Position numbers and translations under genes: made by a program
Part shown: positions 1-64,000 of the stretch, one piece after another
How positions within the stretch are numbered: the first letter of the stretch is position 1
How the letters are laid out: every line of letters begins with the position of its first letter
Notes under the pieces: model-generated
Seen by the model: the letters and a program-made list of their open reading frames with translations, nothing else
The model's database searches: none
What the model was told of the DNA's origin: nothing
Assembly: GCF_046105845.1 (NCBI RefSeq)
Contig: NZ_CP151004.1
DNA from: Escherichia coli
GTDB taxonomy: Bacteria; Pseudomonadota; Gammaproteobacteria; Enterobacterales; Enterobacteriaceae
DNA: 64,000 nucleotides
Strand: one strand, 5' to 3'

Positions 1-50
1 GGAAAAGGCGTTTACGTTGCATCCGGCATAAAAACACGCGCACTTCGTTA

Positions 51-79
51 CGGCTTCCCCCAGGAGGCCGTTTTTTTTT
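51..79 (+). terminator. Candidate intrinsic terminator (GC stem cggcttcc/ggaggccg followed by a T9 run), probably ending the upstream gene that lies before the window
   Basis: Seen in sequence: 7-8 bp stem with 4-nt loop followed by ttttttttt at 71-79. Upstream gene not visible in the window. Confidence 0.5.
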
Positions 80-139
80 GCCTGTCATTCTGATTAATTT
101 TCATATTGTCGTTTTTGTGATCATTATCTCGACATTTAA

Positions 140-1075
<936 letters not shown>

Positions 1076-1076
1076 T

Positions 1077-2339
<1,263 letters not shown>

Positions 2340-2348
2340 GGACGGTAT

Positions 2349-2801
2349 ATGACTAACCTGTTTGTTCGTAGCGGAATTTCTTTTGTCGATCGTAGCGAAG
2401 TTTTAACCCATATCGGTAATGAGATGCTCGCGAAAGGTGTGGTTCATGATACCTGGCCACAGGCATTAATTGCCAGAGAAGCAGAATTCCCTACCGGGAT
2501 AATGCTTGAGCAGCACGCCATTGCAATACCGCATTGTGAGGCGATTCATGCTAAGTCGTCAGCCATTTATCTGTTAAGGCCTACAAATAAAGTTCATTTT
2601 CAGCAAGCGGATGATGATAACGACGTGGCGGTATCGTTGGTTATTGCGTTAATTGTGGAAAATCCGCAGCAGCAATTGAAACTTTTACGCTGTTTATTTG
2701 GCAAGTTACAACAGCCCGATATCGTCGAGACACTAATCACTCTTCCTGAAACCCAGTTAAAGGAATACTTCACAAAGTATGTTTTAGATTCAGACGAATA
2801 A
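2349..2801 (+). CDS. gatA: Galactitol-specific PTS enzyme IIA
   Basis: 150-aa ORF in gat operon order. Confidence 0.9.
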   Translation: MTNLFVRSGISFVDRSEVLTHIGNEMLAKGVVHDTWPQALIAREAEFPTGIMLEQHAIAIPHCEAIHAKSSAIYLLRPTNKVHFQQADDDNDVAVSLVIALIVENPQQQLKLLRCLFGKLQQPDIVETLITLPETQLKEYFTKYVLDSDE

Positions 2802-2831
2802 ATCCCTCTGTAACAATAAAAAGGACTATTT

Positions 2832-3116
2832 ATGAAACGCAAGATTATTGTCGCTTGCGGAGGCGCGGTTGCGACCTCCACGATGGCGGCGGAAGAAATT
2901 AAAGAGTTGTGTCAGAGTCATAATATTCCTGTTGAATTAATCCAGTGTCGGGTTAATGAAATAGAGACCTATATGGATGGCGTGCATTTGATATGTACTA
3001 CCGCCAAAGTTGACCGTAGTTTTGGCGATATTCCGTTAGTTCACGGCATGCCTTTTGTTTCTGGTGTCGGTATCGAAGCATTACAAAATAAAATTCTGAC
3101 TATCTTACAGGGGTGA
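2832..3116 (+). CDS. gatB: Galactitol-specific PTS enzyme IIB
   Basis: 94-aa ORF with N-terminal Cys motif ([11 protein letters not shown]) typical of EIIB; operon context. Confidence 0.9.
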
Positions 3117-3119
3117 CCT

Positions 3120-4475
3120 ATGTTTTCAGAAGTCATGCGTTATATTCTCGACCTCGGCCCTACGGTGATGCTGCCGATTGTCATCATTATTTTTTCTAAA
3201 ATATTAGGCATGAAGGCAGGCGATTGCTTTAAAGCGGGTCTGCATATCGGGATTGGCTTTGTTGGCATTGGCCTTGTGATTGGCTTAATGCTGGATTCCA
3301 TTGGTCCGGCGGCGAAAGCGATGGCGGAAAATTTCGACCTGAAACTGCATGTGGTCGATGTCGGTTGGCCGGGCTCTTCACCAATGACCTGGGCGTCGCA
3401 AATTGCGCTGGTGGCGATTCCGATTGCGATTCTGGTTAACGTGGCGATGCTACTGACCCGTATGACGCGGGTGGTAAATGTTGATATCTGGAATATCTGG
3501 CATATGACCTTCACCGGCGCATTGCTGCATCTGGCAACCGGTTCATGGATGTTAGGGATGGCGGGTGTGGTAATTCACGCGGCGTTTGTTTATAAGCTCG
3601 GCGACTGGTTTGCCCGCGATACCCGAAATTTCTTTGAGCTGGAAGGCATTGCTATTCCGCACGGTACGTCGGCGTATCTGGGGCCAATTGCGGTGCTGGT
3701 GGATGCTATCATCGAGAAAATCCCAGGCGTTAACCGTATTAAATTTAGCGCCGACGATATTCAGCGCAAATTTGGCCCATTTGGCGAACCTGTCACCGTG
3801 GGCTTTGTGATGGGGCTGATTATCGGCATCCTCGCGGGTTACGATGTCAAAGGTGTATTGCAGCTGGCGGTAAAAACGGCGGCAGTTATGCTGCTGATGC
3901 CACGGGTGATTAAACCCATCATGGATGGTTTAACGCCTATCGCTAAGCAGGCCCGTAGTCGTTTACAGGCGAAGTTCGGCGGTCAGGAGTTCCTGATTGG
4001 CCTTGATCCGGCGTTGCTGCTGGGGCATACGGCGGTGGTATCGGCAAGCCTGATTTTTATCCCGCTCACCATTTTAATTGCTGTTTGTGTGCCGGGTAAT
4101 CAGGTGCTGCCGTTTGGCGATCTTGCAACTATCGGCTTCTTTGTGGCGATGGCAGTTGCCGTGCATCGTGGAAATCTGTTCCGCACCTTAATCTCGGGTG
4201 TCATCATTATGAGCATCACCCTGTGGATCGCGACGCAAACTATTGGTTTGCACACCCAACTGGCGGCTAATGCTGGGGCGTTAAAAGCCGGAGGTATGGT
4301 GGCTTCAATGGATCAGGGCGGTTCTCCCATTACCTGGTTACTGATTCAGCTTTTCTCCCCGCAAAATATTCCCGGTTTCATTATTATCGGCGCAATTTAT
4401 CTTACCGGTATTTTCATGACCTGGCGTAGAGCGCGTGGTTTTATTAAACAAGAGAAAGCCGTTCTCGCAGAATAA
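3120..4475 (+). CDS. gatC: Galactitol-specific PTS enzyme IIC permease
   Basis: 451-aa highly hydrophobic polytopic ORF; operon context. Confidence 0.92.
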   Translation: MFSEVMRYILDLGPTVMLPIVIIIFSKILGMKAGDCFKAGLHIGIGFVGIGLVIGLMLDSIGPAAKAMAENFDLKLHVVDVGWPGSSPMTWASQIALVAIPIAILVNVAMLLTRMTRVVNVDIWNIWHMTFTGALLHLATGSWMLGMAGVVIHAAFVYKLGDWFARDTRNFFELEGIAIPHGTSAYLGPIAVLVDAIIEKIPGVNRIKFSADDIQRKFGPFGEPVTVGFVMGLIIGILAGYDVKGVLQLAVKTAAVMLLMPRVIKPIMDGLTPIAKQARSRLQAKFGGQEFLIGLDPALLLGHTAVVSASLIFIPLTILIAVCVPGNQVLPFGDLATIGFFVAMAVAVHRGNLFRTLISGVIIMSITLWIATQTIGLHTQLAANAGALKAGGMVASMDQGGSPITWLLIQLFSPQNIPGFIIIGAIYLTGIFMTWRRARGFIKQEKAVLAE

Positions 4476-4522
4476 TTTTTACCTGAGGGGGAGTTTATCC
4501 CCCTTAATAATCAGGAGTTTTT

Positions 4523-5563
4523 ATGAAATCAGTGGTGAATGATACTGATGGTATCGTACGCGTTGCCCAACGAGTCATTCCTGAAATTAAACATCAGGAT
4601 GAGGTGCGGGTAAAAATTGCCAGCTCGGGATTATGTGGTTCCGATTTACCCAGAATTTTTAAAAATGGTGCACATTATTATCCAATAACGTTAGGCCATG
4701 AATTTAGCGGCTATATTGATGCTGTGGGATCCGGTGTTGATGATTTACATCCTGGCGATGCGGTTGCCTGTGTGCCGTTATTACCCTGTTTTACTTGTCC
4801 AGAGTGTCTGAAAGGGTTTTATTCCCAGTGCGCAAAATATGATTTTATTGGTTCACGGCGTGATGGTGGGTTTGCCGAATATATTGTCGTTAACCGAAAA
4901 AATGTCTTTGCTCTACCTGCGGATATGCCTATTGAGGATGGGGCTTTTATTGAACCGATTACCGTTGGCCTGCATGCTTTTCATTTAGCGCAAGGTTGTG
5001 AGAATAAAAACGTTATTATTATTGGTGCCGGAACCATTGGCCTGCTGGCTATTCAGTGCGCTGTCGCGCTGGGAGCAAAGAGTGTGACGGCGATCGACAT
5101 TAGCTCAGAAAAACTGGCACTGGCAAAATCTTTCGGTGCGATGCAAACATTTAACAGCCTTGAAATGAGCGCGCCGCAAATGCAGGGCGTTTTACGCGAG
5201 CTGCGCTTTAATCAGCTTATCCTCGAGACGGCTGGCGTCCCGCAAACCGTCGAACTGGCGGTAGAGATTGCCGGGCCTCATGCCCAGCTGGCGCTGGTGG
5301 GCACGTTGCATCAGGATCTGCATTTAACATCGGCAACGTTTGGCAAAATATTACGTAAAGAGCTGACGGTTATCGGCAGCTGGATGAACTACTCCAGCCC
5401 TTGGCCGGGGCAGGAGTGGGAAACGGCGAGCCGGTTGCTGACAGAACGTAAGTTAAGCCTGGAGCCATTAATCGCTCACCGTGGAAGCTTTGAAAGCTTC
5501 GCCCAGGCGGTGCGTGACATCGCTCGTAATGCTATGCCGGGCAAAGTATTGCTCATTCCCTGA
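4523..5563 (+). CDS. gatD: Galactitol-1-phosphate 5-dehydrogenase (Zn-dependent MDR family)
   Basis: 346-aa ORF with zinc-ADH Cys/His motifs (GLCGSDL, CFTCPEC) and Rossmann motif GAGTIG. Confidence 0.92.
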   Translation: MKSVVNDTDGIVRVAQRVIPEIKHQDEVRVKIASSGLCGSDLPRIFKNGAHYYPITLGHEFSGYIDAVGSGVDDLHPGDAVACVPLLPCFTCPECLKGFYSQCAKYDFIGSRRDGGFAEYIVVNRKNVFALPADMPIEDGAFIEPITVGLHAFHLAQGCENKNVIIIGAGTIGLLAIQCAVALGAKSVTAIDISSEKLALAKSFGAMQTFNSLEMSAPQMQGVLRELRFNQLILETAGVPQTVELAVEIAGPHAQLALVGTLHQDLHLTSATFGKILRKELTVIGSWMNYSSPWPGQEWETASRLLTERKLSLEPLIAHRGSFESFAQAVRDIARNAMPGKVLLIP

Positions 5564-5569
5564 AACCGC

Positions 5570-5590
5570 GGGCCAGCGTGATGCTGGCCC
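5570..5590 (+). other. Perfect 8-bp stem-loop (gggccagc/gctggccc) between gatD and gatR, no U-tract
   Basis: Seen in sequence; could be an RNA-stability or partial termination element. Confidence 0.3.
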
Positions 5591-5668
5591 GGTATTGTGC
5601 AAAACAGATCATTCACCAATGGTCCCCCTTCGTTTACACTAGCCACAATTGAATATGGGTAAATGACG

Positions 5669-6442
5669 ATGAATTCATTCGAGCGAAGGAATAAGATCAT
5701 CCAATTAGTGAATGAACAGGGAACCGTGCTTGTTCAGGATCTGGCGGGAGTATTTGCTGCCTCGGAAGCGACAATCCGTGCCGATTTGCGCTTTCTTGAA
5801 CAAAAAGGCGTGGTTACGCGCTTTCATGGCGGTGCGGCGAAAATAATGTCCGGTAATAGTGAAACCGAGACCCAGGAAGTCGGGTTTAAAGAGCGATTTC
5901 AGCTCGCCAGTGCGCCAAAAAACAGAATAGCGCAGGCGGCAGTCAAAATGATCCACGAAGGGATGACCGTTATTCTCGACAGCGGAAGTACGACAATGCT
6001 TATCGCCGAAGGTTTAATGACCGCCAAAAATATCACGGTGATTACCAACAGTCTCCCGGCGGCGTTTGCCCTTTCCGAAAATAAAGACATTACTCTGGTC
6101 GTCTGTGGTGGGACCGTCCGCCATAAAACACGCTCGATGCATGGTTCCATTGCCGAGCGTTCATTGCAGGATATTAATGCCGATTTAATGTTTGTGGGTG
6201 CTGATGGTATTGATGCGGTTAATGGTATTACGACCTTTAATGAAGGCTATTCGATTAGCGGGGCGATGGTCACAGCCGCAAATAAAGTGATTGCCGTTCT
6301 CGATTCATCGAAATTTAATCGTCGCGGTTTTAATCAGGTACTGCCAATCGAAAAAATCGACATTATTATTACCGACGATGCTGTGTCAGAGGTGGATAAA
6401 CTGGCATTGCAGAAGACACGGGTGAAATTAATTACGGTGTAG
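5669..6442 (+). CDS. gatR: DeoR-family transcriptional repressor of the gat operon (apparently intact)
   Basis: ORF 5663..6442 (259 aa); N-terminal HTH, DeoR-type C-terminal domain. Start set at 5669 (MNSFERR...), with 5663 as alternative. Uninterrupted reading frame. Confidence 0.88.
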   Translation: MNSFERRNKIIQLVNEQGTVLVQDLAGVFAASEATIRADLRFLEQKGVVTRFHGGAAKIMSGNSETETQEVGFKERFQLASAPKNRIAQAAVKMIHEGMTVILDSGSTTMLIAEGLMTAKNITVITNSLPAAFALSENKDITLVVCGGTVRHKTRSMHGSIAERSLQDINADLMFVGADGIDAVNGITTFNEGYSISGAMVTAANKVIAVLDSSKFNRRGFNQVLPIEKIDIIITDDAVSEVDKLALQKTRVKLITV

Positions 6443-6455
6443 TATTGCTCTGTAT

Positions 6456-6484
6456 GCCGGATAAAGTTTTTACACCGCATCCGG
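6456..6484. repeat. REP-like palindromic element (gccggat...atccggc) in the convergent gatR/yegS intergenic region
   Basis: Seen in sequence: inverted repeat GCCGGAT / ATCCGGC typical of enterobacterial REP units. Confidence 0.6.
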
Positions 6485-6523
6485 CATTACGGATTCTCCC
6501 TGGTTCAAGAGAGAATAGTGTGA

Positions 6524-7423
6524 TTAACGCAACAATGGGCAATCTGGTGGTAATCGACAACGCAACGCCGCCGGAAGTATTTCAATATGAAAGTTTTGTC
6601 CGCTCAACGGTTCGCCATCAAGATTAAAAGTGATTTCGTGTGGGGCTTGTATATCAAACCACGACGAAGCGCCTTCGATAATATTCGGGTTATCTTCGTC
6701 AGATTTTAATGTTGATACGAGAGCCGGAAGAATTTCATCGCCGGTAAAAATGCGCAGTTGCAGCAAGCCATCGTTAATTAACGCGTTCGGGCACAATTGC
6801 TGACCGCCACCGGCCTGACGCCCGTTACCAATACCAATGACCAGGGCGTCACCTTGCCAGTGAAAGTTTTCACCGCGGATCTCACAACGGTCCGGTTGCA
6901 GAGTATCCATGCGCATTAAGCCATGAATGATGTAAGAGACGCCACCCAGCGCGGCTTTTAATTTTTCCGGCGTTTCTGTGGTAATACGCGTCCCAAATCC
7001 GCCTGTCGCCATATTAATAAAACAGGTTTGTTTGTTGACCTGCGCCATATCTATCGCAATGGCGTCACCGGCAATTGCCAGTTTCAGCGCCTTATCCAGT
7101 GCCTCAGGAATCCCTACACTGGTGGCAAAATCATTGGCGGTTCCTAATGGTAAAATTCCCAGCGCGGGTATGTCATCCCCCTCACACTGAATCAACGCCG
7201 TAGAAACTTCATTAATGGTGCCATCGCCACCACCGGCAATCACCGTTGCGACGCCCAACTTCCGGGCCTCCTCTACATATCGTGCGGCATCGCCTTTCTC
7301 CCAGGTGACCCGCACATGGATCGTCATTCCTTCCTCACGCAACAGCATAATTGCTTCGCGCAAGGGTAGATTGTCAGTACTTTTGCCATTAAGAATCAGT
7401 AAGCTGGCGGGAAAATCTGCCAT
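6524..7423 (-). CDS. yegS: Lipid kinase YegS (diacylglycerol-kinase catalytic-domain family)
   Basis: 299-aa ORF with GGDGT motif; recognised as YegS. Confidence 0.9.
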
Positions 7424-7836
7424 GATCGTATGTGCCTTTATGATTGGTCTGTAGATAGTGTAGAGCAGAAAAGAAAAGGTGGAGTCAGAACAGGATGAAA
7501 GTCTGAGGATAAAAAGTCAGTTCAAGTATGGGGGATTCAGTGGTTACCACCAGGAGCTTGCAATGGGAACCGCGAATATTAACGGTAGCCACCGATAAAT
7601 TTCAAAAAAGAGCATATGCCTAATATTCAACCAAACAGTGGCATCTTAAATATACTATTCCAAATATATTAAAGCCCCATGGAGTTACTTGGAAAGGGCC
7701 TTCATGTCTGTAATTCCTACTTATGTAGGAAATGTTGTACAGAACATTTATTATAATCCTATTCAAATATAATAATCAGCCATTATTATATTTAAACACT
7801 AGAGAGTGTCGTTGGTATTTAATGGGGGAAGGTGAG

Positions 7837-8154
7837 ATGAAAAAGATAGCTGCTATATCATTAATTAGTATTTTTATTATGTCTGGTTGTGCTGTGCATA
7901 ATGATGAGACAAGTATCGGTAAATTTGGTCTTGCATATAAAAGTAATATTCAGCGTAAACTCGATAACCAATACTACACCGAAGCCGAAGCTTCTTTAGC
8001 CAGGGGCAGAATATCTGGTGCAGAAAATATAGTAAAAAATGATGCAGCCCATTTCTGTGTTACTCAGGGCAAAAAAATGCAGATAGTTGACCTGAAGACA
8101 GAAGGTGCAGGATTACATGGCGTCGCTCGTCTGACATTCAAATGTGGAGAGTGA
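7837..8154 (+). CDS. yegR: Small predicted lipoprotein YegR (105 aa)
   Basis: ORF track gives 7732..8154, but the in-frame ATG at 7837 is preceded by an RBS (gggggaaggtgag) and starts a lipoprotein signal peptide MKKIAAISLISIFIMSGC (lipobox MSGC). Confidence 0.8.
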   Translation: MKKIAAISLISIFIMSGCAVHNDETSIGKFGLAYKSNIQRKLDNQYYTEAEASLARGRISGAENIVKNDAAHFCVTQGKKMQIVDLKTEGAGLHGVARLTFKCGE

Positions 8155-8312
8155 GAATATTTTTTGGTAAGCGTCAAACATGCGCGTTCTGGTTGTGCTT
8201 AGCCGGAACCAGTGCGAGCACGATGCCGTTACGTGAAAGGCATCGTGCTATGAAGGGAGATTCTATCGATGTGGTCAATGGAAGACGGTGACCAGGGATA
8301 GGGCTTATGCAT

Positions 8313-8399
8313 AAAAAATAAGCCCGTGTAAGGGAGATTACACAGGCTAAGGAGGTGGTTCCTGGTACAGCTAGCATTTTATGGGTTATGTTTTTCAGC
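8313..8399 (-). ncRNA. cyaR: CyaR (RyeE) Hfq-dependent small RNA
   Basis: Minus-strand sequence GCTGAAAAACATAACCCATAAAATGCTAGCTGTACCAGGAACCACCTCCTTAGCCTGTGTAATCTCCCTTACACGGGCTTATTTTTT matches my recollection of CyaR, including the terminator hairpin (CCCTTACACGGGC) plus U-tract; located downstream of yegQ as in K-12. Confidence 0.85.
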
Positions 8400-8433
8400 G
8401 AAACGGATGATAACCTTAATAAATGCAGCTGTA

Positions 8434-8449
8434 TGTGATCGGTTTCTAA
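8434..8449. promoter_or_regulatory. Candidate CRP site (TGTGA-N6-TCTAA) centred about 42 bp upstream of the CyaR 5' end
   Basis: Seen in sequence: TGTGATCGGTTTCTAA; CyaR is known to be cAMP-CRP activated. The right half-site is imperfect. Confidence 0.45.
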
Positions 8450-8483
8450 GAATTTTCCATCCGGGAAAAATAATCGAAATTAA

Positions 8484-9845
8484 TCACTTACCGTGGGGGT
8501 TACGCGTGGTTTCCCCGGAGAAATTACGCATCAGCAGCGCGTAATTTAGCTCAAGATCCTGCGGCACCGGGATCCACACAGTATAACCATCGCCCGGTGC
8601 GACCGGCATTGCTTCGCCTTTGGCGTTTTCCATCTGCTCAAGGGTAAAGTTAATGTTGCCATGCGGCGTCATCAGCTCAAGGCTGTCGCCAACGGAGAAT
8701 TTATTTTTCACCGCTACCGCCGCGAGGTCGCCCTTGCGCTCACCGGTAAACTCACCAACAAACTGCTGGCGGTCAGAAACTGAATAACCGTATTCGTAGT
8801 TCTGATAATCATCGTGAGTATGACGACGCAGGAAACCTTCGGTATAGCCACGATGCGCCAGACCTTCCAGAGTTTCCAGCAGGCTGGTATCGAACGGTTT
8901 GCCCGCAGCGGCGTCATCGATAGCTTTACGATAAACCTGCGCGGTGCGTGCGCAATAGTAGAAAGATTTGGTACGGCCTTCGATTTTCAGCGAATGCACG
9001 CCCATTTTGGTCAGGCGTTCAACGTGGGCGATGGCACGCAGATCTTTCGAGTTCATGATGTAAGTGCCGTGCTCATCTTCAAACGCGGTCATATACTCGC
9101 CCGGACGCTGGGCTTCTTCGATCATAAACACTTTGTCGGTCGGCGCGCCGATACCCAGCGTCGGCTCAACATTTTGCACCGGAATCGGCTCGTACTTATG
9201 TACGATGTTGCCAACATCATCTTCTTTCCCTTCCTGGACGTTGTACTCCCAGCGGCAGGCGTTGGTGCAGGTGCCCTGGTTCGGGTCGCGCTTGTTGATA
9301 TAGCCAGAGAGCAGGCAGCGACCGGAGTAGGCCATGCACAGCGCGCCGTGAACGAAGATTTCGATCTCCATATCTGGCACCTGATTGCGGATCTCTTCAA
9401 TCTCTTCCAGCGACAGCTCGCGAGAGAGGATCACGCGGGTCAGGCCCATTTGCTGCCAGAATTTCACCGTCGCCCAGTTCACGGCGTTAGCCTGTACCGA
9501 GAGATGGATTGGCATTTCAGGGAAGTGCTCACGCACCAGCATAATCAGCCCTGGATCAGACATAATCAGCGCATCCGGCCCCATTTCCACCACCGGTTTC
9601 AGGTCACGGATAAAGGTTTTCAGCTTGGCGTTGTGCGGTGCAATGTTGACCACGACATAAAACTTTTTCCCCAGCGCATGGGCTTCATTAATGCCGAGCT
9701 GAAGATTTTCGTGGTTGAATTCGTTGTTGCGCACACGCAGGGAGTAACGCGGCTGGCCCGCATAAACAGCATCTGCGCCATAAGCGAAAGCGTAACGCAT
9801 ATTTTTCAGCGTTCCCGCCGGGGAAAGGAGTTCCGGTTTAAACAT
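8484..9845 (-). CDS. yegQ: Peptidase U32-family protein (YegQ/TrhP-type, implicated in tRNA U34 hydroxylation)
   Basis: 453-aa ORF; recognised as YegQ by sequence and position. Confidence 0.88.
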   Translation of the reverse strand: MFKPELLSPAGTLKNMRYAFAYGADAVYAGQPRYSLRVRNNEFNHENLQLGINEAHALGKKFYVVVNIAPHNAKLKTFIRDLKPVVEMGPDALIMSDPGLIMLVREHFPEMPIHLSVQANAVNWATVKFWQQMGLTRVILSRELSLEEIEEIRNQVPDMEIEIFVHGALCMAYSGRCLLSGYINKRDPNQGTCTNACRWEYNVQEGKEDDVGNIVHKYEPIPVQNVEPTLGIGAPTDKVFMIEEAQRPGEYMTAFEDEHGTYIMNSKDLRAIAHVERLTKMGVHSLKIEGRTKSFYYCARTAQVYRKAIDDAAAGKPFDTSLLETLEGLAHRGYTEGFLRRHTHDDYQNYEYGYSVSDRQQFVGEFTGERKGDLAAVAVKNKFSVGDSLELMTPHGNINFTLEQMENAKGEAMPVAPGDGYTVWIPVPQDLELNYALLMRNFSGETTRNPHGK

Positions 9846-9992
9846 AATTCTCTCGTTCTGATGACAGGTCAGATCCGCTTCACCTGATGAAGCGGTTAGG
9901 GGAGTGCCCCCACTTTAAGGGCGGGCATTGTAGCGCTGTAGGGGGGAGCTGGTAAAGCGCCAGACGCCAACAACACGCGCCCGGCATCGTAA

Positions 9993-10325
9993 TTACGTAT
10001 TGTCTTTCACCGTCTGGCTTGTGCCATTGGCTTTAACGGAGGCAATTCCGGTTTCACGAGATTGCGCGGTGGCGTACATCTGGCTGGAGCCGATAATTTG
10101 ATGATTGGCGGCTTTCAGATTGAAATAGAATTTGCCGTTGCTTGCCGTTTTTTTCTCATAGCGTTCTTCTTGCGGGCTGTTGCTACGCACCGACGCGATA
10201 CCCTTTTCCGCAGAGGCTTTTGAGGTATATAGCTCGCTGGTGAGGATAGTCTCACCATTGCCCGCTTTTAGCACAAACCGGAACTGATTATCACTGCTCT
10301 TACTGAGTTCAAACCAACCAGCCAT
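9993..10325 (-). CDS. yegP: UPF0339/DUF1508 tandem-domain protein YegP
   Basis: ORF 9993..10364; likely true start is the internal ATG at 10325 (MAGWFELSKSSDNQFRF..., 110 aa). Two internal repeats of the KASAEKGIASV / RETGIASVKANG motif are visible. Confidence 0.8.
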   Translation of the reverse strand: MAGWFELSKSSDNQFRFVLKAGNGETILTSELYTSKASAEKGIASVRSNSPQEERYEKKTASNGKFYFNLKAANHQIIGSSQMYATAQSRETGIASVKANGTSQTVKDNT

Positions 10326-10463
10326 AATGACTCCTTGATTGAAATTGCGTATCGAAAACAGCATCTAAAAGGACTGTTTACCGATTAAAGTATGAGCGAT
10401 TTTCAGGCGGTTGCCAGGGCGAAGAGATAATGTCAGATAGCCGACAATGCATGGGATAATGTT

Positions 10464-10495
10464 GCCGGATGCGGCGTGAATGCCTTCTCCGGCAG
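10464..10495. repeat. REP element (gccggatgcggcgtgaatgccttctccggcag)
   Basis: Seen in sequence: classic REP consensus GCCGGATGCGGCGTGAA. Confidence 0.65.
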
Positions 10496-10504
10496 GTAAA
10501 AATG

Positions 10505-11227
10505 TTAAACGATGCGGCAGGCGTCGGCTTCCCAGCGGTAACCGACGCCGTAAACGGCACGGATAAAGGACTGTTCGGCGTCGAGAGATTCCAGCTTGCG
10601 ACGCAGGTTTTTAATGTGGCTGTCGATGGTGCGGTCGGTTACTACGCGGTAGTCGTCATAAAGATGATTGAGCAATTGCTCGCGGGAGAACACTTTTCCT
10701 GGTTCATGAGAGAGCGTTTTCAACAGACGAAATTCCGCAGGCGTCAGGTCAAGCATTTTTCCGCGCCAGGAAGCCTGAAAACGACCTTCGTCGATAATCA
10801 ACGGGCTTTCAGCATCCTGTTGCTGCAACTCACGCTGGGGTTTGCAACGGCGCAAAATGGTTTTGACGCGCGCTACCACTTCCCGTGGGCTGTACGGTTT
10901 GCAGATGTAGTCATCAGCGCCAATTTCCAGCCCCAGCAGGCGGTCGATCTCTTCGATTTTTGCTGTCACCATCACGATCGGAATGTCAGAAAAACGACGA
11001 ATTTCCCGGCACAGCGTCAGGCCATCGGTGCCAGGGAGCATCAGATCCAGCAGGATCAGATCCGGTGGTGTCTGGCGCACATACGGCAGTACCTGATCGC
11101 CGTGGCTGATAAGCGTCGGCGCATAGCTCGCAGCACGCAGATAATCAATGAGCAACTGCCCCAGCTTCGGTTCATCTTCCACGATCAAAATACGCGGTGT
11201 GTTTTCGTCGATTGGTAACTCGGTCAT
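10505..11227 (-). CDS. baeR: OmpR-family response regulator BaeR
   Basis: 240-aa ORF with receiver domain (ILIVEDEPK...LLDLMLPG) and winged-helix C-terminus; directly downstream of baeS. Confidence 0.93.
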
Positions 11228-12627
11228 ACTTCTCTCTGTAAATCCCGTTCCAGCGGTAACTCTACTGTAATGCTTACCCCGCCAAAAGGCGAATGGGTAG
11301 CAATAATGCGGCCATTATGTGCTTCAACAATGTTCAGGCAAATCGCCAGCCCCAGCCCGGAACCGCCGCTGGCACGGTTGCGGGAGCCTTCGGTGCGATA
11401 AAAACGTTCAAACAATTTTTGTAGTTGATCGTCACTGACACCCGGCGCGCTGTCGGCAAAGGTCAGGCGCACCGTTTTGTCGTGCTGCTCGGCAGAGATT
11501 TTCAGGCTGCCGCCGCTGTCAGTGTAGCGCAGGCTGTTTTCCAGTAAGTTATTGAATAACTGCATTAAACGGTCGCGATCGCCAAATACGGTAATACTGT
11601 CTGGCAGGGAAAATTGCAGTTTCAGGCCACGGCTGGCGAATCGTTCGCGAAATGCGCCGCCCGCCACTTCCAGCAGTGGGATCAAATCTACTGATGCTTT
11701 TTGATAGGCGAGAGCGCCTTCATCAGACATCGACAACTGATGAAGATCGTCAACCAGTTTGGTCAGTGTACCGACCTCCGCCTGTAAAGACGCCACCGTC
11801 TCCGGCGTGAATTTGCGCACGCCATCCTGAATGGCTTCCAGTTCACCGCGCAGCACCGCTAATGGCGTACGCAGTTCGTGAGAAATATCGGCCATAAAAT
11901 CGCGCCGCATTTGCTGGTTTTTCTCCAGCGTGCTGGCGAGCTGGTTGAAGTCCTGCGCCAGTTTGCCCAGTTCATCTTCACTGGTGGGCGTCACGCGGGT
12001 TGTGAAATCGCCCGCCGCCAGTTTGTGCGTGCCGTCCACCAGCCGTTTGACCGGGGCCAACAGACCACGCGCCAGCAGAAAGGTGGCGAGCGCCGCGAGT
12101 AACGTTGCCAGGGCGACAATCAGCCAGCTGGTTTGCCGCTGTTGTTTATCGAAATTGATATCAGTATTGCGGGTCAGTCGCTCAACAGGGGAGGCAATCA
12201 CCGCACCCACTTCCGCACCGTTGACCAGAATGGGTCGCCGTGTACCGTCAGGTGGAATCGGCGCTCGCGGACCAACCAGCACTTTGTTGTTTTGATCGAC
12301 CACCCAGAATTGAGTACGCCAGCCGTGCGGTGGCATACCCGGGCCGGGTTTATCTTCCGAATTATCGTGTTCAAATGAACGCAGGATCTGAAAGACAAAG
12401 CGATCATTGTTGCGCAGGAAGCGCCAGTTGCCATGCTGCGCATACTGCTCGCCAAGCGCATCACTTAACAGTTGTAATCGCTGTTCATTACCATGCTTGA
12501 TGTAATCAATAAAGCCACGCTCAAAACTGATACGCACCGCCCAGTGCATACTGATCAGCAAGACAATGCAGGTGGCGAAAATCGCCAGAAACAGTTTGCC
12601 AGTAATACCGGGTCGCCAGAACTTCAT
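11224..12627 (-). CDS. baeS: Envelope-stress sensor histidine kinase BaeS
   Basis: 467-aa ORF with two TM segments, HAMP, H-box (ISHELRTPL) and HATPase motifs; overlaps baeR start. Confidence 0.93.
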
Positions 12628-14039
12628 TGCGCGCTCCTTTTTCGCCGCGAAATAGCTACATTTTGATGCGTATCGTTCGGCACTCTGGCAAAGATGAACG
12701 CCGGAAGGGCGATGATAAACGCCATGCTAAGCCAGGTGTACATAAAGACGGTTTGTGTGGTGCCGCTGTCGACGCTGACATGCTGTGAACCAAAAAGTCC
12801 CAGCAACAGCCCGGCGATAGTGACACCGATACTCATCGACAATTGCATAATCATCGACAGCAGGCTGTTTCCGCTGCTCGCCAGATTGTCCGGGAGATCT
12901 TTCAGCGTCAGGGTGTTCATGGAGGAGAAACGCGTTGAGTTGACCATTCCTTGTAAAAACAGGACGAACGGCAAAACGTAGTACCAGCCCAGCAGGGCGG
13001 TAGTCATAAACAACAGGGTGACCAGCGACAGACCCAGCGTGGTCGCTACCAGTACCCGACGATAACCAAAGCGATTCACCACCTGTACCACAATTCGCTT
13101 CATTCCCATGCTGCCGAGTACCATCGGGATCATCATCAGTCCGGCATGAAACGGCGAGAAACCGAGGCCAATTTGCAGGAAAACCGGTGTCATAAAGGGC
13201 AACATGCCACTGCCAATACGTCCGGCAAAGCTCCCCGCCAGGCCCAGCGAAAAGGTACGAGTGCGGAACAGTTTCAGACTGAACAGGGCGCGGTTGTTAT
13301 TTCTGGCGTGCAGCAGATAAAGCACCAGTGCCACCACGCCAACTGCGACCAGGCCAGCAATCGCCAGCGGCGATAAACCTGTACCTTTACTGCCGTCCAG
13401 CGCCAGGGTTAATACCGCCATGCCAACCGCCAGCAATAAAAAGCCGGAGAGATCAAAGCGCCGCGTCTGCATGGTGTAGTTCGGCATTAACATCAGTGTG
13501 GCGATCGCACCGATAATCCCCACCGGAATGTTGATCAAAAAGATCCAGTGCCAGGAGGCGTACTCCACCAGCAGGCCGCCGAGCGCCGGACCGAGCAGCG
13601 GCCCGACCTGACCGGGTAACGTGACAAAGGTCATCGCCGCCATATATTGCTCGCGTGGTACGATTTTCATCACCGTCAACCTGCCGACCGGCACCATCAT
13701 CGCGCCGCCAACGCCCTGTAACGCGCGTGCCAGCAACAGTTCGTTCAGCGTGCCGGAAAGCGCGCAAAACAGTGAACCGAGAGTAAACAGCACGATGGCG
13801 GTAAAGAAAATATTGCGCACGCCGACTTTGTCCGCCAGCCAGCCGCTGGCGGGCAGCATCACCGCCACGGTCAGTACATAAGAGACAATGACCATGTGCA
13901 TATGCAACGGACTTTCCCCGAGGCTTTGCGCCATTGAGGGAAGCGCGGTGTTAACGATGGTGGTGTCCAGCGACTGCATAAAAAAGCCGAAAGCCACAAT
14001 CCACAATTGCCAGCGGGTGCTGTCGGGAAGATCTGTCAT
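12624..14039 (-). CDS. mdtD: MFS transporter MdtD
   Basis: 471-aa polytopic membrane ORF; operon position between mdtC and baeS. Confidence 0.9.
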
Positions 14040-17000
14040 TTACTCGGTTACCGCTTGTTTAGGTTTACGCGAAAAACGCAGCCGCAGACGGTCGAAAAAG
14101 AGATACACCACCGGAGTGGTATACAGCGTCAGAAGCTGGCTCATTACCAGACCGCCGACAATGGTGATCCCCAATGGTTGCCGCAGCTCCGAGCCGTCAC
14201 CGCCCGACAATACCAGCGGCAGCGCGCCAAACAGCGCCGCCAGGGTAGTCATCATAATCGGGCGAAAACGCAGCAGGCAGGCCTGGAAAATAGCTTCCTG
14301 CGGCGTCAGGTTACCGTGCCGTTGAGCTTCAAGCGCAAAATCGACCATCATAATGGCGTTTTTCTTCACGATGCCGATTAATAGCATGATCCCTATCAGG
14401 GCGATTAGGCTGAACGGGGCATTGAACAGCTCCAGCGCCAACAGCGCTCCAACGCCCGCCGAGGGCAGGGTGGAGAGAATCGTCAGCGGATGTACGTAAC
14501 TCTCGTAAAGGATACCCAGCACGATATACACCGTGGCGATGGCGGCGATAATCAGGATCACCTGCGAGTTCATCGTCTCCTGGAACACCTGCGCCGTGCC
14601 GGCAAAACTGCCGCGCACCGTCGAAGGCACACCAAGCTGGGTCATTGCGCGATCGATCGCCGTACTGGCGTCCGAGAGCGATTTCCCGGTCGGCAGGTTA
14701 AACGAAATGGTCGATGCCGCCGATAATCCCTGATGATTCACCGACAGCGGAGCATTCGCCGGTTGCCATTTAGCGAAATACGACAGCGGGATCGCTTTTC
14801 CTTCGTTATTGATAACGAACATTTTTTCCAGCGCGCTGATGTCCTGGGTATAGCGCGGATCCACTTCCATCACCACTTTGTACTGGTTCATCGGCTGGTA
14901 AATGGTCGAGATTTGCCGCTGACCGAAGGCGTTATTTAACAGGCTGTTGGCGGCCTGCACGTCGATTCCCAGCCGCGCCATGGTGTCGCGGTCGTAAACC
15001 AGATTCATCTCCGCGCCGTTATCCTGCTGATCGGAGTTCACGTCCGCCAGCTCTGGCAATGTCGCCAGTTTTTTGCTGATTTTCGGCTCCCATTCGCGCA
15101 GTGCCGCCAGGTCGTCGGATAGCAACGTGTACTGATAGCTGGCGTTCGACTGACGTCCGCCAACGCGAATATCCTGTACCGCCATCAGGAACAGATTCGC
15201 CCCCGGTTCTTTCGCCAGTTTTACGCGCAGACGGTCGATAATTTGCTGCGCCGTTTCGCTGCGTTCGTCGCGTGGCTTGAGGGTGATAAACATCATCCCA
15301 CTGTTCACCCGCGAACCGCCGGTAAATCCGGTGACATTATCCACCGCCGGATCGTCACGGATAATTTTCATGAAATCCTGCAACTTACCGCGCATTGCCT
15401 GAAACGAAATACTCTGATCCGCCTGTATCCCGCCCATCAACACGCCGGTGTCCTGCTCCGGGAAGAAGGTTTTCGGGATCGAGATATATAGCCAGATATT
15501 CAGCGCAATGGTGCCAAGCAGCACCACGCCCACCAGACGGGTATGATTGAGCACCCATTTCAGCGACTTGCCATAGCCTTGTTGCAGGGCTACCAACATG
15601 CGACCAAAACCACGCAGTCGCTTTTGCTCGCGCGGCTTGCTGGCTTTCAGCATCCAGCCACACATCATCGGCGTTAGCGTCAGGGAAACCAGCAACGAAA
15701 TACCAATGGCGACAGAAAGCGTCACGGCAAACTCGCGTAACAGTCGGCCCGGCAATCCGCCCATCAACAGCAGCGGCAGGAACACCGCCACCAGTGACAG
15801 ACTCATCGACAGCACCGTAAAACCGACTTCGCGAGTACCTTGCAGTGCGGCTTGCAACGGTTTCATTCCCGCTTCCAGATGACGTGCAATGTTTTCCAGC
15901 ACCACGATGGCGTCATCCACCACGAAACCAGTAGCAATGGTGAGCGCCATTAACGAAAGATTATTGAGACTGAAACCGCACAGGTACATCGCCGCAAACG
16001 TACCAATCAGCGAAACCGGCACCGCAACGGCGGGAATAATAGTGGCGCGACCCGAGCGCAGGAATAAAAAGACCACCAGAATGACCAGCGCCACCGAGAT
16101 AATCAGCGTTTGCTCGACTTCCTCCAGCGAGGCGCGAATAGTGGGGGAGCGATCCTGGGCAATTTGCAGATCAATCGCCGCCGGAATGGTCTCCTGCAAC
16201 TCCGGTAATTTTGCCCGGATGCTGTCAACCGTCTGGATAATATTGGCTTCCGGCAGCTTGCGGATCATCAGCAAAATAGCCGGTTTGGCATTGGTCATCC
16301 CGGCGTTACGTACATCCTGTACAGAGTCGGTCACCGTCGCCACATCGCCCAGACGAACCGCGCCGCCGTTGTTGTAATGAATAATCAACGGCTGATATTC
16401 AGCGGCTGTTTTCAGTTCATCGTTGGTCTGGATCTGCCAGCGGTGAGTGCCATCTTCCAGCGCGCCCTGCGGTTTACGCACGTTGGCATTGCTGATGGCG
16501 GTGCGTACGTCGTCCAGCGACACGCCCTGATTAAACAGCGCCTGCGGATTCAGCCCGACGCGTACGGCGGGCAGTGAGCTGCCGCCGACATCGACATCAC
16601 CAACACCGTCGATTTGCGAAATCGTCGGAGCCAGCTGCGTCGAGGCGAAATCGTACAGTTCACCCTGCGAATAAGTATCGGACGTCAGCGTGAGGATCAT
16701 AATTGGCGCATCCGACGGGTTCGCTTTGCGATAGGTCGGACGGCTGGGCATCCCACTGGGCAGCAAACTTTGTGCAGCGTTGATCGCCGCCTGCACATCA
16801 CGCGCTGCGCCGTTGATATCCCGGTCAAAATCAAACTGCAAAATAATGCGCGTGCTGCCGAGCGAACTGCTGGAGGTCATTTCACTAACCCCGGCAATGC
16901 GCCCAAGTGAGCGCTCCAGCGGTGTGGCAACGGAAGACGCCATTGTTTCTGGTGACGCACCGGGCAGCGAGGCGCTGACCATAATCACCGGAAAATCGAC

Positions 17001-17117
17001 CTGCGGCAGTGGGGCGACCGGCAGCATACGGAAGCCCAGTATGCCGCACAGGGTAATGGCGACCGACAGTAAAATCGTCGCCACCGGGCGGTAAATGAAG
17101 AGGGCAAAAAACTTCAC
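14040..17117 (-). CDS. mdtC: RND multidrug efflux pump subunit MdtC
   Basis: 1025-aa RND-family ORF. Confidence 0.93.
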
Positions 17118-20100
17118 TTACGCCTCCTCTTCATGACGGGCAAAGCGACTTTTGGTCCACAATGCCAGGCGGTCGAACAGCAGATAAATCACCGGCGTGG
17201 TGAACAGCGTCAGCACCTGGCTGACAATCAGACCGCCGACCATGCCGATACCTAACGGACGACGCAGTTCCGCGCCGACCCCGGTACTCAACATCAGCGG
17301 CAGCGCGCCAAGCAGAGCCGCCAGAGTGGTCATCAGGATCGGCCGAAAACGCAACAGACAAGCCTGGTAGATGGCATCGCGCGGCGACATGCCTTGCTCG
17401 CGCTCAGCAGCCAGCGCGAAGTCGATCATCATGATGGCGTTCTTCTTCACGATACCGATCAGCAAAATAATGCCGATAATTGCAATCACATCCAGTTCGC
17501 TACCAGCAATCATTAACGCCAGCAGTGCGCCAACACCTGCGGTGGGTAGCGTCGAGAGAATGGTGATCGGGTGAATAAAGCTCTCGTACAGAATGCCGAG
17601 CACGATATACATCGCCACCACCGCCGCGACAATCAGCCAGACAGTGCTGCCTAGCGCCGACTGGAAGGCGAGGGTGCTGCCCTGGAATTGCGTGGTGATA
17701 TCCACCGGCAGATTCAGCGTCTTTTCGGTGTCCATAATCGCCTGCACCGCATCGCCCAGCGAATAGTTATCCGGCACGTTAAAGGAGATAGTCGTTACCG
17801 GGAACTGATCCAGATGGTTGATGGAGAGCGGCGCAAAACGCTGCTCAATTTTGGCAATTGAGCTTAGCGGCACCACGCCGCCGTCGCTGCTGGTCAGGCG
17901 AATGGTATCCAGCGCCGCGAGGCCTGGGGTATTTTCGGTGTTGTGTTCCAGCACCACGCGATACTGGTTAGCCTGAGTATAAATAGTGGAAATCAGCCGC
18001 TGACCAAACGCGTTGTACAGGGCGTTATCGACGTCCGCCATGCTGATCCCCAGACGGCTGGCGCTGTCGCGATCAACATTGACATACGCCACCAGCCCTT
18101 TGTCCTGCCAGTCGCTGGAGACATCAGATAGCTGTGGCAACTGCTGGAGTTTTTCCATCAACTGTGGCACCCAGGTACTGAGCGCATCCAGTGACGTGGC
18201 CTGCAAGGTAAACTGGTACTGGGTGCGGCTGACCTGAGTATCGATGGTCAGGTCCTGCGTTGGTTGCAGGAAGAGATCGACGCCCGGCACTTTATCCACC
18301 GCCGTTTGCAGACGGGCGATGACTTTTTGCACCCGATCATCACGTTCATCCAACGGTTTGAGGTTGATCTGCAAACGCGCACTGTTCAGCGACGGGTTAG
18401 TGCCATCAACGCCAACAAATGAGGTCAGACTTTGCACTGCCGGATCCTGCAAAATCACATCCGCGACCTGGCGTTGCCGCTGGGCCATATTGGTAAAGGA
18501 GCTGGATTGCGGTGCCTGCAAAGTGCCCTGAATAATGCCGTTGTCCTGTACCGGGAAGAAACCTTTCGGAATGAACACCCACAACAGCACGCTAAGCAGC
18601 AGCGTGCTGAGCGCCACGCTTAAGGTCAGCCACGGATGATTCAGCACTTTCGCCAGTCCACGACCATAGGCGGCGATTATCCTGTCGAACATTTTCTCCG
18701 AGGCTCGGGAGAAGCGATTCTGTTTACGCAGCGACTCCTGGCTGAGCATCCGCGCGCACATCATCGGCGTCAGAGTCAGCGACACCACGGCTGAGATCAA
18801 AATCGCGACTGCCAGAGTAATAGCAAATTCGCGGAACAGTCGCCCGACGATATCGCCCATAAATAGCAGTGGGATCAACACTGCAATCAGTGAGAAGGTC
18901 AGCGAGATAATGGTAAAGCCGATTTCACCCGCGCCCTTGAGCGCCGCCGCCAACGGTTTTTCGCCTTTTTCGATATAGCGGGAAATGTTTTCGATTACCA
19001 CGATGGCGTCATCGACCACGAATCCGGTGGCGATAGTTAACGCCATCAGCGTCAGGTTATTGATTGAAAAATCGAGAAACACCATAACCGCAAAGGTGCC
19101 AATTAACGACAGCGGCACTGCGACGCCAGGAATGATGGTCGCCGGAATATTGCGCAAAAACAGGTAGATAATCATGACTACCAGCGCGATAGCCATCATC
19201 AGTTCAAACTGGGTATCGTCGACCGATGCGCGGATGTTGGTGGTGCGGTCAGAAAGCACCGTCACTTTTACCGATTTCGGCAAACTCTCGGTGAGTTGTG
19301 GCAGCATCTGCCGGATGCTGTCGGCGGTGGAGATAATGTTAGCACCGGGCTGGCGCTGAACATTCATCACAATGGCCTGTTCTTTGTTCGCCCACGCGCC
19401 GAGCCAGCTGTTTTCTGCTCCTTGCTCTACGGTTGCGACATCGCCCAGACGAATCGGCGCGCCGTTCTGGTAGGCGATGATCAGCTGGCGATACTCTTCG
19501 GCGGATTGCATCTGGTCGTTCGCGGAAAGTGTGACCGCACGGGAAGGGCCGTCGAGGCTACCTTTTGCCGAGTTAACGTTAGCGCCGGTAATAGCGGTGC
19601 GCACGGTTTCGCTGGTCAGGCCGAGGGCGGCAATCGCCTGGGCGTTAAGTTTGACGCGAACAGCCGGACGCTGGCCGCCGGAAAGCGTCACCAGGCCGAC
19701 GCCGGAAATCTGCGAGATTTTTTGCGCGACGCGGGTTTCCACCATATCTTCCACCTGGGTCATCGGCATGGCGGTTGAGGTGACAGCGAGCGTCATGATT
19801 GGCGGATCTGCCGGGTTCACTTTGCTGTAAACCGGCGGGTTAGGCAGATCGCTCGGTAGCAGGTTGGTCGCAGCGTTAATCGCGGCCTGCACTTCCTGCT
19901 CGGCGACATCCAGCGGTAATGTTAGCTGGAACTGCAAAGTGATAACTGACGCACCGCCGGAACTTTGCGACGACATCTGTTTCAGGCCAGACATCTGCCC
20001 AAACTGGCGTTCAAGCGGCGCGGTAACGGCAGAGGTCATGACATCCGGGCTCGCACCTGGGTAGAGCGTGACTACCTGAATGGTCGGATAGTCCACTTCC

Positions 20101-20240
20101 GGCAGCGCCGAAACGGGCAGGGCACGATAACCGATAATCCCGGCGAGTAAGATCGCCACCATCAGCAGCGTGGTGGCGACAGGACGCATAATAAACAGGC
20201 GCGATGGGCCGCCTGTGATGCTCGGGGGTAACACCTGCAT
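17118..20240 (-). CDS. mdtB: RND multidrug efflux pump subunit MdtB
   Basis: 1040-aa RND-family ORF immediately upstream of mdtC. Confidence 0.93.
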
Positions 20241-21487
20241 CAGGAGCGTGCTCCTTTTTTCGCGTATTCGCGGCTGGTGGCTTTCTCTTCCGGAGTGGTG
20301 GCGCTCTGGGCTTCCACTACTTCCACTTTCGCCCCTTCGGTCAGGCGATCAATGCCGTCTGTCACTACGCGGTCGCCCGCAGAAATACCTGCGCGGATCA
20401 CTACTTTCTGACTGTCCTGAATGCCCGGCGTCACCAGATGTTTGCTGACCTTGTTTTCGCTATTCAGCACCCAGACAAAATGGCCTTCGTTGCCCATTTG
20501 CAGAGCGGCGGTGGGGATCACCACGGCGTTTTGTTCGGTGTCGACTAACATACGCGCGTTAACAAACTGATTGGGAAACAGCGCATCATCCTGATTATTA
20601 AAGCGTGCTTTCACTTTAATCGTACCGGTAGTGGCATCGATTTGGTTATCGAGGCTTAACAGCGTGCCTTCACTTAATTTCTTCGAGTTGGTGCGATCCC
20701 AGGCTTCTACCACCAGCGGTTTTCCGGTTTTTTGCGCCTGTACTACGGTAGCGATATCGCTTTCCGGCAGGGTAAAGAGCAAATCGATAGGATGCGTCTG
20801 GGTGATCACCACAATCCCGGTGGTATCACCACTGGAGATTTGGTTACCAACATCAACCTGCTTGAGACCAACGCGACCATCGACTGGCGCGGTGATGCGG
20901 CTCCAGTCGAGTTGCAGCTGTGCGCTGGCGACGCTTGCTTCATCAGCCTTAATGGTGCCTTCGGTTTCACTGACCAGCGCCTGTTGGGCATCCAGTTCCT
21001 GACGAGATACGAGATTGGTTTTTACCAGTTGTTGATAACGCGCCAGGTCACGGCGGGCGTTGGCAAGCGTGGCTTTATCTTTTGCCAGTTGGCCCTGGGC
21101 TTGTGCTAATGCAACTTTGAACTGGCTTGGGTCAATTTCTGCCAGTAAATCGCCTGCTTTGACCTGCTGGCCTTCCTGGAAATGTAACGCCATCAGTTGA
21201 CCGTCCACGCGGCTGCGCACCGTAACGGTATTAGCGGCGGTAATGGTGCCAAGCCCGGTGAGATAACGTGGCACAGCTTGTTCTACGGCAGTCGCCGCCT
21301 GAACCGGGGCTAATGGACCGGAACGCATACCACGGCGACCACCCGCTGGCGATTGCTGCGCTTGTTTCGTCGCCCCTGGGGCTGCACTCTGGGAGTCATT
21401 GCGGCCTTGCCAGAACCAGAATGCGGCGATGGCGGCGATAACCACCACGATTACGATTACCCAACGGGATTTATAACTGCCTTTCAT
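20240..21487 (-). CDS. mdtA: RND efflux membrane fusion (periplasmic adaptor) protein MdtA
   Basis: ORF track extends to 21634, but the likely start is the ATG at 21487 ([16 protein letters not shown]..., 415 aa) with a signal/TM segment; the stop overlaps the mdtB start. Confidence 0.88.
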
Positions 21488-21540
21488 CGTTAAGAGTTTC
21501 TCTTCCTGAAACGTTTCGCGGAATGATACTAGTGTAGCCA

Positions 21541-21558
21541 GCCAATAAGGGAGAAAAA
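21541..21558 (-). promoter_or_regulatory. BaeR box upstream of mdtA (TTTTTCTCCCTTATTGGC on the minus strand)
   Basis: Seen in sequence; matches the published BaeR consensus TTTTTCTCCATDATTGGC at 16-17 of 18 positions and overlaps a putative -35 for mdtA. Confidence 0.7.
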
Positions 21559-21719
21559 TGGAGGAATTATGAAACACTGTCGGGAATCGTCTGAATGACG
21601 GGCACATTTGCGAGCACGCATCCAGTAATAACACATGAAACTATTTTATCTACGCGTTAGCGATAGACTACGTGCATGGCGAAAGGAGGTAAGCCGATGA
21701 TTTCAGCGGGACGCTGAAA

Positions 21720-21859
21720 CGGGAAAGCCCCTCCCGAGGAAGGGGCCATAAATAAGGAAAGGGTCATGATGAAGCTACTCATCATCGTGGTGCTCTTAGT
21801 CATTAGCTGGCCAGCTTACTAAGACTACCAGGGCGGGGGAAACCCCGCTCTACCCTCAC
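21720..21859 (-). ncRNA. Sib-family antisense sRNA (antitoxin) copy 1, approximate boundaries
   Basis: Minus-strand promoter: -35 TTGACA (rc of 21888-21893), 17-bp spacer, -10 TACTTT (rc of 21865-21870). Minus-strand terminator hairpin (rc of 21727-21746) plus U-rich tract. Fully overlaps the ibs ORF in antisense. Confidence 0.6.
21766..21822 (+). CDS. Ibs-family type I toxin peptide, copy 1 (MMKLLIIVVLLVISWPAY)
   Basis: 18-codon ORF with strong SD (aaggaaaggg) 6 nt upstream; hydrophobic single-TM peptide characteristic of Ibs toxins. The ibsA/ibsB/extra-copy assignment is uncertain. Confidence 0.8.
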   Translation: MMKLLIIVVLLVISWPAY

Positions 21860-22047
21860 TCCTGAAAGTATGCCTTCACGATAAGATTGTCAATCTGCAG
21901 GCTTTGCAGTCTGCGATCCTGCCAGCAAATATTCTTTGCGAGACGTTACGCAATAATCACACTGGAAACTATTTTATCCGCAAGTCAGCGATAGACTGCA
22001 TTCAGGGCGAAAGGAGGTAAGCCGACGATTTCAGCGGGACGCTGAAA

Positions 22048-22187
22048 CGGGAAAGCCCCTCCCGAGGAAGGGGCCTTAAATAAGGAAAGGGTCATGATGA
22101 AGATACTCATCATCGTGGTGCTCTTAGTGATTAGCTACCCAGCATACTAAGACTACCAGGGCGGGGGAAACCCCGCTCTACCCTCAC
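22048..22187 (-). ncRNA. Sib-family antisense sRNA (antitoxin) copy 2, approximate boundaries
   Basis: Same promoter (TTGACA-17-TAATTT) and terminator architecture as copy 1, shifted by one repeat unit. Confidence 0.55.
22094..22150 (+). CDS. Ibs-family type I toxin peptide, copy 2 (MMKILIIVVLLVISYPAY)
   Basis: Same architecture as copy 1 in the second repeat unit. Confidence 0.8.
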   Translation: MMKILIIVVLLVISYPAY

Positions 22188-22376
22188 TCCTGAAATTATG
22201 CCTTCACGATAAGATTGTCAATCCGCAGGCTTTGCAGTCTGCGATCCTGCCAGCAAATATTCTTTGCGAGTCGTTACGCAATAATCACAGAGGAAACTAT
22301 TTTATTCACGCGTTAGCGATAGACTGCATTCAGGGCGAAAGGAGGTAAGCCGACGATTTCAGCGGGACGCTGAAAC

Positions 22377-22520
22377 GGGAAACCCTCTCCCGGAGAAGAG
22401 GGCTTTTAATAAGGAAAGGGTTATGATGAAGCACGTCATCATACTGGTGATACTCTTAGTGATTAGCTTCCAGGCTTACTAAGAACACCAGGGGGAGGGG
22501 GAAACCTCTCCCTAACCCTC
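22377..22520 (-). ncRNA. Sib-family antisense sRNA (antitoxin) copy 3, approximate boundaries
   Basis: Minus-strand TTGACA (rc of 22551-22556), 17-bp spacer, TAATTT; terminator-like hairpin near 22385-22405. Confidence 0.55.
22423..22482 (+). CDS. Ibs-family type I toxin peptide, copy 3 (MMKHVIILVILLVISFQAY)
   Basis: 19-codon ORF in the third repeat unit with SD aaggaaaggg. Confidence 0.8.
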   Translation: MMKHVIILVILLVISFQAY

Positions 22521-22702
22521 ACTCCTGAAATTATGTCACTCCGCCCTTAGTGTCAATCGACGGCTCTCCGTTCTTGCGAGGCGAATAGCAAAATTTTCTG
22601 CGCCGCCGGGCCTAATTCTGAAAGTTTCTTCGTTTGCTCTTATTTCATTATTGCAATCGGTATGATACCGGACCTCGATAATTCTCTAAGAAAGGATTTC
22701 TT

Positions 22703-23362
22703 ATGAGCGAACAAATCACGTTTGCCACCAGCGATTTTGCCAGTAACCCGGAACCACGTTGCCCCTGCATTTTGCTGTTGGATGTTTCTGGTTCGATGAG
22801 TGGTAGACCTATTAATGAACTTAACGCCGGATTGGTTACCTTTCGCGATGAACTGCTTGCCGATTCGCTGGCCTTAAAAAGAGTGGAACTCGGCATTGTG
22901 ACGTTCGGCCCGGTGCATGTGGAACAACCCTTTACCAGCGCCGCTAATTTTTTCCCGCCCATCCTGTTTGCCCAGGGCGATACACCAATGGGCGCTGCCA
23001 TTACCAAAGCCCTGGATATGGTTGAGGAGCGCAAACGTGAGTATCGTGCAAATGGTATTTCCTATTATCGCCCGTGGATTTTCCTGATCACCGATGGCGC
23101 TCCAACCGATGAGTGGCAGGCTGCCGCCAACAAAGTGTTTCAGGGGGAAGAAGATAAGAAGTTTGCCTTCTTTACCATTGGTGTACAGGGGGCGGATATG
23201 AAGACGCTGGCACAAATCAGCGTTCGTCAGCCTTTGCCACTGCAGGGATTACAATTCCGTGAACTGTTTAGCTGGTTATCCAGTTCGCTGCGTTCGGTTT
23301 CCCGCTCCACGCCGGGAACGGAAGTTGTGCTGGAAGCGCCAAAAGGCTGGACGTCAGTGTGA
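22703..23362 (+). CDS. yegL: von Willebrand factor A (vWA) domain protein with MIDAS motif
   Basis: 219-aa ORF; MIDAS DxSxS motif visible ([11 protein letters not shown]); stop overlaps the yegK start. Confidence 0.88.
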
Positions 23363-24120
23363 GCTGGCGTCTGGTCTATGCATCAGCTGTTGGAACGTCG
23401 CACATCAGCGCGGACTTGCCTTGCCAGGATGCCTGCCAGATGCAGGTTGCCTGGCTAAATGACCAGCAGCCATTATTGACGGTATTTGTCGCTGATGGCG
23501 CAGGCAGTGTCTCGCAGGGTGGCGAAGGCGCGATGCTCGCCGTCAATGAAGCGATGGCTTATATGTCGCAAAAAGTGCAGGGTGGGGAATTGGGGCTTAA
23601 TGATGTCCTCGCCACGGATATTGTGCTGACTATTCGTCAGCGACTTTTTGCCGAGGCAGAGGCCAAAGAATTAGCGGTTCGCGATTTTGCCTGCACATTT
23701 CTGGGACTGATTTCATCGCCTGACGGCACCTTGATTATGCAGATTGGCGATGGCGGCATGGTGGTAGATTTGGGTCACGGTCTGCAATTGCCTCTCACGC
23801 CGATGGTGGGTGAATATGCCAATATGACGCACTTCATTACCGACGAAGATGCCGTTTCCAGACTGGAAACTTTCACCAGCACTGGGCGTGCGCACAAAGT
23901 TGCAGCATTTACGGATGGTATCCAGCGACTGGCGTTAAATATGCTGGATAATTCTCCTTATGTGCCTTTCTTTACCCCGTTTTTCAATGGACTGGCGTCA
24001 GCAACGCAGGAACAATTCGATTTATTACCTGAATTGTTAAAGCAGTTTTTGTCCAGCCCGGCGGTAAACGAGCGTACGGATGATGATAAAACGTTGGCAC
24101 TGGCGCTGTGGGCAGAGTGA
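23359..24120 (+). CDS. yegK: PP2C-like Ser/Thr protein phosphatase
   Basis: 253-aa ORF with PP2C-like Asp/Gly-rich motifs ([17 protein letters not shown]); translationally coupled to yegL. Confidence 0.85.
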
Positions 24121-24129
24121 GTTTCTCAT

Positions 24130-24157
24130 GGCGGTTGAAGACAACAATTCAACCGCC
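24130..24157. terminator. Perfect 10-bp stem-loop (ggcggttgaa/ttcaaccgcc) between convergent yegK and yegJ; probable bidirectional terminator
   Basis: Seen in sequence; 8-nt loop, T/A-rich flanks. Confidence 0.5.
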
Positions 24158-24184
24158 AGTTTAAACAATAAATATAACGGCTGA

Positions 24185-24646
24185 TTAGCGAACTAATTTT
24201 GCTCTTAGCTCGTCGGCTTCTTCTTTTGGATAGGTGACCAATAAAGGATCAATGGTATAACCGCCGTAAATTTTATCCCCGCGTGTATACATCCAGTCTG
24301 AAATATCTTCTTTCTTGATTTTCCACTCCTGGCCATATTCTACGTTTGTAACAATACCAGGGTCATTGCTAATTACGCCAATAAACATGCCGTTAGAATA
24401 AGTGACATCCGTAAGCCAGAAATGCTCGGTTCTTCCGTGATCGGTTATCGGGGCTTTGACTGCGAAAGTATCGGCATCTTTTTTATTCATAACCTCGATG
24501 AATTTATCGGTTTCTTTCCGCGCATGTTGAATGGCGTCAGACATCGCTTGTTTATCATAACCTCCCGTCACTAACGTATCCGAAACTTCACTAAAGCCCG
24601 CGGTAGTAAAAAATAGCAGACTCAACATAAGTAATATCTTTTTCAT
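24185..24646 (-). CDS. yegJ: Secreted/periplasmic protein of unknown function (DUF2314-like)
   Basis: 153-aa ORF with N-terminal signal peptide (MKKILLMLSLLFFTTAGFS); position between yegK and yegI. Confidence 0.8.
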   Translation of the reverse strand: MKKILLMLSLLFFTTAGFSEVSDTLVTGGYDKQAMSDAIQHARKETDKFIEVMNKKDADTFAVKAPITDHGRTEHFWLTDVTYSNGMFIGVISNDPGIVTNVEYGQEWKIKKEDISDWMYTRGDKIYGGYTIDPLLVTYPKEEADELRAKLVR

Positions 24647-24846
24647 CTTTTCTCCAGAATCCCTGTGTAGTAAAAGTTAGCAAAAAACCTGTGGAAGTGA
24701 ATCATTATCAGGTTGGAATTGAATTGTATCCTGATGAAATTGCATTATCATTTTTATTCTTGAGTGGGACTCTTCCAATATGGAAATAATTATAATGGGC
24801 AGTGTTATTATTCATTAAAATATAATATGACTGCCCTTGAAACATT

Positions 24847-26793
24847 ATGAAGACAAATATAAAAGTATTTACATCGACAAGTGAATTGACCACTCTCGGC
24901 CGTGAACTGGGCAAAGGTGGCGAAGGCGCGGTTTATGATATCGAGGAGTTTGTCGATAGCGTCGCTAAGATTTATCACACGCCGCCACCCGCCTTAAAAC
25001 AGGACAAACTTGCCTTTATGGCTGCGACAGCTGACGCGCAGTTGTTGAATTATGTCGCCTGGCCGCAGGCAACGCTTCACGGTGGACGAGGCGGAAAGGT
25101 TATCGGTTTTATGATGCCAAAAGTTTCTGGTAAAGAACCGATTCATATGATCTATAGCCCGGCACATCGTCGCCAGAGTTACCCTCATTGTGCGTGGGAT
25201 TTTCTACTCTATGTTGCGCGCAATATTGCTTCATCTTTTGCTACGATTCACGAGCACGGGCACGTCGTGGGTGACGTAAACCAGAACAGCTTTATGGTGG
25301 GCCGTGACAGCAAAGTGGTGTTGATTGATAGCGACTCCTTTCAGATTAACGCCAATGGCACGCTGCATTTATGCGAAGTCGGCGTGTCGCATTTTACGCC
25401 GCCAGAGCTGCAAACCTTGCCATCATTTGTCGGCTTTGAACGCACCGCGAATCACGATAATTTTGGCCTTGCGTTGCTGATTTTTCACGTCTTGTTTGGT
25501 GGGCGGCATCCTTATTCCGGTGTACCGCTTATCTCTGATGCGGGTAATGCACTGGAGACGGATATTGCCCATTTCCGTTATGCCTACGCGTCAGATAATC
25601 AGCGACGTGGTTTAAAACCGCCGCCACGATCTATTCCGCTGTCGATGTTACCGGGTGATGTTGAAGCCATGTTTCAGCAGGCATTCACGGAAAGTGGCGT
25701 GGCAACCGGGCGTCCGACGGCAAAAGCGTGGGTAGCGGCACTTGATTTACTACGCCAACAGTTAAAGAAATGTACCGTTTCGGCAATGCATGTTTACCCC
25801 GGTCATTTGACTGACTGCCCGTGGTGTGCGCTGGATAATCAAGGCGTTATCTATTTTATTGATCTCGGCGAAGAGGTCATTACCACCGGCGGTGATTTTG
25901 TGCTGGCGAAAGTCTGGGCAATGGTGATGGCGTCAGTAGCACCACCAGCATTGCAACTGCCATTACCCGATCATTTCCAGGCTGCTGGCAGGCCGCTTCC
26001 TTTAGGCCTGTTACGGCGTGAATACATCATTCTGATTGAGATCGCACTGTCAGCGTTATCGCTGTTGCTTTGCGGCCTTCAGACAGAACCGCGTTATATT
26101 ATTTTGGTTCCTGTGCTGGCGGCTATCTGGATTATTGGCAGCCTGACAAGCAAAGCGTACAAAGCAGAAATCCAGCAACGCCGTGAGGCGTTTAATCGTG
26201 CGAAAATGGACTATGACCATTTAGTCCGCCAGATCCAACAGTTGGGCGGGCTGGAAGGTTTTATCGCCAAACGGACGATGCTCGAAAAAATGAAGGACGA
26301 CATTCTTGGGTTACCGGAAGAAGAAAAGCGCGATCTGGCAGCATTTCAGGACACCGCAAGGGAACGGCAGAAGCAGAAGTTTCTGGAGGGATTTTTTATT
26401 GATGTTGCCTCTATTCCCGGCGTTGGCCCTGCGCGTAAAGCGGCGTTACGGTCCTTTGGTATTGAAACAGCGGCAGACGTTACCCGACGGAGCGTTAAGC
26501 AAGTTAAAGGTTTTGGTGATCATCTGACCCAGGCGGTTATCGACTGGAAAGCGAGTTGCGAACGCCGTTTTGTTTTCAGGCCGAACGAAGCGGTAACGCC
26601 TGCAGACAGACAAGCGGTAATGGCAAAAATGGCCGCCAAACGACATCGGCTGGAATCGGCGCTGACTGTCGGTGCGACAGAGTTGCAGCGATTCCGCCTT
26701 CATGCTCCAGCACGGACCATGCCGTTGATGGAACCGTTACGTCAGGCGGCAGAAAAACTGGCTCAGGCGCAGGCTGATTTAAGCCGTTGCTGA
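24847..26793 (+). CDS. yegI: Eukaryotic-like Ser/Thr protein kinase-fold membrane protein with C-terminal helix-hairpin-helix-like motif
   Basis: 648-aa ORF: N-terminal Gly-rich loop (LGKGGEGAVY), VAKIYH lysine, atypical catalytic loop (HVVGDVNQNS) and DSDSF in place of DFG; two hydrophobic helices (~res 390-430); C-terminal IPGVGPARKAALRSFGIETAADV resembles an HhH motif. Confidence 0.85.
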   Translation: MKTNIKVFTSTSELTTLGRELGKGGEGAVYDIEEFVDSVAKIYHTPPPALKQDKLAFMAATADAQLLNYVAWPQATLHGGRGGKVIGFMMPKVSGKEPIHMIYSPAHRRQSYPHCAWDFLLYVARNIASSFATIHEHGHVVGDVNQNSFMVGRDSKVVLIDSDSFQINANGTLHLCEVGVSHFTPPELQTLPSFVGFERTANHDNFGLALLIFHVLFGGRHPYSGVPLISDAGNALETDIAHFRYAYASDNQRRGLKPPPRSIPLSMLPGDVEAMFQQAFTESGVATGRPTAKAWVAALDLLRQQLKKCTVSAMHVYPGHLTDCPWCALDNQGVIYFIDLGEEVITTGGDFVLAKVWAMVMASVAPPALQLPLPDHFQAAGRPLPLGLLRREYIILIEIALSALSLLLCGLQTEPRYIILVPVLAAIWIIGSLTSKAYKAEIQQRREAFNRAKMDYDHLVRQIQQLGGLEGFIAKRTMLEKMKDDILGLPEEEKRDLAAFQDTARERQKQKFLEGFFIDVASIPGVGPARKAALRSFGIETAADVTRRSVKQVKGFGDHLTQAVIDWKASCERRFVFRPNEAVTPADRQAVMAKMAAKRHRLESALTVGATELQRFRLHAPARTMPLMEPLRQAAEKLAQAQADLSRC

Positions 26794-26805
26794 GCCAGTT
26801 TTCAA

Positions 26806-28158
26806 TTAACGAAACACGACTTCTGCCCAGCGTGCCAGCCCGGCGGTGACGGAGCCAAAGTCATCGCCACCTGCAATCGGAATGCCCGGCAACTGTTCTG
26901 TCAGCGCTTTTTTAATCAGCGGTGAACGGGCGCTACCGCCGGTCAGATAGATAACATCCGGTTTTTCCTGGGCGTTATCCAGCGCCAGTTGCACCTGTTC
27001 CAGAATCCGCGCCAGTGGCTGGTTGAGGGCGCTTTCCAGCCCTTGCTGGCTAATCAGCGTAGCCAGTTCATCGCTGATAAACGGCAGTGAGGCGCGGGTT
27101 TCCGCTACGCTTGAAAGCGCAATTTTGCTCTCTTCTGCGCTACGTACCAGGCGATAGCTTAAACGCTGACGCCAGACTTTCTGTAACAGGGCCACTTTTT
27201 CCGGTTCGCGGGCATCGCGTACCAGATCGTTAAGCAGACGACCGTTGGCACTACTGTAGAAATCACTTTGCGCAGGTACGTCGTTGATGGCAACCGCATT
27301 CCACCACGGCAGAATCGGCAGGGCGATGCCTTTTTCGGTTTCGCCACCCATGCCCAGTAACGGCATCAGGTTTTTAAACGCCAGTGCGATATCCAGATCG
27401 TTACCGCCAATACGGCAACCACTGTGACCCAGCAGGCTGGCTTCACGATCGAGACGCGAACGCCACTGCGGCCCCATCAGCAGCAATGAACAGTCAGTCG
27501 TACCACCGCCGATATCCACCACCAGCACCCGTTTTTCTTCCTGCAAGGTGGCTTCGTAATCCAGCCCAGCCGCGACCGGCTCGTACTGGAATACCACATC
27601 CTTAAACCCGGCACGCTTTGCCGCGCGTTCCAGAATCCCTTGCGCCTGGGTGTTTGCTTCATCGCCGCCCAGCCCCTGGAAGTTGATCGGGCGACCAATC
27701 ACCGCCTGAGTAATCGCATCCGGCAGCTGCGCCTGCGCCTGCTGGCGAATGTGCAACATCATTGCGCAGACCAGATCCTCAAACAGCGCTACCTGCTGCG
27801 GTTTTAAGCCGCTGGCACCGAGGAATGATTTTGGTGATTTCACAAACCACACCTCTTCTGGATCATCAATGTACTGTGCCAGTGAGGAAAGACCGAACTG
27901 CACGCTTTTCGCCGTAACATCGATATCTTCTTCGCGGTTATAACGAATCGCCCGACGCAAAAGCGCCTGCGTTTCATCGTCGTCTGCCGGAACATCATGA
28001 TGGCGGTACAGCCATTCGCTTACCGCTTCACGCGTTGGCGCGCAAAGCATTGAAGGCAGCAGCGTGCTGTCGTTTTCCATTTTTAGCAAATGCGGTTTAC
28101 CGTCGCGCATGACCGCCACTGAACAGTTTGCTGTACCGTAATCAAAACCAATAAACAC
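26806..28158 (-). CDS. yegD: Hsp70/actin-fold ATPase family protein YegD
   Basis: ORF track extends to 28221, but homology begins at the GTG at 28158 (V/MFIGFDYGTANCSVAV, DnaK-like phosphate-1 motif), giving 450 aa. Confidence 0.85.
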   Translation of the reverse strand: MFIGFDYGTANCSVAVMRDGKPHLLKMENDSTLLPSMLCAPTREAVSEWLYRHHDVPADDDETQALLRRAIRYNREEDIDVTAKSVQFGLSSLAQYIDDPEEVWFVKSPKSFLGASGLKPQQVALFEDLVCAMMLHIRQQAQAQLPDAITQAVIGRPINFQGLGGDEANTQAQGILERAAKRAGFKDVVFQYEPVAAGLDYEATLQEEKRVLVVDIGGGTTDCSLLLMGPQWRSRLDREASLLGHSGCRIGGNDLDIALAFKNLMPLLGMGGETEKGIALPILPWWNAVAINDVPAQSDFYSSANGRLLNDLVRDAREPEKVALLQKVWRQRLSYRLVRSAEESKIALSSVAETRASLPFISDELATLISQQGLESALNQPLARILEQVQLALDNAQEKPDVIYLTGGSARSPLIKKALTEQLPGIPIAGGDDFGSVTAGLARWAEVVFR

Positions 28159-28231
28159 GAAATAATCCCCATGCCGGTGAAGAAGGGGCGAGACTTTAGC
28201 GAAATGTTGCCGTCGCGACAACCGGAATATG

Positions 28232-28239
28232 AAAGCAAA
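28232..28239 (+). promoter_or_regulatory. Candidate Ada box (AAAGCAAA) in the alkA promoter
   Basis: Seen in sequence about 53 bp upstream of the alkA ATG; alkA is a known Ada-regulon member with an AAAGCAAA-type Ada site at the -35 region. Confidence 0.5.
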
Positions 28240-28291
28240 GCGTAGCGTCTGAATAACGTTTATGCTGAAAGCGGATTAAAAAGGAGATGCG

Positions 28292-29149
28292 ATGTATACC
28301 CTGAACTGGCAGCCGCCATATGACTGGTCGTGGATGTTGGGATTTCTCGCCGCCCGTGCGGTGAACGGTGTGGAAACGGTCGCGGACAGTTATTATGCCC
28401 GTAGTCTGGCGGTGGGCGAATATCGCGGCGTGGTGACTGCTATTCCGGATATAGCCCGCCATACTCTGCACATAAATTTAAGTGCAGGTTTAGAACCTGT
28501 TGCCGCAGAGTGTCTGGCGAAAATGAGCCGCCTGTTTGATCTGCAATGTAACCCGCAGATTGTTAACGGTGCGTTGGGCAAGTTAGGCGCGGCGCGGCCC
28601 GGATTGCGTTTACCCGGCAGTATTGATGCTTTTGAGCAGGGCGTGCGGGCGATTTTAGGCCAACTGGTGAGCGTGGCGATGGCGGCAAAATTGACCGCCA
28701 GAGTGGCACAGCTTTATGGCGAACGGCTGGATGATTTTCCGGATTATGTCTGCTTCCCCACGCCTCAGCGGCTGGCTGCAGCCGACCCGCAGGCATTAAA
28801 AGCGTTAGGTATGCCGTTGAAACGGGCAGAGGCACTGATTCATCTGGCAAATGCGGCGCTGGAGGGCACCTTATCAATGACAATTCCGGGCGACGTAGAG
28901 CAAGCGATGAAAACGCTGCAAACTTTTCCGGGTATCGGGCGCTGGACGGCGAATTATTTCGCCTTACGTGGCTGGCAGGCGAAAGATGTTTTCCTGCCGG
29001 ATGATTATCTGATTAAACAGCGATTTCCGGGAATGACACCGGCACAAATCCGCCGTTATGCCGAACGCTGGAAGCCCTGGCGTTCTTATGCGCTGTTGCA
29101 TATCTGGTATACGGAAGGCTGGCAACCAGACGGAACGGACGAATTGTAG
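28292..29149 (+). CDS. alkA: DNA-3-methyladenine glycosylase II
   Basis: 285-aa ORF starting MYTLNWQPPYDWSWMLGFLAARAV; HhH-GPD motif region present. Confidence 0.92.
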   Translation: MYTLNWQPPYDWSWMLGFLAARAVNGVETVADSYYARSLAVGEYRGVVTAIPDIARHTLHINLSAGLEPVAAECLAKMSRLFDLQCNPQIVNGALGKLGAARPGLRLPGSIDAFEQGVRAILGQLVSVAMAAKLTARVAQLYGERLDDFPDYVCFPTPQRLAAADPQALKALGMPLKRAEALIHLANAALEGTLSMTIPGDVEQAMKTLQTFPGIGRWTANYFALRGWQAKDVFLPDDYLIKQRFPGMTPAQIRRYAERWKPWRSYALLHIWYTEGWQPDGTDEL

Positions 29150-29170
29150 GCCTGATACGCCGCATCAGGC
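29150..29170. repeat. REP-like hairpin (gcctgat-acgccgc-atcaggc) between convergent alkA and dgcE
   Basis: Seen in sequence; 7-bp inverted repeat immediately after the alkA stop. Confidence 0.5.
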
Positions 29171-29186
29171 GATGGGGAAGCACGCC

Positions 29187-32100
29187 TTAGTTAATCGCGA
29201 AATAACTGCTATTCACCAGCAAATCCAGCGGTTGGGCATCGGCAATCACATCGCCATAAATCAGATCGACGCCGATGCCAGAAAGCGTATCCATCACCAG
29301 GGGTAAAACTACTGGCCCGGCGATGGTCTTCATCCCGAGCCGCTGAGCGTGCCCCTGAATGATCGTAATCAGCATCTCATCCATCAAATTTCCCTGCACG
29401 TTGGCGCATAACTCACCATCAAGTAGTAGGTAATCTGCCATATTTGCTTTCAGCGAGTTGAAGATTTGCAGATCGCGGCCCACCTGATTGAATACGATCC
29501 GACATCCCGCCAGCCGCAGTTTTTGCACGTTTTCTGCGTGATCTAAAATCGCGTCTGCCGGAATAATCAGATGTAATAACCGTGGTGGTAGAGGGCTATT
29601 TTCCAGCTGCTCAATTAGTTCATTCACCAGCGTGGCGCTACTCAAACCGGCAACGGAAAGCGGGAGGGCGATGCTTATACCTTTACTGGCAACCGCTTTG
29701 GCGGCCTGCTGGAAAAAATCGTGGAATACCCGTCGGTCAAGAGCATGGCTAAGTGCCGGATCGCTGAAGCTACGACGAAATGTTTGTTCATCAATAATCT
29801 CGCCTTCGCAACTCCAGAGCTTAAGTGAAATCAGCCACAAATTACGCGCTTCCGGGATCCGCGGCGAAGCGACACCGTGGGCGATCATCATCAACTGATT
29901 CTCTTTAATCATCCGCCACTGTTCATCAAGCGACATCGCCGCCCGTTCGCTATGTGCGGTAGCTTGCTGCGGTTCGTAAATCGTCACCCGGCCCCGGCCA
30001 CCATTTTTGGAGGCATAACAGGCGATATCAGCCTGCGACATCACTTCAGCCGCCTGATGATTGTTGTCATCAATCAAGGTAATCCCGGCACTGGCACCTA
30101 CCCGATGTACACGTCCTTCCCAGATAAAGTGATAGTCATTCACGGCGCTGATAATGCGTGTAGCGATAAAACGCGCACTTTCGACATTACAATCTGGCAG
30201 CAGCAGACCAAATTCATCGCCACCGAGTCGCGCTAGCACGTCGCTGGAGCGCAGCATACTCAGCATCAATGACGCCAGTTCGCGCAACAAAGCGTCGCCA
30301 GCGGCGTGCCCGGCGCTGTCATTCACCGCTTTAAAGCGATCAAGATCGATAAACACCAGTGCATGTCGCTGATGTGTACTGTTTACCGTTTGCAGCAGGA
30401 TGCGTAGTTGCTTCTCAAAACTGGCGCGATTGGCGAGATGCGTCAGTGCATCATGGGAGGCGCTGTAGCTCAGCTGGCGCAGCATTTTGCGTGATTCGGT
30501 GACGTCCTGAATCACCAGAACCGAGCCTATATTGCTGCCGTCCAGAGTACTTAACGGCGTAATACTGTAATGCACGTCGTAGCTGCCGCCGCTCCGACAG
30601 TGCAACACCACATCTTGTTCAATCGCGGAACGTGAGGTGTCGGCACTGTAAATGTTCTCCATTAATGGTCCGTTGTCGCCAAAAGTAATATGCAACACCG
30701 TCAGGAGCGGAACACCTAATGCTTCTTCCTGCGTCCAGCCGCTCATCTTCTCCGCCACCGGATTCATAAAGGTAATTTTCATTGCCATATCAATACAGAC
30801 CACGGCTTCGCCGATGGAATCCAGCGTTATGTGCAGGCGCTCTTTTTCCTGAAACAATGCCTCGTTAAGCTGTTTCACTTCGGTCATATCCATATTAATG
30901 CCGAGCAGGCGTTCGACTTCGCCTTCTTTATTCAGTACCCGGTTAGCGAGGGCGCGGATATGGCGAATGCCGTCTTTCACGGTAATGCGAAATTCCAGTT
31001 TAAAGGGAGAGCGCGATTGCAATGAATCGCGAATCACTTTTTCGGCGTGCTGGCGATCTTCCGGCAGCACGCACTCGTACCACACCTGCCAGTTCGGTTT
31101 GATATGCGGAGGAATTTCATACAGCTCGAACATCCGCTTATCCCAGCTAAAAATATTCGGCTTAAGCTCCCACTCCCAGATGCCAATTCCGCCCGCTTCG
31201 TTAGCCAGCGTGATGCGCTCCATCAGTTGCTGGTTCACCTGTTCGGTGCGTTTTAGCTCGTTAATGTCTTCAATCTGAGCGATAAAATAGAGCGGCGTAC
31301 CATCGGTGTGGCGCACCAGTGAGACGGCAAGCAACGCCCAGACAACATCGCCATTGCGGTTGTAGTAGCGTTTTTCCATTGAATAGGTGTTTATTTCACC
31401 GCTGATCAGCTTTTCAACCTGTTGCAGATCTTTATTGAGATCCTCCGGCCAGGTCAGTTGCTGAAAGGTGAGTCCGCGCAGTTCTTCCTGACTGTAACCG
31501 AGAAACTGGCAGAGCGCTTTGTTGGATTGCAGCCATTGCCCCTCGGTGCCCACTAATGCCATGCCGATGGCGGAATATTCCATGGCATTACGAAAACGGG
31601 TTTCGCTTTCAGAGATGTGTTTGCGTTCCGCACGAAAGGCATACATCACCATGGTCATGATGTTGGCGGGCAGCAGGATCAGCAAAAACGGTAGCCACGG
31701 CATATGGCTCATCAGGTATGTACGCGGCGTAGCAAGCAGGGAGGGATCAGCGGCCATCATCAGTGACACCATCATCACCGTGGTAAGGAAGATCAAAAAG
31801 GCTTCCATTCGTGGCAGGCGCACGGCGCTCCACATCAACAGCACAATAATGAAAGTAAAAGGCCACGGCAGATACAGCATCGAAAGCCAGCTTAACGTCA
31901 GTGTGATGGCTAACGTGAGCAGCGACTCAAAAAGCAACCGTGGGTTGCGATGGCGCAGCAGATAGTGTGGTTTAAATAACAACCCCAGCGGCACCAGTGC
32001 CAGTGCGCCGATGGATTCTGAAAGTACCCATATCAAAAATGCCCTGAGAGGATCGTCTCCGGGCGTCAGCAGGACAACCAGAACACCCCCCAACAGAGGC

Positions 32101-32504
32101 GGAACAATGGCGCTGCCGAGTGCCAGACGCAGCCAGTCAGCCAGATTTTGCAATGGGTTATACCACGGCAGCAATTTACGCAGTAGCACTGCCCCGACCA
32201 CGGCTTCAACAATATTGATGGTCGTCCAGGTCATGTTCAGCGAGCTGGTGGAAAAAAGCAGGATGGATGCGGCGATATTTCCCAGCGAGCAGCTCAGCGC
32301 AATCCCCGGCCACATGCGCCCGGCATGGCGATAAAACGCCACCATCATGATGGACGTCGGGAACCACAATGGGGCGAGTTGGGTGCCAAACTGCGAAAGC
32401 TCAAGCGAGAAAAGGGTAAAGATAAACGAGACTAAACCTAAACTGACCAGGTGAAGCAGCGGGTGGGGCAGGGCAATTAATACATGCTGTGATTGTTTGC
32501 TCAT
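29187..32504 (-). CDS. dgcE: Multidomain diguanylate cyclase DgcE (MASE1 membrane domain, PAS domains, GGDEF, degenerate EAL)
   Basis: 1105-aa ORF; hydrophobic N-terminus; GGDEF motif (RLGGDEFGLLL) seen; EAL-like C-terminus. Confidence 0.9.
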   Translation of the reverse strand: MSKQSQHVLIALPHPLLHLVSLGLVSFIFTLFSLELSQFGTQLAPLWFPTSIMMVAFYRHAGRMWPGIALSCSLGNIAASILLFSTSSLNMTWTTINIVEAVVGAVLLRKLLPWYNPLQNLADWLRLALGSAIVPPLLGGVLVVLLTPGDDPLRAFLIWVLSESIGALALVPLGLLFKPHYLLRHRNPRLLFESLLTLAITLTLSWLSMLYLPWPFTFIIVLLMWSAVRLPRMEAFLIFLTTVMMVSLMMAADPSLLATPRTYLMSHMPWLPFLLILLPANIMTMVMYAFRAERKHISESETRFRNAMEYSAIGMALVGTEGQWLQSNKALCQFLGYSQEELRGLTFQQLTWPEDLNKDLQQVEKLISGEINTYSMEKRYYNRNGDVVWALLAVSLVRHTDGTPLYFIAQIEDINELKRTEQVNQQLMERITLANEAGGIGIWEWELKPNIFSWDKRMFELYEIPPHIKPNWQVWYECVLPEDRQHAEKVIRDSLQSRSPFKLEFRITVKDGIRHIRALANRVLNKEGEVERLLGINMDMTEVKQLNEALFQEKERLHITLDSIGEAVVCIDMAMKITFMNPVAEKMSGWTQEEALGVPLLTVLHITFGDNGPLMENIYSADTSRSAIEQDVVLHCRSGGSYDVHYSITPLSTLDGSNIGSVLVIQDVTESRKMLRQLSYSASHDALTHLANRASFEKQLRILLQTVNSTHQRHALVFIDLDRFKAVNDSAGHAAGDALLRELASLMLSMLRSSDVLARLGGDEFGLLLPDCNVESARFIATRIISAVNDYHFIWEGRVHRVGASAGITLIDDNNHQAAEVMSQADIACYASKNGGRGRVTIYEPQQATAHSERAAMSLDEQWRMIKENQLMMIAHGVASPRIPEARNLWLISLKLWSCEGEIIDEQTFRRSFSDPALSHALDRRVFHDFFQQAAKAVASKGISIALPLSVAGLSSATLVNELIEQLENSPLPPRLLHLIIPADAILDHAENVQKLRLAGCRIVFNQVGRDLQIFNSLKANMADYLLLDGELCANVQGNLMDEMLITIIQGHAQRLGMKTIAGPVVLPLVMDTLSGIGVDLIYGDVIADAQPLDLLVNSSYFAIN

Positions 32505-32821
32505 TACCGCTTTATCCGCAAGACCAGGTCGCCAGTATTCGTTTCTGTGTTTATGCTAGTACAAAAGTTTTACATTTTATATGCGAATTGCTCATAAAGT
32601 GACGTAAAGGCGGATAATTTGCGCAACTTCGTATAACAATTTTTACCTTGCATTAAAACTGAACAACGTAATTTGCCACCGGGAATTATTCGTCAACAAT
32701 TACTCTGAGCGCGCGGCAACGCTATTCGACTGGTATCAGGCGGATGAAATCCCTATAATTGCCGCGTTTGGCGCTTCGTCGCCCCCTTCCTAACATCCAG
32801 GTTAATCAGGTCGCTAAATAT

Positions 32822-33463
32822 ATGACTGATCAGTCTCATCAGTGCGTCATTATCGGTATCGCTGGCGCATCGGCTTCCGGCAAGAGTCTTATTGCCAGTA
32901 CCCTTTATCGTGAATTACGTGAGCAAGTCGGTGATGAACACATCGGCGTAATTCCCGAAGACTGCTATTACAAAGATCAAAGCCATCTGTCGATGGAAGA
33001 ACGCGTTAAGACCAACTACGACCATCCCAGCGCGATGGATCACAGCCTGCTGCTTGAGCATTTACAAGCATTGAAACGCGGCTCGGCCATTGACCTGCCG
33101 GTTTACAGCTATGTTGAACATACGCGTATGAAAGAAACGGTGACGGTTGAGCCGAAGAAAGTCATCATTCTCGAAGGCATTTTGCTGCTAACGGATGCGC
33201 GTTTGCGTGATGAACTTAACTTCTCAATTTTCGTTGATACCCCGCTGGATATCTGCCTGATGCGCCGCATCAAGCGTGACGTTAACGAGCGTGGGCGTTC
33301 AATGGATTCAGTGATGGCGCAATATCAAAAAACCGTGCGCCCGATGTTCCTGCAATTCATTGAGCCTTCTAAACAATATGCGGACATTATCGTGCCGCGC
33401 GGCGGGAAAAACCGCATCGCGATCGATATATTGAAAGCGAAAATAAGTCAGTTCTTTGAATAA
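32822..33463 (+). CDS. udk: Uridine/cytidine kinase
   Basis: ORF track starts at 32759; likely true start is the ATG at 32822 ([22 protein letters not shown], Walker A), giving 213 aa. Confidence 0.92.
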
Positions 33464-33554
33464 GCTTGATAAATTGTGTACCGTTCAGTGATAACCTGGT
33501 ATGCCCTTGACGTAATTGGCGTTAAGGGAGTGATGCACGAAAGGAGAAAATGCC

Positions 33555-34136
33555 ATGCGTCTGTGTGACCGAGATATTGAAGCCTGGCTTGATGAAGGCC
33601 GTTTGTCGATCAACCCACGTCCGCCAGTGGAGCGTATTAATGGCGCGACGGTGGATGTACGCCTGGGCAATAAATTTCGTACCTTCCGTGGTCACACGGC
33701 AGCGTTTATCGATCTGAGCGGTCCCAAAGATGAAGTGAGCGCCGCGCTTGACCGCGTGATGAGCGATGAGATCGTACTCGATGAAAGCGAGGCGTTTTAT
33801 CTTCACCCAGGAGAGCTGGCGCTGGCGGTGACGCTGGAGTCGGTGACGCTGCCAGCCGATCTGGTGGGATGGCTGGACGGTCGTTCCTCACTGGCGCGTC
33901 TGGGGCTTATGGTGCACGTCACCGCGCACCGTATCGATCCGGGCTGGTCTGGCTGCATTGTGCTGGAGTTCTACAACTCCGGTAAGTTGCCGCTGGCGCT
34001 GCGTCCGGGCATGTTAATTGGTGCGCTGAGCTTTGAGCCGCTTTCCGGCCCGGCGGCGCGACCTTACAACCGCCGTGAAGATGCGAAATATCGCAACCAG
34101 CAGGGCGCGGTAGCCAGCCGAATCGATAAAGACTAA
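33555..34136 (+). CDS. dcd: dCTP deaminase
   Basis: 193-aa ORF starting [17 protein letters not shown]. Confidence 0.93.
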
Positions 34137-34157
34137 TTCAGGCCCATTGAGGATACC

Positions 34158-36011
34158 ATGAGACGATTTCTGACGACGCTGATGATACTCCTGGTCGTGC
34201 TGGTGGCCGGGTTATCTGCGTTAGTGTTGCTGGTGAATCCGAATGATTTCCGCGACTATATGGTCAAGCAAGTTGCTGCACGTAGCGGTTATCAATTGCA
34301 GCTCGACGGGCCACTGCGTTGGCACGTCTGGCCGCAGCTTAGTATCCTCTCCGGGCGAATGTCTCTCACCGCCCAGGGCGCGAGCCAGCCACTGGTTCGC
34401 GCCGACAACATGCGTCTGGACGTGGCGCTTTTACCACTACTGAGTCATCAACTGAGCGTTAAGCAGGTGATGCTAAAAGGGGCAGTGATCCAACTGACGC
34501 CGCAGACGGAAGCGGTGCGCAGTGAAGACGCTCCGGTTGCACCGCGCGACAATACCTTGCCGGATCTGTCAGACGATCGCGGATGGTCGTTTGATATATC
34601 CAGTCTTAAGGTGGCGGACAGCGTGCTGGTGTTCCAGCATGAAGATGACGAGCAGGTGACAATCCGCAATATCCGTCTGCAAATGGAACAAGATCCCCAA
34701 CATCGTGGCTCATTTGAGTTCTCCGGGCGGGTTAATCGCGATCAGCGCGATCTCACGATATCCCTTAACGGTACGGTAGATGCTTCTGATTATCCGCATG
34801 ATTTAACGGCGGCTATTGAACAAATTAACTGGCAGTTGCAGGGTGCAGATTTACCAAAACAAGGTATTCAGGGGCAGGGGAGTTTCCAGGCCCAGTGGCA
34901 GGAGTCACATAAACGCCTTTCATTTAACCAAATTAGTTTGACCGCCAATGACAGTACGCTGAGCGGGCAAGCACAGGTCACGCTGACAGAGCAACCGGAA
35001 TGGCAGCTGAGACTGCAATTTCCGCAACTGAATCTTGACAACCTCATCCCGCTTAATGAAACAGCGAACGGTGAAAACGGTGCCGCGCAGCAGGGGCAGA
35101 GCCAATCAACGTTGCCGCGCCCGGTCATTTCTTCGCGTATTGATGAACCGGCCTATCAGGGACTGCAAGGCTTTACGGCTGATATTTTGTTGCAGGCCAG
35201 TAACGTGCGCTGGCGCGGAATGAATTTTACAGATGTTGCCACGCAAATGACCAACAAGTCGGGTTTGCTGGAAATTACTCAACTGCAGGGCAAACTTAAC
35301 GGTGGACAGGTTTCACTGCCGGGCACGCTGGACGCGACATCAATAAATCCGCGGATAAACTTCCAGCCACGGCTGGAAAACGTTGAGATTGGTACCATTC
35401 TGAAGGCGTTTAACTATCCGATTTCGTTGACCGGAAAGATGTCACTGGCTGGTGATTTCTCCGGTGCTGACATAGATGCCGACGCATTCCGCCATAACTG
35501 GCAAGGACAGGCACATGTCGAAATGACCGACACGCGCATGGAAGGGATGAACTTCCAGCAGATGATTCAGCAAGCGGTAGAACGTAATGGTGGTGATGTG
35601 AAGGCCGCTGAAAACTTCGATAACGTAACGCGTCTTGACCGCTTTACCACCGATTTGACGTTGAAGGATGGCGTCGTGACGTTAAACGACATGCAAGGTC
35701 AATCGCCCATGCTGGCGCTTTCCGGGGCTGGTACGTTGAATCTGGCGGAGCAAACCTGTGACACCCAGTTTGATATTCGGGTCGTGGGGGGCTGGAACGG
35801 GGAAAGCAAACTGATTGATTTCCTCAAAGAAACGCCAGTACCGCTGCGGGTTTATGGCAACTGGCAGCAACTCAATTACAGTCTGCAAGTGGATCAGTTA
35901 CTGCGCAAACATCTACAGGACGAAGCGAAACGTCGCCTGAATGACTGGGCCGAGCGGAATAAAGATTCCCGCAATGGCAAAGATGTGAAGAAGTTGCTGG
36001 AGAAGATGTAG
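34158..36011 (+). CDS. asmA: Outer-membrane assembly protein AsmA
   Basis: 617-aa ORF with N-terminal TM anchor; recognised as AsmA. Confidence 0.9.
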   Translation: MRRFLTTLMILLVVLVAGLSALVLLVNPNDFRDYMVKQVAARSGYQLQLDGPLRWHVWPQLSILSGRMSLTAQGASQPLVRADNMRLDVALLPLLSHQLSVKQVMLKGAVIQLTPQTEAVRSEDAPVAPRDNTLPDLSDDRGWSFDISSLKVADSVLVFQHEDDEQVTIRNIRLQMEQDPQHRGSFEFSGRVNRDQRDLTISLNGTVDASDYPHDLTAAIEQINWQLQGADLPKQGIQGQGSFQAQWQESHKRLSFNQISLTANDSTLSGQAQVTLTEQPEWQLRLQFPQLNLDNLIPLNETANGENGAAQQGQSQSTLPRPVISSRIDEPAYQGLQGFTADILLQASNVRWRGMNFTDVATQMTNKSGLLEITQLQGKLNGGQVSLPGTLDATSINPRINFQPRLENVEIGTILKAFNYPISLTGKMSLAGDFSGADIDADAFRHNWQGQAHVEMTDTRMEGMNFQQMIQQAVERNGGDVKAAENFDNVTRLDRFTTDLTLKDGVVTLNDMQGQSPMLALSGAGTLNLAEQTCDTQFDIRVVGGWNGESKLIDFLKETPVPLRVYGNWQQLNYSLQVDQLLRKHLQDEAKRRLNDWAERNKDSRNGKDVKKLLEKM

Positions 36012-36031
36012 GTTACCAGGTGACCTGTCCT

Positions 36032-36069
36032 GTAGGCCTGATAAGACGCGTAAAGCGTCGCATCAGGCG
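36032..36069. repeat. REP element (gtaggcctgataagacgcgtaaagcgtcgcatcaggcg)
   Basis: Seen in sequence: canonical REP-type imperfect palindrome just after the asmA stop. Confidence 0.65.
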
Positions 36070-36169
36070 TTCGTGGCGGCACCATTATATTCTGAATATG
36101 TAAGATCGAAGGCTGTTCCGTTCACTTGATGTTCCTCGCTACTATGGAACGCTCAAGCCGGTGAACGTG

Positions 36170-36198
36170 CCAGGGTGGCTCAATCTCCACCACCCTGG
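36170..36198. other. Perfect 9-bp stem (ccagggtgg/ccaccctgg) with 11-nt loop in the asmA/yegH convergent spacer
   Basis: Seen in sequence; additional nested inverted repeats upstream (cgttcac...gtgaacg, 36119-36167). Confidence 0.4.
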
Positions 36199-36303
36199 CA
36201 ACCCGGACCCACACCCCCGCTGTGATGTCCGTTTACCACAGACAATGCTTCATTGCTGAAGTTGTAAGGCGTTACGCAGCATTGGGTAAAATGGCCGATA
36301 CCA

Positions 36304-37887
36304 TCACACCTCGTACTCTATCTCGCTATCCTTACGCAGCGGTATAATCTGCACCTTCTGCACGCGATGGCTTTCCACCTGCAACGTTTTAAGCAAATAA
36401 TCCCCCACCTGAACTTCTTCGCCAGGTTTTGGAATACGCTGCAAATATTCCATCAGCAGCCCGGCAATGGTGTGATATTCGCGTTTCTCATCCAGCGGTA
36501 GCGGCACATATTGCACCAGATCTTCCAGTGGCATATGACCATTCGCCGTCCAGGAACCGTCGGCGTTTTTCTGAATATCATGGCGGGCGTCGATCTCTTC
36601 CACTTCGTTCGGCAAGTTACCGGCAATAGTTTCCGTGACGTCACTTAATGTCACAATCCCTTCCACCGAGCCAAACTCATCCACTACAAAAGCAAAGTGC
36701 GTGCGGGCATTACGGAACTGCTCCAGGGCAGGTAACAACGGCAAGGTTTCCGGGAACACCAGCGGCTGGCGAATCAACACCCGCAGGTTGAGCGGTTCGC
36801 CGCGCAGTGACTGTTGTAACAGGTCGATAACGTGAACAACACCGAGCAAATCTTCTGCGTCATCACCGTCGGTAACCACCAGCCGCGTATGCTGATTTCG
36901 CTCCAGCAACTGGCGGATTTCTTCTTCCGGCGCGTTGAGATCGATATGCTCAATATCGTGGCGCGACGTCATAATGCTGCTGACGGTACGCTGATTAAGA
37001 TTAAGTACCCGCTCAATCATCCGCCGTTCCTGCGGATTAAAGATCTGCTGGTTACCATGATCCACCAGCATGGACGCGGTTTCGGCGTCCAGTTCCGCAT
37101 CTTCTTTTTGCCCGCTAAGCAGGCGCATTACCGCTTCGGTAGTCCGCTGGCGCAGTGTCTGGTTAGCGGAAAGAAAACGTCGACGGTTAAAGATAGCCAA
37201 CTGATTGAGCGCCTCGATCATCACCGAGAAACCAATGGCAGCGTACAGGTAGCCTTTCGGAATGACGAAGCCGAAACCTTCTGCCACCAGGCTAAAGCCA
37301 ATCATCAACAGGAAGCTTAAGCAGAGAATAACGATGGTCGGGTGACTGTTAACAAATTGCGTTAACGGCTTGCTGGCCATCAACATCAGGCTGATAGCGA
37401 TAACCACGGCGGCCATCATGACCAGTAAATGGTCGACCATCCCGACGGCGGTAATCACTGAGTCGAGTGAGAAGATGGCGTCCAGTACCACAATTTGTGT
37501 CACCACCCCCCAGAACTTCGCACCTTTGCGTTGCGTGGGGTTATTGCTGTCTTTCCCTTCCAGCCGTTCGTTCAGCTCCATCGTGGCTTTGAACAGCAGG
37601 AAGAAACCACCAAACAGCATGATTAAGTCGCGGGCGCTAAAGGTAAACGAGCGAAAGCTGAATAGCGGTTGTGTCAGGGTGACCAGCCAGGAGATTGACG
37701 CCAGCAGTAACAGGCGCATTAACATCGCCAGCAGCAGCCCGGTAACCCGTGCGCGGTCGCGCTGCTTCGGCGGTAGTTTTTCGGCGAGGATGGCAATAAA
37801 GACCAGGTTATCAATGCCGAGGACCAGTTCGATCACAATCAGCGTGATTAACCCGGCCCAGATAGACGGATCGGCAATCCATTCCAT
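36304..37887 (-). CDS. yegH: TerC-family integral membrane protein with C-terminal CBS and CorC/HlyC transporter-associated domains
   Basis: ORF track extends to 37953; likely start is the ATG at 37887 ([16 protein letters not shown]...), giving 527 aa. Confidence 0.85.
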
Positions 37888-38048
37888 AGTAAGTACAAAA
37901 CCTATTCGTTGTATGACAAATGTCACAATTCGATCATGGATAAATCGGGGCAAAAATGCAATGTTGCAGCACTATTTATCTCATATTATTTGAGGTTTAT
38001 AACCTCACATTATCCCTGAATTAAAAGTGGTAATAATAAAACATTATT

Positions 38049-38062
38049 TAAGAAATATCGCA
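38049..38062 (+). promoter_or_regulatory. Candidate RcsAB box (TAAGAAATATCGCA) upstream of the colanic-acid operon
   Basis: Seen in sequence; partial match to the RcsAB consensus TaAGaatatTCctA, about 490 bp upstream of the wza ATG. Assignment is tentative. Confidence 0.35.
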
Positions 38063-38327
38063 TGTGGAGACACTATATTAAATATTGTCAACCTAAAGAA
38101 ACTCCTAAAAACCATATTGAATGACACTTAATATAATTCTTAAAAATAGCCAATTGCCGAATTGTTACCTTGCCTGCTATTCCGTTAGCTGTAACACTTC
38201 CTCCTGCATTATTGGAGAGCCAATATTCAATTACCATAATGTCACCTTATATTCGGAAGTTAATTTCCGCAATAACCCTTTCTCATCAACGACTGCATGC
38301 TGAGAGGGTGTAAAAACTAAACTAAAT

Positions 38328-38366
38328 CAGTGTATTGGTAGCTAAAAAGCCAGGGGCGGTAGCGTG
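38328..38366 (+). promoter_or_regulatory. JUMPStart element with ops site (GGCGGTAGCGTG at 38355-38366) in the wza 5' leader; RfaH recruitment site
   Basis: Seen in sequence: cagtgtattggtagctaaaaagccaggggcggtagcgtg. The ops core matches GGCGGTAGnnTG exactly, and the 3' end of the element is shared with the rfb JUMPStart at 62406-62444. Confidence 0.8.
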
Positions 38367-38544
38367 TCTGGATGCCTGAAAGACCAGTCTGAATTATTCT
38401 GTCAATAGCCTGCGGATGAAATCAATTTTTTTAGGACTGATGCCAGTTAAATTTTTATTCAATTAACTGCAAGGTAAATGTGCATGGCGACATTGCTATT
38501 AATAGTGCACAGGATAATTACTCTGCCAAAGTGATAAATAAACA

Positions 38545-39684
38545 ATGATGAAATCCAAAATGAAATTGATGCCATTATTGGTGTCAGTAACCTTGATAAG
38601 CGGTTGCACAGTACTTCCGGGCAGCAATATGTCGACGATGGGTAAAGACGTCATCAAACAGCAGGACGCTGATTTCGATCTCGACAAAATGGTGAATGTT
38701 TATCCGTTGACCCCGCGCCTGATTGATCAATTACGACCACGCCCGAATGTAGCGCGCCCCAATATGACGCTGGAAAGTGAGATCGCGAATTATCAGTATC
38801 GCGTCGGGCCGGGGGACGTTCTTAATGTCACCGTCTGGGATCACCCGGAACTCACCACGCCAGCCGGTCAGTACCGCAGCTCCAGCGACGCCGGCAACTG
38901 GGTACAGCCTGACGGCACTATGTTTTACCCGTATATCGGCAAGGTTCACGTCGTGGGGAAAACGCTCGCTGAAATCCGCAGTGATATTACCGGGCGCTTA
39001 GCGACGTACATCGCTGACCCGCAGGTGGACGTTAATATCGCCGCCTTCCGCTCGCAAAAAGCCTATATCTCCGGTCAGGTGAATAAATCCGGTCAACAGG
39101 CCATCACCAACGTGCCACTGACCATTCTTGATGCCATCAACGCCGCAGGTGGCCTGACCGACACCGCTGACTGGCGCAACGTAGTGCTAACACACAATGG
39201 TCGTGAAGAGCGCATTTCTTTGCAGGCGCTGATGCAAAACGGCGACCTCAATCAGAACCGACTGCTTTACCCCGGCGATATTCTCTACGTGCCGCGTAAT
39301 GATGATCTGAAAGTGTTTGTGATGGGTGAAGTGAAGAAACAGAGCACCCTGAAAATGGACTTTAGCGGCATGACCCTGACTGAAGCCCTTGGTAATGCTG
39401 AAGGCATCGACATGACCACCTCCAACGCCAGCGGCATCTTTGTCATTCGTCCGCTGAAAGGCGAGGGTGGGCGTAACGGCAAGATTGCCAATATCTACCA
39501 GCTGGATATGTCCGATGCCACGTCGCTGGTGATGGCGACAGAATTCCGCCTGCAACCTTATGACGTGGTGTATGTCACCACCGCCCCGGTTTCCCGCTGG
39601 AATCGTCTGATCAATCAGTTGCTGCCAACTATTAGCGGTGTCCGTTACATGACGGATACAGCCAGCGACATTCATAACTGGTAA
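38545..39684 (+). CDS. wza: Outer-membrane polysaccharide export lipoprotein (OPX family)
   Basis: 379-aa ORF with lipoprotein signal (LISGC). Confidence 0.93.
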
Positions 39685-39689
39685 TCGTC

Positions 39690-40133
39690 ATGTTTAACAA
39701 CATCTTAGTTGTCTGTGTCGGCAATATTTGCCGTTCCCCGACGGCGGAACGCTTACTGCAACGTTATCACCCGGAGCTGAAAGTGGAGTCCGCTGGACTC
39801 GGCGCGCTGGTCGGTAAGGGCGCTGACCCTACTGCTATCAGCGTCGCCGCAGAACATCAACTGTCTCTGGAAGGTCACTGTGCACGGCAAATCAGCCGTC
39901 GCCTGTGTCGCAACTACGACCTGATTTTGACCATGGAAAAGCGCCATATCGAACGCTTATGCGAGATGGCACCCGAGATGCGCGGCAAAGTGATGCTGTT
40001 TGGTCACTGGGATAACGAATGTGAAATCCCCGATCCGTATCGCAAAAGCCGGGAAACGTTTGCAGCGGTGTACACATTACTTGAACGGTCTGCCCGCCAG
40101 TGGGCGCAGGCATTGAACGCAGAGCAGGTATAA
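39690..40133 (+). CDS. wzb: Low-molecular-weight protein-tyrosine phosphatase
   Basis: 147-aa ORF with CX5R P-loop (VCVGNICRSP). Confidence 0.93.
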   Translation: MFNNILVVCVGNICRSPTAERLLQRYHPELKVESAGLGALVGKGADPTAISVAAEHQLSLEGHCARQISRRLCRNYDLILTMEKRHIERLCEMAPEMRGKVMLFGHWDNECEIPDPYRKSRETFAAVYTLLERSARQWAQALNAEQV

Positions 40134-40135
40134 GA

Positions 40136-42298
40136 ATGACAGAAAAAGTAAAACAACATGCCGCTCCGGTAACGGGCAGTGATGAAATCGATATTGGTCG
40201 CCTGGTCGGCACCGTCATTGAAGCGCGCTGGTGGGTGATTGGCATCACCGCCGTATTTGCCCTCTGTGCCGTGGTTTACACCTTCTTCGCCACGCCGATT
40301 TATAGTGCCGACGCACTGGTACAAATCGAGCAAAACAGCGGCAATTCGTTAGTGCAGGACATTGGTTCGGCATTAGCCAACAAACCGCCAGCATCGGACG
40401 CCGAGATCCAGTTGATTCGTTCGCGTCTGGTGCTTGGTAAAACGGTGGACGATCTCGACCTCGATATTGCGGTGAGCAAAAACACGTTCCCGATTTTCGG
40501 TGCGGGCTGGGATCGCCTGATGGGACGTCAGAACGAGACGGTGAAAGTGACCACCTTTAACCGCCCGAAAGAGATGGTGGATCAGGTGTTTACGCTTAAT
40601 GTGCTTGATGACAAAAACTACACCCTGAGCACTGATGGCGGCTTTAGCGCCCGTGGGCAAGCGGGCCAGATGCTGAAAAAAGAAGGCGTCACGCTGATGG
40701 TTGAAGCCATTCACGCCAGCCCGGGGAGTGAGTTTACCGTCACCAAATACTCCACGCTGGGGATGATCAACCAACTGCAAAACAGCCTGACGGTAACGGA
40801 GAACGGCAAAGACGCAGGCGTACTGAGCCTGACTTATACCGGTGAAGATCGTGAACAGATCCGCGACATTCTTAACAGCATCGCTCGTAACTATCAGGAA
40901 CAAAATATTGAGCGCAAATCGGCGGAAGCGTCGAAAAGCCTCGCTTTCCTCGCGCAACAGTTACCGGAAGTACGTAGCCGCCTTGATGTTGCCGAAAACA
41001 AACTGAATGCCTTCCGTCAGGATAAAGATTCTGTTGATCTGCCGCTGGAAGCGAAAGCGGTGCTCGATTCGATGGTGAACATCGACGCGCAGTTGAACGA
41101 ACTGACCTTTAAAGAAGCGGAAATCTCCAAGCTATACACCAAAGTTCACCCGGCGTATCGCACGCTGCTGGAGAAACGGCAGGCGCTGGAAGACGAAAAA
41201 GCCAAACTTAATGGTCGCGTAACGGCGATGCCGAAAACCCAGCAGGAAATTGTCCGTCTGACCCGCGATGTCGAGTCTGGGCAGCAGGTCTATATGCAAC
41301 TGCTGAATAAAGAACAGGAGCTGAAAATCACCGAAGCCAGCACCGTCGGCGATGTGCGCATTGTTGACCCGGCAATCACCCAGCCTGGTGTGCTGAAACC
41401 GAAGAAAGGGCTGATTATCCTCGGGGCGATTATCCTCGGCCTGATGCTCTCTATCGTGGGTGTGCTGCTGCGCTCTTTGTTCAATCGCGGCATTGAAAGC
41501 CCGCAGGTGCTGGAGGAACATGGCATCAGCGTCTATGCCAGCATCCCGCTGTCGGAGTGGCAGAAAGCGCGCGATAGCGTCAAAACCATCAAAGGGGTTA
41601 AACGCTATAAACAGAGCCAGCTACTGGCGGTGGGGAATCCAACCGATCTGGCGATTGAAGCCATCCGTAGTCTGCGTACCAGTCTGCACTTCGCGATGAT
41701 GCAGGCACAGAACAATGTGTTGATGATGACCGGGGTTAGCCCGTCAATCGGTAAAACCTTTGTCTGCGCCAACCTGGCGGCGGTGATCAGCCAGACCAAT
41801 AAACGGGTGTTGTTGATCGACTGCGATATGCGCAAAGGCTACACCCACGAGCTGTTGGGCACCAATAACGTCAATGGCCTGTCGGAAATTCTGATTGGTC
41901 AGGGCGATATTACTACCGCTGCTAAACCGACCTCTATTGCCAAATTTGACCTGATCCCGCGCGGTCAGGTACCGCCAAATCCTTCTGAACTGTTGATGAG
42001 CGAACGCTTTGCCGAACTGGTGAACTGGGCGAGTAAAAACTACGACCTGGTGTTGATTGATACGCCGCCGATTCTGGCAGTGACCGATGCGGCAATTGTT
42101 GGTCGTCATGTCGGAACCACGTTAATGGTGGCGCGTTATGCGGTCAACACATTGAAAGAAGTGGAAACCAGTCTGAGCCGCTTTGAGCAAAACGGTATTC
42201 CGGTGAAAGGGGTGATTCTGAACTCCATCTTCCGCCGCGCCAGCGCGTATCAGGATTATGGCTATTACGAATACGAATATAAGTCGGATGCGAAATAA
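40136..42298 (+). CDS. wzc: Tyrosine autokinase / polysaccharide co-polymerase (PCP-2a)
   Basis: ORF track starts at 40100; start set at the ATG at 40136 (MTEKVKQHAAP). Walker A motif (GVSPSIGKT) and C-terminal Tyr-rich cluster (YQDYGYYEYEY). Confidence 0.92.
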   Translation: MTEKVKQHAAPVTGSDEIDIGRLVGTVIEARWWVIGITAVFALCAVVYTFFATPIYSADALVQIEQNSGNSLVQDIGSALANKPPASDAEIQLIRSRLVLGKTVDDLDLDIAVSKNTFPIFGAGWDRLMGRQNETVKVTTFNRPKEMVDQVFTLNVLDDKNYTLSTDGGFSARGQAGQMLKKEGVTLMVEAIHASPGSEFTVTKYSTLGMINQLQNSLTVTENGKDAGVLSLTYTGEDREQIRDILNSIARNYQEQNIERKSAEASKSLAFLAQQLPEVRSRLDVAENKLNAFRQDKDSVDLPLEAKAVLDSMVNIDAQLNELTFKEAEISKLYTKVHPAYRTLLEKRQALEDEKAKLNGRVTAMPKTQQEIVRLTRDVESGQQVYMQLLNKEQELKITEASTVGDVRIVDPAITQPGVLKPKKGLIILGAIILGLMLSIVGVLLRSLFNRGIESPQVLEEHGISVYASIPLSEWQKARDSVKTIKGVKRYKQSQLLAVGNPTDLAIEAIRSLRTSLHFAMMQAQNNVLMMTGVSPSIGKTFVCANLAAVISQTNKRVLLIDCDMRKGYTHELLGTNNVNGLSEILIGQGDITTAAKPTSIAKFDLIPRGQVPPNPSELLMSERFAELVNWASKNYDLVLIDTPPILAVTDAAIVGRHVGTTLMVARYAVNTLKEVETSLSRFEQNGIPVKGVILNSIFRRASAYQDYGYYEYEYKSDAK

Positions 42299-42390
42299 CG
42301 ACGCCTGCATTCGCACCGCCCCGTAGGCCGGATAAGGCGTTCACGCCGCATCCGGCAAGCAAACCAGCTCATAAGTCGGGAGAACAACCT

Positions 42391-43230
42391 ATGAAAGACA
42401 ATCCGCTGATCTCAATCTATATGCCGACCTGGAATCGCCAACAACTGGCGATTCGGGCGATAAAATCGGTCCTGCGCCAGGACTACAGTAACTGGGAGAT
42501 GATCATCGTGGATGATTGCTCCACCTCCTGGGAACAGCTGCAACAGTACGTCAGCGCCCTCAACGATCCGCGTATCACCTACATTCACAACGACATTAAC
42601 AGCGGGGCGTGCGCGGTACGTAACCAGGCGATTATGCTGGCGCAAGGGGAATACATCACCGGGATCGATGATGATGATGAATGGACACCCAACCGCCTGA
42701 GCGTCTTCCTCGCCCATAAACAGCAACTGGTCACACACGCCTTTTTGTACGCTAACGACTACGTTTGCCAGGGCGAAGTCTATTCCCAACCGGCAAGTTT
42801 GCCGCTGTATCCCAAATCGCCGTATTCACGCCGCCTGTTCTACAAACGCAATATCATTGGCAATCAGGTCTTTACCTGGGCGTGGCGTTTCAAAGAGTGT
42901 TTGTTCGATACCGAACTGAAAGCGGCACAGGATTACGACATCTTCCTGCGGATGGTGGTGGAGTACGGCGAACCGTGGAAAGTGGAAGAGGCGACGCAGA
43001 TCCTGCATATCAATCACGGCGAAATGCAGATCACCTCGTCACCGAAAAAATTCTCCGGATACTTCCACTTTTACCGCAAGCACAAAGACAAATTTGACCG
43101 CGCCAGCAAAAAATATCAGCTGTTTACCCTCTACCAGATCCGCAATAAAAGTATGACCTGGCGCACTTTGCTGACGCTGCTGTCGGTGCGTAACGGCAAA
43201 CGTCTGGCTGATGGTATTCGGGGGCGCTAA
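42391..43230 (+). CDS. wcaA: Colanic acid biosynthesis glycosyltransferase (GT2)
   Basis: 279-aa ORF; cluster position. Confidence 0.9.
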   Translation: MKDNPLISIYMPTWNRQQLAIRAIKSVLRQDYSNWEMIIVDDCSTSWEQLQQYVSALNDPRITYIHNDINSGACAVRNQAIMLAQGEYITGIDDDDEWTPNRLSVFLAHKQQLVTHAFLYANDYVCQGEVYSQPASLPLYPKSPYSRRLFYKRNIIGNQVFTWAWRFKECLFDTELKAAQDYDIFLRMVVEYGEPWKVEEATQILHINHGEMQITSSPKKFSGYFHFYRKHKDKFDRASKKYQLFTLYQIRNKSMTWRTLLTLLSVRNGKRLADGIRGR

Positions 43231-43232
43231 AG

Positions 43233-43721
43233 ATGCTGGAAGATCTGCGCGCCAACAGCTGGAGTTTACGCCCGTGCTGCATGGTTCTTGCCTATCGCGT
43301 CGCTCATTTTTGTTCGGTGTGGCGCAAAAAGAACGTCCTCAACAATATTTGGGCGGCCCCGCTGCTGGTGCTGTATCGCATTATCACCGAAGGCTTTTTC
43401 GGTTATGAAATCCAGGCTGCCGCGACCATTGGCCGCCGCTTTACTATCCATCACGGTTACGCCGTAGTGATCAATAAAAACGTGGTAGCGGGGGATGATT
43501 TCACCATTCGCCACGGCGTCACTATCGGCAATCGTGGTGCCGATAACATGGCATGTCCACACATTGGCAACGGCGTCGAGCTCGGTGCCAACGTCATTAT
43601 TCTTGGTGATATCACGCTTGGTAACAACGTCACCGTGGGCGCGGGCAGCGTGGTGCTCGACTCTGTCCCGGACAACGCGCTGGTGGTGGGAGAAAAAGCG
43701 CGAGTGAAGGTAATTAAATGA
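43233..43721 (+). CDS. wcaB: Colanic acid biosynthesis acetyltransferase (hexapeptide-repeat)
   Basis: 162-aa ORF with left-handed beta-helix repeats. Confidence 0.9.
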   Translation: MLEDLRANSWSLRPCCMVLAYRVAHFCSVWRKKNVLNNIWAAPLLVLYRIITEGFFGYEIQAAATIGRRFTIHHGYAVVINKNVVAGDDFTIRHGVTIGNRGADNMACPHIGNGVELGANVIILGDITLGNNVTVGAGSVVLDSVPDNALVVGEKARVKVIK

Positions 43722-44935
43722 ATATTCTGCAATTTAATGTGCGATTGGCGGAAGGCGGGGCGGCAGGTGTGGCGTTAGATCTCCACCAGCGTGCGCTGCA
43801 ACAGGGGCTGGCGTCACATTTTGTCTACGGTTACGGCAAAGGCGGCAAAGAGAGCGTCAGCCATCAGAACTATCCGCAGGTCATCAAACATACGCCGCGG
43901 ATGACCGCGATGGCGAACATTGCCCTGTTTCGTCTGTTTAATCGCGATCTGTTTGGCAATTTCAATGAGTTATATCGCATCATTACTCGCACAGCGGGTC
44001 CGGTGGTCCTGCATTTTCATGTGCTGCACAGCTACTGGCTAAATCTTAAGAGCGTGGTGCGCTTTTGCGAAAAAGTGAAATACCATAAACCGGATGTCAC
44101 TCTGGTCTGGACGCTGCACGACCACTGGAGCGTTACCGGACGCTGCGCCTTTACCGACGGTTGTGAAGGCTGGAAAAAGGGCTGCCAGAAATGCCCGACC
44201 TTAAATAATTATCCGCCGGTGAAGATTGATCGCGCGCACCAACTGGTGGCGGGCAAACGCCAGTTATTCCGCGAGATGCTGGCACTGGGCTGTCAGTTTA
44301 TTTCCCCCAGCCAGCATGTGGCTGATGCTTTCAATAGTCTGTACGGTCCAGGGCGTTGCCGGATTATCAATAATGGCATTGATATGGCAACCGAAGCGAT
44401 TCTGGCGGATCTGCCTCCGGTGCGCGAAACTCAGGGCAAGCCGAAAATCGCGGTGGTAGCGCATGACCTGCGTTACGACGGCAAGACTAACCAGCAACTG
44501 GTGCGTGAGATGATGGCGCTGGGCGACAAAATCGAACTGCATACCTTTGGTAAGTTCTCGCCGTTCACCGCTGGCAACGTGGTTAATCACGGCTTTGAAA
44601 CTGACAAGCGCAAGTTGATGAGCGCGCTCAATCAGATGGATGCGCTGGTATTCAGTTCTCGCGTCGATAACTACCCGCTAATTTTGTGTGAGGCGCTATC
44701 GATTGGCGTGCCGGTGATTGCCACCCATAGCGACGCGGCGCGGGAAGTGCTGCAAAAATCCGGCGGTAAAACCGTCAGTGAAGAAGACGTGCTGCAACTG
44801 GTCCAGTTAAGCAAACCGGAAATCGCGCAGGCGGTATTTGGTACCACGCTGGCTGAGTTCAGCCAACGCAGCCGTGCCGCCTACAGTGGACAACAGATGC
44901 TGGAGGAGTATGTCAACTTCTATCAGAATCTGTAG
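43718..44935 (+). CDS. wcaC: Colanic acid biosynthesis glycosyltransferase (GT1/GT4)
   Basis: 405-aa ORF; start overlaps the wcaB stop. Confidence 0.9.
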   Translation: MNILQFNVRLAEGGAAGVALDLHQRALQQGLASHFVYGYGKGGKESVSHQNYPQVIKHTPRMTAMANIALFRLFNRDLFGNFNELYRIITRTAGPVVLHFHVLHSYWLNLKSVVRFCEKVKYHKPDVTLVWTLHDHWSVTGRCAFTDGCEGWKKGCQKCPTLNNYPPVKIDRAHQLVAGKRQLFREMLALGCQFISPSQHVADAFNSLYGPGRCRIINNGIDMATEAILADLPPVRETQGKPKIAVVAHDLRYDGKTNQQLVREMMALGDKIELHTFGKFSPFTAGNVVNHGFETDKRKLMSALNQMDALVFSSRVDNYPLILCEALSIGVPVIATHSDAAREVLQKSGGKTVSEEDVLQLVQLSKPEIAQAVFGTTLAEFSQRSRAAYSGQQMLEEYVNFYQNL

Positions 44936-46127
44936 CTACCTGCTGCTGCCGCTGATCTACCTGCTGGTTAACGTCAAAATCGCCCAGCTTGGCGAAAGTT
45001 TTCCCATCACCATCGTCACTTTTTTACCTGTCTTGTTACTGCTTTTTTTAGAGCGCATCAGCGTTAAAAAATTGATGATTGCCTTAGGGATTGGTGCGGG
45101 ACTCACGGCGTTTAACTACCTGTTTGGTCAGTCGTTGGATGCCAGTAAATACGTCACTTCAACCATGCTGTTTGTCTATATTGTGATCATTATTGGCATG
45201 GTGTGGAGTATTCGCTTTAAAACGATTTCGCCCCACAACCACCGCAAGATATTACGCTTTTTTTATCTGGTGGTCGGGTTGGTGGTGGCGCTGGCGGCGG
45301 TGGAGATGGCGCAAATTATCCTCACCGGTGGCAGCAGTATTATGGAGTCGATTTCGAAATATCTGATTTACAGCAACAGCTATGTGCTGAATTTCATTAA
45401 ATTCGGCGGTAAGCGCACGACAGCACTTTATTTCGAACCGGCATTTTTCGCTCTGGCATTAATCTCAATTTGGCTCAGCATCAAACAGTTTGGTATCAAA
45501 ACGCCTAAAACCGATGCTATGATTCTCGCAGGGATAATATTATCCGGATCGTTTTCAGGGGTTATGACCTTTATCCTGTTTTATTTGCTGGAGTGGGCAT
45601 TTCAATATCTGAATAAAGAGGCGATTAAGAAAAAGTTACCGTTAGCATTGATTTCTCTGGCTGTATTCCTGGTTGGTGTGGTAATTGCATTTCCTTATAT
45701 TTCCACCCGTCTGGGCGATTTAGGTACGGAAGGATCGTCATCATATTATCGTATTGTCGGTCCGCTGGTGATGGTCGGTTATTCTTTGACCCATATTGAC
45801 GGTGTAGTCAGATTTGGCTCACTTTATGAATATGTCGCATCATTCGGAATATTTAACGGTGCGGATGTCGGAAAAACCATAGACAATGGTTTGTATCTGC
45901 TGATTATTTATTTTTCCTGGTTCGCGGTGTTTTTATCACTGTGGTACATAGGGAAAGTGATAAAAATGATGATCAACGCTTTTGGTGATAACCGCAATTT
46001 TCGCGTGCAATTATATCTTTTTACTCCGGTATCGCTGTTTTTTACCGGTTCGATATTTAGCCCGGAATATGCATTTTTAATCGTCTGTCCGTTTATTTTG
46101 CGAAAAGCGTTAAATATTACGAGGTAA
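44910..46127 (+). CDS. wcaD: Colanic acid polymerase (Wzy-type polytopic membrane protein)
   Basis: ORF track starts at 44838; start set at the ATG at 44910 ([15 protein letters not shown]), 405 aa; overlaps the wcaC 3' end by 26 nt. Confidence 0.85.
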
Positions 46128-46137
46128 GAATAAGAAC

Positions 46138-46884
46138 ATGTTGCTTAGCATAATCACTGTCGCGTTTCGTAACCTCGCAGGGATAGTCAAAACACACGCC
46201 TCGCTGGCGCATCTGGCGCAGGCGGACGATATCAGCTTCGAATGGATTGTTGTCGATGGCGGTTCCAATGACGGCACCCGTGAGTACCTGGAAAATCTCA
46301 AGGGTATCTATAACCTACGCTTTGTCAGCGAGCCAGATAACGGTATCTACGACGCCATGAACAAAGGCATTGCGATGGCACAAGGCAAGTTCGCGTTGTT
46401 TCTCAACTCAGGTGATATTTTTCATCAGGATGCCGCAAATTTTGTCCGTAAGTTAAAAGTACAAAAAGATAACGTGATGATCACTGGCGATGCGCTGCTG
46501 GATTTTGGCGACGGGCATAAAATTAAACGTAGCGCCAAACCGGGCTGGTATATTTATCACAGCCTGCCCGCCAGTCATCAGGCGATATTTTTCCCGGTAT
46601 CCGGCTTGAAAAAATGGCGTTATGACCTGGAATATAAAGTTTCTTCCGATTACGCGCTGGCAGCCAAAATGTATAAAGCCGGTTATGCATTTAAAAAACT
46701 CAATGGCCTGGTGTCTGAATTTTCTATGGGTGGAGTATCTACCACCAATAATATGGAATTGTGTGCTGACGCCAAAAAAGTCCAACGGCAGATATTACAT
46801 GTGCCTGGCTTCTGGGCAGAATTATCCTGGCATTTACGCCAGCGTACGACGGGTAAGACTAAAGCCTTATATAACAAAGTCTAA
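46138..46884 (+). CDS. wcaE: Colanic acid biosynthesis glycosyltransferase (GT2)
   Basis: 248-aa ORF; cluster position. Confidence 0.9.
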
Positions 46885-46899
46885 ATATAAGGAATACCA

Positions 46900-47448
46900 A
46901 TGCAAGATTTAAGCGGTTTCTCGGTGCCGAAAGGGTTCCGGGGCGGCAACGCTATTAAAGTGCAATTGTGGTGGGCAGTACAGACAACATTATTTGCCTG
47001 GTCGCCACAAGTATTGTATCGCTGGCGGGCTTTTTTATTACGTTTATTCGGCGCAAAAATAGGAAAAAACGTAGTTATTCGTCCGTCAGTAAAAATTACC
47101 TATCCGTGGAAATTAACCTTAGGTGATTACGCGTGGGTCGGCGATGAGGTCAATTTATATACCCTCGGTGAAATAACCATTGGCGCACATTCGGTGATAT
47201 CGCAAAAAAGTTATTTATGCACCGGGAGCCACGACCATGCAAGTCAACATTTCACCATTAACGCCACGCCTATTGTGATTGGCGAGAAATGCTGGCTGGC
47301 GACAGATGTTTTTGTTGCCCCAGGCGTCACGATTGGCGACGGCACCGTCGTGGGTGCACGAAGCAGTGTTTTTAAATCGCTTCCGGCAAATGTGGTTTGC
47401 CGGGGGAATCCCGCAGTGGTGATACGCGAACGCGTTGAAACTGAATAA
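46900..47448 (+). CDS. wcaF: Colanic acid biosynthesis acetyltransferase (hexapeptide-repeat)
   Basis: 182-aa ORF. Confidence 0.9.
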   Translation: MQDLSGFSVPKGFRGGNAIKVQLWWAVQTTLFAWSPQVLYRWRAFLLRLFGAKIGKNVVIRPSVKITYPWKLTLGDYAWVGDEVNLYTLGEITIGAHSVISQKSYLCTGSHDHASQHFTINATPIVIGEKCWLATDVFVAPGVTIGDGTVVGARSSVFKSLPANVVCRGNPAVVIRERVETE

Positions 47449-47474
47449 ATTCAAAAAATATAGAGGAATAAGAC

Positions 47475-48596
47475 ATGTCAAAAGTCGCTCTCATCACCGG
47501 TGTAACCGGACAAGACGGTTCTTACCTGGCAGAGTTTCTGCTGGAAAAAGGTTACGAGGTGCATGGTATTAAGCGTCGCGCATCGTCATTCAACACCGAG
47601 CGCGTGGATCACATTTATCAGGATCCGCACACCTGCAACCCGAAATTCCATCTGCATTATGGCGACCTGAGTGATACCTCCAACCTGACGCGCATTTTGC
47701 GTGAAGTGCAGCCGGATGAAGTGTACAACCTGGGCGCAATGAGCCACGTTGCGGTTTCTTTTGAGTCACCGGAATATACCGCAGACGTCGATGCGATGGG
47801 TACGCTGCGCTTGCTCGAGGCGATCCGCTTCCTCGGTCTGGAAAAGAAAACCCGTTTTTATCAGGCTTCTACCTCTGAACTGTACGGTCTGGTGCAGGAA
47901 ATTCCGCAGAAAGAAACCACGCCGTTCTACCCGCGATCTCCGTATGCAGTCGCCAAACTGTACGCCTACTGGATCACCGTTAACTACCGCGAATCCTACG
48001 GCATGTATGCCTGTAACGGTATTCTCTTCAACCATGAATCCCCGCGCCGCGGCGAAACCTTCGTTACCCGCAAAATCACCCGCGCAATCGCCAACATCGC
48101 CCAGGGGCTGGAATCGTGCCTGTACCTCGGCAATATGGATTCCCTGCGTGACTGGGGCCATGCCAAAGACTACGTAAAAATGCAGTGGATGATGCTGCAA
48201 CAGGAACAACCGGAAGATTTCGTAATTGCTACCGGCGTTCAGTACTCCGTGCGTCAGTTCGTAGAAATGGCGGCGGCACAGTTGGGTATCAAACTGCGTT
48301 TTGAAGGCACGGGTGTTGAAGAGAAGGGCATTGTGGTTTCCGTCACCGGGCATGACGCGCCGGGCGTTAAACCGGGTGATGTGATTATCGCCGTTGATCC
48401 GCGTTACTTCCGTCCGGCTGAAGTTGAAACGCTGCTCGGTGACCCGACCAAAGCGCACGAAAAACTGGGCTGGAAACCGGAAATCACCCTCAGAGAGATG
48501 GTGTCTGAAATGGTGGCTAATGACCTCGAAGCGGCGAAAAAACACTCTCTGCTGAAATCTCACGGCTACGACGTGGCGATCGCGCTGGAGTCATAA
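47475..48596 (+). CDS. gmd: GDP-mannose 4,6-dehydratase
   Basis: 373-aa SDR-family ORF ([13 protein letters not shown]-binding motif). Confidence 0.95.
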
Positions 48597-48598
48597 GC

Positions 48599-49564
48599 AT
48601 GAGTAAACAACGCATTTTTATTGCTGGCCATCGCGGGATGGTCGGTTCCGCCATCAGGCGGCAGCTCGAACAGCGCGGTGATGTGGAACTGGTATTACGC
48701 ACCCGCGACGAGCTGAACCTGCTGGACAGCCGCGCTGTGCATGATTTCTTTGCCAGCGAAAGCATTGACCAGGTCTATCTGGCGGCGGCGAAAGTGGGCG
48801 GCATTGTTGCCAACAACACGTATCCGGCGGATTTCATCTACCAGAACATGATGATTGAGAGCAACATCATTCACGCCGCGCATCAGAACGACGTGAACAA
48901 ACTGCTGTTTCTCGGATCGTCCTGTATCTACCCGAAACTGGCAAAACAGCCGATGGCAGAAAGCGAGTTATTGCAGGGTACGCTGGAGCCGACCAACGAG
49001 CCTTACGCCATTGCCAAAATCGCCGGGATCAAACTGTGCGAATCTTACAACCGCCAGTATGGACGCGATTACCGCTCGGTCATGCCGACCAACCTGTACG
49101 GGCCACACGACAACTTCCATCCGAGTAATTCGCATGTGATCCCTGCATTGCTGTGTCGCTTCCACGAGGCGACGGCACAGAATGCGCCGGACGTGGTGGT
49201 GTGGGGCAGTGGTACACCGATGCGCGAATTTCTGCATGTCGATGATATGGCGGCGGCGAGCATTCATGTGATGGAGCTGGCGCATGAAGTCTGGCTGGAG
49301 AACACCCAGCCGATGCTGTCGCACATTAACGTCGGCACGGGCGTTGACTGCACTATCCGCGAGCTGGCGCAAACCATCGCCAAAGTGGTGGGTTACAAAG
49401 GTCGGGTGGTTTTTGATGCCAGCAAACCGGATGGCACGCCGCGCAAACTGCTGGATGTGACGCGCCTGCATCAGCTTGGCTGGTATCACGAAATCTCACT
49501 GGAAGCGGGGCTTGCCAGCACTTACCAGTGGTTCCTTGAGAATCAAGACCGCTTTCGGGGGTAA
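48599..49564 (+). CDS. fcl: GDP-L-fucose synthase (GDP-4-keto-6-deoxymannose 3,5-epimerase/4-reductase)
   Basis: 321-aa ORF ([10 protein letters not shown]). Confidence 0.95.
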
Positions 49565-49566
49565 TG

Positions 49567-50046
49567 ATGTTTTTACGTCAGGAAGACTTTGCCACGGTAG
49601 TGCGCTCCACTCCGCTTGTCTCTCTCGACTTTATTGTCGAGAACAGTCGCGGCGAGTTTCTGCTTGGCAAAAGAACCAACCGCCCGGCGCAGGGTTACTG
49701 GTTTGTGCCGGGAGGGCGCGTGCAAAAAGACGAAACGCTGGAAGCCGCATTTGAGCGGCTGACGATGGCGGAACTGGGGCTGCGTCTGCCGATAACAGCA
49801 GGCCAGTTTTACGGTGTCTGGCAGCACTTTTATGACGATAACTTCTCCGGCACGGATTTCACCACTCACTATGTGGTGCTCGGTTTTCGCTTCAGAGTCG
49901 CGGAAGAAGAGCTGTTACTGCCGGATGAGCAGCATGACGATTACCGCTGGCTGACGCCGGACGCGCTGCTCGCCAGTGACGATGTTCACGCTAACAGCCG
50001 CGCCTATTTTCTCGCTGAGAAGCGTGCCGGAGTACCCGGATTATGA
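49567..50046 (+). CDS. gmm: GDP-mannose mannosyl hydrolase (Nudix)
   Basis: ORF 49564..50046 begins MMFLRQ; second ATG chosen (159 aa), with 49564 as alternative. Confidence 0.9.
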
Positions 50047-51266
50047 AAATACTGGTCTACGGCATTAACTACTCGCCGGAGTTAACCGGCATCGGCAAAT
50101 ACACCGGAGAGATGGTGGAATGGCTTGCGGCACAAGGTCATGAGGTGCGGGTCATTACCGCACCGCCTTACTACCCGCAGTGGCAGGTGGGCGAGAACTA
50201 TTCCGCCTGGCGGTACAAACGAGAAGAGGGGGCCGCCACGGTGTGGCGCTGCCCGCTGTACGTGCCAAAACAGCCAAGCACCCTGAAACGCCTGTTGCAT
50301 CTCGGCAGTTTTGCCGCCAGCAGTTTCTTTCCTCTGATGGCGCAACGTCGCTGGAAGCCGGATCGCATTATCGGCGTGGTGCCAACGCTGTTTTGCACGC
50401 CGGGAATGCGCCTGCTGGCGAAACTCTCTGGTGCGCGTACCGTGCTGCATATTCAGGATTACGAAGTGGACGCCATGCTGGGGCTGGGCCTTGCCGGAAA
50501 AGGCAAAGGCGGCAAAGTGGCACATCTGGCGACGGCGTTCGAACGTAGCGGACTGCATAACGTTGATAACGTCTCCACGATTTCGCGTTCGATGATGAAT
50601 AAAGCCATCGAAAAAGGCGTGGCGGCGGAAAATGTCATCTTCTTCCCCAACTGGTCGGAAATTGCCCGTTTTCAGCATGTCGCAGAGGCCGATGTTGATG
50701 CCCTTCGTAACCAGCTTGGCCTGCCGGATAACAAAAAAATCATTCTTTACTCCGGCAATATTGGTGAAAAGCAGGGGCTGGAAAACGTTATTGAAGCTGC
50801 CGATCGCCTGCGTGATGAACCGCTGATTTTTGCCATTGTCGGGCAGGGCGGCGGCAAAGCGCGGCTGGAAAAAATGGCGCAGCAGCGTGGACTGCACAAC
50901 ATGCAATTTTTTCCGCTGCAATCGTATGACGCTTTACCCGCACTGCTGAAGATGGGCGATTGCCATCTGGTAGTGCAAAAACGCGGCGCGGCAGATGCCG
51001 TATTGCCGTCGAAACTGACCAATATTCTGGCGGTAGGTGGTAACGCGGTGATTACCGCAGAGGCCCACACAGAACTGGGGCAGCTTTGCGAAACCTTTCC
51101 GGGCATTGCGGTTTGCGTAGAACCGGAATCGGTCGAGGCGCTGGTTGCGGGGATCCGTCAGGCGCTCCTGCTGCCCAAACACAACACGGTGGCACGTGAA
51201 TATGCCGAACGCACGCTCGATAAAGAGAACGTGTTACGTCAATTTATAAATGATATTCGGGGATAA
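50043..51266 (+). CDS. wcaI: Colanic acid biosynthesis glycosyltransferase (GT1/GT4)
   Basis: 407-aa ORF. Confidence 0.9.
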
Positions 51267-51268
51267 TT

Positions 51269-52705
51269 ATGGCGCAGTCGAAACTCTATCCAGTTGTGAT
51301 GGCAGGTGGCTCCGGTAGCCGCTTATGGCCGCTTTCCCGCGTACTTTACCCCAAGCAGTTTTTATGCCTGAAAGGCGATCTCACCATGCTGCAAACCACC
51401 ATCTGTCGCCTGAACGGTGTGGAGTGCGAAAGCCCGGTGGTGATTTGCAATGAGCAGCACCGCTTTATTGTCGCGGAACAGCTGCGTCAACTGAACAAAC
51501 TCACCGAGAACATTATTCTCGAACCGGCAGGGCGTAACACTGCACCTGCCATTGCGCTGGCGGCGCTGGCGGCAAAACGTCATAGCCCGGAGAACGACCC
51601 ATTAATGCTGGTGCTGGCGGCGGATCATGTGATTGCCGATGAAGACGCATTCCGTGCCGCCGTGCGTAATGCCATGCCGTATGCCGAAGCGGGCAAGCTG
51701 GTGACCTTCGGCATTGTGCCGGATCTACCTGAAACCGGATATGGCTATATTCGTCGCGGTGAAGTGTCGGCGGGTGAGCAGGATACGGTGGCCTTTGAAG
51801 TGGCGCAGTTTGTCGAAAAACCGAATCTGGAAACTGCGCAGGCCTATGTGGCAAGCGGCGAATATTACTGGAACAGCGGTATGTTCCTGTTCCGTGCCGG
51901 ACGCTATCTCGAAGAACTGAAAAAATATCGCCCGGATATTCTCGATGCCTGTGAAAAAGCGATGAGCGCCGTCGATCCGGATCTCGATTTTATTCGTGTG
52001 GATGAAGAGGCGTTTCTGGCCTGCCCGGAAGAGTCGGTGGATTACGCGGTCATGGAACGCACGGCAGATGCCGTTGTGGTGCCAATGGATGCGGGCTGGA
52101 GCGATGTCGGTTCCTGGTCTTCATTATGGGAGATCAGCGCCCACACCGCCGAGGGCAACGTTTGTCACGGCGATGTGATTAATCATAAAACTGAAAACAG
52201 CTATGTGTACGCCGAATCTGGCCTGGTCACCACCGTCGGGGTGAAAGATCTGGTGGTGGTGCAGACCAAAGATGCGGTGCTGATTGCAGACCGTAACGCG
52301 GTACAGGATGTGAAAAAAGTGGTCGAGCAGATCAAAGCCGACGGTCGCCATGAGCATCGGGTGCATCGCGAAGTGTATCGCCCGTGGGGCAAATATGACT
52401 CTATTGACGCGGGCGACCGCTATCAGGTGAAACGCATCACCGTGAAACCGGGCGAAGGCTTGTCGGTACAGATGCATCATCACCGCGCGGAACACTGGGT
52501 GGTTGTCGCAGGAACGGCAAAAGTCACCATTGATGGTGATATCAAACTGCTTGGTGAAAACGAGTCGATTTATATTCCGCTGGGGGCGACGCACTGCCTG
52601 GAAAACCCGGGGAAAATTCCGCTCGATTTAATTGAAGTGCGCTCCGGCTCTTATCTCGAAGAGGATGATGTGGTGCGCTTCGCGGATCGCTACGGACGGG
52701 TGTAG
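51269..52705 (+). CDS. cpsB: Mannose-1-phosphate guanylyltransferase
   Basis: 478-aa ORF ([24 protein letters not shown]). Confidence 0.95.
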
Positions 52706-52806
52706 CAGTTGCATAATCAACCGGATTAATTCTTCGGTAAATAACGACAAAAACAAAATTGGCCGCTTCGGTCAGGGCCAACTATTGCCTGAAAAAGGGT
52801 AACGAT

Positions 52807-54177
52807 ATGAAAAAATTAACCTGCTTTAAAGCCTATGATATTCGCGGAAAACTAGGCGAAGAACTGAATGAGGATATTGCCTGGCGCATTGGTCGCGCTT
52901 ATGGCGAATTTCTCAAACCGAAAACCATTGTGTTAGGCGGTGATGTCCGCCTCACCAGCGAAACCTTAAAACTGGCGCTGGCGAAAGGTTTACAGGACGC
53001 GGGCGTCGATGTGCTGGATATTGGCATGTCCGGCACCGAAGAGATCTATTTCGCCACGTTCCATCTCGGCGTGGATGGCGGCATTGAAGTTACCGCCAGC
53101 CATAACCCGATGGATTACAACGGCATGAAACTGGTGCGCGAAGGGGCTCGCCCGATTAGCGGCGATACCGGACTGCGCGACGTCCAGCGTCTGGCAGAAG
53201 CCAATGACTTCCCTCCTGTCGATGAAACCAAACGCGGTCGCTATCAGCAAATCAATCTGCGTGACGCTTACGTTGATCACCTGTTCGGTTATATCAACGT
53301 CAAAAACCTCACGCCGCTCAAGCTGGTGATCAACTCCGGGAACGGCGCAGCAGGTCCGGTGGTGGACGCCATCGAAGCCCGCTTTAAAGCCCTCGGCGCA
53401 CCGGTGGAAATGATCAAAGTGCACAACACGCCGGACGGCAATTTCCCCAACGGTATTCCTAACCCGCTGCTGCCGGAATGCCGCGACGACACCCGTAATG
53501 CGGTCATCAAACACGGCGCGGATATGGGCATTGCCTTTGATGGCGATTTTGACCGCTGTTTCCTGTTTGACGAAAAAGGGCAGTTTATCGAGGGCTACTA
53601 CATTGTCGGCCTGCTGGCAGAAGCGTTCCTCGAAAAAAATCCCGGTGCGAAGATCATCCACGATCCGCGTCTCTCCTGGAACACCATCGATGTGGTGACT
53701 GCCGCAGGCGGCACCCCGGTAATGTCGAAAACCGGACACGCCTTTATTAAAGAACGTATGCGCAAGGAAGACGCCATCTACGGTGGCGAAATGAGCGCCC
53801 ACCACTATTTCCGTGATTTCGCTTACTGCGACAGCGGCATGATCCCATGGCTGCTGGTAGCCGAACTGGTGTGCCTGAAAGGAAAAACGCTGGGCGAACT
53901 GGTGCGCGACCGGATGGCAGCATTTCCGGCAAGCGGTGAGATCAACAGCAAACTGGCGCAACCCGTTGAGGCGATTAACCGCGTGGAACAGCATTTTAGC
54001 CGTGAGGCGCTGGCGGTGGATCGCACCGATGGCATCAGCATGACCTTTGCCGACTGGCGCTTTAATCTGCGCTCCTCCAACACCGAACCGGTGGTGCGGT
54101 TGAATGTGGAATCGCGCGGTGATGTACCGCTGATGGAAGCGCGAACGCGAACTCTGCTGACGTTGCTGAACGAGTAA
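52807..54177 (+). CDS. cpsG: Phosphomannomutase
   Basis: ORF track starts at 52759; start set at the ATG at 52807 ([14 protein letters not shown]), 456 aa; active-site TASHNP motif present. Confidence 0.93.
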
Positions 54178-54230
54178 TGTCGGATCTTCCCTTCCCCCAC
54201 TGCGGGTAGGGGCTAATAACAGGAACAACG

Positions 54231-55625
54231 ATGACAAATCTAAAAAAGCGCGAGCGAGCGAAAACCAATGCATCGTTAATCTCTATGGTGCAACGCTTTT
54301 CAGATATCACCATCATGTTTGCCGGACTATGGCTGGTTTGCGAAGTGAGCGGACTGTCATTCCTCTACATGCACCTGTTGGTGGCGCTGATTACGCTGGT
54401 GGTATTCCAGATGCTGGGTGGCATCACCGATTTTTATCGCTCATGGCGCGGTGTTCGGGCAGCGACAGAATTTGCTCTGTTGCTACAAAACTGGACCTTA
54501 AGCGTGATTTTCAGCGCCGGACTGGTGGCGTTCAACAATGATTTCGACACGCAACTGAAAATCTGGCTGGCGTGGTATGGGCTGACCAGCATCGGACTGG
54601 TGGTTTGCCGTTCATGTATTCGCATTGGGGCGGGCTGGCTGCGTAATCATGGCTATAACAAGCGTATGGTCGCCGTAGCGGGGGATTTAGCCGCCGGACA
54701 AATGCTGATGGAGAGCTTCCGTAATCAGCCGTGGTTAGGGTTTGAAGTGGTGGGCGTATACCACGACCCAAAACTGGGCGGCGTTTCTAACGACTGGGCG
54801 GGCAATCTGCAACAGCTGGTCGAGGATGCGAAAGCGGGCAAGATTCATAACGTCTATATCGCGATGCAAATGTGCGACGGCGCACGAGTGAAAAAACTGG
54901 TCCATCAACTGGCGGATACCACCTGTTCGGTGCTGCTGATCCCCGATGTCTTTACCTTCAACATTCTCCATTCACGTCTCGAAGAGATGAACGGTGTTCC
55001 GGTGGTGCCGCTTTACGACACGCCGCTTTCCGGGGTTAACCGCCTGCTCAAACGTGCGGAAGATATTGTGCTGGCGACGCTTATTCTGCTGCTGATCTCC
55101 CCGGTGCTGTGCTGTATTGCTCTGGCGGTAAAACTCAGTTCACCAGGGCCGGTTATTTTTCGCCAGACTCGCTACGGCATGGATGGCAAACCGATCAAAG
55201 TGTGGAAGTTCCGTTCGATGAAAGTGATGGAGAACGACAAAGTGGTGACTCAGGCGACGCAGAACGATCCGCGCGTCACCAAAGTGGGGAACTTTCTGCG
55301 CCGCACCTCGCTGGATGAACTGCCGCAGTTTATCAATGTGCTTACCGGGGGGATGTCGATTGTGGGTCCACGTCCACACGCGGTGGCGCATAACGAACAG
55401 TATCGCCAGCTCATTGAAGGCTACATGCTGCGCCATAAGGTGAAACCGGGCATTACCGGCTGGGCGCAGATTAATGGCTGGCGCGGCGAAACCGACACGC
55501 TGGAGAAAATGGAAAAACGCGTCGAGTTCGACCTTGAGTACATCCGCGAATGGAGCGTCTGGTTCGATATCAAAATCGTTTTCCTGACGGTATTCAAAGG
55601 CTTCGTTAACAAAGCGGCATATTGA
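54231..55625 (+). CDS. wcaJ: UDP-glucose:undecaprenyl-phosphate glucose-1-phosphate transferase
   Basis: 464-aa ORF with N-terminal TM segments and C-terminal sugar-transferase domain. Confidence 0.93.
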   Translation: MTNLKKRERAKTNASLISMVQRFSDITIMFAGLWLVCEVSGLSFLYMHLLVALITLVVFQMLGGITDFYRSWRGVRAATEFALLLQNWTLSVIFSAGLVAFNNDFDTQLKIWLAWYGLTSIGLVVCRSCIRIGAGWLRNHGYNKRMVAVAGDLAAGQMLMESFRNQPWLGFEVVGVYHDPKLGGVSNDWAGNLQQLVEDAKAGKIHNVYIAMQMCDGARVKKLVHQLADTTCSVLLIPDVFTFNILHSRLEEMNGVPVVPLYDTPLSGVNRLLKRAEDIVLATLILLLISPVLCCIALAVKLSSPGPVIFRQTRYGMDGKPIKVWKFRSMKVMENDKVVTQATQNDPRVTKVGNFLRRTSLDELPQFINVLTGGMSIVGPRPHAVAHNEQYRQLIEGYMLRHKVKPGITGWAQINGWRGETDTLEKMEKRVEFDLEYIREWSVWFDIKIVFLTVFKGFVNKAAY

Positions 55626-55626
55626 T

Positions 55627-57105
55627 ATGAGCTTACGTGAAAAAACCATCAGCGGCGCGAAGTGGTCGGCGATTGCCACGGTGATCATCATCGGCCTCGG
55701 GTTGGTGCAGATGACCGTGCTGGCGCGGATTATCGACAACCACCAGTTCGGCCTGCTTACCGTGTCTCTGGTGATTATCGCGCTGGCAGATACGCTTTCT
55801 GACTTCGGTATCGCTAACTCCATTATTCAGCGAAAAGAAATCAGCCACCTTGAACTCACCACGTTGTACTGGCTGAACGTCGGGCTGGGGATCGTGGTGT
55901 GCGTGGCGGTGTTTTTGTTGAGTGATCTCATCGGCGACATGCTGAATAACCCGGACCTGGCACCGTTGATTAAAACATTGTCGCTGGCGTTTGTGGTGAT
56001 CCCCCACGGGCAGCAGTTCCGCGCGTTGATGCAGAAGGAGCTGGAGTTCAACAAAATCGGCATGATCGAAACCAGCGCGGTGCTGGCGGGCTTCACTTTT
56101 ACGGTGGTTAGCGCCCATTTCTGGCCGCTGGCGATGACCGCGATCCTCGGTTATCTGGTCAATAGTGCGGTAAGAACGCTGCTGTTTGGCTACTTTGGCC
56201 GCAAAATTTATCGCCCTGGTCTGCAGTTCTCGCTGGCGTCGGTGGCACCGAACTTACGCTTTGGTGCCTGGCTGACGGCGGACAGCATCATCAACTATCT
56301 CAACACCAACCTTTCAACACTCGTGCTGGCGCGTATTCTCGGCGCGGGCGTGGCAGGGGGATACAACCTGGCGTACAACGTGGCCGTTGTGCCACCGATG
56401 AAGCTGAACCCAATCATCACCCGCGTGTTGTTTCCGGCGTTTGCCAAAATTCAGGACGACACCGAAAAGTTGCGCGTCAACTTCTACAAGCTGCTGTCGG
56501 TGGTGGGGATTATCAACTTTCCGGCGCTGCTGGGGCTGATGGTGGTGTCGAATAACTTTGTACCGCTGGTCTTTGGTGAGAAGTGGAACAGCATTATTCC
56601 GGTGCTGCAATTGCTGTGTGTGGTGGGGCTGCTGCGCTCAGTGGGTAACCCGATTGGTTCGCTGCTGATGGCGAAAGCGCGGGTCGATATCAGCTTTAAA
56701 TTCAACGTATTCAAAACCTTTCTGTTTATTCCGGCGATTGTTATTGGTGGGCAGATGGCGGGCGCAATCGGCGTCACGCTTGGCTTCCTGCTAGTGCAGA
56801 TTATCAACACCATTCTGAGCTATTTCGTGATGATTAAACCGGTGCTCGGTTCCAGTTATCGCCAGTACATCCTGAGTTTACGGCTGCCGTTTTATCTCTC
56901 GCTGCCGACGCTGGTGGTCAGTTATGCGCTGGGCATTGTGCTGAAAGGGCAACTGGCGCTGGGGATGCTGCTGGCGGTGCAAATAGCCGCGGGCGTGCTG
57001 GCGTTTGTAGTGATGATTGTGCTGTCGCGCCATCCGCTGGTGGTGGAAGTGAAGCGTCAGTTTTGTCGCAGCGAAAAAATGAAAATGCTTTTACGGGCGG
57101 GGTGA
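55627..57105 (+). CDS. wzxC: Colanic acid repeat-unit flippase (Wzx/MOP family)
   Basis: 492-aa polytopic membrane ORF. Confidence 0.92.
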   Translation: MSLREKTISGAKWSAIATVIIIGLGLVQMTVLARIIDNHQFGLLTVSLVIIALADTLSDFGIANSIIQRKEISHLELTTLYWLNVGLGIVVCVAVFLLSDLIGDMLNNPDLAPLIKTLSLAFVVIPHGQQFRALMQKELEFNKIGMIETSAVLAGFTFTVVSAHFWPLAMTAILGYLVNSAVRTLLFGYFGRKIYRPGLQFSLASVAPNLRFGAWLTADSIINYLNTNLSTLVLARILGAGVAGGYNLAYNVAVVPPMKLNPIITRVLFPAFAKIQDDTEKLRVNFYKLLSVVGIINFPALLGLMVVSNNFVPLVFGEKWNSIIPVLQLLCVVGLLRSVGNPIGSLLMAKARVDISFKFNVFKTFLFIPAIVIGGQMAGAIGVTLGFLLVQIINTILSYFVMIKPVLGSSYRQYILSLRLPFYLSLPTLVVSYALGIVLKGQLALGMLLAVQIAAGVLAFVVMIVLSRHPLVVEVKRQFCRSEKMKMLLRAG

Positions 57106-57176
57106 ATGGTTGTTTTAGGCTACGGCAATAAAAACAACAACATAACCTCACCTGGCATCAAATTTATGAGGAAAAA

Positions 57177-58457
57177 ATGAAATTACTTATTCTGGGTAAC
57201 CACACTTGCGGCAACCGCGGCGACAGCGCCATCCTGCGCGGCTTACTTGATGCCATCAACATCCTCAATCCACACGCCGAAGTGGACGTAATGAGCCGCT
57301 ATCCGGTCAGTTCTTCCTGGCTGCTCAACCGCCCGGTGATGGGCGATCCGCTGTTCCTGCAAATGAAACAACACAACAGCGCGGCGGGCGTTGTCGGGCG
57401 CGTTAAAAAAGTCCTCCGTCGCCGCTATCAGCACCAGGTATTGCTCTCACGCGTCACCGACACTGGCAAGCTGCGTAATATCGCGATCGCCCAGGGATTC
57501 ACTGACTTCGTGCGCCTGCTGTCAGGTTACGACGCCATTATTCAGGTCGGCGGATCGTTTTTTGTCGATCTCTACGGCGTGCCGCAGTTTGAGCACGCGC
57601 TTTGCACATTTATGGCGAAAAAGCCGCTGTTTATGATTGGTCACAGCGTCGGCCCCTTCCAGGATGAGCAATTTAACCAACTGGCGAACTACGTTTTTGG
57701 TCACTGTGACGCGCTGATCCTGCGCGAGTCGGTTAGCCTCGATCTAATGAAACGCAGCAATATCACCACTGCAAAAGTGGAACATGGCGTCGATACCGCG
57801 TGGCTGGTCGATCACCACACCGAAGATTTCACCGCCAGCTATGCCGTTCAACACTGGCTGGACGTTGCCGCACAACAGAAAACGGTGGCAATTACCCTGC
57901 GCGAACTGGCACCGTTCGACAAACGCCTCGGCACCACTCAACAAGCGTATGAAAAAGCCTTTGCCGGGGTGGTCAATCGCATTCTCGATGAAGGGTATCA
58001 GGTGATTGCGCTTTCCACCTGTACGGGCATCGACAGCTATAACAAAGACGACCGCATGGTGGCGCTCAACCTGCGCCAGCACATCAGCGATCCTGCCCGT
58101 TACCACGTGGTGATGGATGAACTCAACGATCTGGAAATGGGCAAAATTCTTGGTGCCTGTGAACTCACCGTCGGTACGCGCCTGCACTCCGCCATTATCT
58201 CAATGAACTTTGCCACTCCGGCGATTGCCATCAACTATGAACATAAATCCGCCGGGATTATGCAGCAGCTGGGGCTGCCAGAGATGGCGATTGATATCCG
58301 TCATTTACTGGACGGCAGCTTACAAGCGATGGTTGCGGATACCTTAGGCCAACTTCCGGCGCTGAACGCACGACTTAGCGAAGCCGTCAGTCGCGAACGT
58401 CAGACGGGAATGCGGATGGTGCAATCTGTGCTTGAACGCATTGGGGAGGCGAAATGA
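57177..58457 (+). CDS. wcaK: Colanic acid biosynthesis pyruvyl transferase
   Basis: 426-aa ORF. Confidence 0.9.
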   Translation: MKLLILGNHTCGNRGDSAILRGLLDAINILNPHAEVDVMSRYPVSSSWLLNRPVMGDPLFLQMKQHNSAAGVVGRVKKVLRRRYQHQVLLSRVTDTGKLRNIAIAQGFTDFVRLLSGYDAIIQVGGSFFVDLYGVPQFEHALCTFMAKKPLFMIGHSVGPFQDEQFNQLANYVFGHCDALILRESVSLDLMKRSNITTAKVEHGVDTAWLVDHHTEDFTASYAVQHWLDVAAQQKTVAITLRELAPFDKRLGTTQQAYEKAFAGVVNRILDEGYQVIALSTCTGIDSYNKDDRMVALNLRQHISDPARYHVVMDELNDLEMGKILGACELTVGTRLHSAIISMNFATPAIAINYEHKSAGIMQQLGLPEMAIDIRHLLDGSLQAMVADTLGQLPALNARLSEAVSRERQTGMRMVQSVLERIGEAK

Positions 58458-59674
58458 AGGTCGGCTTCTTTTTACTGAAATTTCCGCTGTCTTCGGAAAC
58501 CTTCGTCCTCAACCAAATCACTGCGTTTATTGATATGGGCTTTGAGGTGGAGATTGTCGCGCTGCAAAAAGGCGATACAGAGAACACCCACGCGGCATGG
58601 ACGAAATACAACCTTGCCGCCAGAACCCGCTGGTTACAGGACGAACCTACGGGCAAAGTGGCGAAGCTGCGCCACCGAGTCAGTCAGACCTTACGCGGCA
58701 TTCATCGTAAAAATACCTGGCAGGCGCTCAACCTCAAACGCTATGGCGCAGAGTCGCGGAATCTGATTTTGTCTGCCATTTGCGGCCAGGTCGCAACACC
58801 GTTTCGCGCCGATGTGTTCATCGCTCATTTTGGTCCAGCGGGGGTAACCGCAGCAAAACTCCGCGAACTGGGTGTCATTCGCGGCAAAATTGCCACTATC
58901 TTCCACGGCATTGATATCTCCAGTCGGGAAGTTCTCAACCACTACACCCCCGAATATCAACAACTGTTTCGCCGTGGCGACCTGATGCTACCGATAAGCG
59001 ATCTGTGGGCCGGAAGGCTGCAAAAAATGGGCTGCCCGAGGGAAAAAATCGCCGTATCGCGCATGGGCGTGGACATGACGCGCTTTAGCCCGCGTCCGGT
59101 GAAAGCGCCCGCAACACCGCTGGAAATCATTTCCGTCGCACGCTTAACCGAGAAAAAAGGCCTGCATGTGGCGATCGAAGCCTGCCGTCAGTTGAAAGAG
59201 CAGGGCGTGGCATTTCGCTATCGCATCCTCGGCATTGGCCCGTGGGAACGACGCCTGCGCACCCTCATCGAACAATATCAACTGGAAGATGTGGTAGAGA
59301 TGCCAGGCTTTAAACCGAGCCATGAAGTGAAAGAGATGCTCGATGACGCGGATGTCTTCCTGTTGCCATCGGTAACGGGCGCGGATGGCGATATGGAAGG
59401 TATTCCGGTGGCACTAATGGAAGCGATGGCGGTCGGCATTCCGGTTGTTTCCACTCTGCATAGCGGAATACCGGAACTGGTGGAGGCCGATAAATCCGGC
59501 TGGCTGGTGCCTGAGAACGATGCTCGCGCACTGGCGCAACGACTGGCGGCGTTTAGCCAACTGGACACCGACGAATTGGCTCCGGTCGTCAAACGCGCGC
59601 GCGAAAAAGTTGAACACGATTTTAACCAGCAGGTGATCAATCGAGAACTCGCCAGCTTGCTGCAGGCTTTATAG
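58454..59674 (+). CDS. wcaL: Colanic acid biosynthesis glycosyltransferase (GT1/GT4)
   Basis: 406-aa ORF; start overlaps the wcaK stop. Confidence 0.9.
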
Positions 59675-59684
59675 AGGAGAACGT

Positions 59685-61079
59685 ATGCCATTTAAAAAAC
59701 TCTCCCGACGCACCTTCCTGACGGCAAGCTCGGCGCTTGCCTTCCTCCATACCCCTTTCGCTCGCGCACTTCCCGCCCGACAAAGCGTTAACATTAACGA
59801 CTACAACCCTCACGACTGGATCGCCTCATTTAAACAAGCCTTCAGCGAAGGGCAAACGGTCGTCGTGCCTGCCGGATTCGTTTGTGACAATATCAACACC
59901 GGCATCTTCATCCCTCCCGGCAAAACGTTACACATTCTTGGAAGCTTGCGCGGCAACGGCAGAGGGCGATTTGTCTTACAGGACGGCAGCCAGGTGACAG
60001 GGGAGGAGGGCGGCAGTATGCATAACATCACCCTGGATGTGCGTGGTTCTGACTGCACCATCAAAGGGCTGGCGATGAGCGGCTTTGGTCCGGTAACGCA
60101 GATTTATATCGGCGGCAAAAACAAACGGGTCATGCGCAACCTGACCATCGATAACCTGAACGTTAGCCACGCTAATTACGCCATCTTACGCCAGGGATTT
60201 CATAACCAGATTATCGGTGCCAACATCACCAATTGTAAGTTCAGCGACTTACAGGGCGACGCCATTGAATGGAACGTGGCAATTAACGACAGTGATATTT
60301 TGATCTCCGACCACATCATCGAGCGCATCAACTGTACTAACGGAAAAATCAACTGGGGCATCGGCATAGGCCTTGCGGGGAGTACTTATGATAATAACTA
60401 CCCGGAAGACCAGACAGTGAAAAACTTTGTCGTGGCGAATATCACGGGATCGGATTGTCGGCAGTTGATACATGTTGAAAATGGTAAACATTTTGTTATT
60501 CGTAATATCAAAGCCCGCAATATCACACCGGATTTCAGTAAGAAAGCAGGTATTGATAACGCCACGGTCGCTATTTACGGTTGTGACAATTTCGTGATTG
60601 ATAATATTGAAATGATTAATAGCGCCGGGATGTTAATCGGCTATGGGGTAATTAAAGGCAAATATCTCTCGATACCGCAAAATTTCCGAGTGAATAATAT
60701 TCAACTGGATAATACCCACCTTGCTTATAAATTGCGCGGCATCCAAATCTCTGCCGGGAATGCCGTCTCCTTTGTGGCACTGACTAACATTGAGATGAAG
60801 CGTGCCTCGCTTGAGCTACACAATAAACCGCAACACCTTTTTATGCGTAATATCAAAGTGATGCAGGAATCCTCTGTTGGACCAGCATTGAGCATGAACT
60901 TCGACATGCGCAAAGACGTACGAGGTGTCTTTATGGCGAAAAAAGAAACACTGCTGTCACTTGCAAATGTTCATGCGGTGAATGAAAGAGGGCAAAGCTC
61001 AGTCGATATCGACAGGATTAATCACCATATTGTTAATGTGGAAAAGATTAACTTTAGATTGCCGGAACGGAGGGAGTAG
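59685..61079 (+). CDS. wcaM: Colanic acid biosynthesis protein WcaM (secreted, beta-helix-like)
   Basis: 464-aa ORF with Tat-like/signal N-terminus ([13 protein letters not shown]). Confidence 0.9.
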
Positions 61080-61253
61080 ATTTGCGACCATTCCTGGAAA
61101 AATGGAGCCATACTTAGGAACAATGCTACAGCAATCCACAACGAAGCGGCGTAACATCACAAGTAATTCAGTAATCAATTCAGGGTAATTGATGCTGGCG
61201 AAAAAAATCGAACAAGCTATAATTCAGCAACCATTTTACAGGTGGATGAAATA

Positions 61254-62147
61254 ATGACGAATTTAAAAGCAGTTATTCCTGTAGCGGGTCTTGGGATGCA
61301 TATGTTGCCTGCCACTAAGGCGATTCCCAAAGAGATGCTACCGATCGTCGACAAGCCAATGATTCAGTACATTGTTGACGAGATCGTGGCTGCAGGGATC
61401 AAAGAAATCCTCCTGGTAACTCACGCGTCCAAGAACGCAGTCGAAAACCACTTCGACACCTCTTATGAATTAGAATCTCTCCTTGAACAGCGCGTGAAGC
61501 GTCAGCTGCTGGCGGAAGTACAGTCCATTTGCCCGCCGGGCGTGACCATTATGAACGTGCGTCAGGGCGAACCTTTAGGTTTGGGCCACTCCATTTTATG
61601 TGCACGACCTGCTATTGGTGACAACCCATTTGTCGTGGTGCTGCCAGACGTTGTGATTGACGACGCCAGCGCCGACCCGCTGCGCTACAACCTTGCTGCC
61701 ATGATTGCGCGCTTCAACGAAACGGGCCGCAGCCAGGTGCTGGCAAAACGTATGCCGGGTGACCTCTCTGAATACTCTGTCATCCAGACCAAAGAGCCGC
61801 TGGACCGCGAAGGTAAAGTCAGCCGCATTGTTGAATTCATCGAAAAACCGGATCAGCCGCAGACGCTGGACTCAGACATCATGGCCGTTGGTCGCTATGT
61901 GCTTTCTGCCGATATTTGGCCGGAACTTGAACGCACTCAGCCAGGTGCATGGGGACGTATTCAGCTGACTGATGCCATTGCCGAACTGGCGAAAAAACAG
62001 TCTGTTGACGCCATGCTGATGACTGGTGACAGCTACGACTGCGGTAAAAAAATGGGCTATATGCAGGCATTTGTGAAGTATGGACTACGCAACCTCAAAG
62101 AAGGGGCGAAGTTCCGTAAAGGGATTGAGAAGCTGTTAAGCGAATAA
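61254..62147 (+). CDS. galF: UTP-glucose-1-phosphate uridylyltransferase regulatory subunit
   Basis: ORF track starts at 61242; start set at the ATG at 61254 ([30 protein letters not shown]), 297 aa. Confidence 0.93.
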
Positions 62148-62187
62148 TGAAAATCTGACCGGATGTAACGGTTGATAAGAAAATTAT

Positions 62188-62248
62188 AACGGCAGTGAAG
62201 ATTCGCGGCGAAAGTAATTTGTTGCGAATATTCCTGCCGTTATTTTAT
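62188..62248 (+). terminator. Candidate galF terminator: long stem-loop (aacggcag...ctgccgtt) followed by a T-rich tract
   Basis: Seen in sequence: outer 8-bp stem with inner attcgc/gcgaat stem, followed by attttat. Confidence 0.35.
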
Positions 62249-62405
62249 ATAAACAATCAGAATAACAACGAGTTAGCAATAGGATTTTAGTCAAAGTTTT
62301 CCAGGATTTTCCTTGTTTCCAGAGCGGATTGGTAAGACAATTAGCGTTTGAATTTTTCGAGTTAAGCGCGAGTGGGTAACGCTCGTCACATCGTAGACAT
62401 GCATG

Positions 62406-62444
62406 CAGTGCTCTGGTAGCTGTAAAGCCAGGGGCGGTAGCGTG
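62406..62444 (+). promoter_or_regulatory. JUMPStart element with ops site (GGCGGTAGCGTG at 62433-62444) in the rfb operon leader
   Basis: Seen in sequence: cagtgctctggtagctgtaaagccaggggcggtagcgtg; matches the JUMPStart consensus as I recall it, and the ops core is exact. Confidence 0.85.
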
Positions 62445-62519
62445 CATTAATACCTCTATTAATCAAACTGAGAGCCGCTTATTTCACAGCATGCTCTGAA
62501 GTAATATGGAATAAATTAA

Positions 62520-63605
62520 GTGAAAATACTTGTTACTGGTGGCGCAGGATTTATTGGTTCTGCTGTAGTTCGTCACATTATAAATAATACGCAGGATAGT
62601 GTTGTTAATGTCGATAAATTAACGTACGCCGGAAACCTGGAATCACTTGCTGATGTTTCTGATTCTGAACGCTATGTTTTTGAACATGCGGATATTTGCG
62701 ATGCAGCTGCAATGGCGCGGATTTTTGCTCAGCATCAGCCGGATTCAGTGATGCACCTGGCTGCTGAAAGCCATGTTGACCGTTCAATTACAGGTCCTGC
62801 GGCATTTATTGAAACCAATATTGTTGGTACTTATGTCCTTTTGGAAGCGGCTCGCAATTACTGGTCTGCTCTTGATGGCGACAAGAAAAATAGCTTCCGT
62901 TTTCATCATATTTCTACTGACGAAGTCTATGGTGATTTGCCTCATCCTGACGAAGTAAATAATAAAGAACAATTACCCCTCTTTACTGAGACGACAGCTT
63001 ACGCGCCTAGTAGTCCTTATTCCGCATCAAAAGCATCCAGCGATCATTTAGTCCGCGCGTGGAAACGTACCTATGGTTTACCGACCATTGTGACTAATTG
63101 CTCTAACAATTATGGTCCTTATCATTTCCCGGAAAAATTGATTCCACTAGTAATTCTTAATGCTCTGGAAGGTAAGGCATTACCTATTTATGGCAAAGGG
63201 GATCAAATTCGTGACTGGCTGTATGTTGAAGATCATGCGCGTGCGTTATATACCGTCGTAACCGAAGGTAAAGCGGGTGAAACTTATAACATTGGTGGGC
63301 ACAACGAAAAGAAAAACATTGATGTAGTGCTCACTATTTGTGATTTGCTGGATGAGATTGTACCGAAAGATAAATCTTACCGCGAGCAAATTACTTATGT
63401 TGCCGATCGTCCGGGACACGATCGCCGTTATGCGATTGATGCTGAGAAGATTGGTCGCGAATTGGGATGGAAACCACAGGAAACGTTTGAGAGCGGGATT
63501 CGGAAGACAGTGGAATGGTACCTGTCCAATACAAAATGGGTTGATAATGTGAAAAGTGGTGCCTATCAATCGTGGATTGAACAGAACTATGAGGGCCGCC
63601 AGTAA
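62520..63605 (+). CDS. rmlB: dTDP-glucose 4,6-dehydratase
   Basis: 361-aa ORF with GTG start; SDR motif TGGAGFIGS; first gene after the JUMPStart element. Confidence 0.93.
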
Positions 63606-64000
63606 TGAATATCCTCCTTTTTGGCAAAACAGGGCAGGTAGGTTGGGAGCTACAGCGTGCTCTGGCACCGCTGGGTAATTTGATTGCTCTTGATGTTCAC
63701 TCCACTGATTGCTGTGGTGATTTTAGTAATCCTGAAGGTGTAGCTGAAACCGTAAGAAGCATTCGGCCTGATATTATTGTCAACGCAGCCGCCCACACCG
63801 CAGTAGACAAAGCAGAATCAGAACCGGAGTTTGCACAATTACTTAACGCGACGAGTGTCGAAGCGATCGCGAAAGCAGCCAATGAAGTCGGCGCCTGGGT
63901 TATTCACTACTCTACTGACTACGTATTTCCGGGAACCGGTGAAATACCATGGCAGGAGGCGGATGCAACCGCACCGCTGAACGTTTATGGTGAAACCAAG
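63605..64000 (+). CDS. rmlD: dTDP-4-dehydrorhamnose reductase (partial, continues beyond the window end)
   Basis: ATG at 63605 overlaps the rmlB stop (TAATG). Translation [20 protein letters not shown]... runs to the window end with no stop; absent from the ORF track because it is truncated. Confidence 0.88.
   Translation, partial: MNILLFGKTGQVGWELQRALAPLGNLIALDVHSTDCCGDFSNPEGVAETVRSIRPDIIVNAAAHTAVDKAESEPEFAQLLNATSVEAIAKAANEVGAWVIHYSTDYVFPGTGEIPWQEADATAPLNVYGETK

Follow-up and report, generated by a model that had tools for sequence, protein, structure and literature searches.

Two JUMPStart/ops elements in the leaders of the colanic-acid and O-antigen operons of Escherichia coli

The DNA analysed here, a stretch of 64,000 nucleotides (the window), is the his-linked polysaccharide region of E. 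coli and holds two long clusters of polysaccharide genes. It raises two questions: whether both clusters are preceded by the JUMPStart/ops element through which RfaH acts, and what is meant by the divergence of one of the two copies in its 5' half. Genes were called from the list of open reading frames and from the annotation of a collinear E. coli record, NZ_CM149870.1 (Table 1). The colanic-acid operon, from wza to wcaM, gathers 20 genes in 22.5 kb downstream of the first ops. The O-antigen (rfb) cluster starts at rmlB and extends beyond the end of the window.

Table 1. Coordinates of the features discussed in the text, in the numbering of the window.
Feature	Position	Strand	Basis and remarks
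yegH	36304-37887	-	Collinearity with NZ_CM149870.1 and ORF list
Candidate sigma-70-like promoter, TGGAGA-16-CATAAT	38213-38240	+	Consensus scan; lead only
JUMPStart of the wza-wcaM (colanic-acid) leader	38328-38366	+	CAGTGTATTGGTAGCTAAAAAGCCAGGGGCGGTAGCGTG; Rfam RF01707, 57.3 bits, E 1.6e-10
Stem-loop of the wza JUMPStart	38335-38353	+	TTGGT 38335-38339, 9-nt loop, GCCAG 38349-38353; Rfam consensus structure
ops of the wza copy, GGCGGTAGCGTG	38355-38366	+ (non-template strand)	Exact match; expected pause U11 at 38365
Leader from ops to wza ATG	38367-38544	+	Blocks conserved between genera at about 38430-38450 and 38510-38541
wza	38545-39684	+	Collinearity with NZ_CM149870.1 and ORF list
Colanic-acid operon wza-wzb-wzc-wcaABCDEF-gmd-fcl-gmm-wcaI-cpsB-cpsG-wcaJ-wzxC-wcaKLM	38545-61079	+	ORF list and NZ_CM149870.1
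galF, between the colanic-acid and rfb clusters	61254-62147	+	Collinearity with NZ_CM149870.1 and ORF list
JUMPStart of the O-antigen (rfb) leader	62406-62444	+	CAGTGCTCTGGTAGCTGTAAAGCCAGGGGCGGTAGCGTG; Rfam RF01707, 60.0 bits, E 2.6e-11
Stem-loop of the rfb JUMPStart	62413-62431	+	CTGGT 62413-62417, 9-nt loop, GCCAG 62427-62431; Rfam structure
ops of the rfb copy, GGCGGTAGCGTG	62433-62444	+	Exact match; expected pause U11 at 62443
rmlB (rfbB), first rfb gene	62520-63605	+	Collinearity with NZ_CM149870.1 and ORF list; start codon GTG

A search of the whole window for the ops returned two exact copies of GGCGGTAGCGTG, precisely where the first-pass annotation had placed them. The number expected by chance is about 0.008 (2 x 64000 / 4^12), and a search that tolerated one mismatch added no third site in the window. 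Read on the non-template strand, both copies agree with the 12-nt consensus GGCGGTAGnnTG, the T11-G12 pause dinucleotide included, and thus have all the bases known to matter (C3, G4, G5, T6, A7, G8, T11, and G12). In both elements the ops core, GGCGGTAG, lies at the 3' end. The earlier claim that each ops sits within a 39-bp JUMPStart is borne out by the Rfam model of the element (RF01707, gathering score 35 bits): both 39-mers align to it over their full length (model positions 1-38 of 38) with scores well above this value (Table 1), and there is no third match to the model within the window. The divergence that had been noticed in the 5' half of the wza copy is also real. The two 39-mers are identical at 34 of 39 positions, with the five differences all within the first 22 nt, and their last 22 nt are the same. 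Both elements lie between genes and share the strand of those that follow, 178 nt before wza and 75 nt before rmlB, with 24.1 kb from one ops to the other. By sequence, Rfam score, orientation, and position in the leader, both are JUMPStart/ops elements, and we hold with high confidence that they are the canonical elements of the 5' leaders of wza-wcaM and rfb in this surface-polysaccharide region.

The 8-mer GGCGGTAG occurs nine times in the window, against 1.5 times in shuffles. The seven extra words sit within long open reading frames, away from both leaders, and match the ops at no more than 10 of 12 positions and the JUMPStart at 12-18 of 39. Since the word ranks only 763rd among the 46406 8-mers of the window, its excess is ordinary k-mer bias of coding sequences, and we rejected the enrichment as a meaningful signal.

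Elements of this kind are nearly universal in E. coli. All but one of the 5426 complete genomes (5425) carry a JUMPStart-like 39-mer or a near variant of it, in a median of 3 places and a maximum of 6. The exact rfb 39-mer was found in 2122 records, and megablast identified the wza leader in about 4825 of the 5426 complete genomes, with 95-99.6% identity. Since the clusters for colanic acid and O-antigen lie side by side, a 64-kb window with two copies is the norm in this species. Seven diverse E. coli share an identical wza 39-mer: the window, K-12, O157:H7, and four others. The alignment of these seven genomes has 18 variable columns just upstream of the element (38053-38321), and only 2 of the 20 variable columns fall between the first base of the element and the wza start codon, a span of 217 nt (38328-38544; Fisher p = 0.002). 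Both sites are already described in the literature, and the finding is ordinary for E. coli.

A scan of 100,044 species genomes for the 18 invariant nucleotides at the 3' end of the element, a query that leaves the 5' half free (positions 1-21 unconstrained), gave at least 120 loci. A JUMPStart-like 5' arm is present in 104 loci among the 120 matches listed. The first gene downstream, among these matches, is wza in 28-29 loci, rmlB or another NDP-sugar dehydratase in 17-18, wbaP/amsG in 7, and waaQ in 5; wecA, manC, and others account for further loci, and 7 listed loci have a Wzm-like ABC permease downstream, from a family match that is well below the curated cut-off. These genes are the known, published RfaH repertoire. 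A separate class, upstream of tssH/vgrG of type VI secretion systems (T6SS), has the ops without the JUMPStart 5' half (7-10 listed loci). Among the matches listed, the 5' half is 0.80 identical to that of the window in 29 wza leaders, compared with 0.44 for the upstream flank, and 0.89 identical in 15 rmlB leaders, compared with 0.48 and 0.41 for the flanks. Only two extra ops sites were found in the fetched loci, neither with a JUMPStart-like upstream context. Two scans of viral contigs for JUMPStarts with an altered 3' arm gave 42 matches, all 42 without the JUMPStart 5' half; many of them resemble Gly/Ser-rich coding sequence. The Campylobacter phage matches are in UNVERIFIED, unannotated records, and on the plasmid that we inspected the match is a captured piece of rfb accompanied by IS elements.

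The Rfam consensus structure places a stem-loop of five pairs in the 5' half (Table 1), and all five pairs are standard in both copies of the window. In the emerged RNA (first 27 nt) the hairpin is the minimum free energy fold, with -2.7 kcal/mol for wza and -5.6 kcal/mol for rfb; the wza stem, closed by a U·G pair, is the weaker of the two. A second sample, of at least 120 loci (61 distinct elements), came from scanning metagenomes for JUMPStarts with a 3' closing base other than G, and among the matches listed a 3' closing base A is met by a 5' closing base T in 50 of 54 cases. In the combined alignment of 136 distinct elements, 98.4% of the stem cells are paired, and the closing pair is U-A in 48, C-G in 46, U·G in 30, and A-U in 2. 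The observed covariation score is reached by none of 500 shuffles, slid controls are 16-55% paired, and the association at the closing pair has a Fisher p of 1.4e-11, all of these being statistics uncorrected for shared ancestry. The 3' letters were fixed by the two search patterns, so it is the response of the 5' side that is informative. This covariation confirms the predicted short RNA stem directly upstream of the ops, and the frequent G·U pairs indicate a stem of RNA and not of DNA. Over the whole 39-mer, as RNA or as DNA, there is no thermodynamic signal for the stem above shuffles (z ~0). When nascent RNA was folded with 40 nt of upstream context, the stem formed with p > 0.5 in 12 of 30 wza and 11 of 16 rfb leaders; in the window, the rfb stem is among those with p > 0.5, and the wza stem is not clearly formed, with competing folds.

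The identity of the 5' arm follows the class of the operon. Among the matches listed, it is TTGGT in 28 of the 29 wza leaders, which come from many genera, and CTGGT in all 15 rmlB leaders. With the other genes included, the TTGG arm corresponds to an exopolysaccharide (EPS) class (wza 27/29, wbaP/amsG 6/7) and the CTGG arm to a lipopolysaccharide (LPS) class (rfb 17/18, waaQ 4/5, manC 3/3), again among the matches listed. In the series of closing pairs (C-G, U·G, U-A), TTGG...GCCAG is thus the wobble intermediate between CTGG...GCCAG and TTGG...GCCAA.

The divergence of the wza copy could be taken as decay, that is, as a weakened JUMPStart whose 5' half no longer matters and in which the ops alone is functional. 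The five substitutions relative to the rfb copy, the weaker stem, and the competing folds with upstream context would suit this, as would the T6SS tssH sites, which are reported RfaH ChIP targets without any 5' half (PMC9765446). A decaying sequence is nevertheless hard to reconcile with a wza-type 5' half that is kept across genera well above its upstream flank, with a 39-mer that is invariant in seven E. coli genomes beside a polymorphic stretch, and with a closing-position T that still pairs, as U·G, the evolutionary intermediate to the common U-A form. We consider decay very unlikely, and the wza copy is better described, from these comparisons, as a member of the 'TTGG' subtype, which is conserved and typical of operons for Wza-type exopolysaccharides. 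That the two matches reflect chance or non-functional similarity is vanishingly improbable: apart from the over-representation of short G+C-rich words like GGCGGTAG in coding DNA, nothing speaks in its favour, and it is refuted by the Rfam E-values (1e-10 to 1e-11), by the identity of the two sites, their leader position and correct orientation, and by a distribution that is near-universal in E. coli and spans Enterobacterales.

A different function for the 5' half has more to recommend it. Instead of folding as an RNA stem-loop, it might act at the level of DNA, its GGTAG being a second, partial ops that RfaH contacts too. The ops core is directly repeated there as GGTAGC, the commonest hexamer at this place (67 of the 104 JUMPStart-like loci among the matches listed), and Weinberg et al., citing Marolda and Valvano 1998, note that RfaH enhancement in the O7 rfb leader fell when either ops was deleted. 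Yet the bases equivalent to A7 and G8 of the ops vary freely in the partial copy (GGTTGC in 10, GGCAGC in 9, GGTAAC in 6, and GGTGAC in 4 of the matches listed), when A7T and G8C abolish RfaH recruitment at the true ops (PMC5995543). The partial copy also lacks C3 and G4, conservation falls on the stem-arm bases, the closing position shows covariation with its 3' partner, and the frequent G·U pairs of the stem suit RNA. These data argue against the partial ops as a second RfaH site, which we regard as unlikely.

A role for the RNA stem is suggested by its geometry. A single conserved stem-loop was reported by Weinberg et al. (2010), who also noted the overlapping partial ops (GGUAG) and described the hly leader of pHly152 as having no stem. 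In both copies of the window, the last base of the stem (38353 / 62431) is 12 nt 5' of U11 of the ops (38365 / 62443), and pause hairpins of the his type form 11-12 nt from the 3' end. It is possible, if on the doubtful side, that the 5' half encodes a nascent-RNA structure (the 5-bp stem, perhaps with an interleaved helix that would make an H-type pseudoknot) that tunes the ops pause and the loading or escape of RfaH. With its edge 12 nt behind U11, such a structure could stabilise the swivelled state or block backtracking; escape from the ops pause requires anti-backtracking factors (PMC11001881). If this reading were true, the two copies of the window would differ in strength, because in the wza copy the stem is weaker and the second helix contains a C/A mismatch. 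An upstream RNA stem is not discussed in the structural study of the ops pause (PMC11001881), and a literature search on JUMPstart, stem-loop, and pause returned nothing relevant.

The second helix would pair positions 1-4 of the 39-mer (CAGY) with positions 14-17 (RCUG), interleaved with the stem; the signal is suggestive and the helix unproven. Pair 1-17 is paired in 88 of 137 sequences, against 61 in shuffles (0/5000 reach the observed value) and 19-41 in slid controls, in statistics where shared ancestry is uncontrolled. In the genome-only subset, in which positions 1-21 were unconstrained, the observed value for pair 1-17 is reached by 5 of 5000 shuffles, and likewise for pair 2-16. The loop sequence AGCUG is found with CAGY in 49 of 62 cases, AGCUU with AAGY in 13 of 15, and AGCGA with xCGC in 4 of 5. 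Loops with AGCUA, including the wza copy of the window, mostly keep a C/A mismatch. The helix is only 3-4 bp long, and a duplex-energy test of it for non-AGCUG loops was not significant (p = 0.19).

Between the ops and the start codon, the wza leader has no Shine-Dalgarno match near the ATG. Of the 20 genes whose anti-Shine-Dalgarno duplex was scored, wza through rmlB, none has a weaker duplex than wza (-1.6 kcal/mol). The one at rmlB is weak too (-3.3 kcal/mol). Such weak sites would fit with RfaH-assisted translation initiation and ribosome recruitment. In the wza leader RNAalifold found no covarying structure, and its sole long-range proposal pairs invariant columns. Further upstream, a consensus scan gave one sigma-70-like promoter (Table 1), with 3.1 such sites expected; this is no better than chance and we discarded it as functional evidence. 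A search upstream of wza found no match to the RcsAB box at three or fewer mismatches near the leader. Two stretches, TAAGAAATATCGCA at 38050-38063 and 38129-38142 read as its reverse complement, look like the RcsAB consensus on visual inspection and are candidates only. From the literature, we infer that promoters lie upstream of each JUMPStart, so that each element would be transcribed.

How the elements would work is given by earlier studies of the ops. RNA polymerase would transcribe through the JUMPStart, and the 12-nt ops in the exposed non-template DNA would fold into a small hairpin (C3:G8 pair, T6 flipped out) as the polymerase pauses at U11. This DNA hairpin would recruit RfaH, which once bound would be retained, would exclude NusG and Rho-dependent termination, and would aid the recruitment of ribosomes, allowing the promoter-distal genes of the long operon to be expressed. 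The hairpin, the U11 pause, and the binding of RfaH have been described (PMC5995543, PMC11001881), and the substitutions G4C, G5A, A7T, and G8C abolish RfaH recruitment at the ops (PMC5995543; PMC11001881). Intragenic ops sites do not recruit RfaH (PMC9765446). Both ops sites of the window are in leaders, outside translated genes, which matches this leader-only rule.

The first-pass annotation had predicted that both operons depend on RfaH, and published experiments at the same or equivalent loci support this. In E. coli CFT073, eight leader ops sites have an RfaH ChIP signal, including those of wzx (O-antigen) and wza, and the signal is gone in an rfaH deletion (PMC9765446). At wza-wcaM the signal was seen only in a Δhns ΔstpA strain, wca being silent in standard conditions (PMC9765446), because H-NS and StpA silence initiation there. 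The wca operon is described as using the JUMPStart-RfaH mechanism (PMC9976346), and the making of colanic acid is listed as a process under RfaH regulation (PMC3101779). In Erwinia amylovora the ams (EPS) and rfb operons are adjacent and each carry GGCGGTAGcgTG in the leader, and RNA-seq showed that 5' polarity rises sharply across both in a ΔrfaH mutant (PMC9562583). By analogy with these loci, RfaH probably acts at both copies of the window in this strain. The prediction needs one refinement: for wca, dependence on RfaH is conditional, since the silencing in CFT073 implies that how much RfaH matters physiologically at wza will depend on induction by Rcs.

The two regulatory sites help to explain the expression of distal genes in colanic-acid and O-antigen operons of more than 20 kb, and this has value for annotation without being a discovery. 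Beyond annotation, only the role of the JUMPStart 5' half could matter, with its RNA stem, its arm subtype by operon class, and its geometry resembling that of a pause hairpin. If an RNA structure of this kind, perhaps with the second helix, modulates the ops pause or the loading of RfaH, it would add an RNA component to a system now explained entirely by a DNA hairpin.

The closest known counterparts of the two elements are those of E. coli itself. The cps/wca leader of K-12 (NZ_CP178206.1) has the same 39-mer at the same position upstream of wza; the 511 bp around it are 98.8% identical to the window and the element itself shows no difference. A JUMPStart in this leader was described by Hobbs and Reeves (1994) and Stout (1996), as cited in PMC9976346. 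The rfb JUMPStart/ops of the E. coli and Salmonella O-antigen, described by Marolda and Valvano (1998) and Wang et al. (1998), as cited in PMC2864571, has the same CAGTGCTCTGGTAGCTGTAAAGCCAGGGGCGGTAGCGTG form in the same galF-rmlB intergenic site, about 75 nt from rmlB, and we detected no difference. Another counterpart of the rfb copy is the wzx locus of CFT073, to which RfaH binds (PMC9765446).

More distant systems share one part of the element or another. The leaders of T6SS tssH/vgrG and of hly (pHly152) have the same ops 12-mer on the non-template strand, and tssH is an RfaH ChIP target (PMC9765446). Unlike the copies of the window, they lack the JUMPStart 5' half and its stem, which indicates that the ops can work without the stem. 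The spacing from the JUMPStart stem to U11 is like that of the hairpin-stabilised pauses of the his type, a resemblance from which we claim no membership: the ops pause is biochemically distinct from that type and is stabilised by a DNA hairpin (PMC11001881), and the JUMPStart stem is weak. The pair of ams (amylovoran) and rfb operons in Erwinia amylovora has the same side-by-side layout of EPS and LPS clusters, with GGCGGTAGcgTG in each leader and 18.4 kb between the ops sites, compared with 24.1 kb in the window. It differs in being from another genus and in having amsG/wbaP instead of wza as the first gene. Among the matches listed, 6 of the 7 leaders that start with wbaP/amsG, which include several Erwinia species, have the TTGG arm, like wza.

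The subtype of the 5' arm of the JUMPStart stem follows the class of the operon. Counts were drawn from loci L009-L128 (numbered handles of the fetched loci), and hold among the matches listed. The TTGG arm characterises EPS operons, being present in 27 of the 29 that start with wza and in 6 of the 7 that start with wbaP or amsG. The CTGG arm is found in 17/18 rfb, 4/5 waaQ, and 3/3 manC loci. The arms compared in the two copies of the window, which precede wza and rmlB, are located in the table together with the other features.

Positions 1-4 (CAGY) and 14-17 (RCUG) of JUMPStart could form a second helix. This candidate helix would be interleaved with the Rfam stem (RF01707), giving the element a pseudoknot topology. 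Column statistics, which ignore the kinship of the sequences, speak for it, with the pair 1-17 paired in 88 of 137 sequences versus 61 in shuffles; by the same statistics, again ignoring kinship, the loop AGCUU accompanies AAGY and AGCGA accompanies xCGC. The wza copy of the window has a C/A mismatch in the candidate helix.

Location in the window of the elements analysed (strand and Rfam score where available)
Feature	Positions	Strand	Score (bits)
Stem 5' arm, wza copy	38335-38339		
Stem 5' arm, rfb copy	62413-62417		
Candidate second helix, wza copy	38328-38331 with 38341-38344		
Candidate second helix, rfb copy	62406-62409 with 62419-62422		
wza leader block TTTTTAGGAnTGATGCCAGTTA	38430-38450		
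wza leader block CAGGATAATTACTCTGCCAAAGTGATAAATAA	38510-38541		
WP_162829205.1 (49 aa)	~38088-38237	-	
wzxC-wcaK gap	57105-57177		
Sib antitoxin RNAs, three in tandem (RF00113)	21751-21893, 22079-22221, 22408-22556	-	140-150
CyaR/RyeE sRNA (RF00112)	8316-8401	-	100.7
algC RNA motif (RF02929)	52753-52802	+	77.3

Downstream of ops, the wza leader contains two blocks that are nearly invariant between genera, the second of which ends 4 nt upstream of the wza ATG. Searches of both blocks yielded neither an Rfam family nor a structure with covariation, and wza has no Shine-Dalgarno match. On the opposite strand, the ORF of the hypothetical protein WP_162829205.1 overlaps the presumed wza promoter region. 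It is annotated in many RefSeq E. coli genomes, is absent from the K-12 annotation, and is probably a spurious gene call. Within the colanic acid operon, the algC RNA motif occupies the cpsB-cpsG intergenic gap, directly 5' of the phosphomannomutase gene. The wzxC-wcaK gap spans 72 nt in the window; in NZ_CM149870.1, which is collinear elsewhere, it spans 285 nt, hence an indel of ~210 nt between strains.

The conjugative NDM plasmid p12100-NDM of Providencia rettgeri (L129, 40703-46741) has a JUMPStart that matches at 38/39 positions; it is followed by ISAs1 and recombinase genes, then by rfbB, and looks like a captured fragment of an O-antigen leader. Two 'Campylobacter phage' records (MG065686.1, phage A18a, L130; and MG065691.1) match at 33/39. 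Both are unannotated and bear the flag UNVERIFIED; a genuine phage element seems less likely here than contamination or misassembly. The 39-mers on contigs labelled as non-enterobacterial, from Arthrobacter sp. GMC3 (L061, a 4.2-kb contig with coverage 2) and an Erysipelotrichia MAG (L067), are identical or near-identical to the E. coli rfb copy and probably reflect contamination or mis-binning of public assemblies.

The identical ops 12-mer also occurs ~20 nt upstream of the T6SS gene tssH in several Enterobacterales (among the matches listed, L017, L031, L034, L036, L075, L076, L082, and L083) and at vgrG (L077 and L112, among the same matches). These T6SS sites lack the JUMPStart stem, and those at tssH have a conserved 5' context, CCTTATGGGCATCGGTTAACGG, unlike that of JUMPStart. 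The tssH loci agree with the report of tssH as an RfaH target in E. coli CFT073 (PMC9765446).

Follow-up and report, generated by a model that had tools for sequence, protein, structure and literature searches.

In the Wzx/Wzy-dependent route to O antigen, synthesis of the repeat unit begins with WecA and is continued by glycosyltransferases; the unit is then flipped by Wzx and polymerised by Wzy before WaaL attaches the product to lipid A-core. The conserved gene galF flanks the O-antigen locus upstream. RmlB and RmlD carry out the second and the fourth step in the synthesis of dTDP-L-rhamnose, and the ops element is the loading site of RfaH, which curbs termination and polarity along the operon. 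In the described rfb cluster of Escherichia coli K-12 (O16), rmlC is followed by rfbX, glf, wbbH, wbbI, wbbJ, wbbK, and wbbL::IS5. Clusters of serogroup O48, such as that of strain VE-T2 (NZ_AP027960), have the gene order rmlBDAC, GT2, GT4, GT2-like, wzx, GT4, wzy, gne, gnd, and ugd, and the O48 antigen reportedly contains GalA (attributed to MacLean and colleagues, 2006). The O110 cluster, known from strain cM2a, has no rml genes; to judge from the title of a 2013 study cited in PMC7685785, GalA in the O110 antigen forms an amide with D-allothreonine.

Here, the end of a 64,000-bp stretch of E. coli DNA (assembly GCF_046105845.1, contig NZ_CP151004.1; the whole stretch is referred to as the window) is compared with these systems. 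All positions are those of the window unless another sequence is named. The genes at the end of the window most probably represent the conserved 5' end of a Wzx/Wzy-dependent rfb cluster at the standard galF-gnd site, which would continue beyond the window as a distinct genotype related to O48; we assign this reading a probability of roughly 0.9.

The conserved upstream end of the cluster

The galF gene (61254–62147, plus strand) encodes 297 amino acids and matches the NCBIfam model TIGR01105 over its full length (positions 1–297; 689.2 bits, cutoff 659.2); its DNA is 95.0% identical to galF of K-12. Upstream of it lie the colanic-acid genes wcaK (57177–58457), wcaL (58454–59674), and wcaM (59685–61079), each of which was recognized in full length and above cutoff by an NCBIfam equivalog. 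The spacer between wzxC and wcaK varies among strains: it measures about 70 bp in the clone that matches the window, carries an inserted IS1397 in strain ETEC4085 (L013 6465–7813), and comprises about 660 bp without annotation in strain MP1 (L012, about 7370–8029).

Between galF and rmlB extends a non-coding leader of 372 bp (62148–62519, plus strand) that comprises the promoter region and the JUMPStart and is conserved across O types, with identities of 96.5–98.1% to K-12 (O16), an O48 strain, an O54 strain, and strain JNEC-KY203. The value for K-12 is 96.5% at the DNA level, and the final 72 bp are the same in both. The 39-bp JUMPStart, CAGTGCTCTGGTAGCTGTAAAGCCAGGGGCGGTAGCGTG (62406–62444, plus strand), is exact with 0 mismatches, where none is expected by chance, and it is unchanged across the five aligned strains (the window, K-12, O48, O54, and JNEC-KY203). 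Within it, and thus 5' of the first gene of the cluster, lies the ops element GGCGGTAGCGTG (62433–62444, plus strand), a match to the pattern GGCGGTAGNNTG, for which the window contains 2 matches versus 0.10 expected by chance. A second exact copy of GGCGGTAGCGTG is located at 38355–38366 (plus strand), approximately 180 bp 5' of an ORF of 379 amino acids (38545–39684) that we take to be wza from its position and length; this copy presumably belongs to the JUMPStart already known for the colanic-acid operon. A scan of the galF-rmlB leader for promoters and terminators gave no signal beyond chance, and the sigma-70 consensus was found at 1 site in the leader versus 1.1 expected, which is chance level. 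On the opposite strand, an ORF of 87 amino acids (62184–62447, minus strand) spans the leader including the JUMPStart and was also called as a gene in a Logan contig (L001 9665–9928). It had no match in a Pfam search and is in all likelihood a false gene call within conserved regulatory sequence.

The first gene of the cluster, rmlB (rfbB; 62520–63605, plus strand), has a GTG start and encodes a dTDP-glucose 4,6-dehydratase of 361 amino acids. The protein matches NF007490 over positions 1–361 of 361 (794.6 bits, cutoff 649) as well as TIGR01181 (510.9 bits, cutoff 365.1), and contains the SDR motifs GxxGxxG (GGAGFIG at residue 7) and YxxxK (YSASK at residue 167). Its stop codon overlaps by one base (63605) with the ATG of rmlD (rfbD), the gene of dTDP-4-dehydrorhamnose reductase, of which the window includes the first 132 of 299 codons (63605–64000, plus strand). 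The truncated fragment reaches 278.8 bits with NF007440 over profile positions 1–132 of 299, a score that falls under the cutoff of 308 because the gene is cut by the window end; the complete ORF of 299 amino acids is present in a contig identical to this part of the window (L001/L005, described below). The preliminary description, according to which rmlB and rmlD open an rfb cluster after galF and the JUMPStart, therefore holds, each of these elements having been found where it was placed there or right beside it. In this arrangement, transcription would start in the conserved leader, the ops element in the JUMPStart would load the antiterminator RfaH on RNA polymerase, and the long AT-rich operon could thereby be read to its end; rmlB and rmlD would be the first two of the four rmlBDAC genes that make dTDP-L-rhamnose.

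Comparison with K-12 and the value of rmlB as a marker

In position, gene order, gene lengths, and JUMPStart/ops, the 5' end of the K-12 rfb cluster is the same as that described here. RmlB differs from RfbB of K-12 at 8 of 361 residues (40, 63, 76, 120, 149, 151, 284, and 314), corresponding to a protein identity of 97.8%; residues 1–39 are the same, and three of the differences lie within the first 100 residues. On the DNA level, rmlB shares 95.9% identity with K-12, and the rmlD fragment 90.9%. A departure of RmlB from the K-12 sequence had been remarked upon from the window alone, and this was correct, albeit modest in extent.

The further step of reading this divergence as a pointer to the O-antigen type fails. 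Among 5,426 complete E. coli genomes, the nearest matches to the region 62148–64000 are only 97.5% identical. The nearest rmlB-rmlD alleles occur in MP1 and ETEC4085, whose wzx/wzy genes are annotated as O54 and O138, respectively, while strains that share the same variable region at 99% have an rmlB that is only 96.6% identical. The rmlB differences are therefore uninformative on O type. O-antigen typing needs wzx and wzy, and the sequence of rmlB or rmlD is unsuitable for this purpose.

Gene content beyond the window

The genes downstream of position 64000 were taken from a contig identical to the end of the window and not from the source record itself. This contig (contig 140 of the Logan assembly SRR28309099; L001/L005) equals positions 52520–64000 over 11,481 bp at 100% identity and with no mismatch, and a second assembly, GCA_018015415.1, differs from this part of the window by one base. 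Since none of the 5,426 complete E. coli genomes exceeds 97.5% identity in this region, both belong to the clone from which the window comes or to one very closely related to it.

In L005, the order of genes is rmlB, rmlD, rmlA, rmlC, a GT2 glycosyltransferase (297 amino acids), a GT4 glycosyltransferase (347 amino acids), a GT2-like protein (260 amino acids), wzx (409 amino acids; Polysacc_synt_3, 31.7 bits, cutoff 23), an ATP-grasp gene (341 amino acids; L005 7946–8971), a distal GT4 glycosyltransferase (352 amino acids), wzy (373 amino acids; Wzy_C, 46.3 bits, cutoff 31.7), gne for a GalE/Gne-type 4-epimerase (335 amino acids; GalE/Gne, 447.7 bits), gnd (L005 12256–13662), and ugd. The cluster is thus placed between galF, inside the window, and gnd as its downstream flank in L005, and it contains both a flippase and a polymerase gene. 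As had been stated in the preliminary description, the type-determining genes lie outside the window: wzx and wzy were found only past position 64000, in the identical contig. The variable genes have a G + C content of about 30% compared with 52% for the window, which is typical of O-antigen clusters. A scan of Wzx, Wzy, and the ATP-grasp protein against NCBIfam retrieved no family at an E-value of 1e-5, and hence no type-specific model exists there for these three proteins. L005 ends after ugd; an SDR gene (uronate 4-epimerase-like) beside ugd is known from related strains only, being present in the O110 strain, the O48 strain, and JNEC-KY203.

With the sequence extended to gnd and typed by wzx and wzy, as the preliminary description had proposed, the cluster proved to be related to O48 and not to O16. 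The K-12 genes rfbX (wzx), wbbH (wzy), glf, and wbbI-L are not found 3' of rmlC in the identical contig, where four glycosyltransferase genes, wzx, the ATP-grasp gene, wzy, and gne follow instead. The proposal of a non-K-12 O-antigen type was consequently right, by way of these downstream genes. Together with WecA, the four glycosyltransferases would produce a five-sugar repeat that may include rhamnose and GalNAc.

Relationship to O48

The 7.6-kb variable region has matches in 6 of the 5,426 complete E. coli genomes. Four of these belong to O48 strains, which share 85.5% DNA identity over 88% of the query, and O48 is the only named type that matched. Relative to O48, protein identities amount to 93.6% for the GT2 glycosyltransferase, 91.6% for the GT4 glycosyltransferase of 347 amino acids, 86.2% for the GT2-like protein, 78.1% for Wzx, 78.4% for the GT4 glycosyltransferase of 352 amino acids, 76.4% for Wzy, and 87.5% for Gne. 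The O48 cluster differs in that it has no ATP-grasp gene: in its place are 162 unrelated bp, versus 924 bp here that nearly coincide with the ATP-grasp gene, and homology with O48 returns 33 bp past the wzx stop and 14 bp short of the next gene. Judged by the sequences, this difference fits an insertion here and a deletion in O48 equally well.

A DNA identity of about 97% for wzx and wzy is reportedly what Iguchi and colleagues took in 2015 to denote the same O genotype. The values found here, 80.1% for wzx and 80.0% for wzy, fall well below it, and on sequence grounds the cluster is a distinct O genotype that is related to O48 and has one extra gene. Two UniProt entries, A0A6S6KQJ5 ("O-antigen polymerase") and A0A6S6KK80 ("Hypothtical protein"), are variants of Wzy and of the ATP-grasp protein, respectively, and belong to the same protein clusters at 90% identity. 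They look like parts of a hand-annotated, stand-alone cluster deposit, and because of this hand-worded annotation the genotype is probably in a catalogue by now, plausibly as one of the OgN genotypes. A search of the literature other than Iguchi 2020 (PMC7587089) and Nguyen 2021 (PMC8106712) revealed no description of an O48-like cluster.

Carriers and mosaic history

The same cluster is carried by 2 of the 5,426 complete E. coli genomes, those of strains JNEC-KY203 (NZ_AP045179) and 2017.17.01CC (NZ_AP027822), with 99.0% identity over the 7.6-kb variable region, the ATP-grasp gene included. In JNEC-KY203 the central genes show DNA identities of 98.6–99.5%, whereas those of the flanks are lower (rmlB 96.6%, rmlD 96.1%, rmlA 94.7%, rmlC 97.5%, and gnd 96.3%). 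The central block is thus found on more than one chromosomal background. This is the usual pattern of a type-specific block that moves between backgrounds, its junctions lying within the rml genes and close to gnd.

An isolate that bears the label Escherichia fergusonii is also on record with nearly identical forms of Wzy, Wzx, and the ATP-grasp protein (EHG6171254.1, EHG6171501.1, and EHG6171500.1, respectively), which reflects either a transfer of the cluster across species or a mislabelled isolate. In the Logan assembly ERR4034258 of another carrier, the gene of the chain-length regulator wzzB is represented by two ORFs of 208 and 114 amino acids (L004 16573–17550) and is apparently interrupted.

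With regard to the genomic background, the window segments 1–20000, 20001–38000, and 44000–64000 reach a maximum identity of 98.4% among the 5,426 complete E. coli genomes, and K-12, BL21, UTI89, and O157:H7 are about equally far from the window (96.7–97.1%). These values suggest a deep-branching lineage that is sparse among complete genomes, for example a strain resembling the Escherichia cryptic clades but labelled E. coli.

Alternative continuations of the cluster

Three other continuations of the rmlBD genes were weighed against the O48-related genotype. That the cluster would go on as the O16 rfb locus of K-12, with rfbX, glf, and wbbH-L, is suggested by its collinear 5' end with equal gene lengths and by the shared last 72 bp of the leader; the identity of rmlD has already dropped to 90.9%, and the contig that matches the last 11.5 kb of the window at 100% contains wholly different genes after rmlC, so that we give this continuation practically no credence. 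An assignment to serogroup O48 proper can draw on the shared gene order and on O48 being the sole named type matched (85.5% over 88%), but it is very improbable considering that wzx and wzy agree by only 80% on the DNA level and 76–78% on the protein level, far under the value of about 97%, that this cluster, unlike O48, has a gene of about 0.9 kb for an ATP-grasp protein, and that the wzx and wzy genes of JNEC-KY203 were not given serogroup-specific "O48 family" names by PGAP.

It is just as improbable that the source genome departs from the SRR28309099 contig in the variable region owing to a recombination breakpoint located just past the window end. Central regions of O-antigen loci do move, as in JNEC-KY203, where the centre is 99% identical and rmlBDAC and gnd are 94.7–97.5% identical. 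Such a breakpoint is, however, hard to reconcile with 100% identity over 11,481 bp, given that the highest value for this region among the 5,426 genomes is 97.5%. A look-up of the exact RmlB sequence moreover returned 8 contigs, and in all 8 the downstream genes are the same as far as each contig extends. In addition, the exact sequences of RmlB, Wzx, the ATP-grasp protein, and Wzy occur in consecutive accessions (HFX4492412–HFX4492422 and WP_409023932–WP_409023941) with a common longest contig of 4,744,735 bp that is labelled E. coli.

A predicted carboxylate-amine ligase

The ATP-grasp gene lies between wzx and the gene of the distal GT4 glycosyltransferase. An AlphaFold model of its product, built from 36 homologues, had a pLDDT of 91.9, and a Foldseek search of the PDB with this model returned ArgX/LysX, RimK, and Ddl as best matches (probability 1.00, TM 0.5–0.6, E-values of 4e-13 and weaker). 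The protein also matched the Pfam family Dala_Dala_lig_C (25.2 bits, cutoff 24); a comparison with the PDB by sequence yielded marginal matches only (best E-value 0.0096). The model, the Foldseek matches, and the Pfam match agree in placing the protein in the ATP-grasp fold, and it is predicted to be a carboxylate-amine ligase.

Outside its own cluster, the nearest homologues share 59–63% identity, the named ones being "hypothetical protein" entries from Enterobacter and Lelliottia, and remoter ones come from Aeromonas, Vibrio, and Shewanella; for the most part, homologues elsewhere are listed as hypothetical proteins. A further homologue is encoded in the O110 cluster of strain cM2a (WP_062874241.1; L014 8395–9390), with 32% identity over the full length and an E-value of 2e-37. 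The O110 cluster is otherwise unrelated, but its ATP-grasp gene likewise adjoins wzx within the O-antigen cluster, and there, too, an epimerase gene is found beside ugd.

From this distant homology and the O110 structure we infer that the ATP-grasp enzyme may amidate a uronic acid of the repeat unit, which would set the antigen apart from that of O48. The carboxyl group of the uronic acid, probably GalA, would then be linked to an amino acid or amine. The complete proposal, according to which a member of an uncharacterised ATP-grasp family attaches an amino acid through an amide to a uronic acid (probably GalA) of an O48-like backbone, is a tentative one, to which we assign distinctly less than even odds.

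Implications

The part of the locus inside the window is the well-known conserved front of the rfb operon and has little import beyond annotation. The type-specific part represents a rare, O48-related genotype that is already present in public genomes and that standard O1–O188 schemes would miss or mis-call. The ATP-grasp gene is a reasonable candidate for an O-antigen amidation enzyme and may be of modest value for serotyping and glycobiology; its uncharacterised family is the sole mildly novel thread in this locus. If the proposed function is true, it would reveal which enzyme family forms the amides between amino acids and uronic acids in enterobacterial O antigens.
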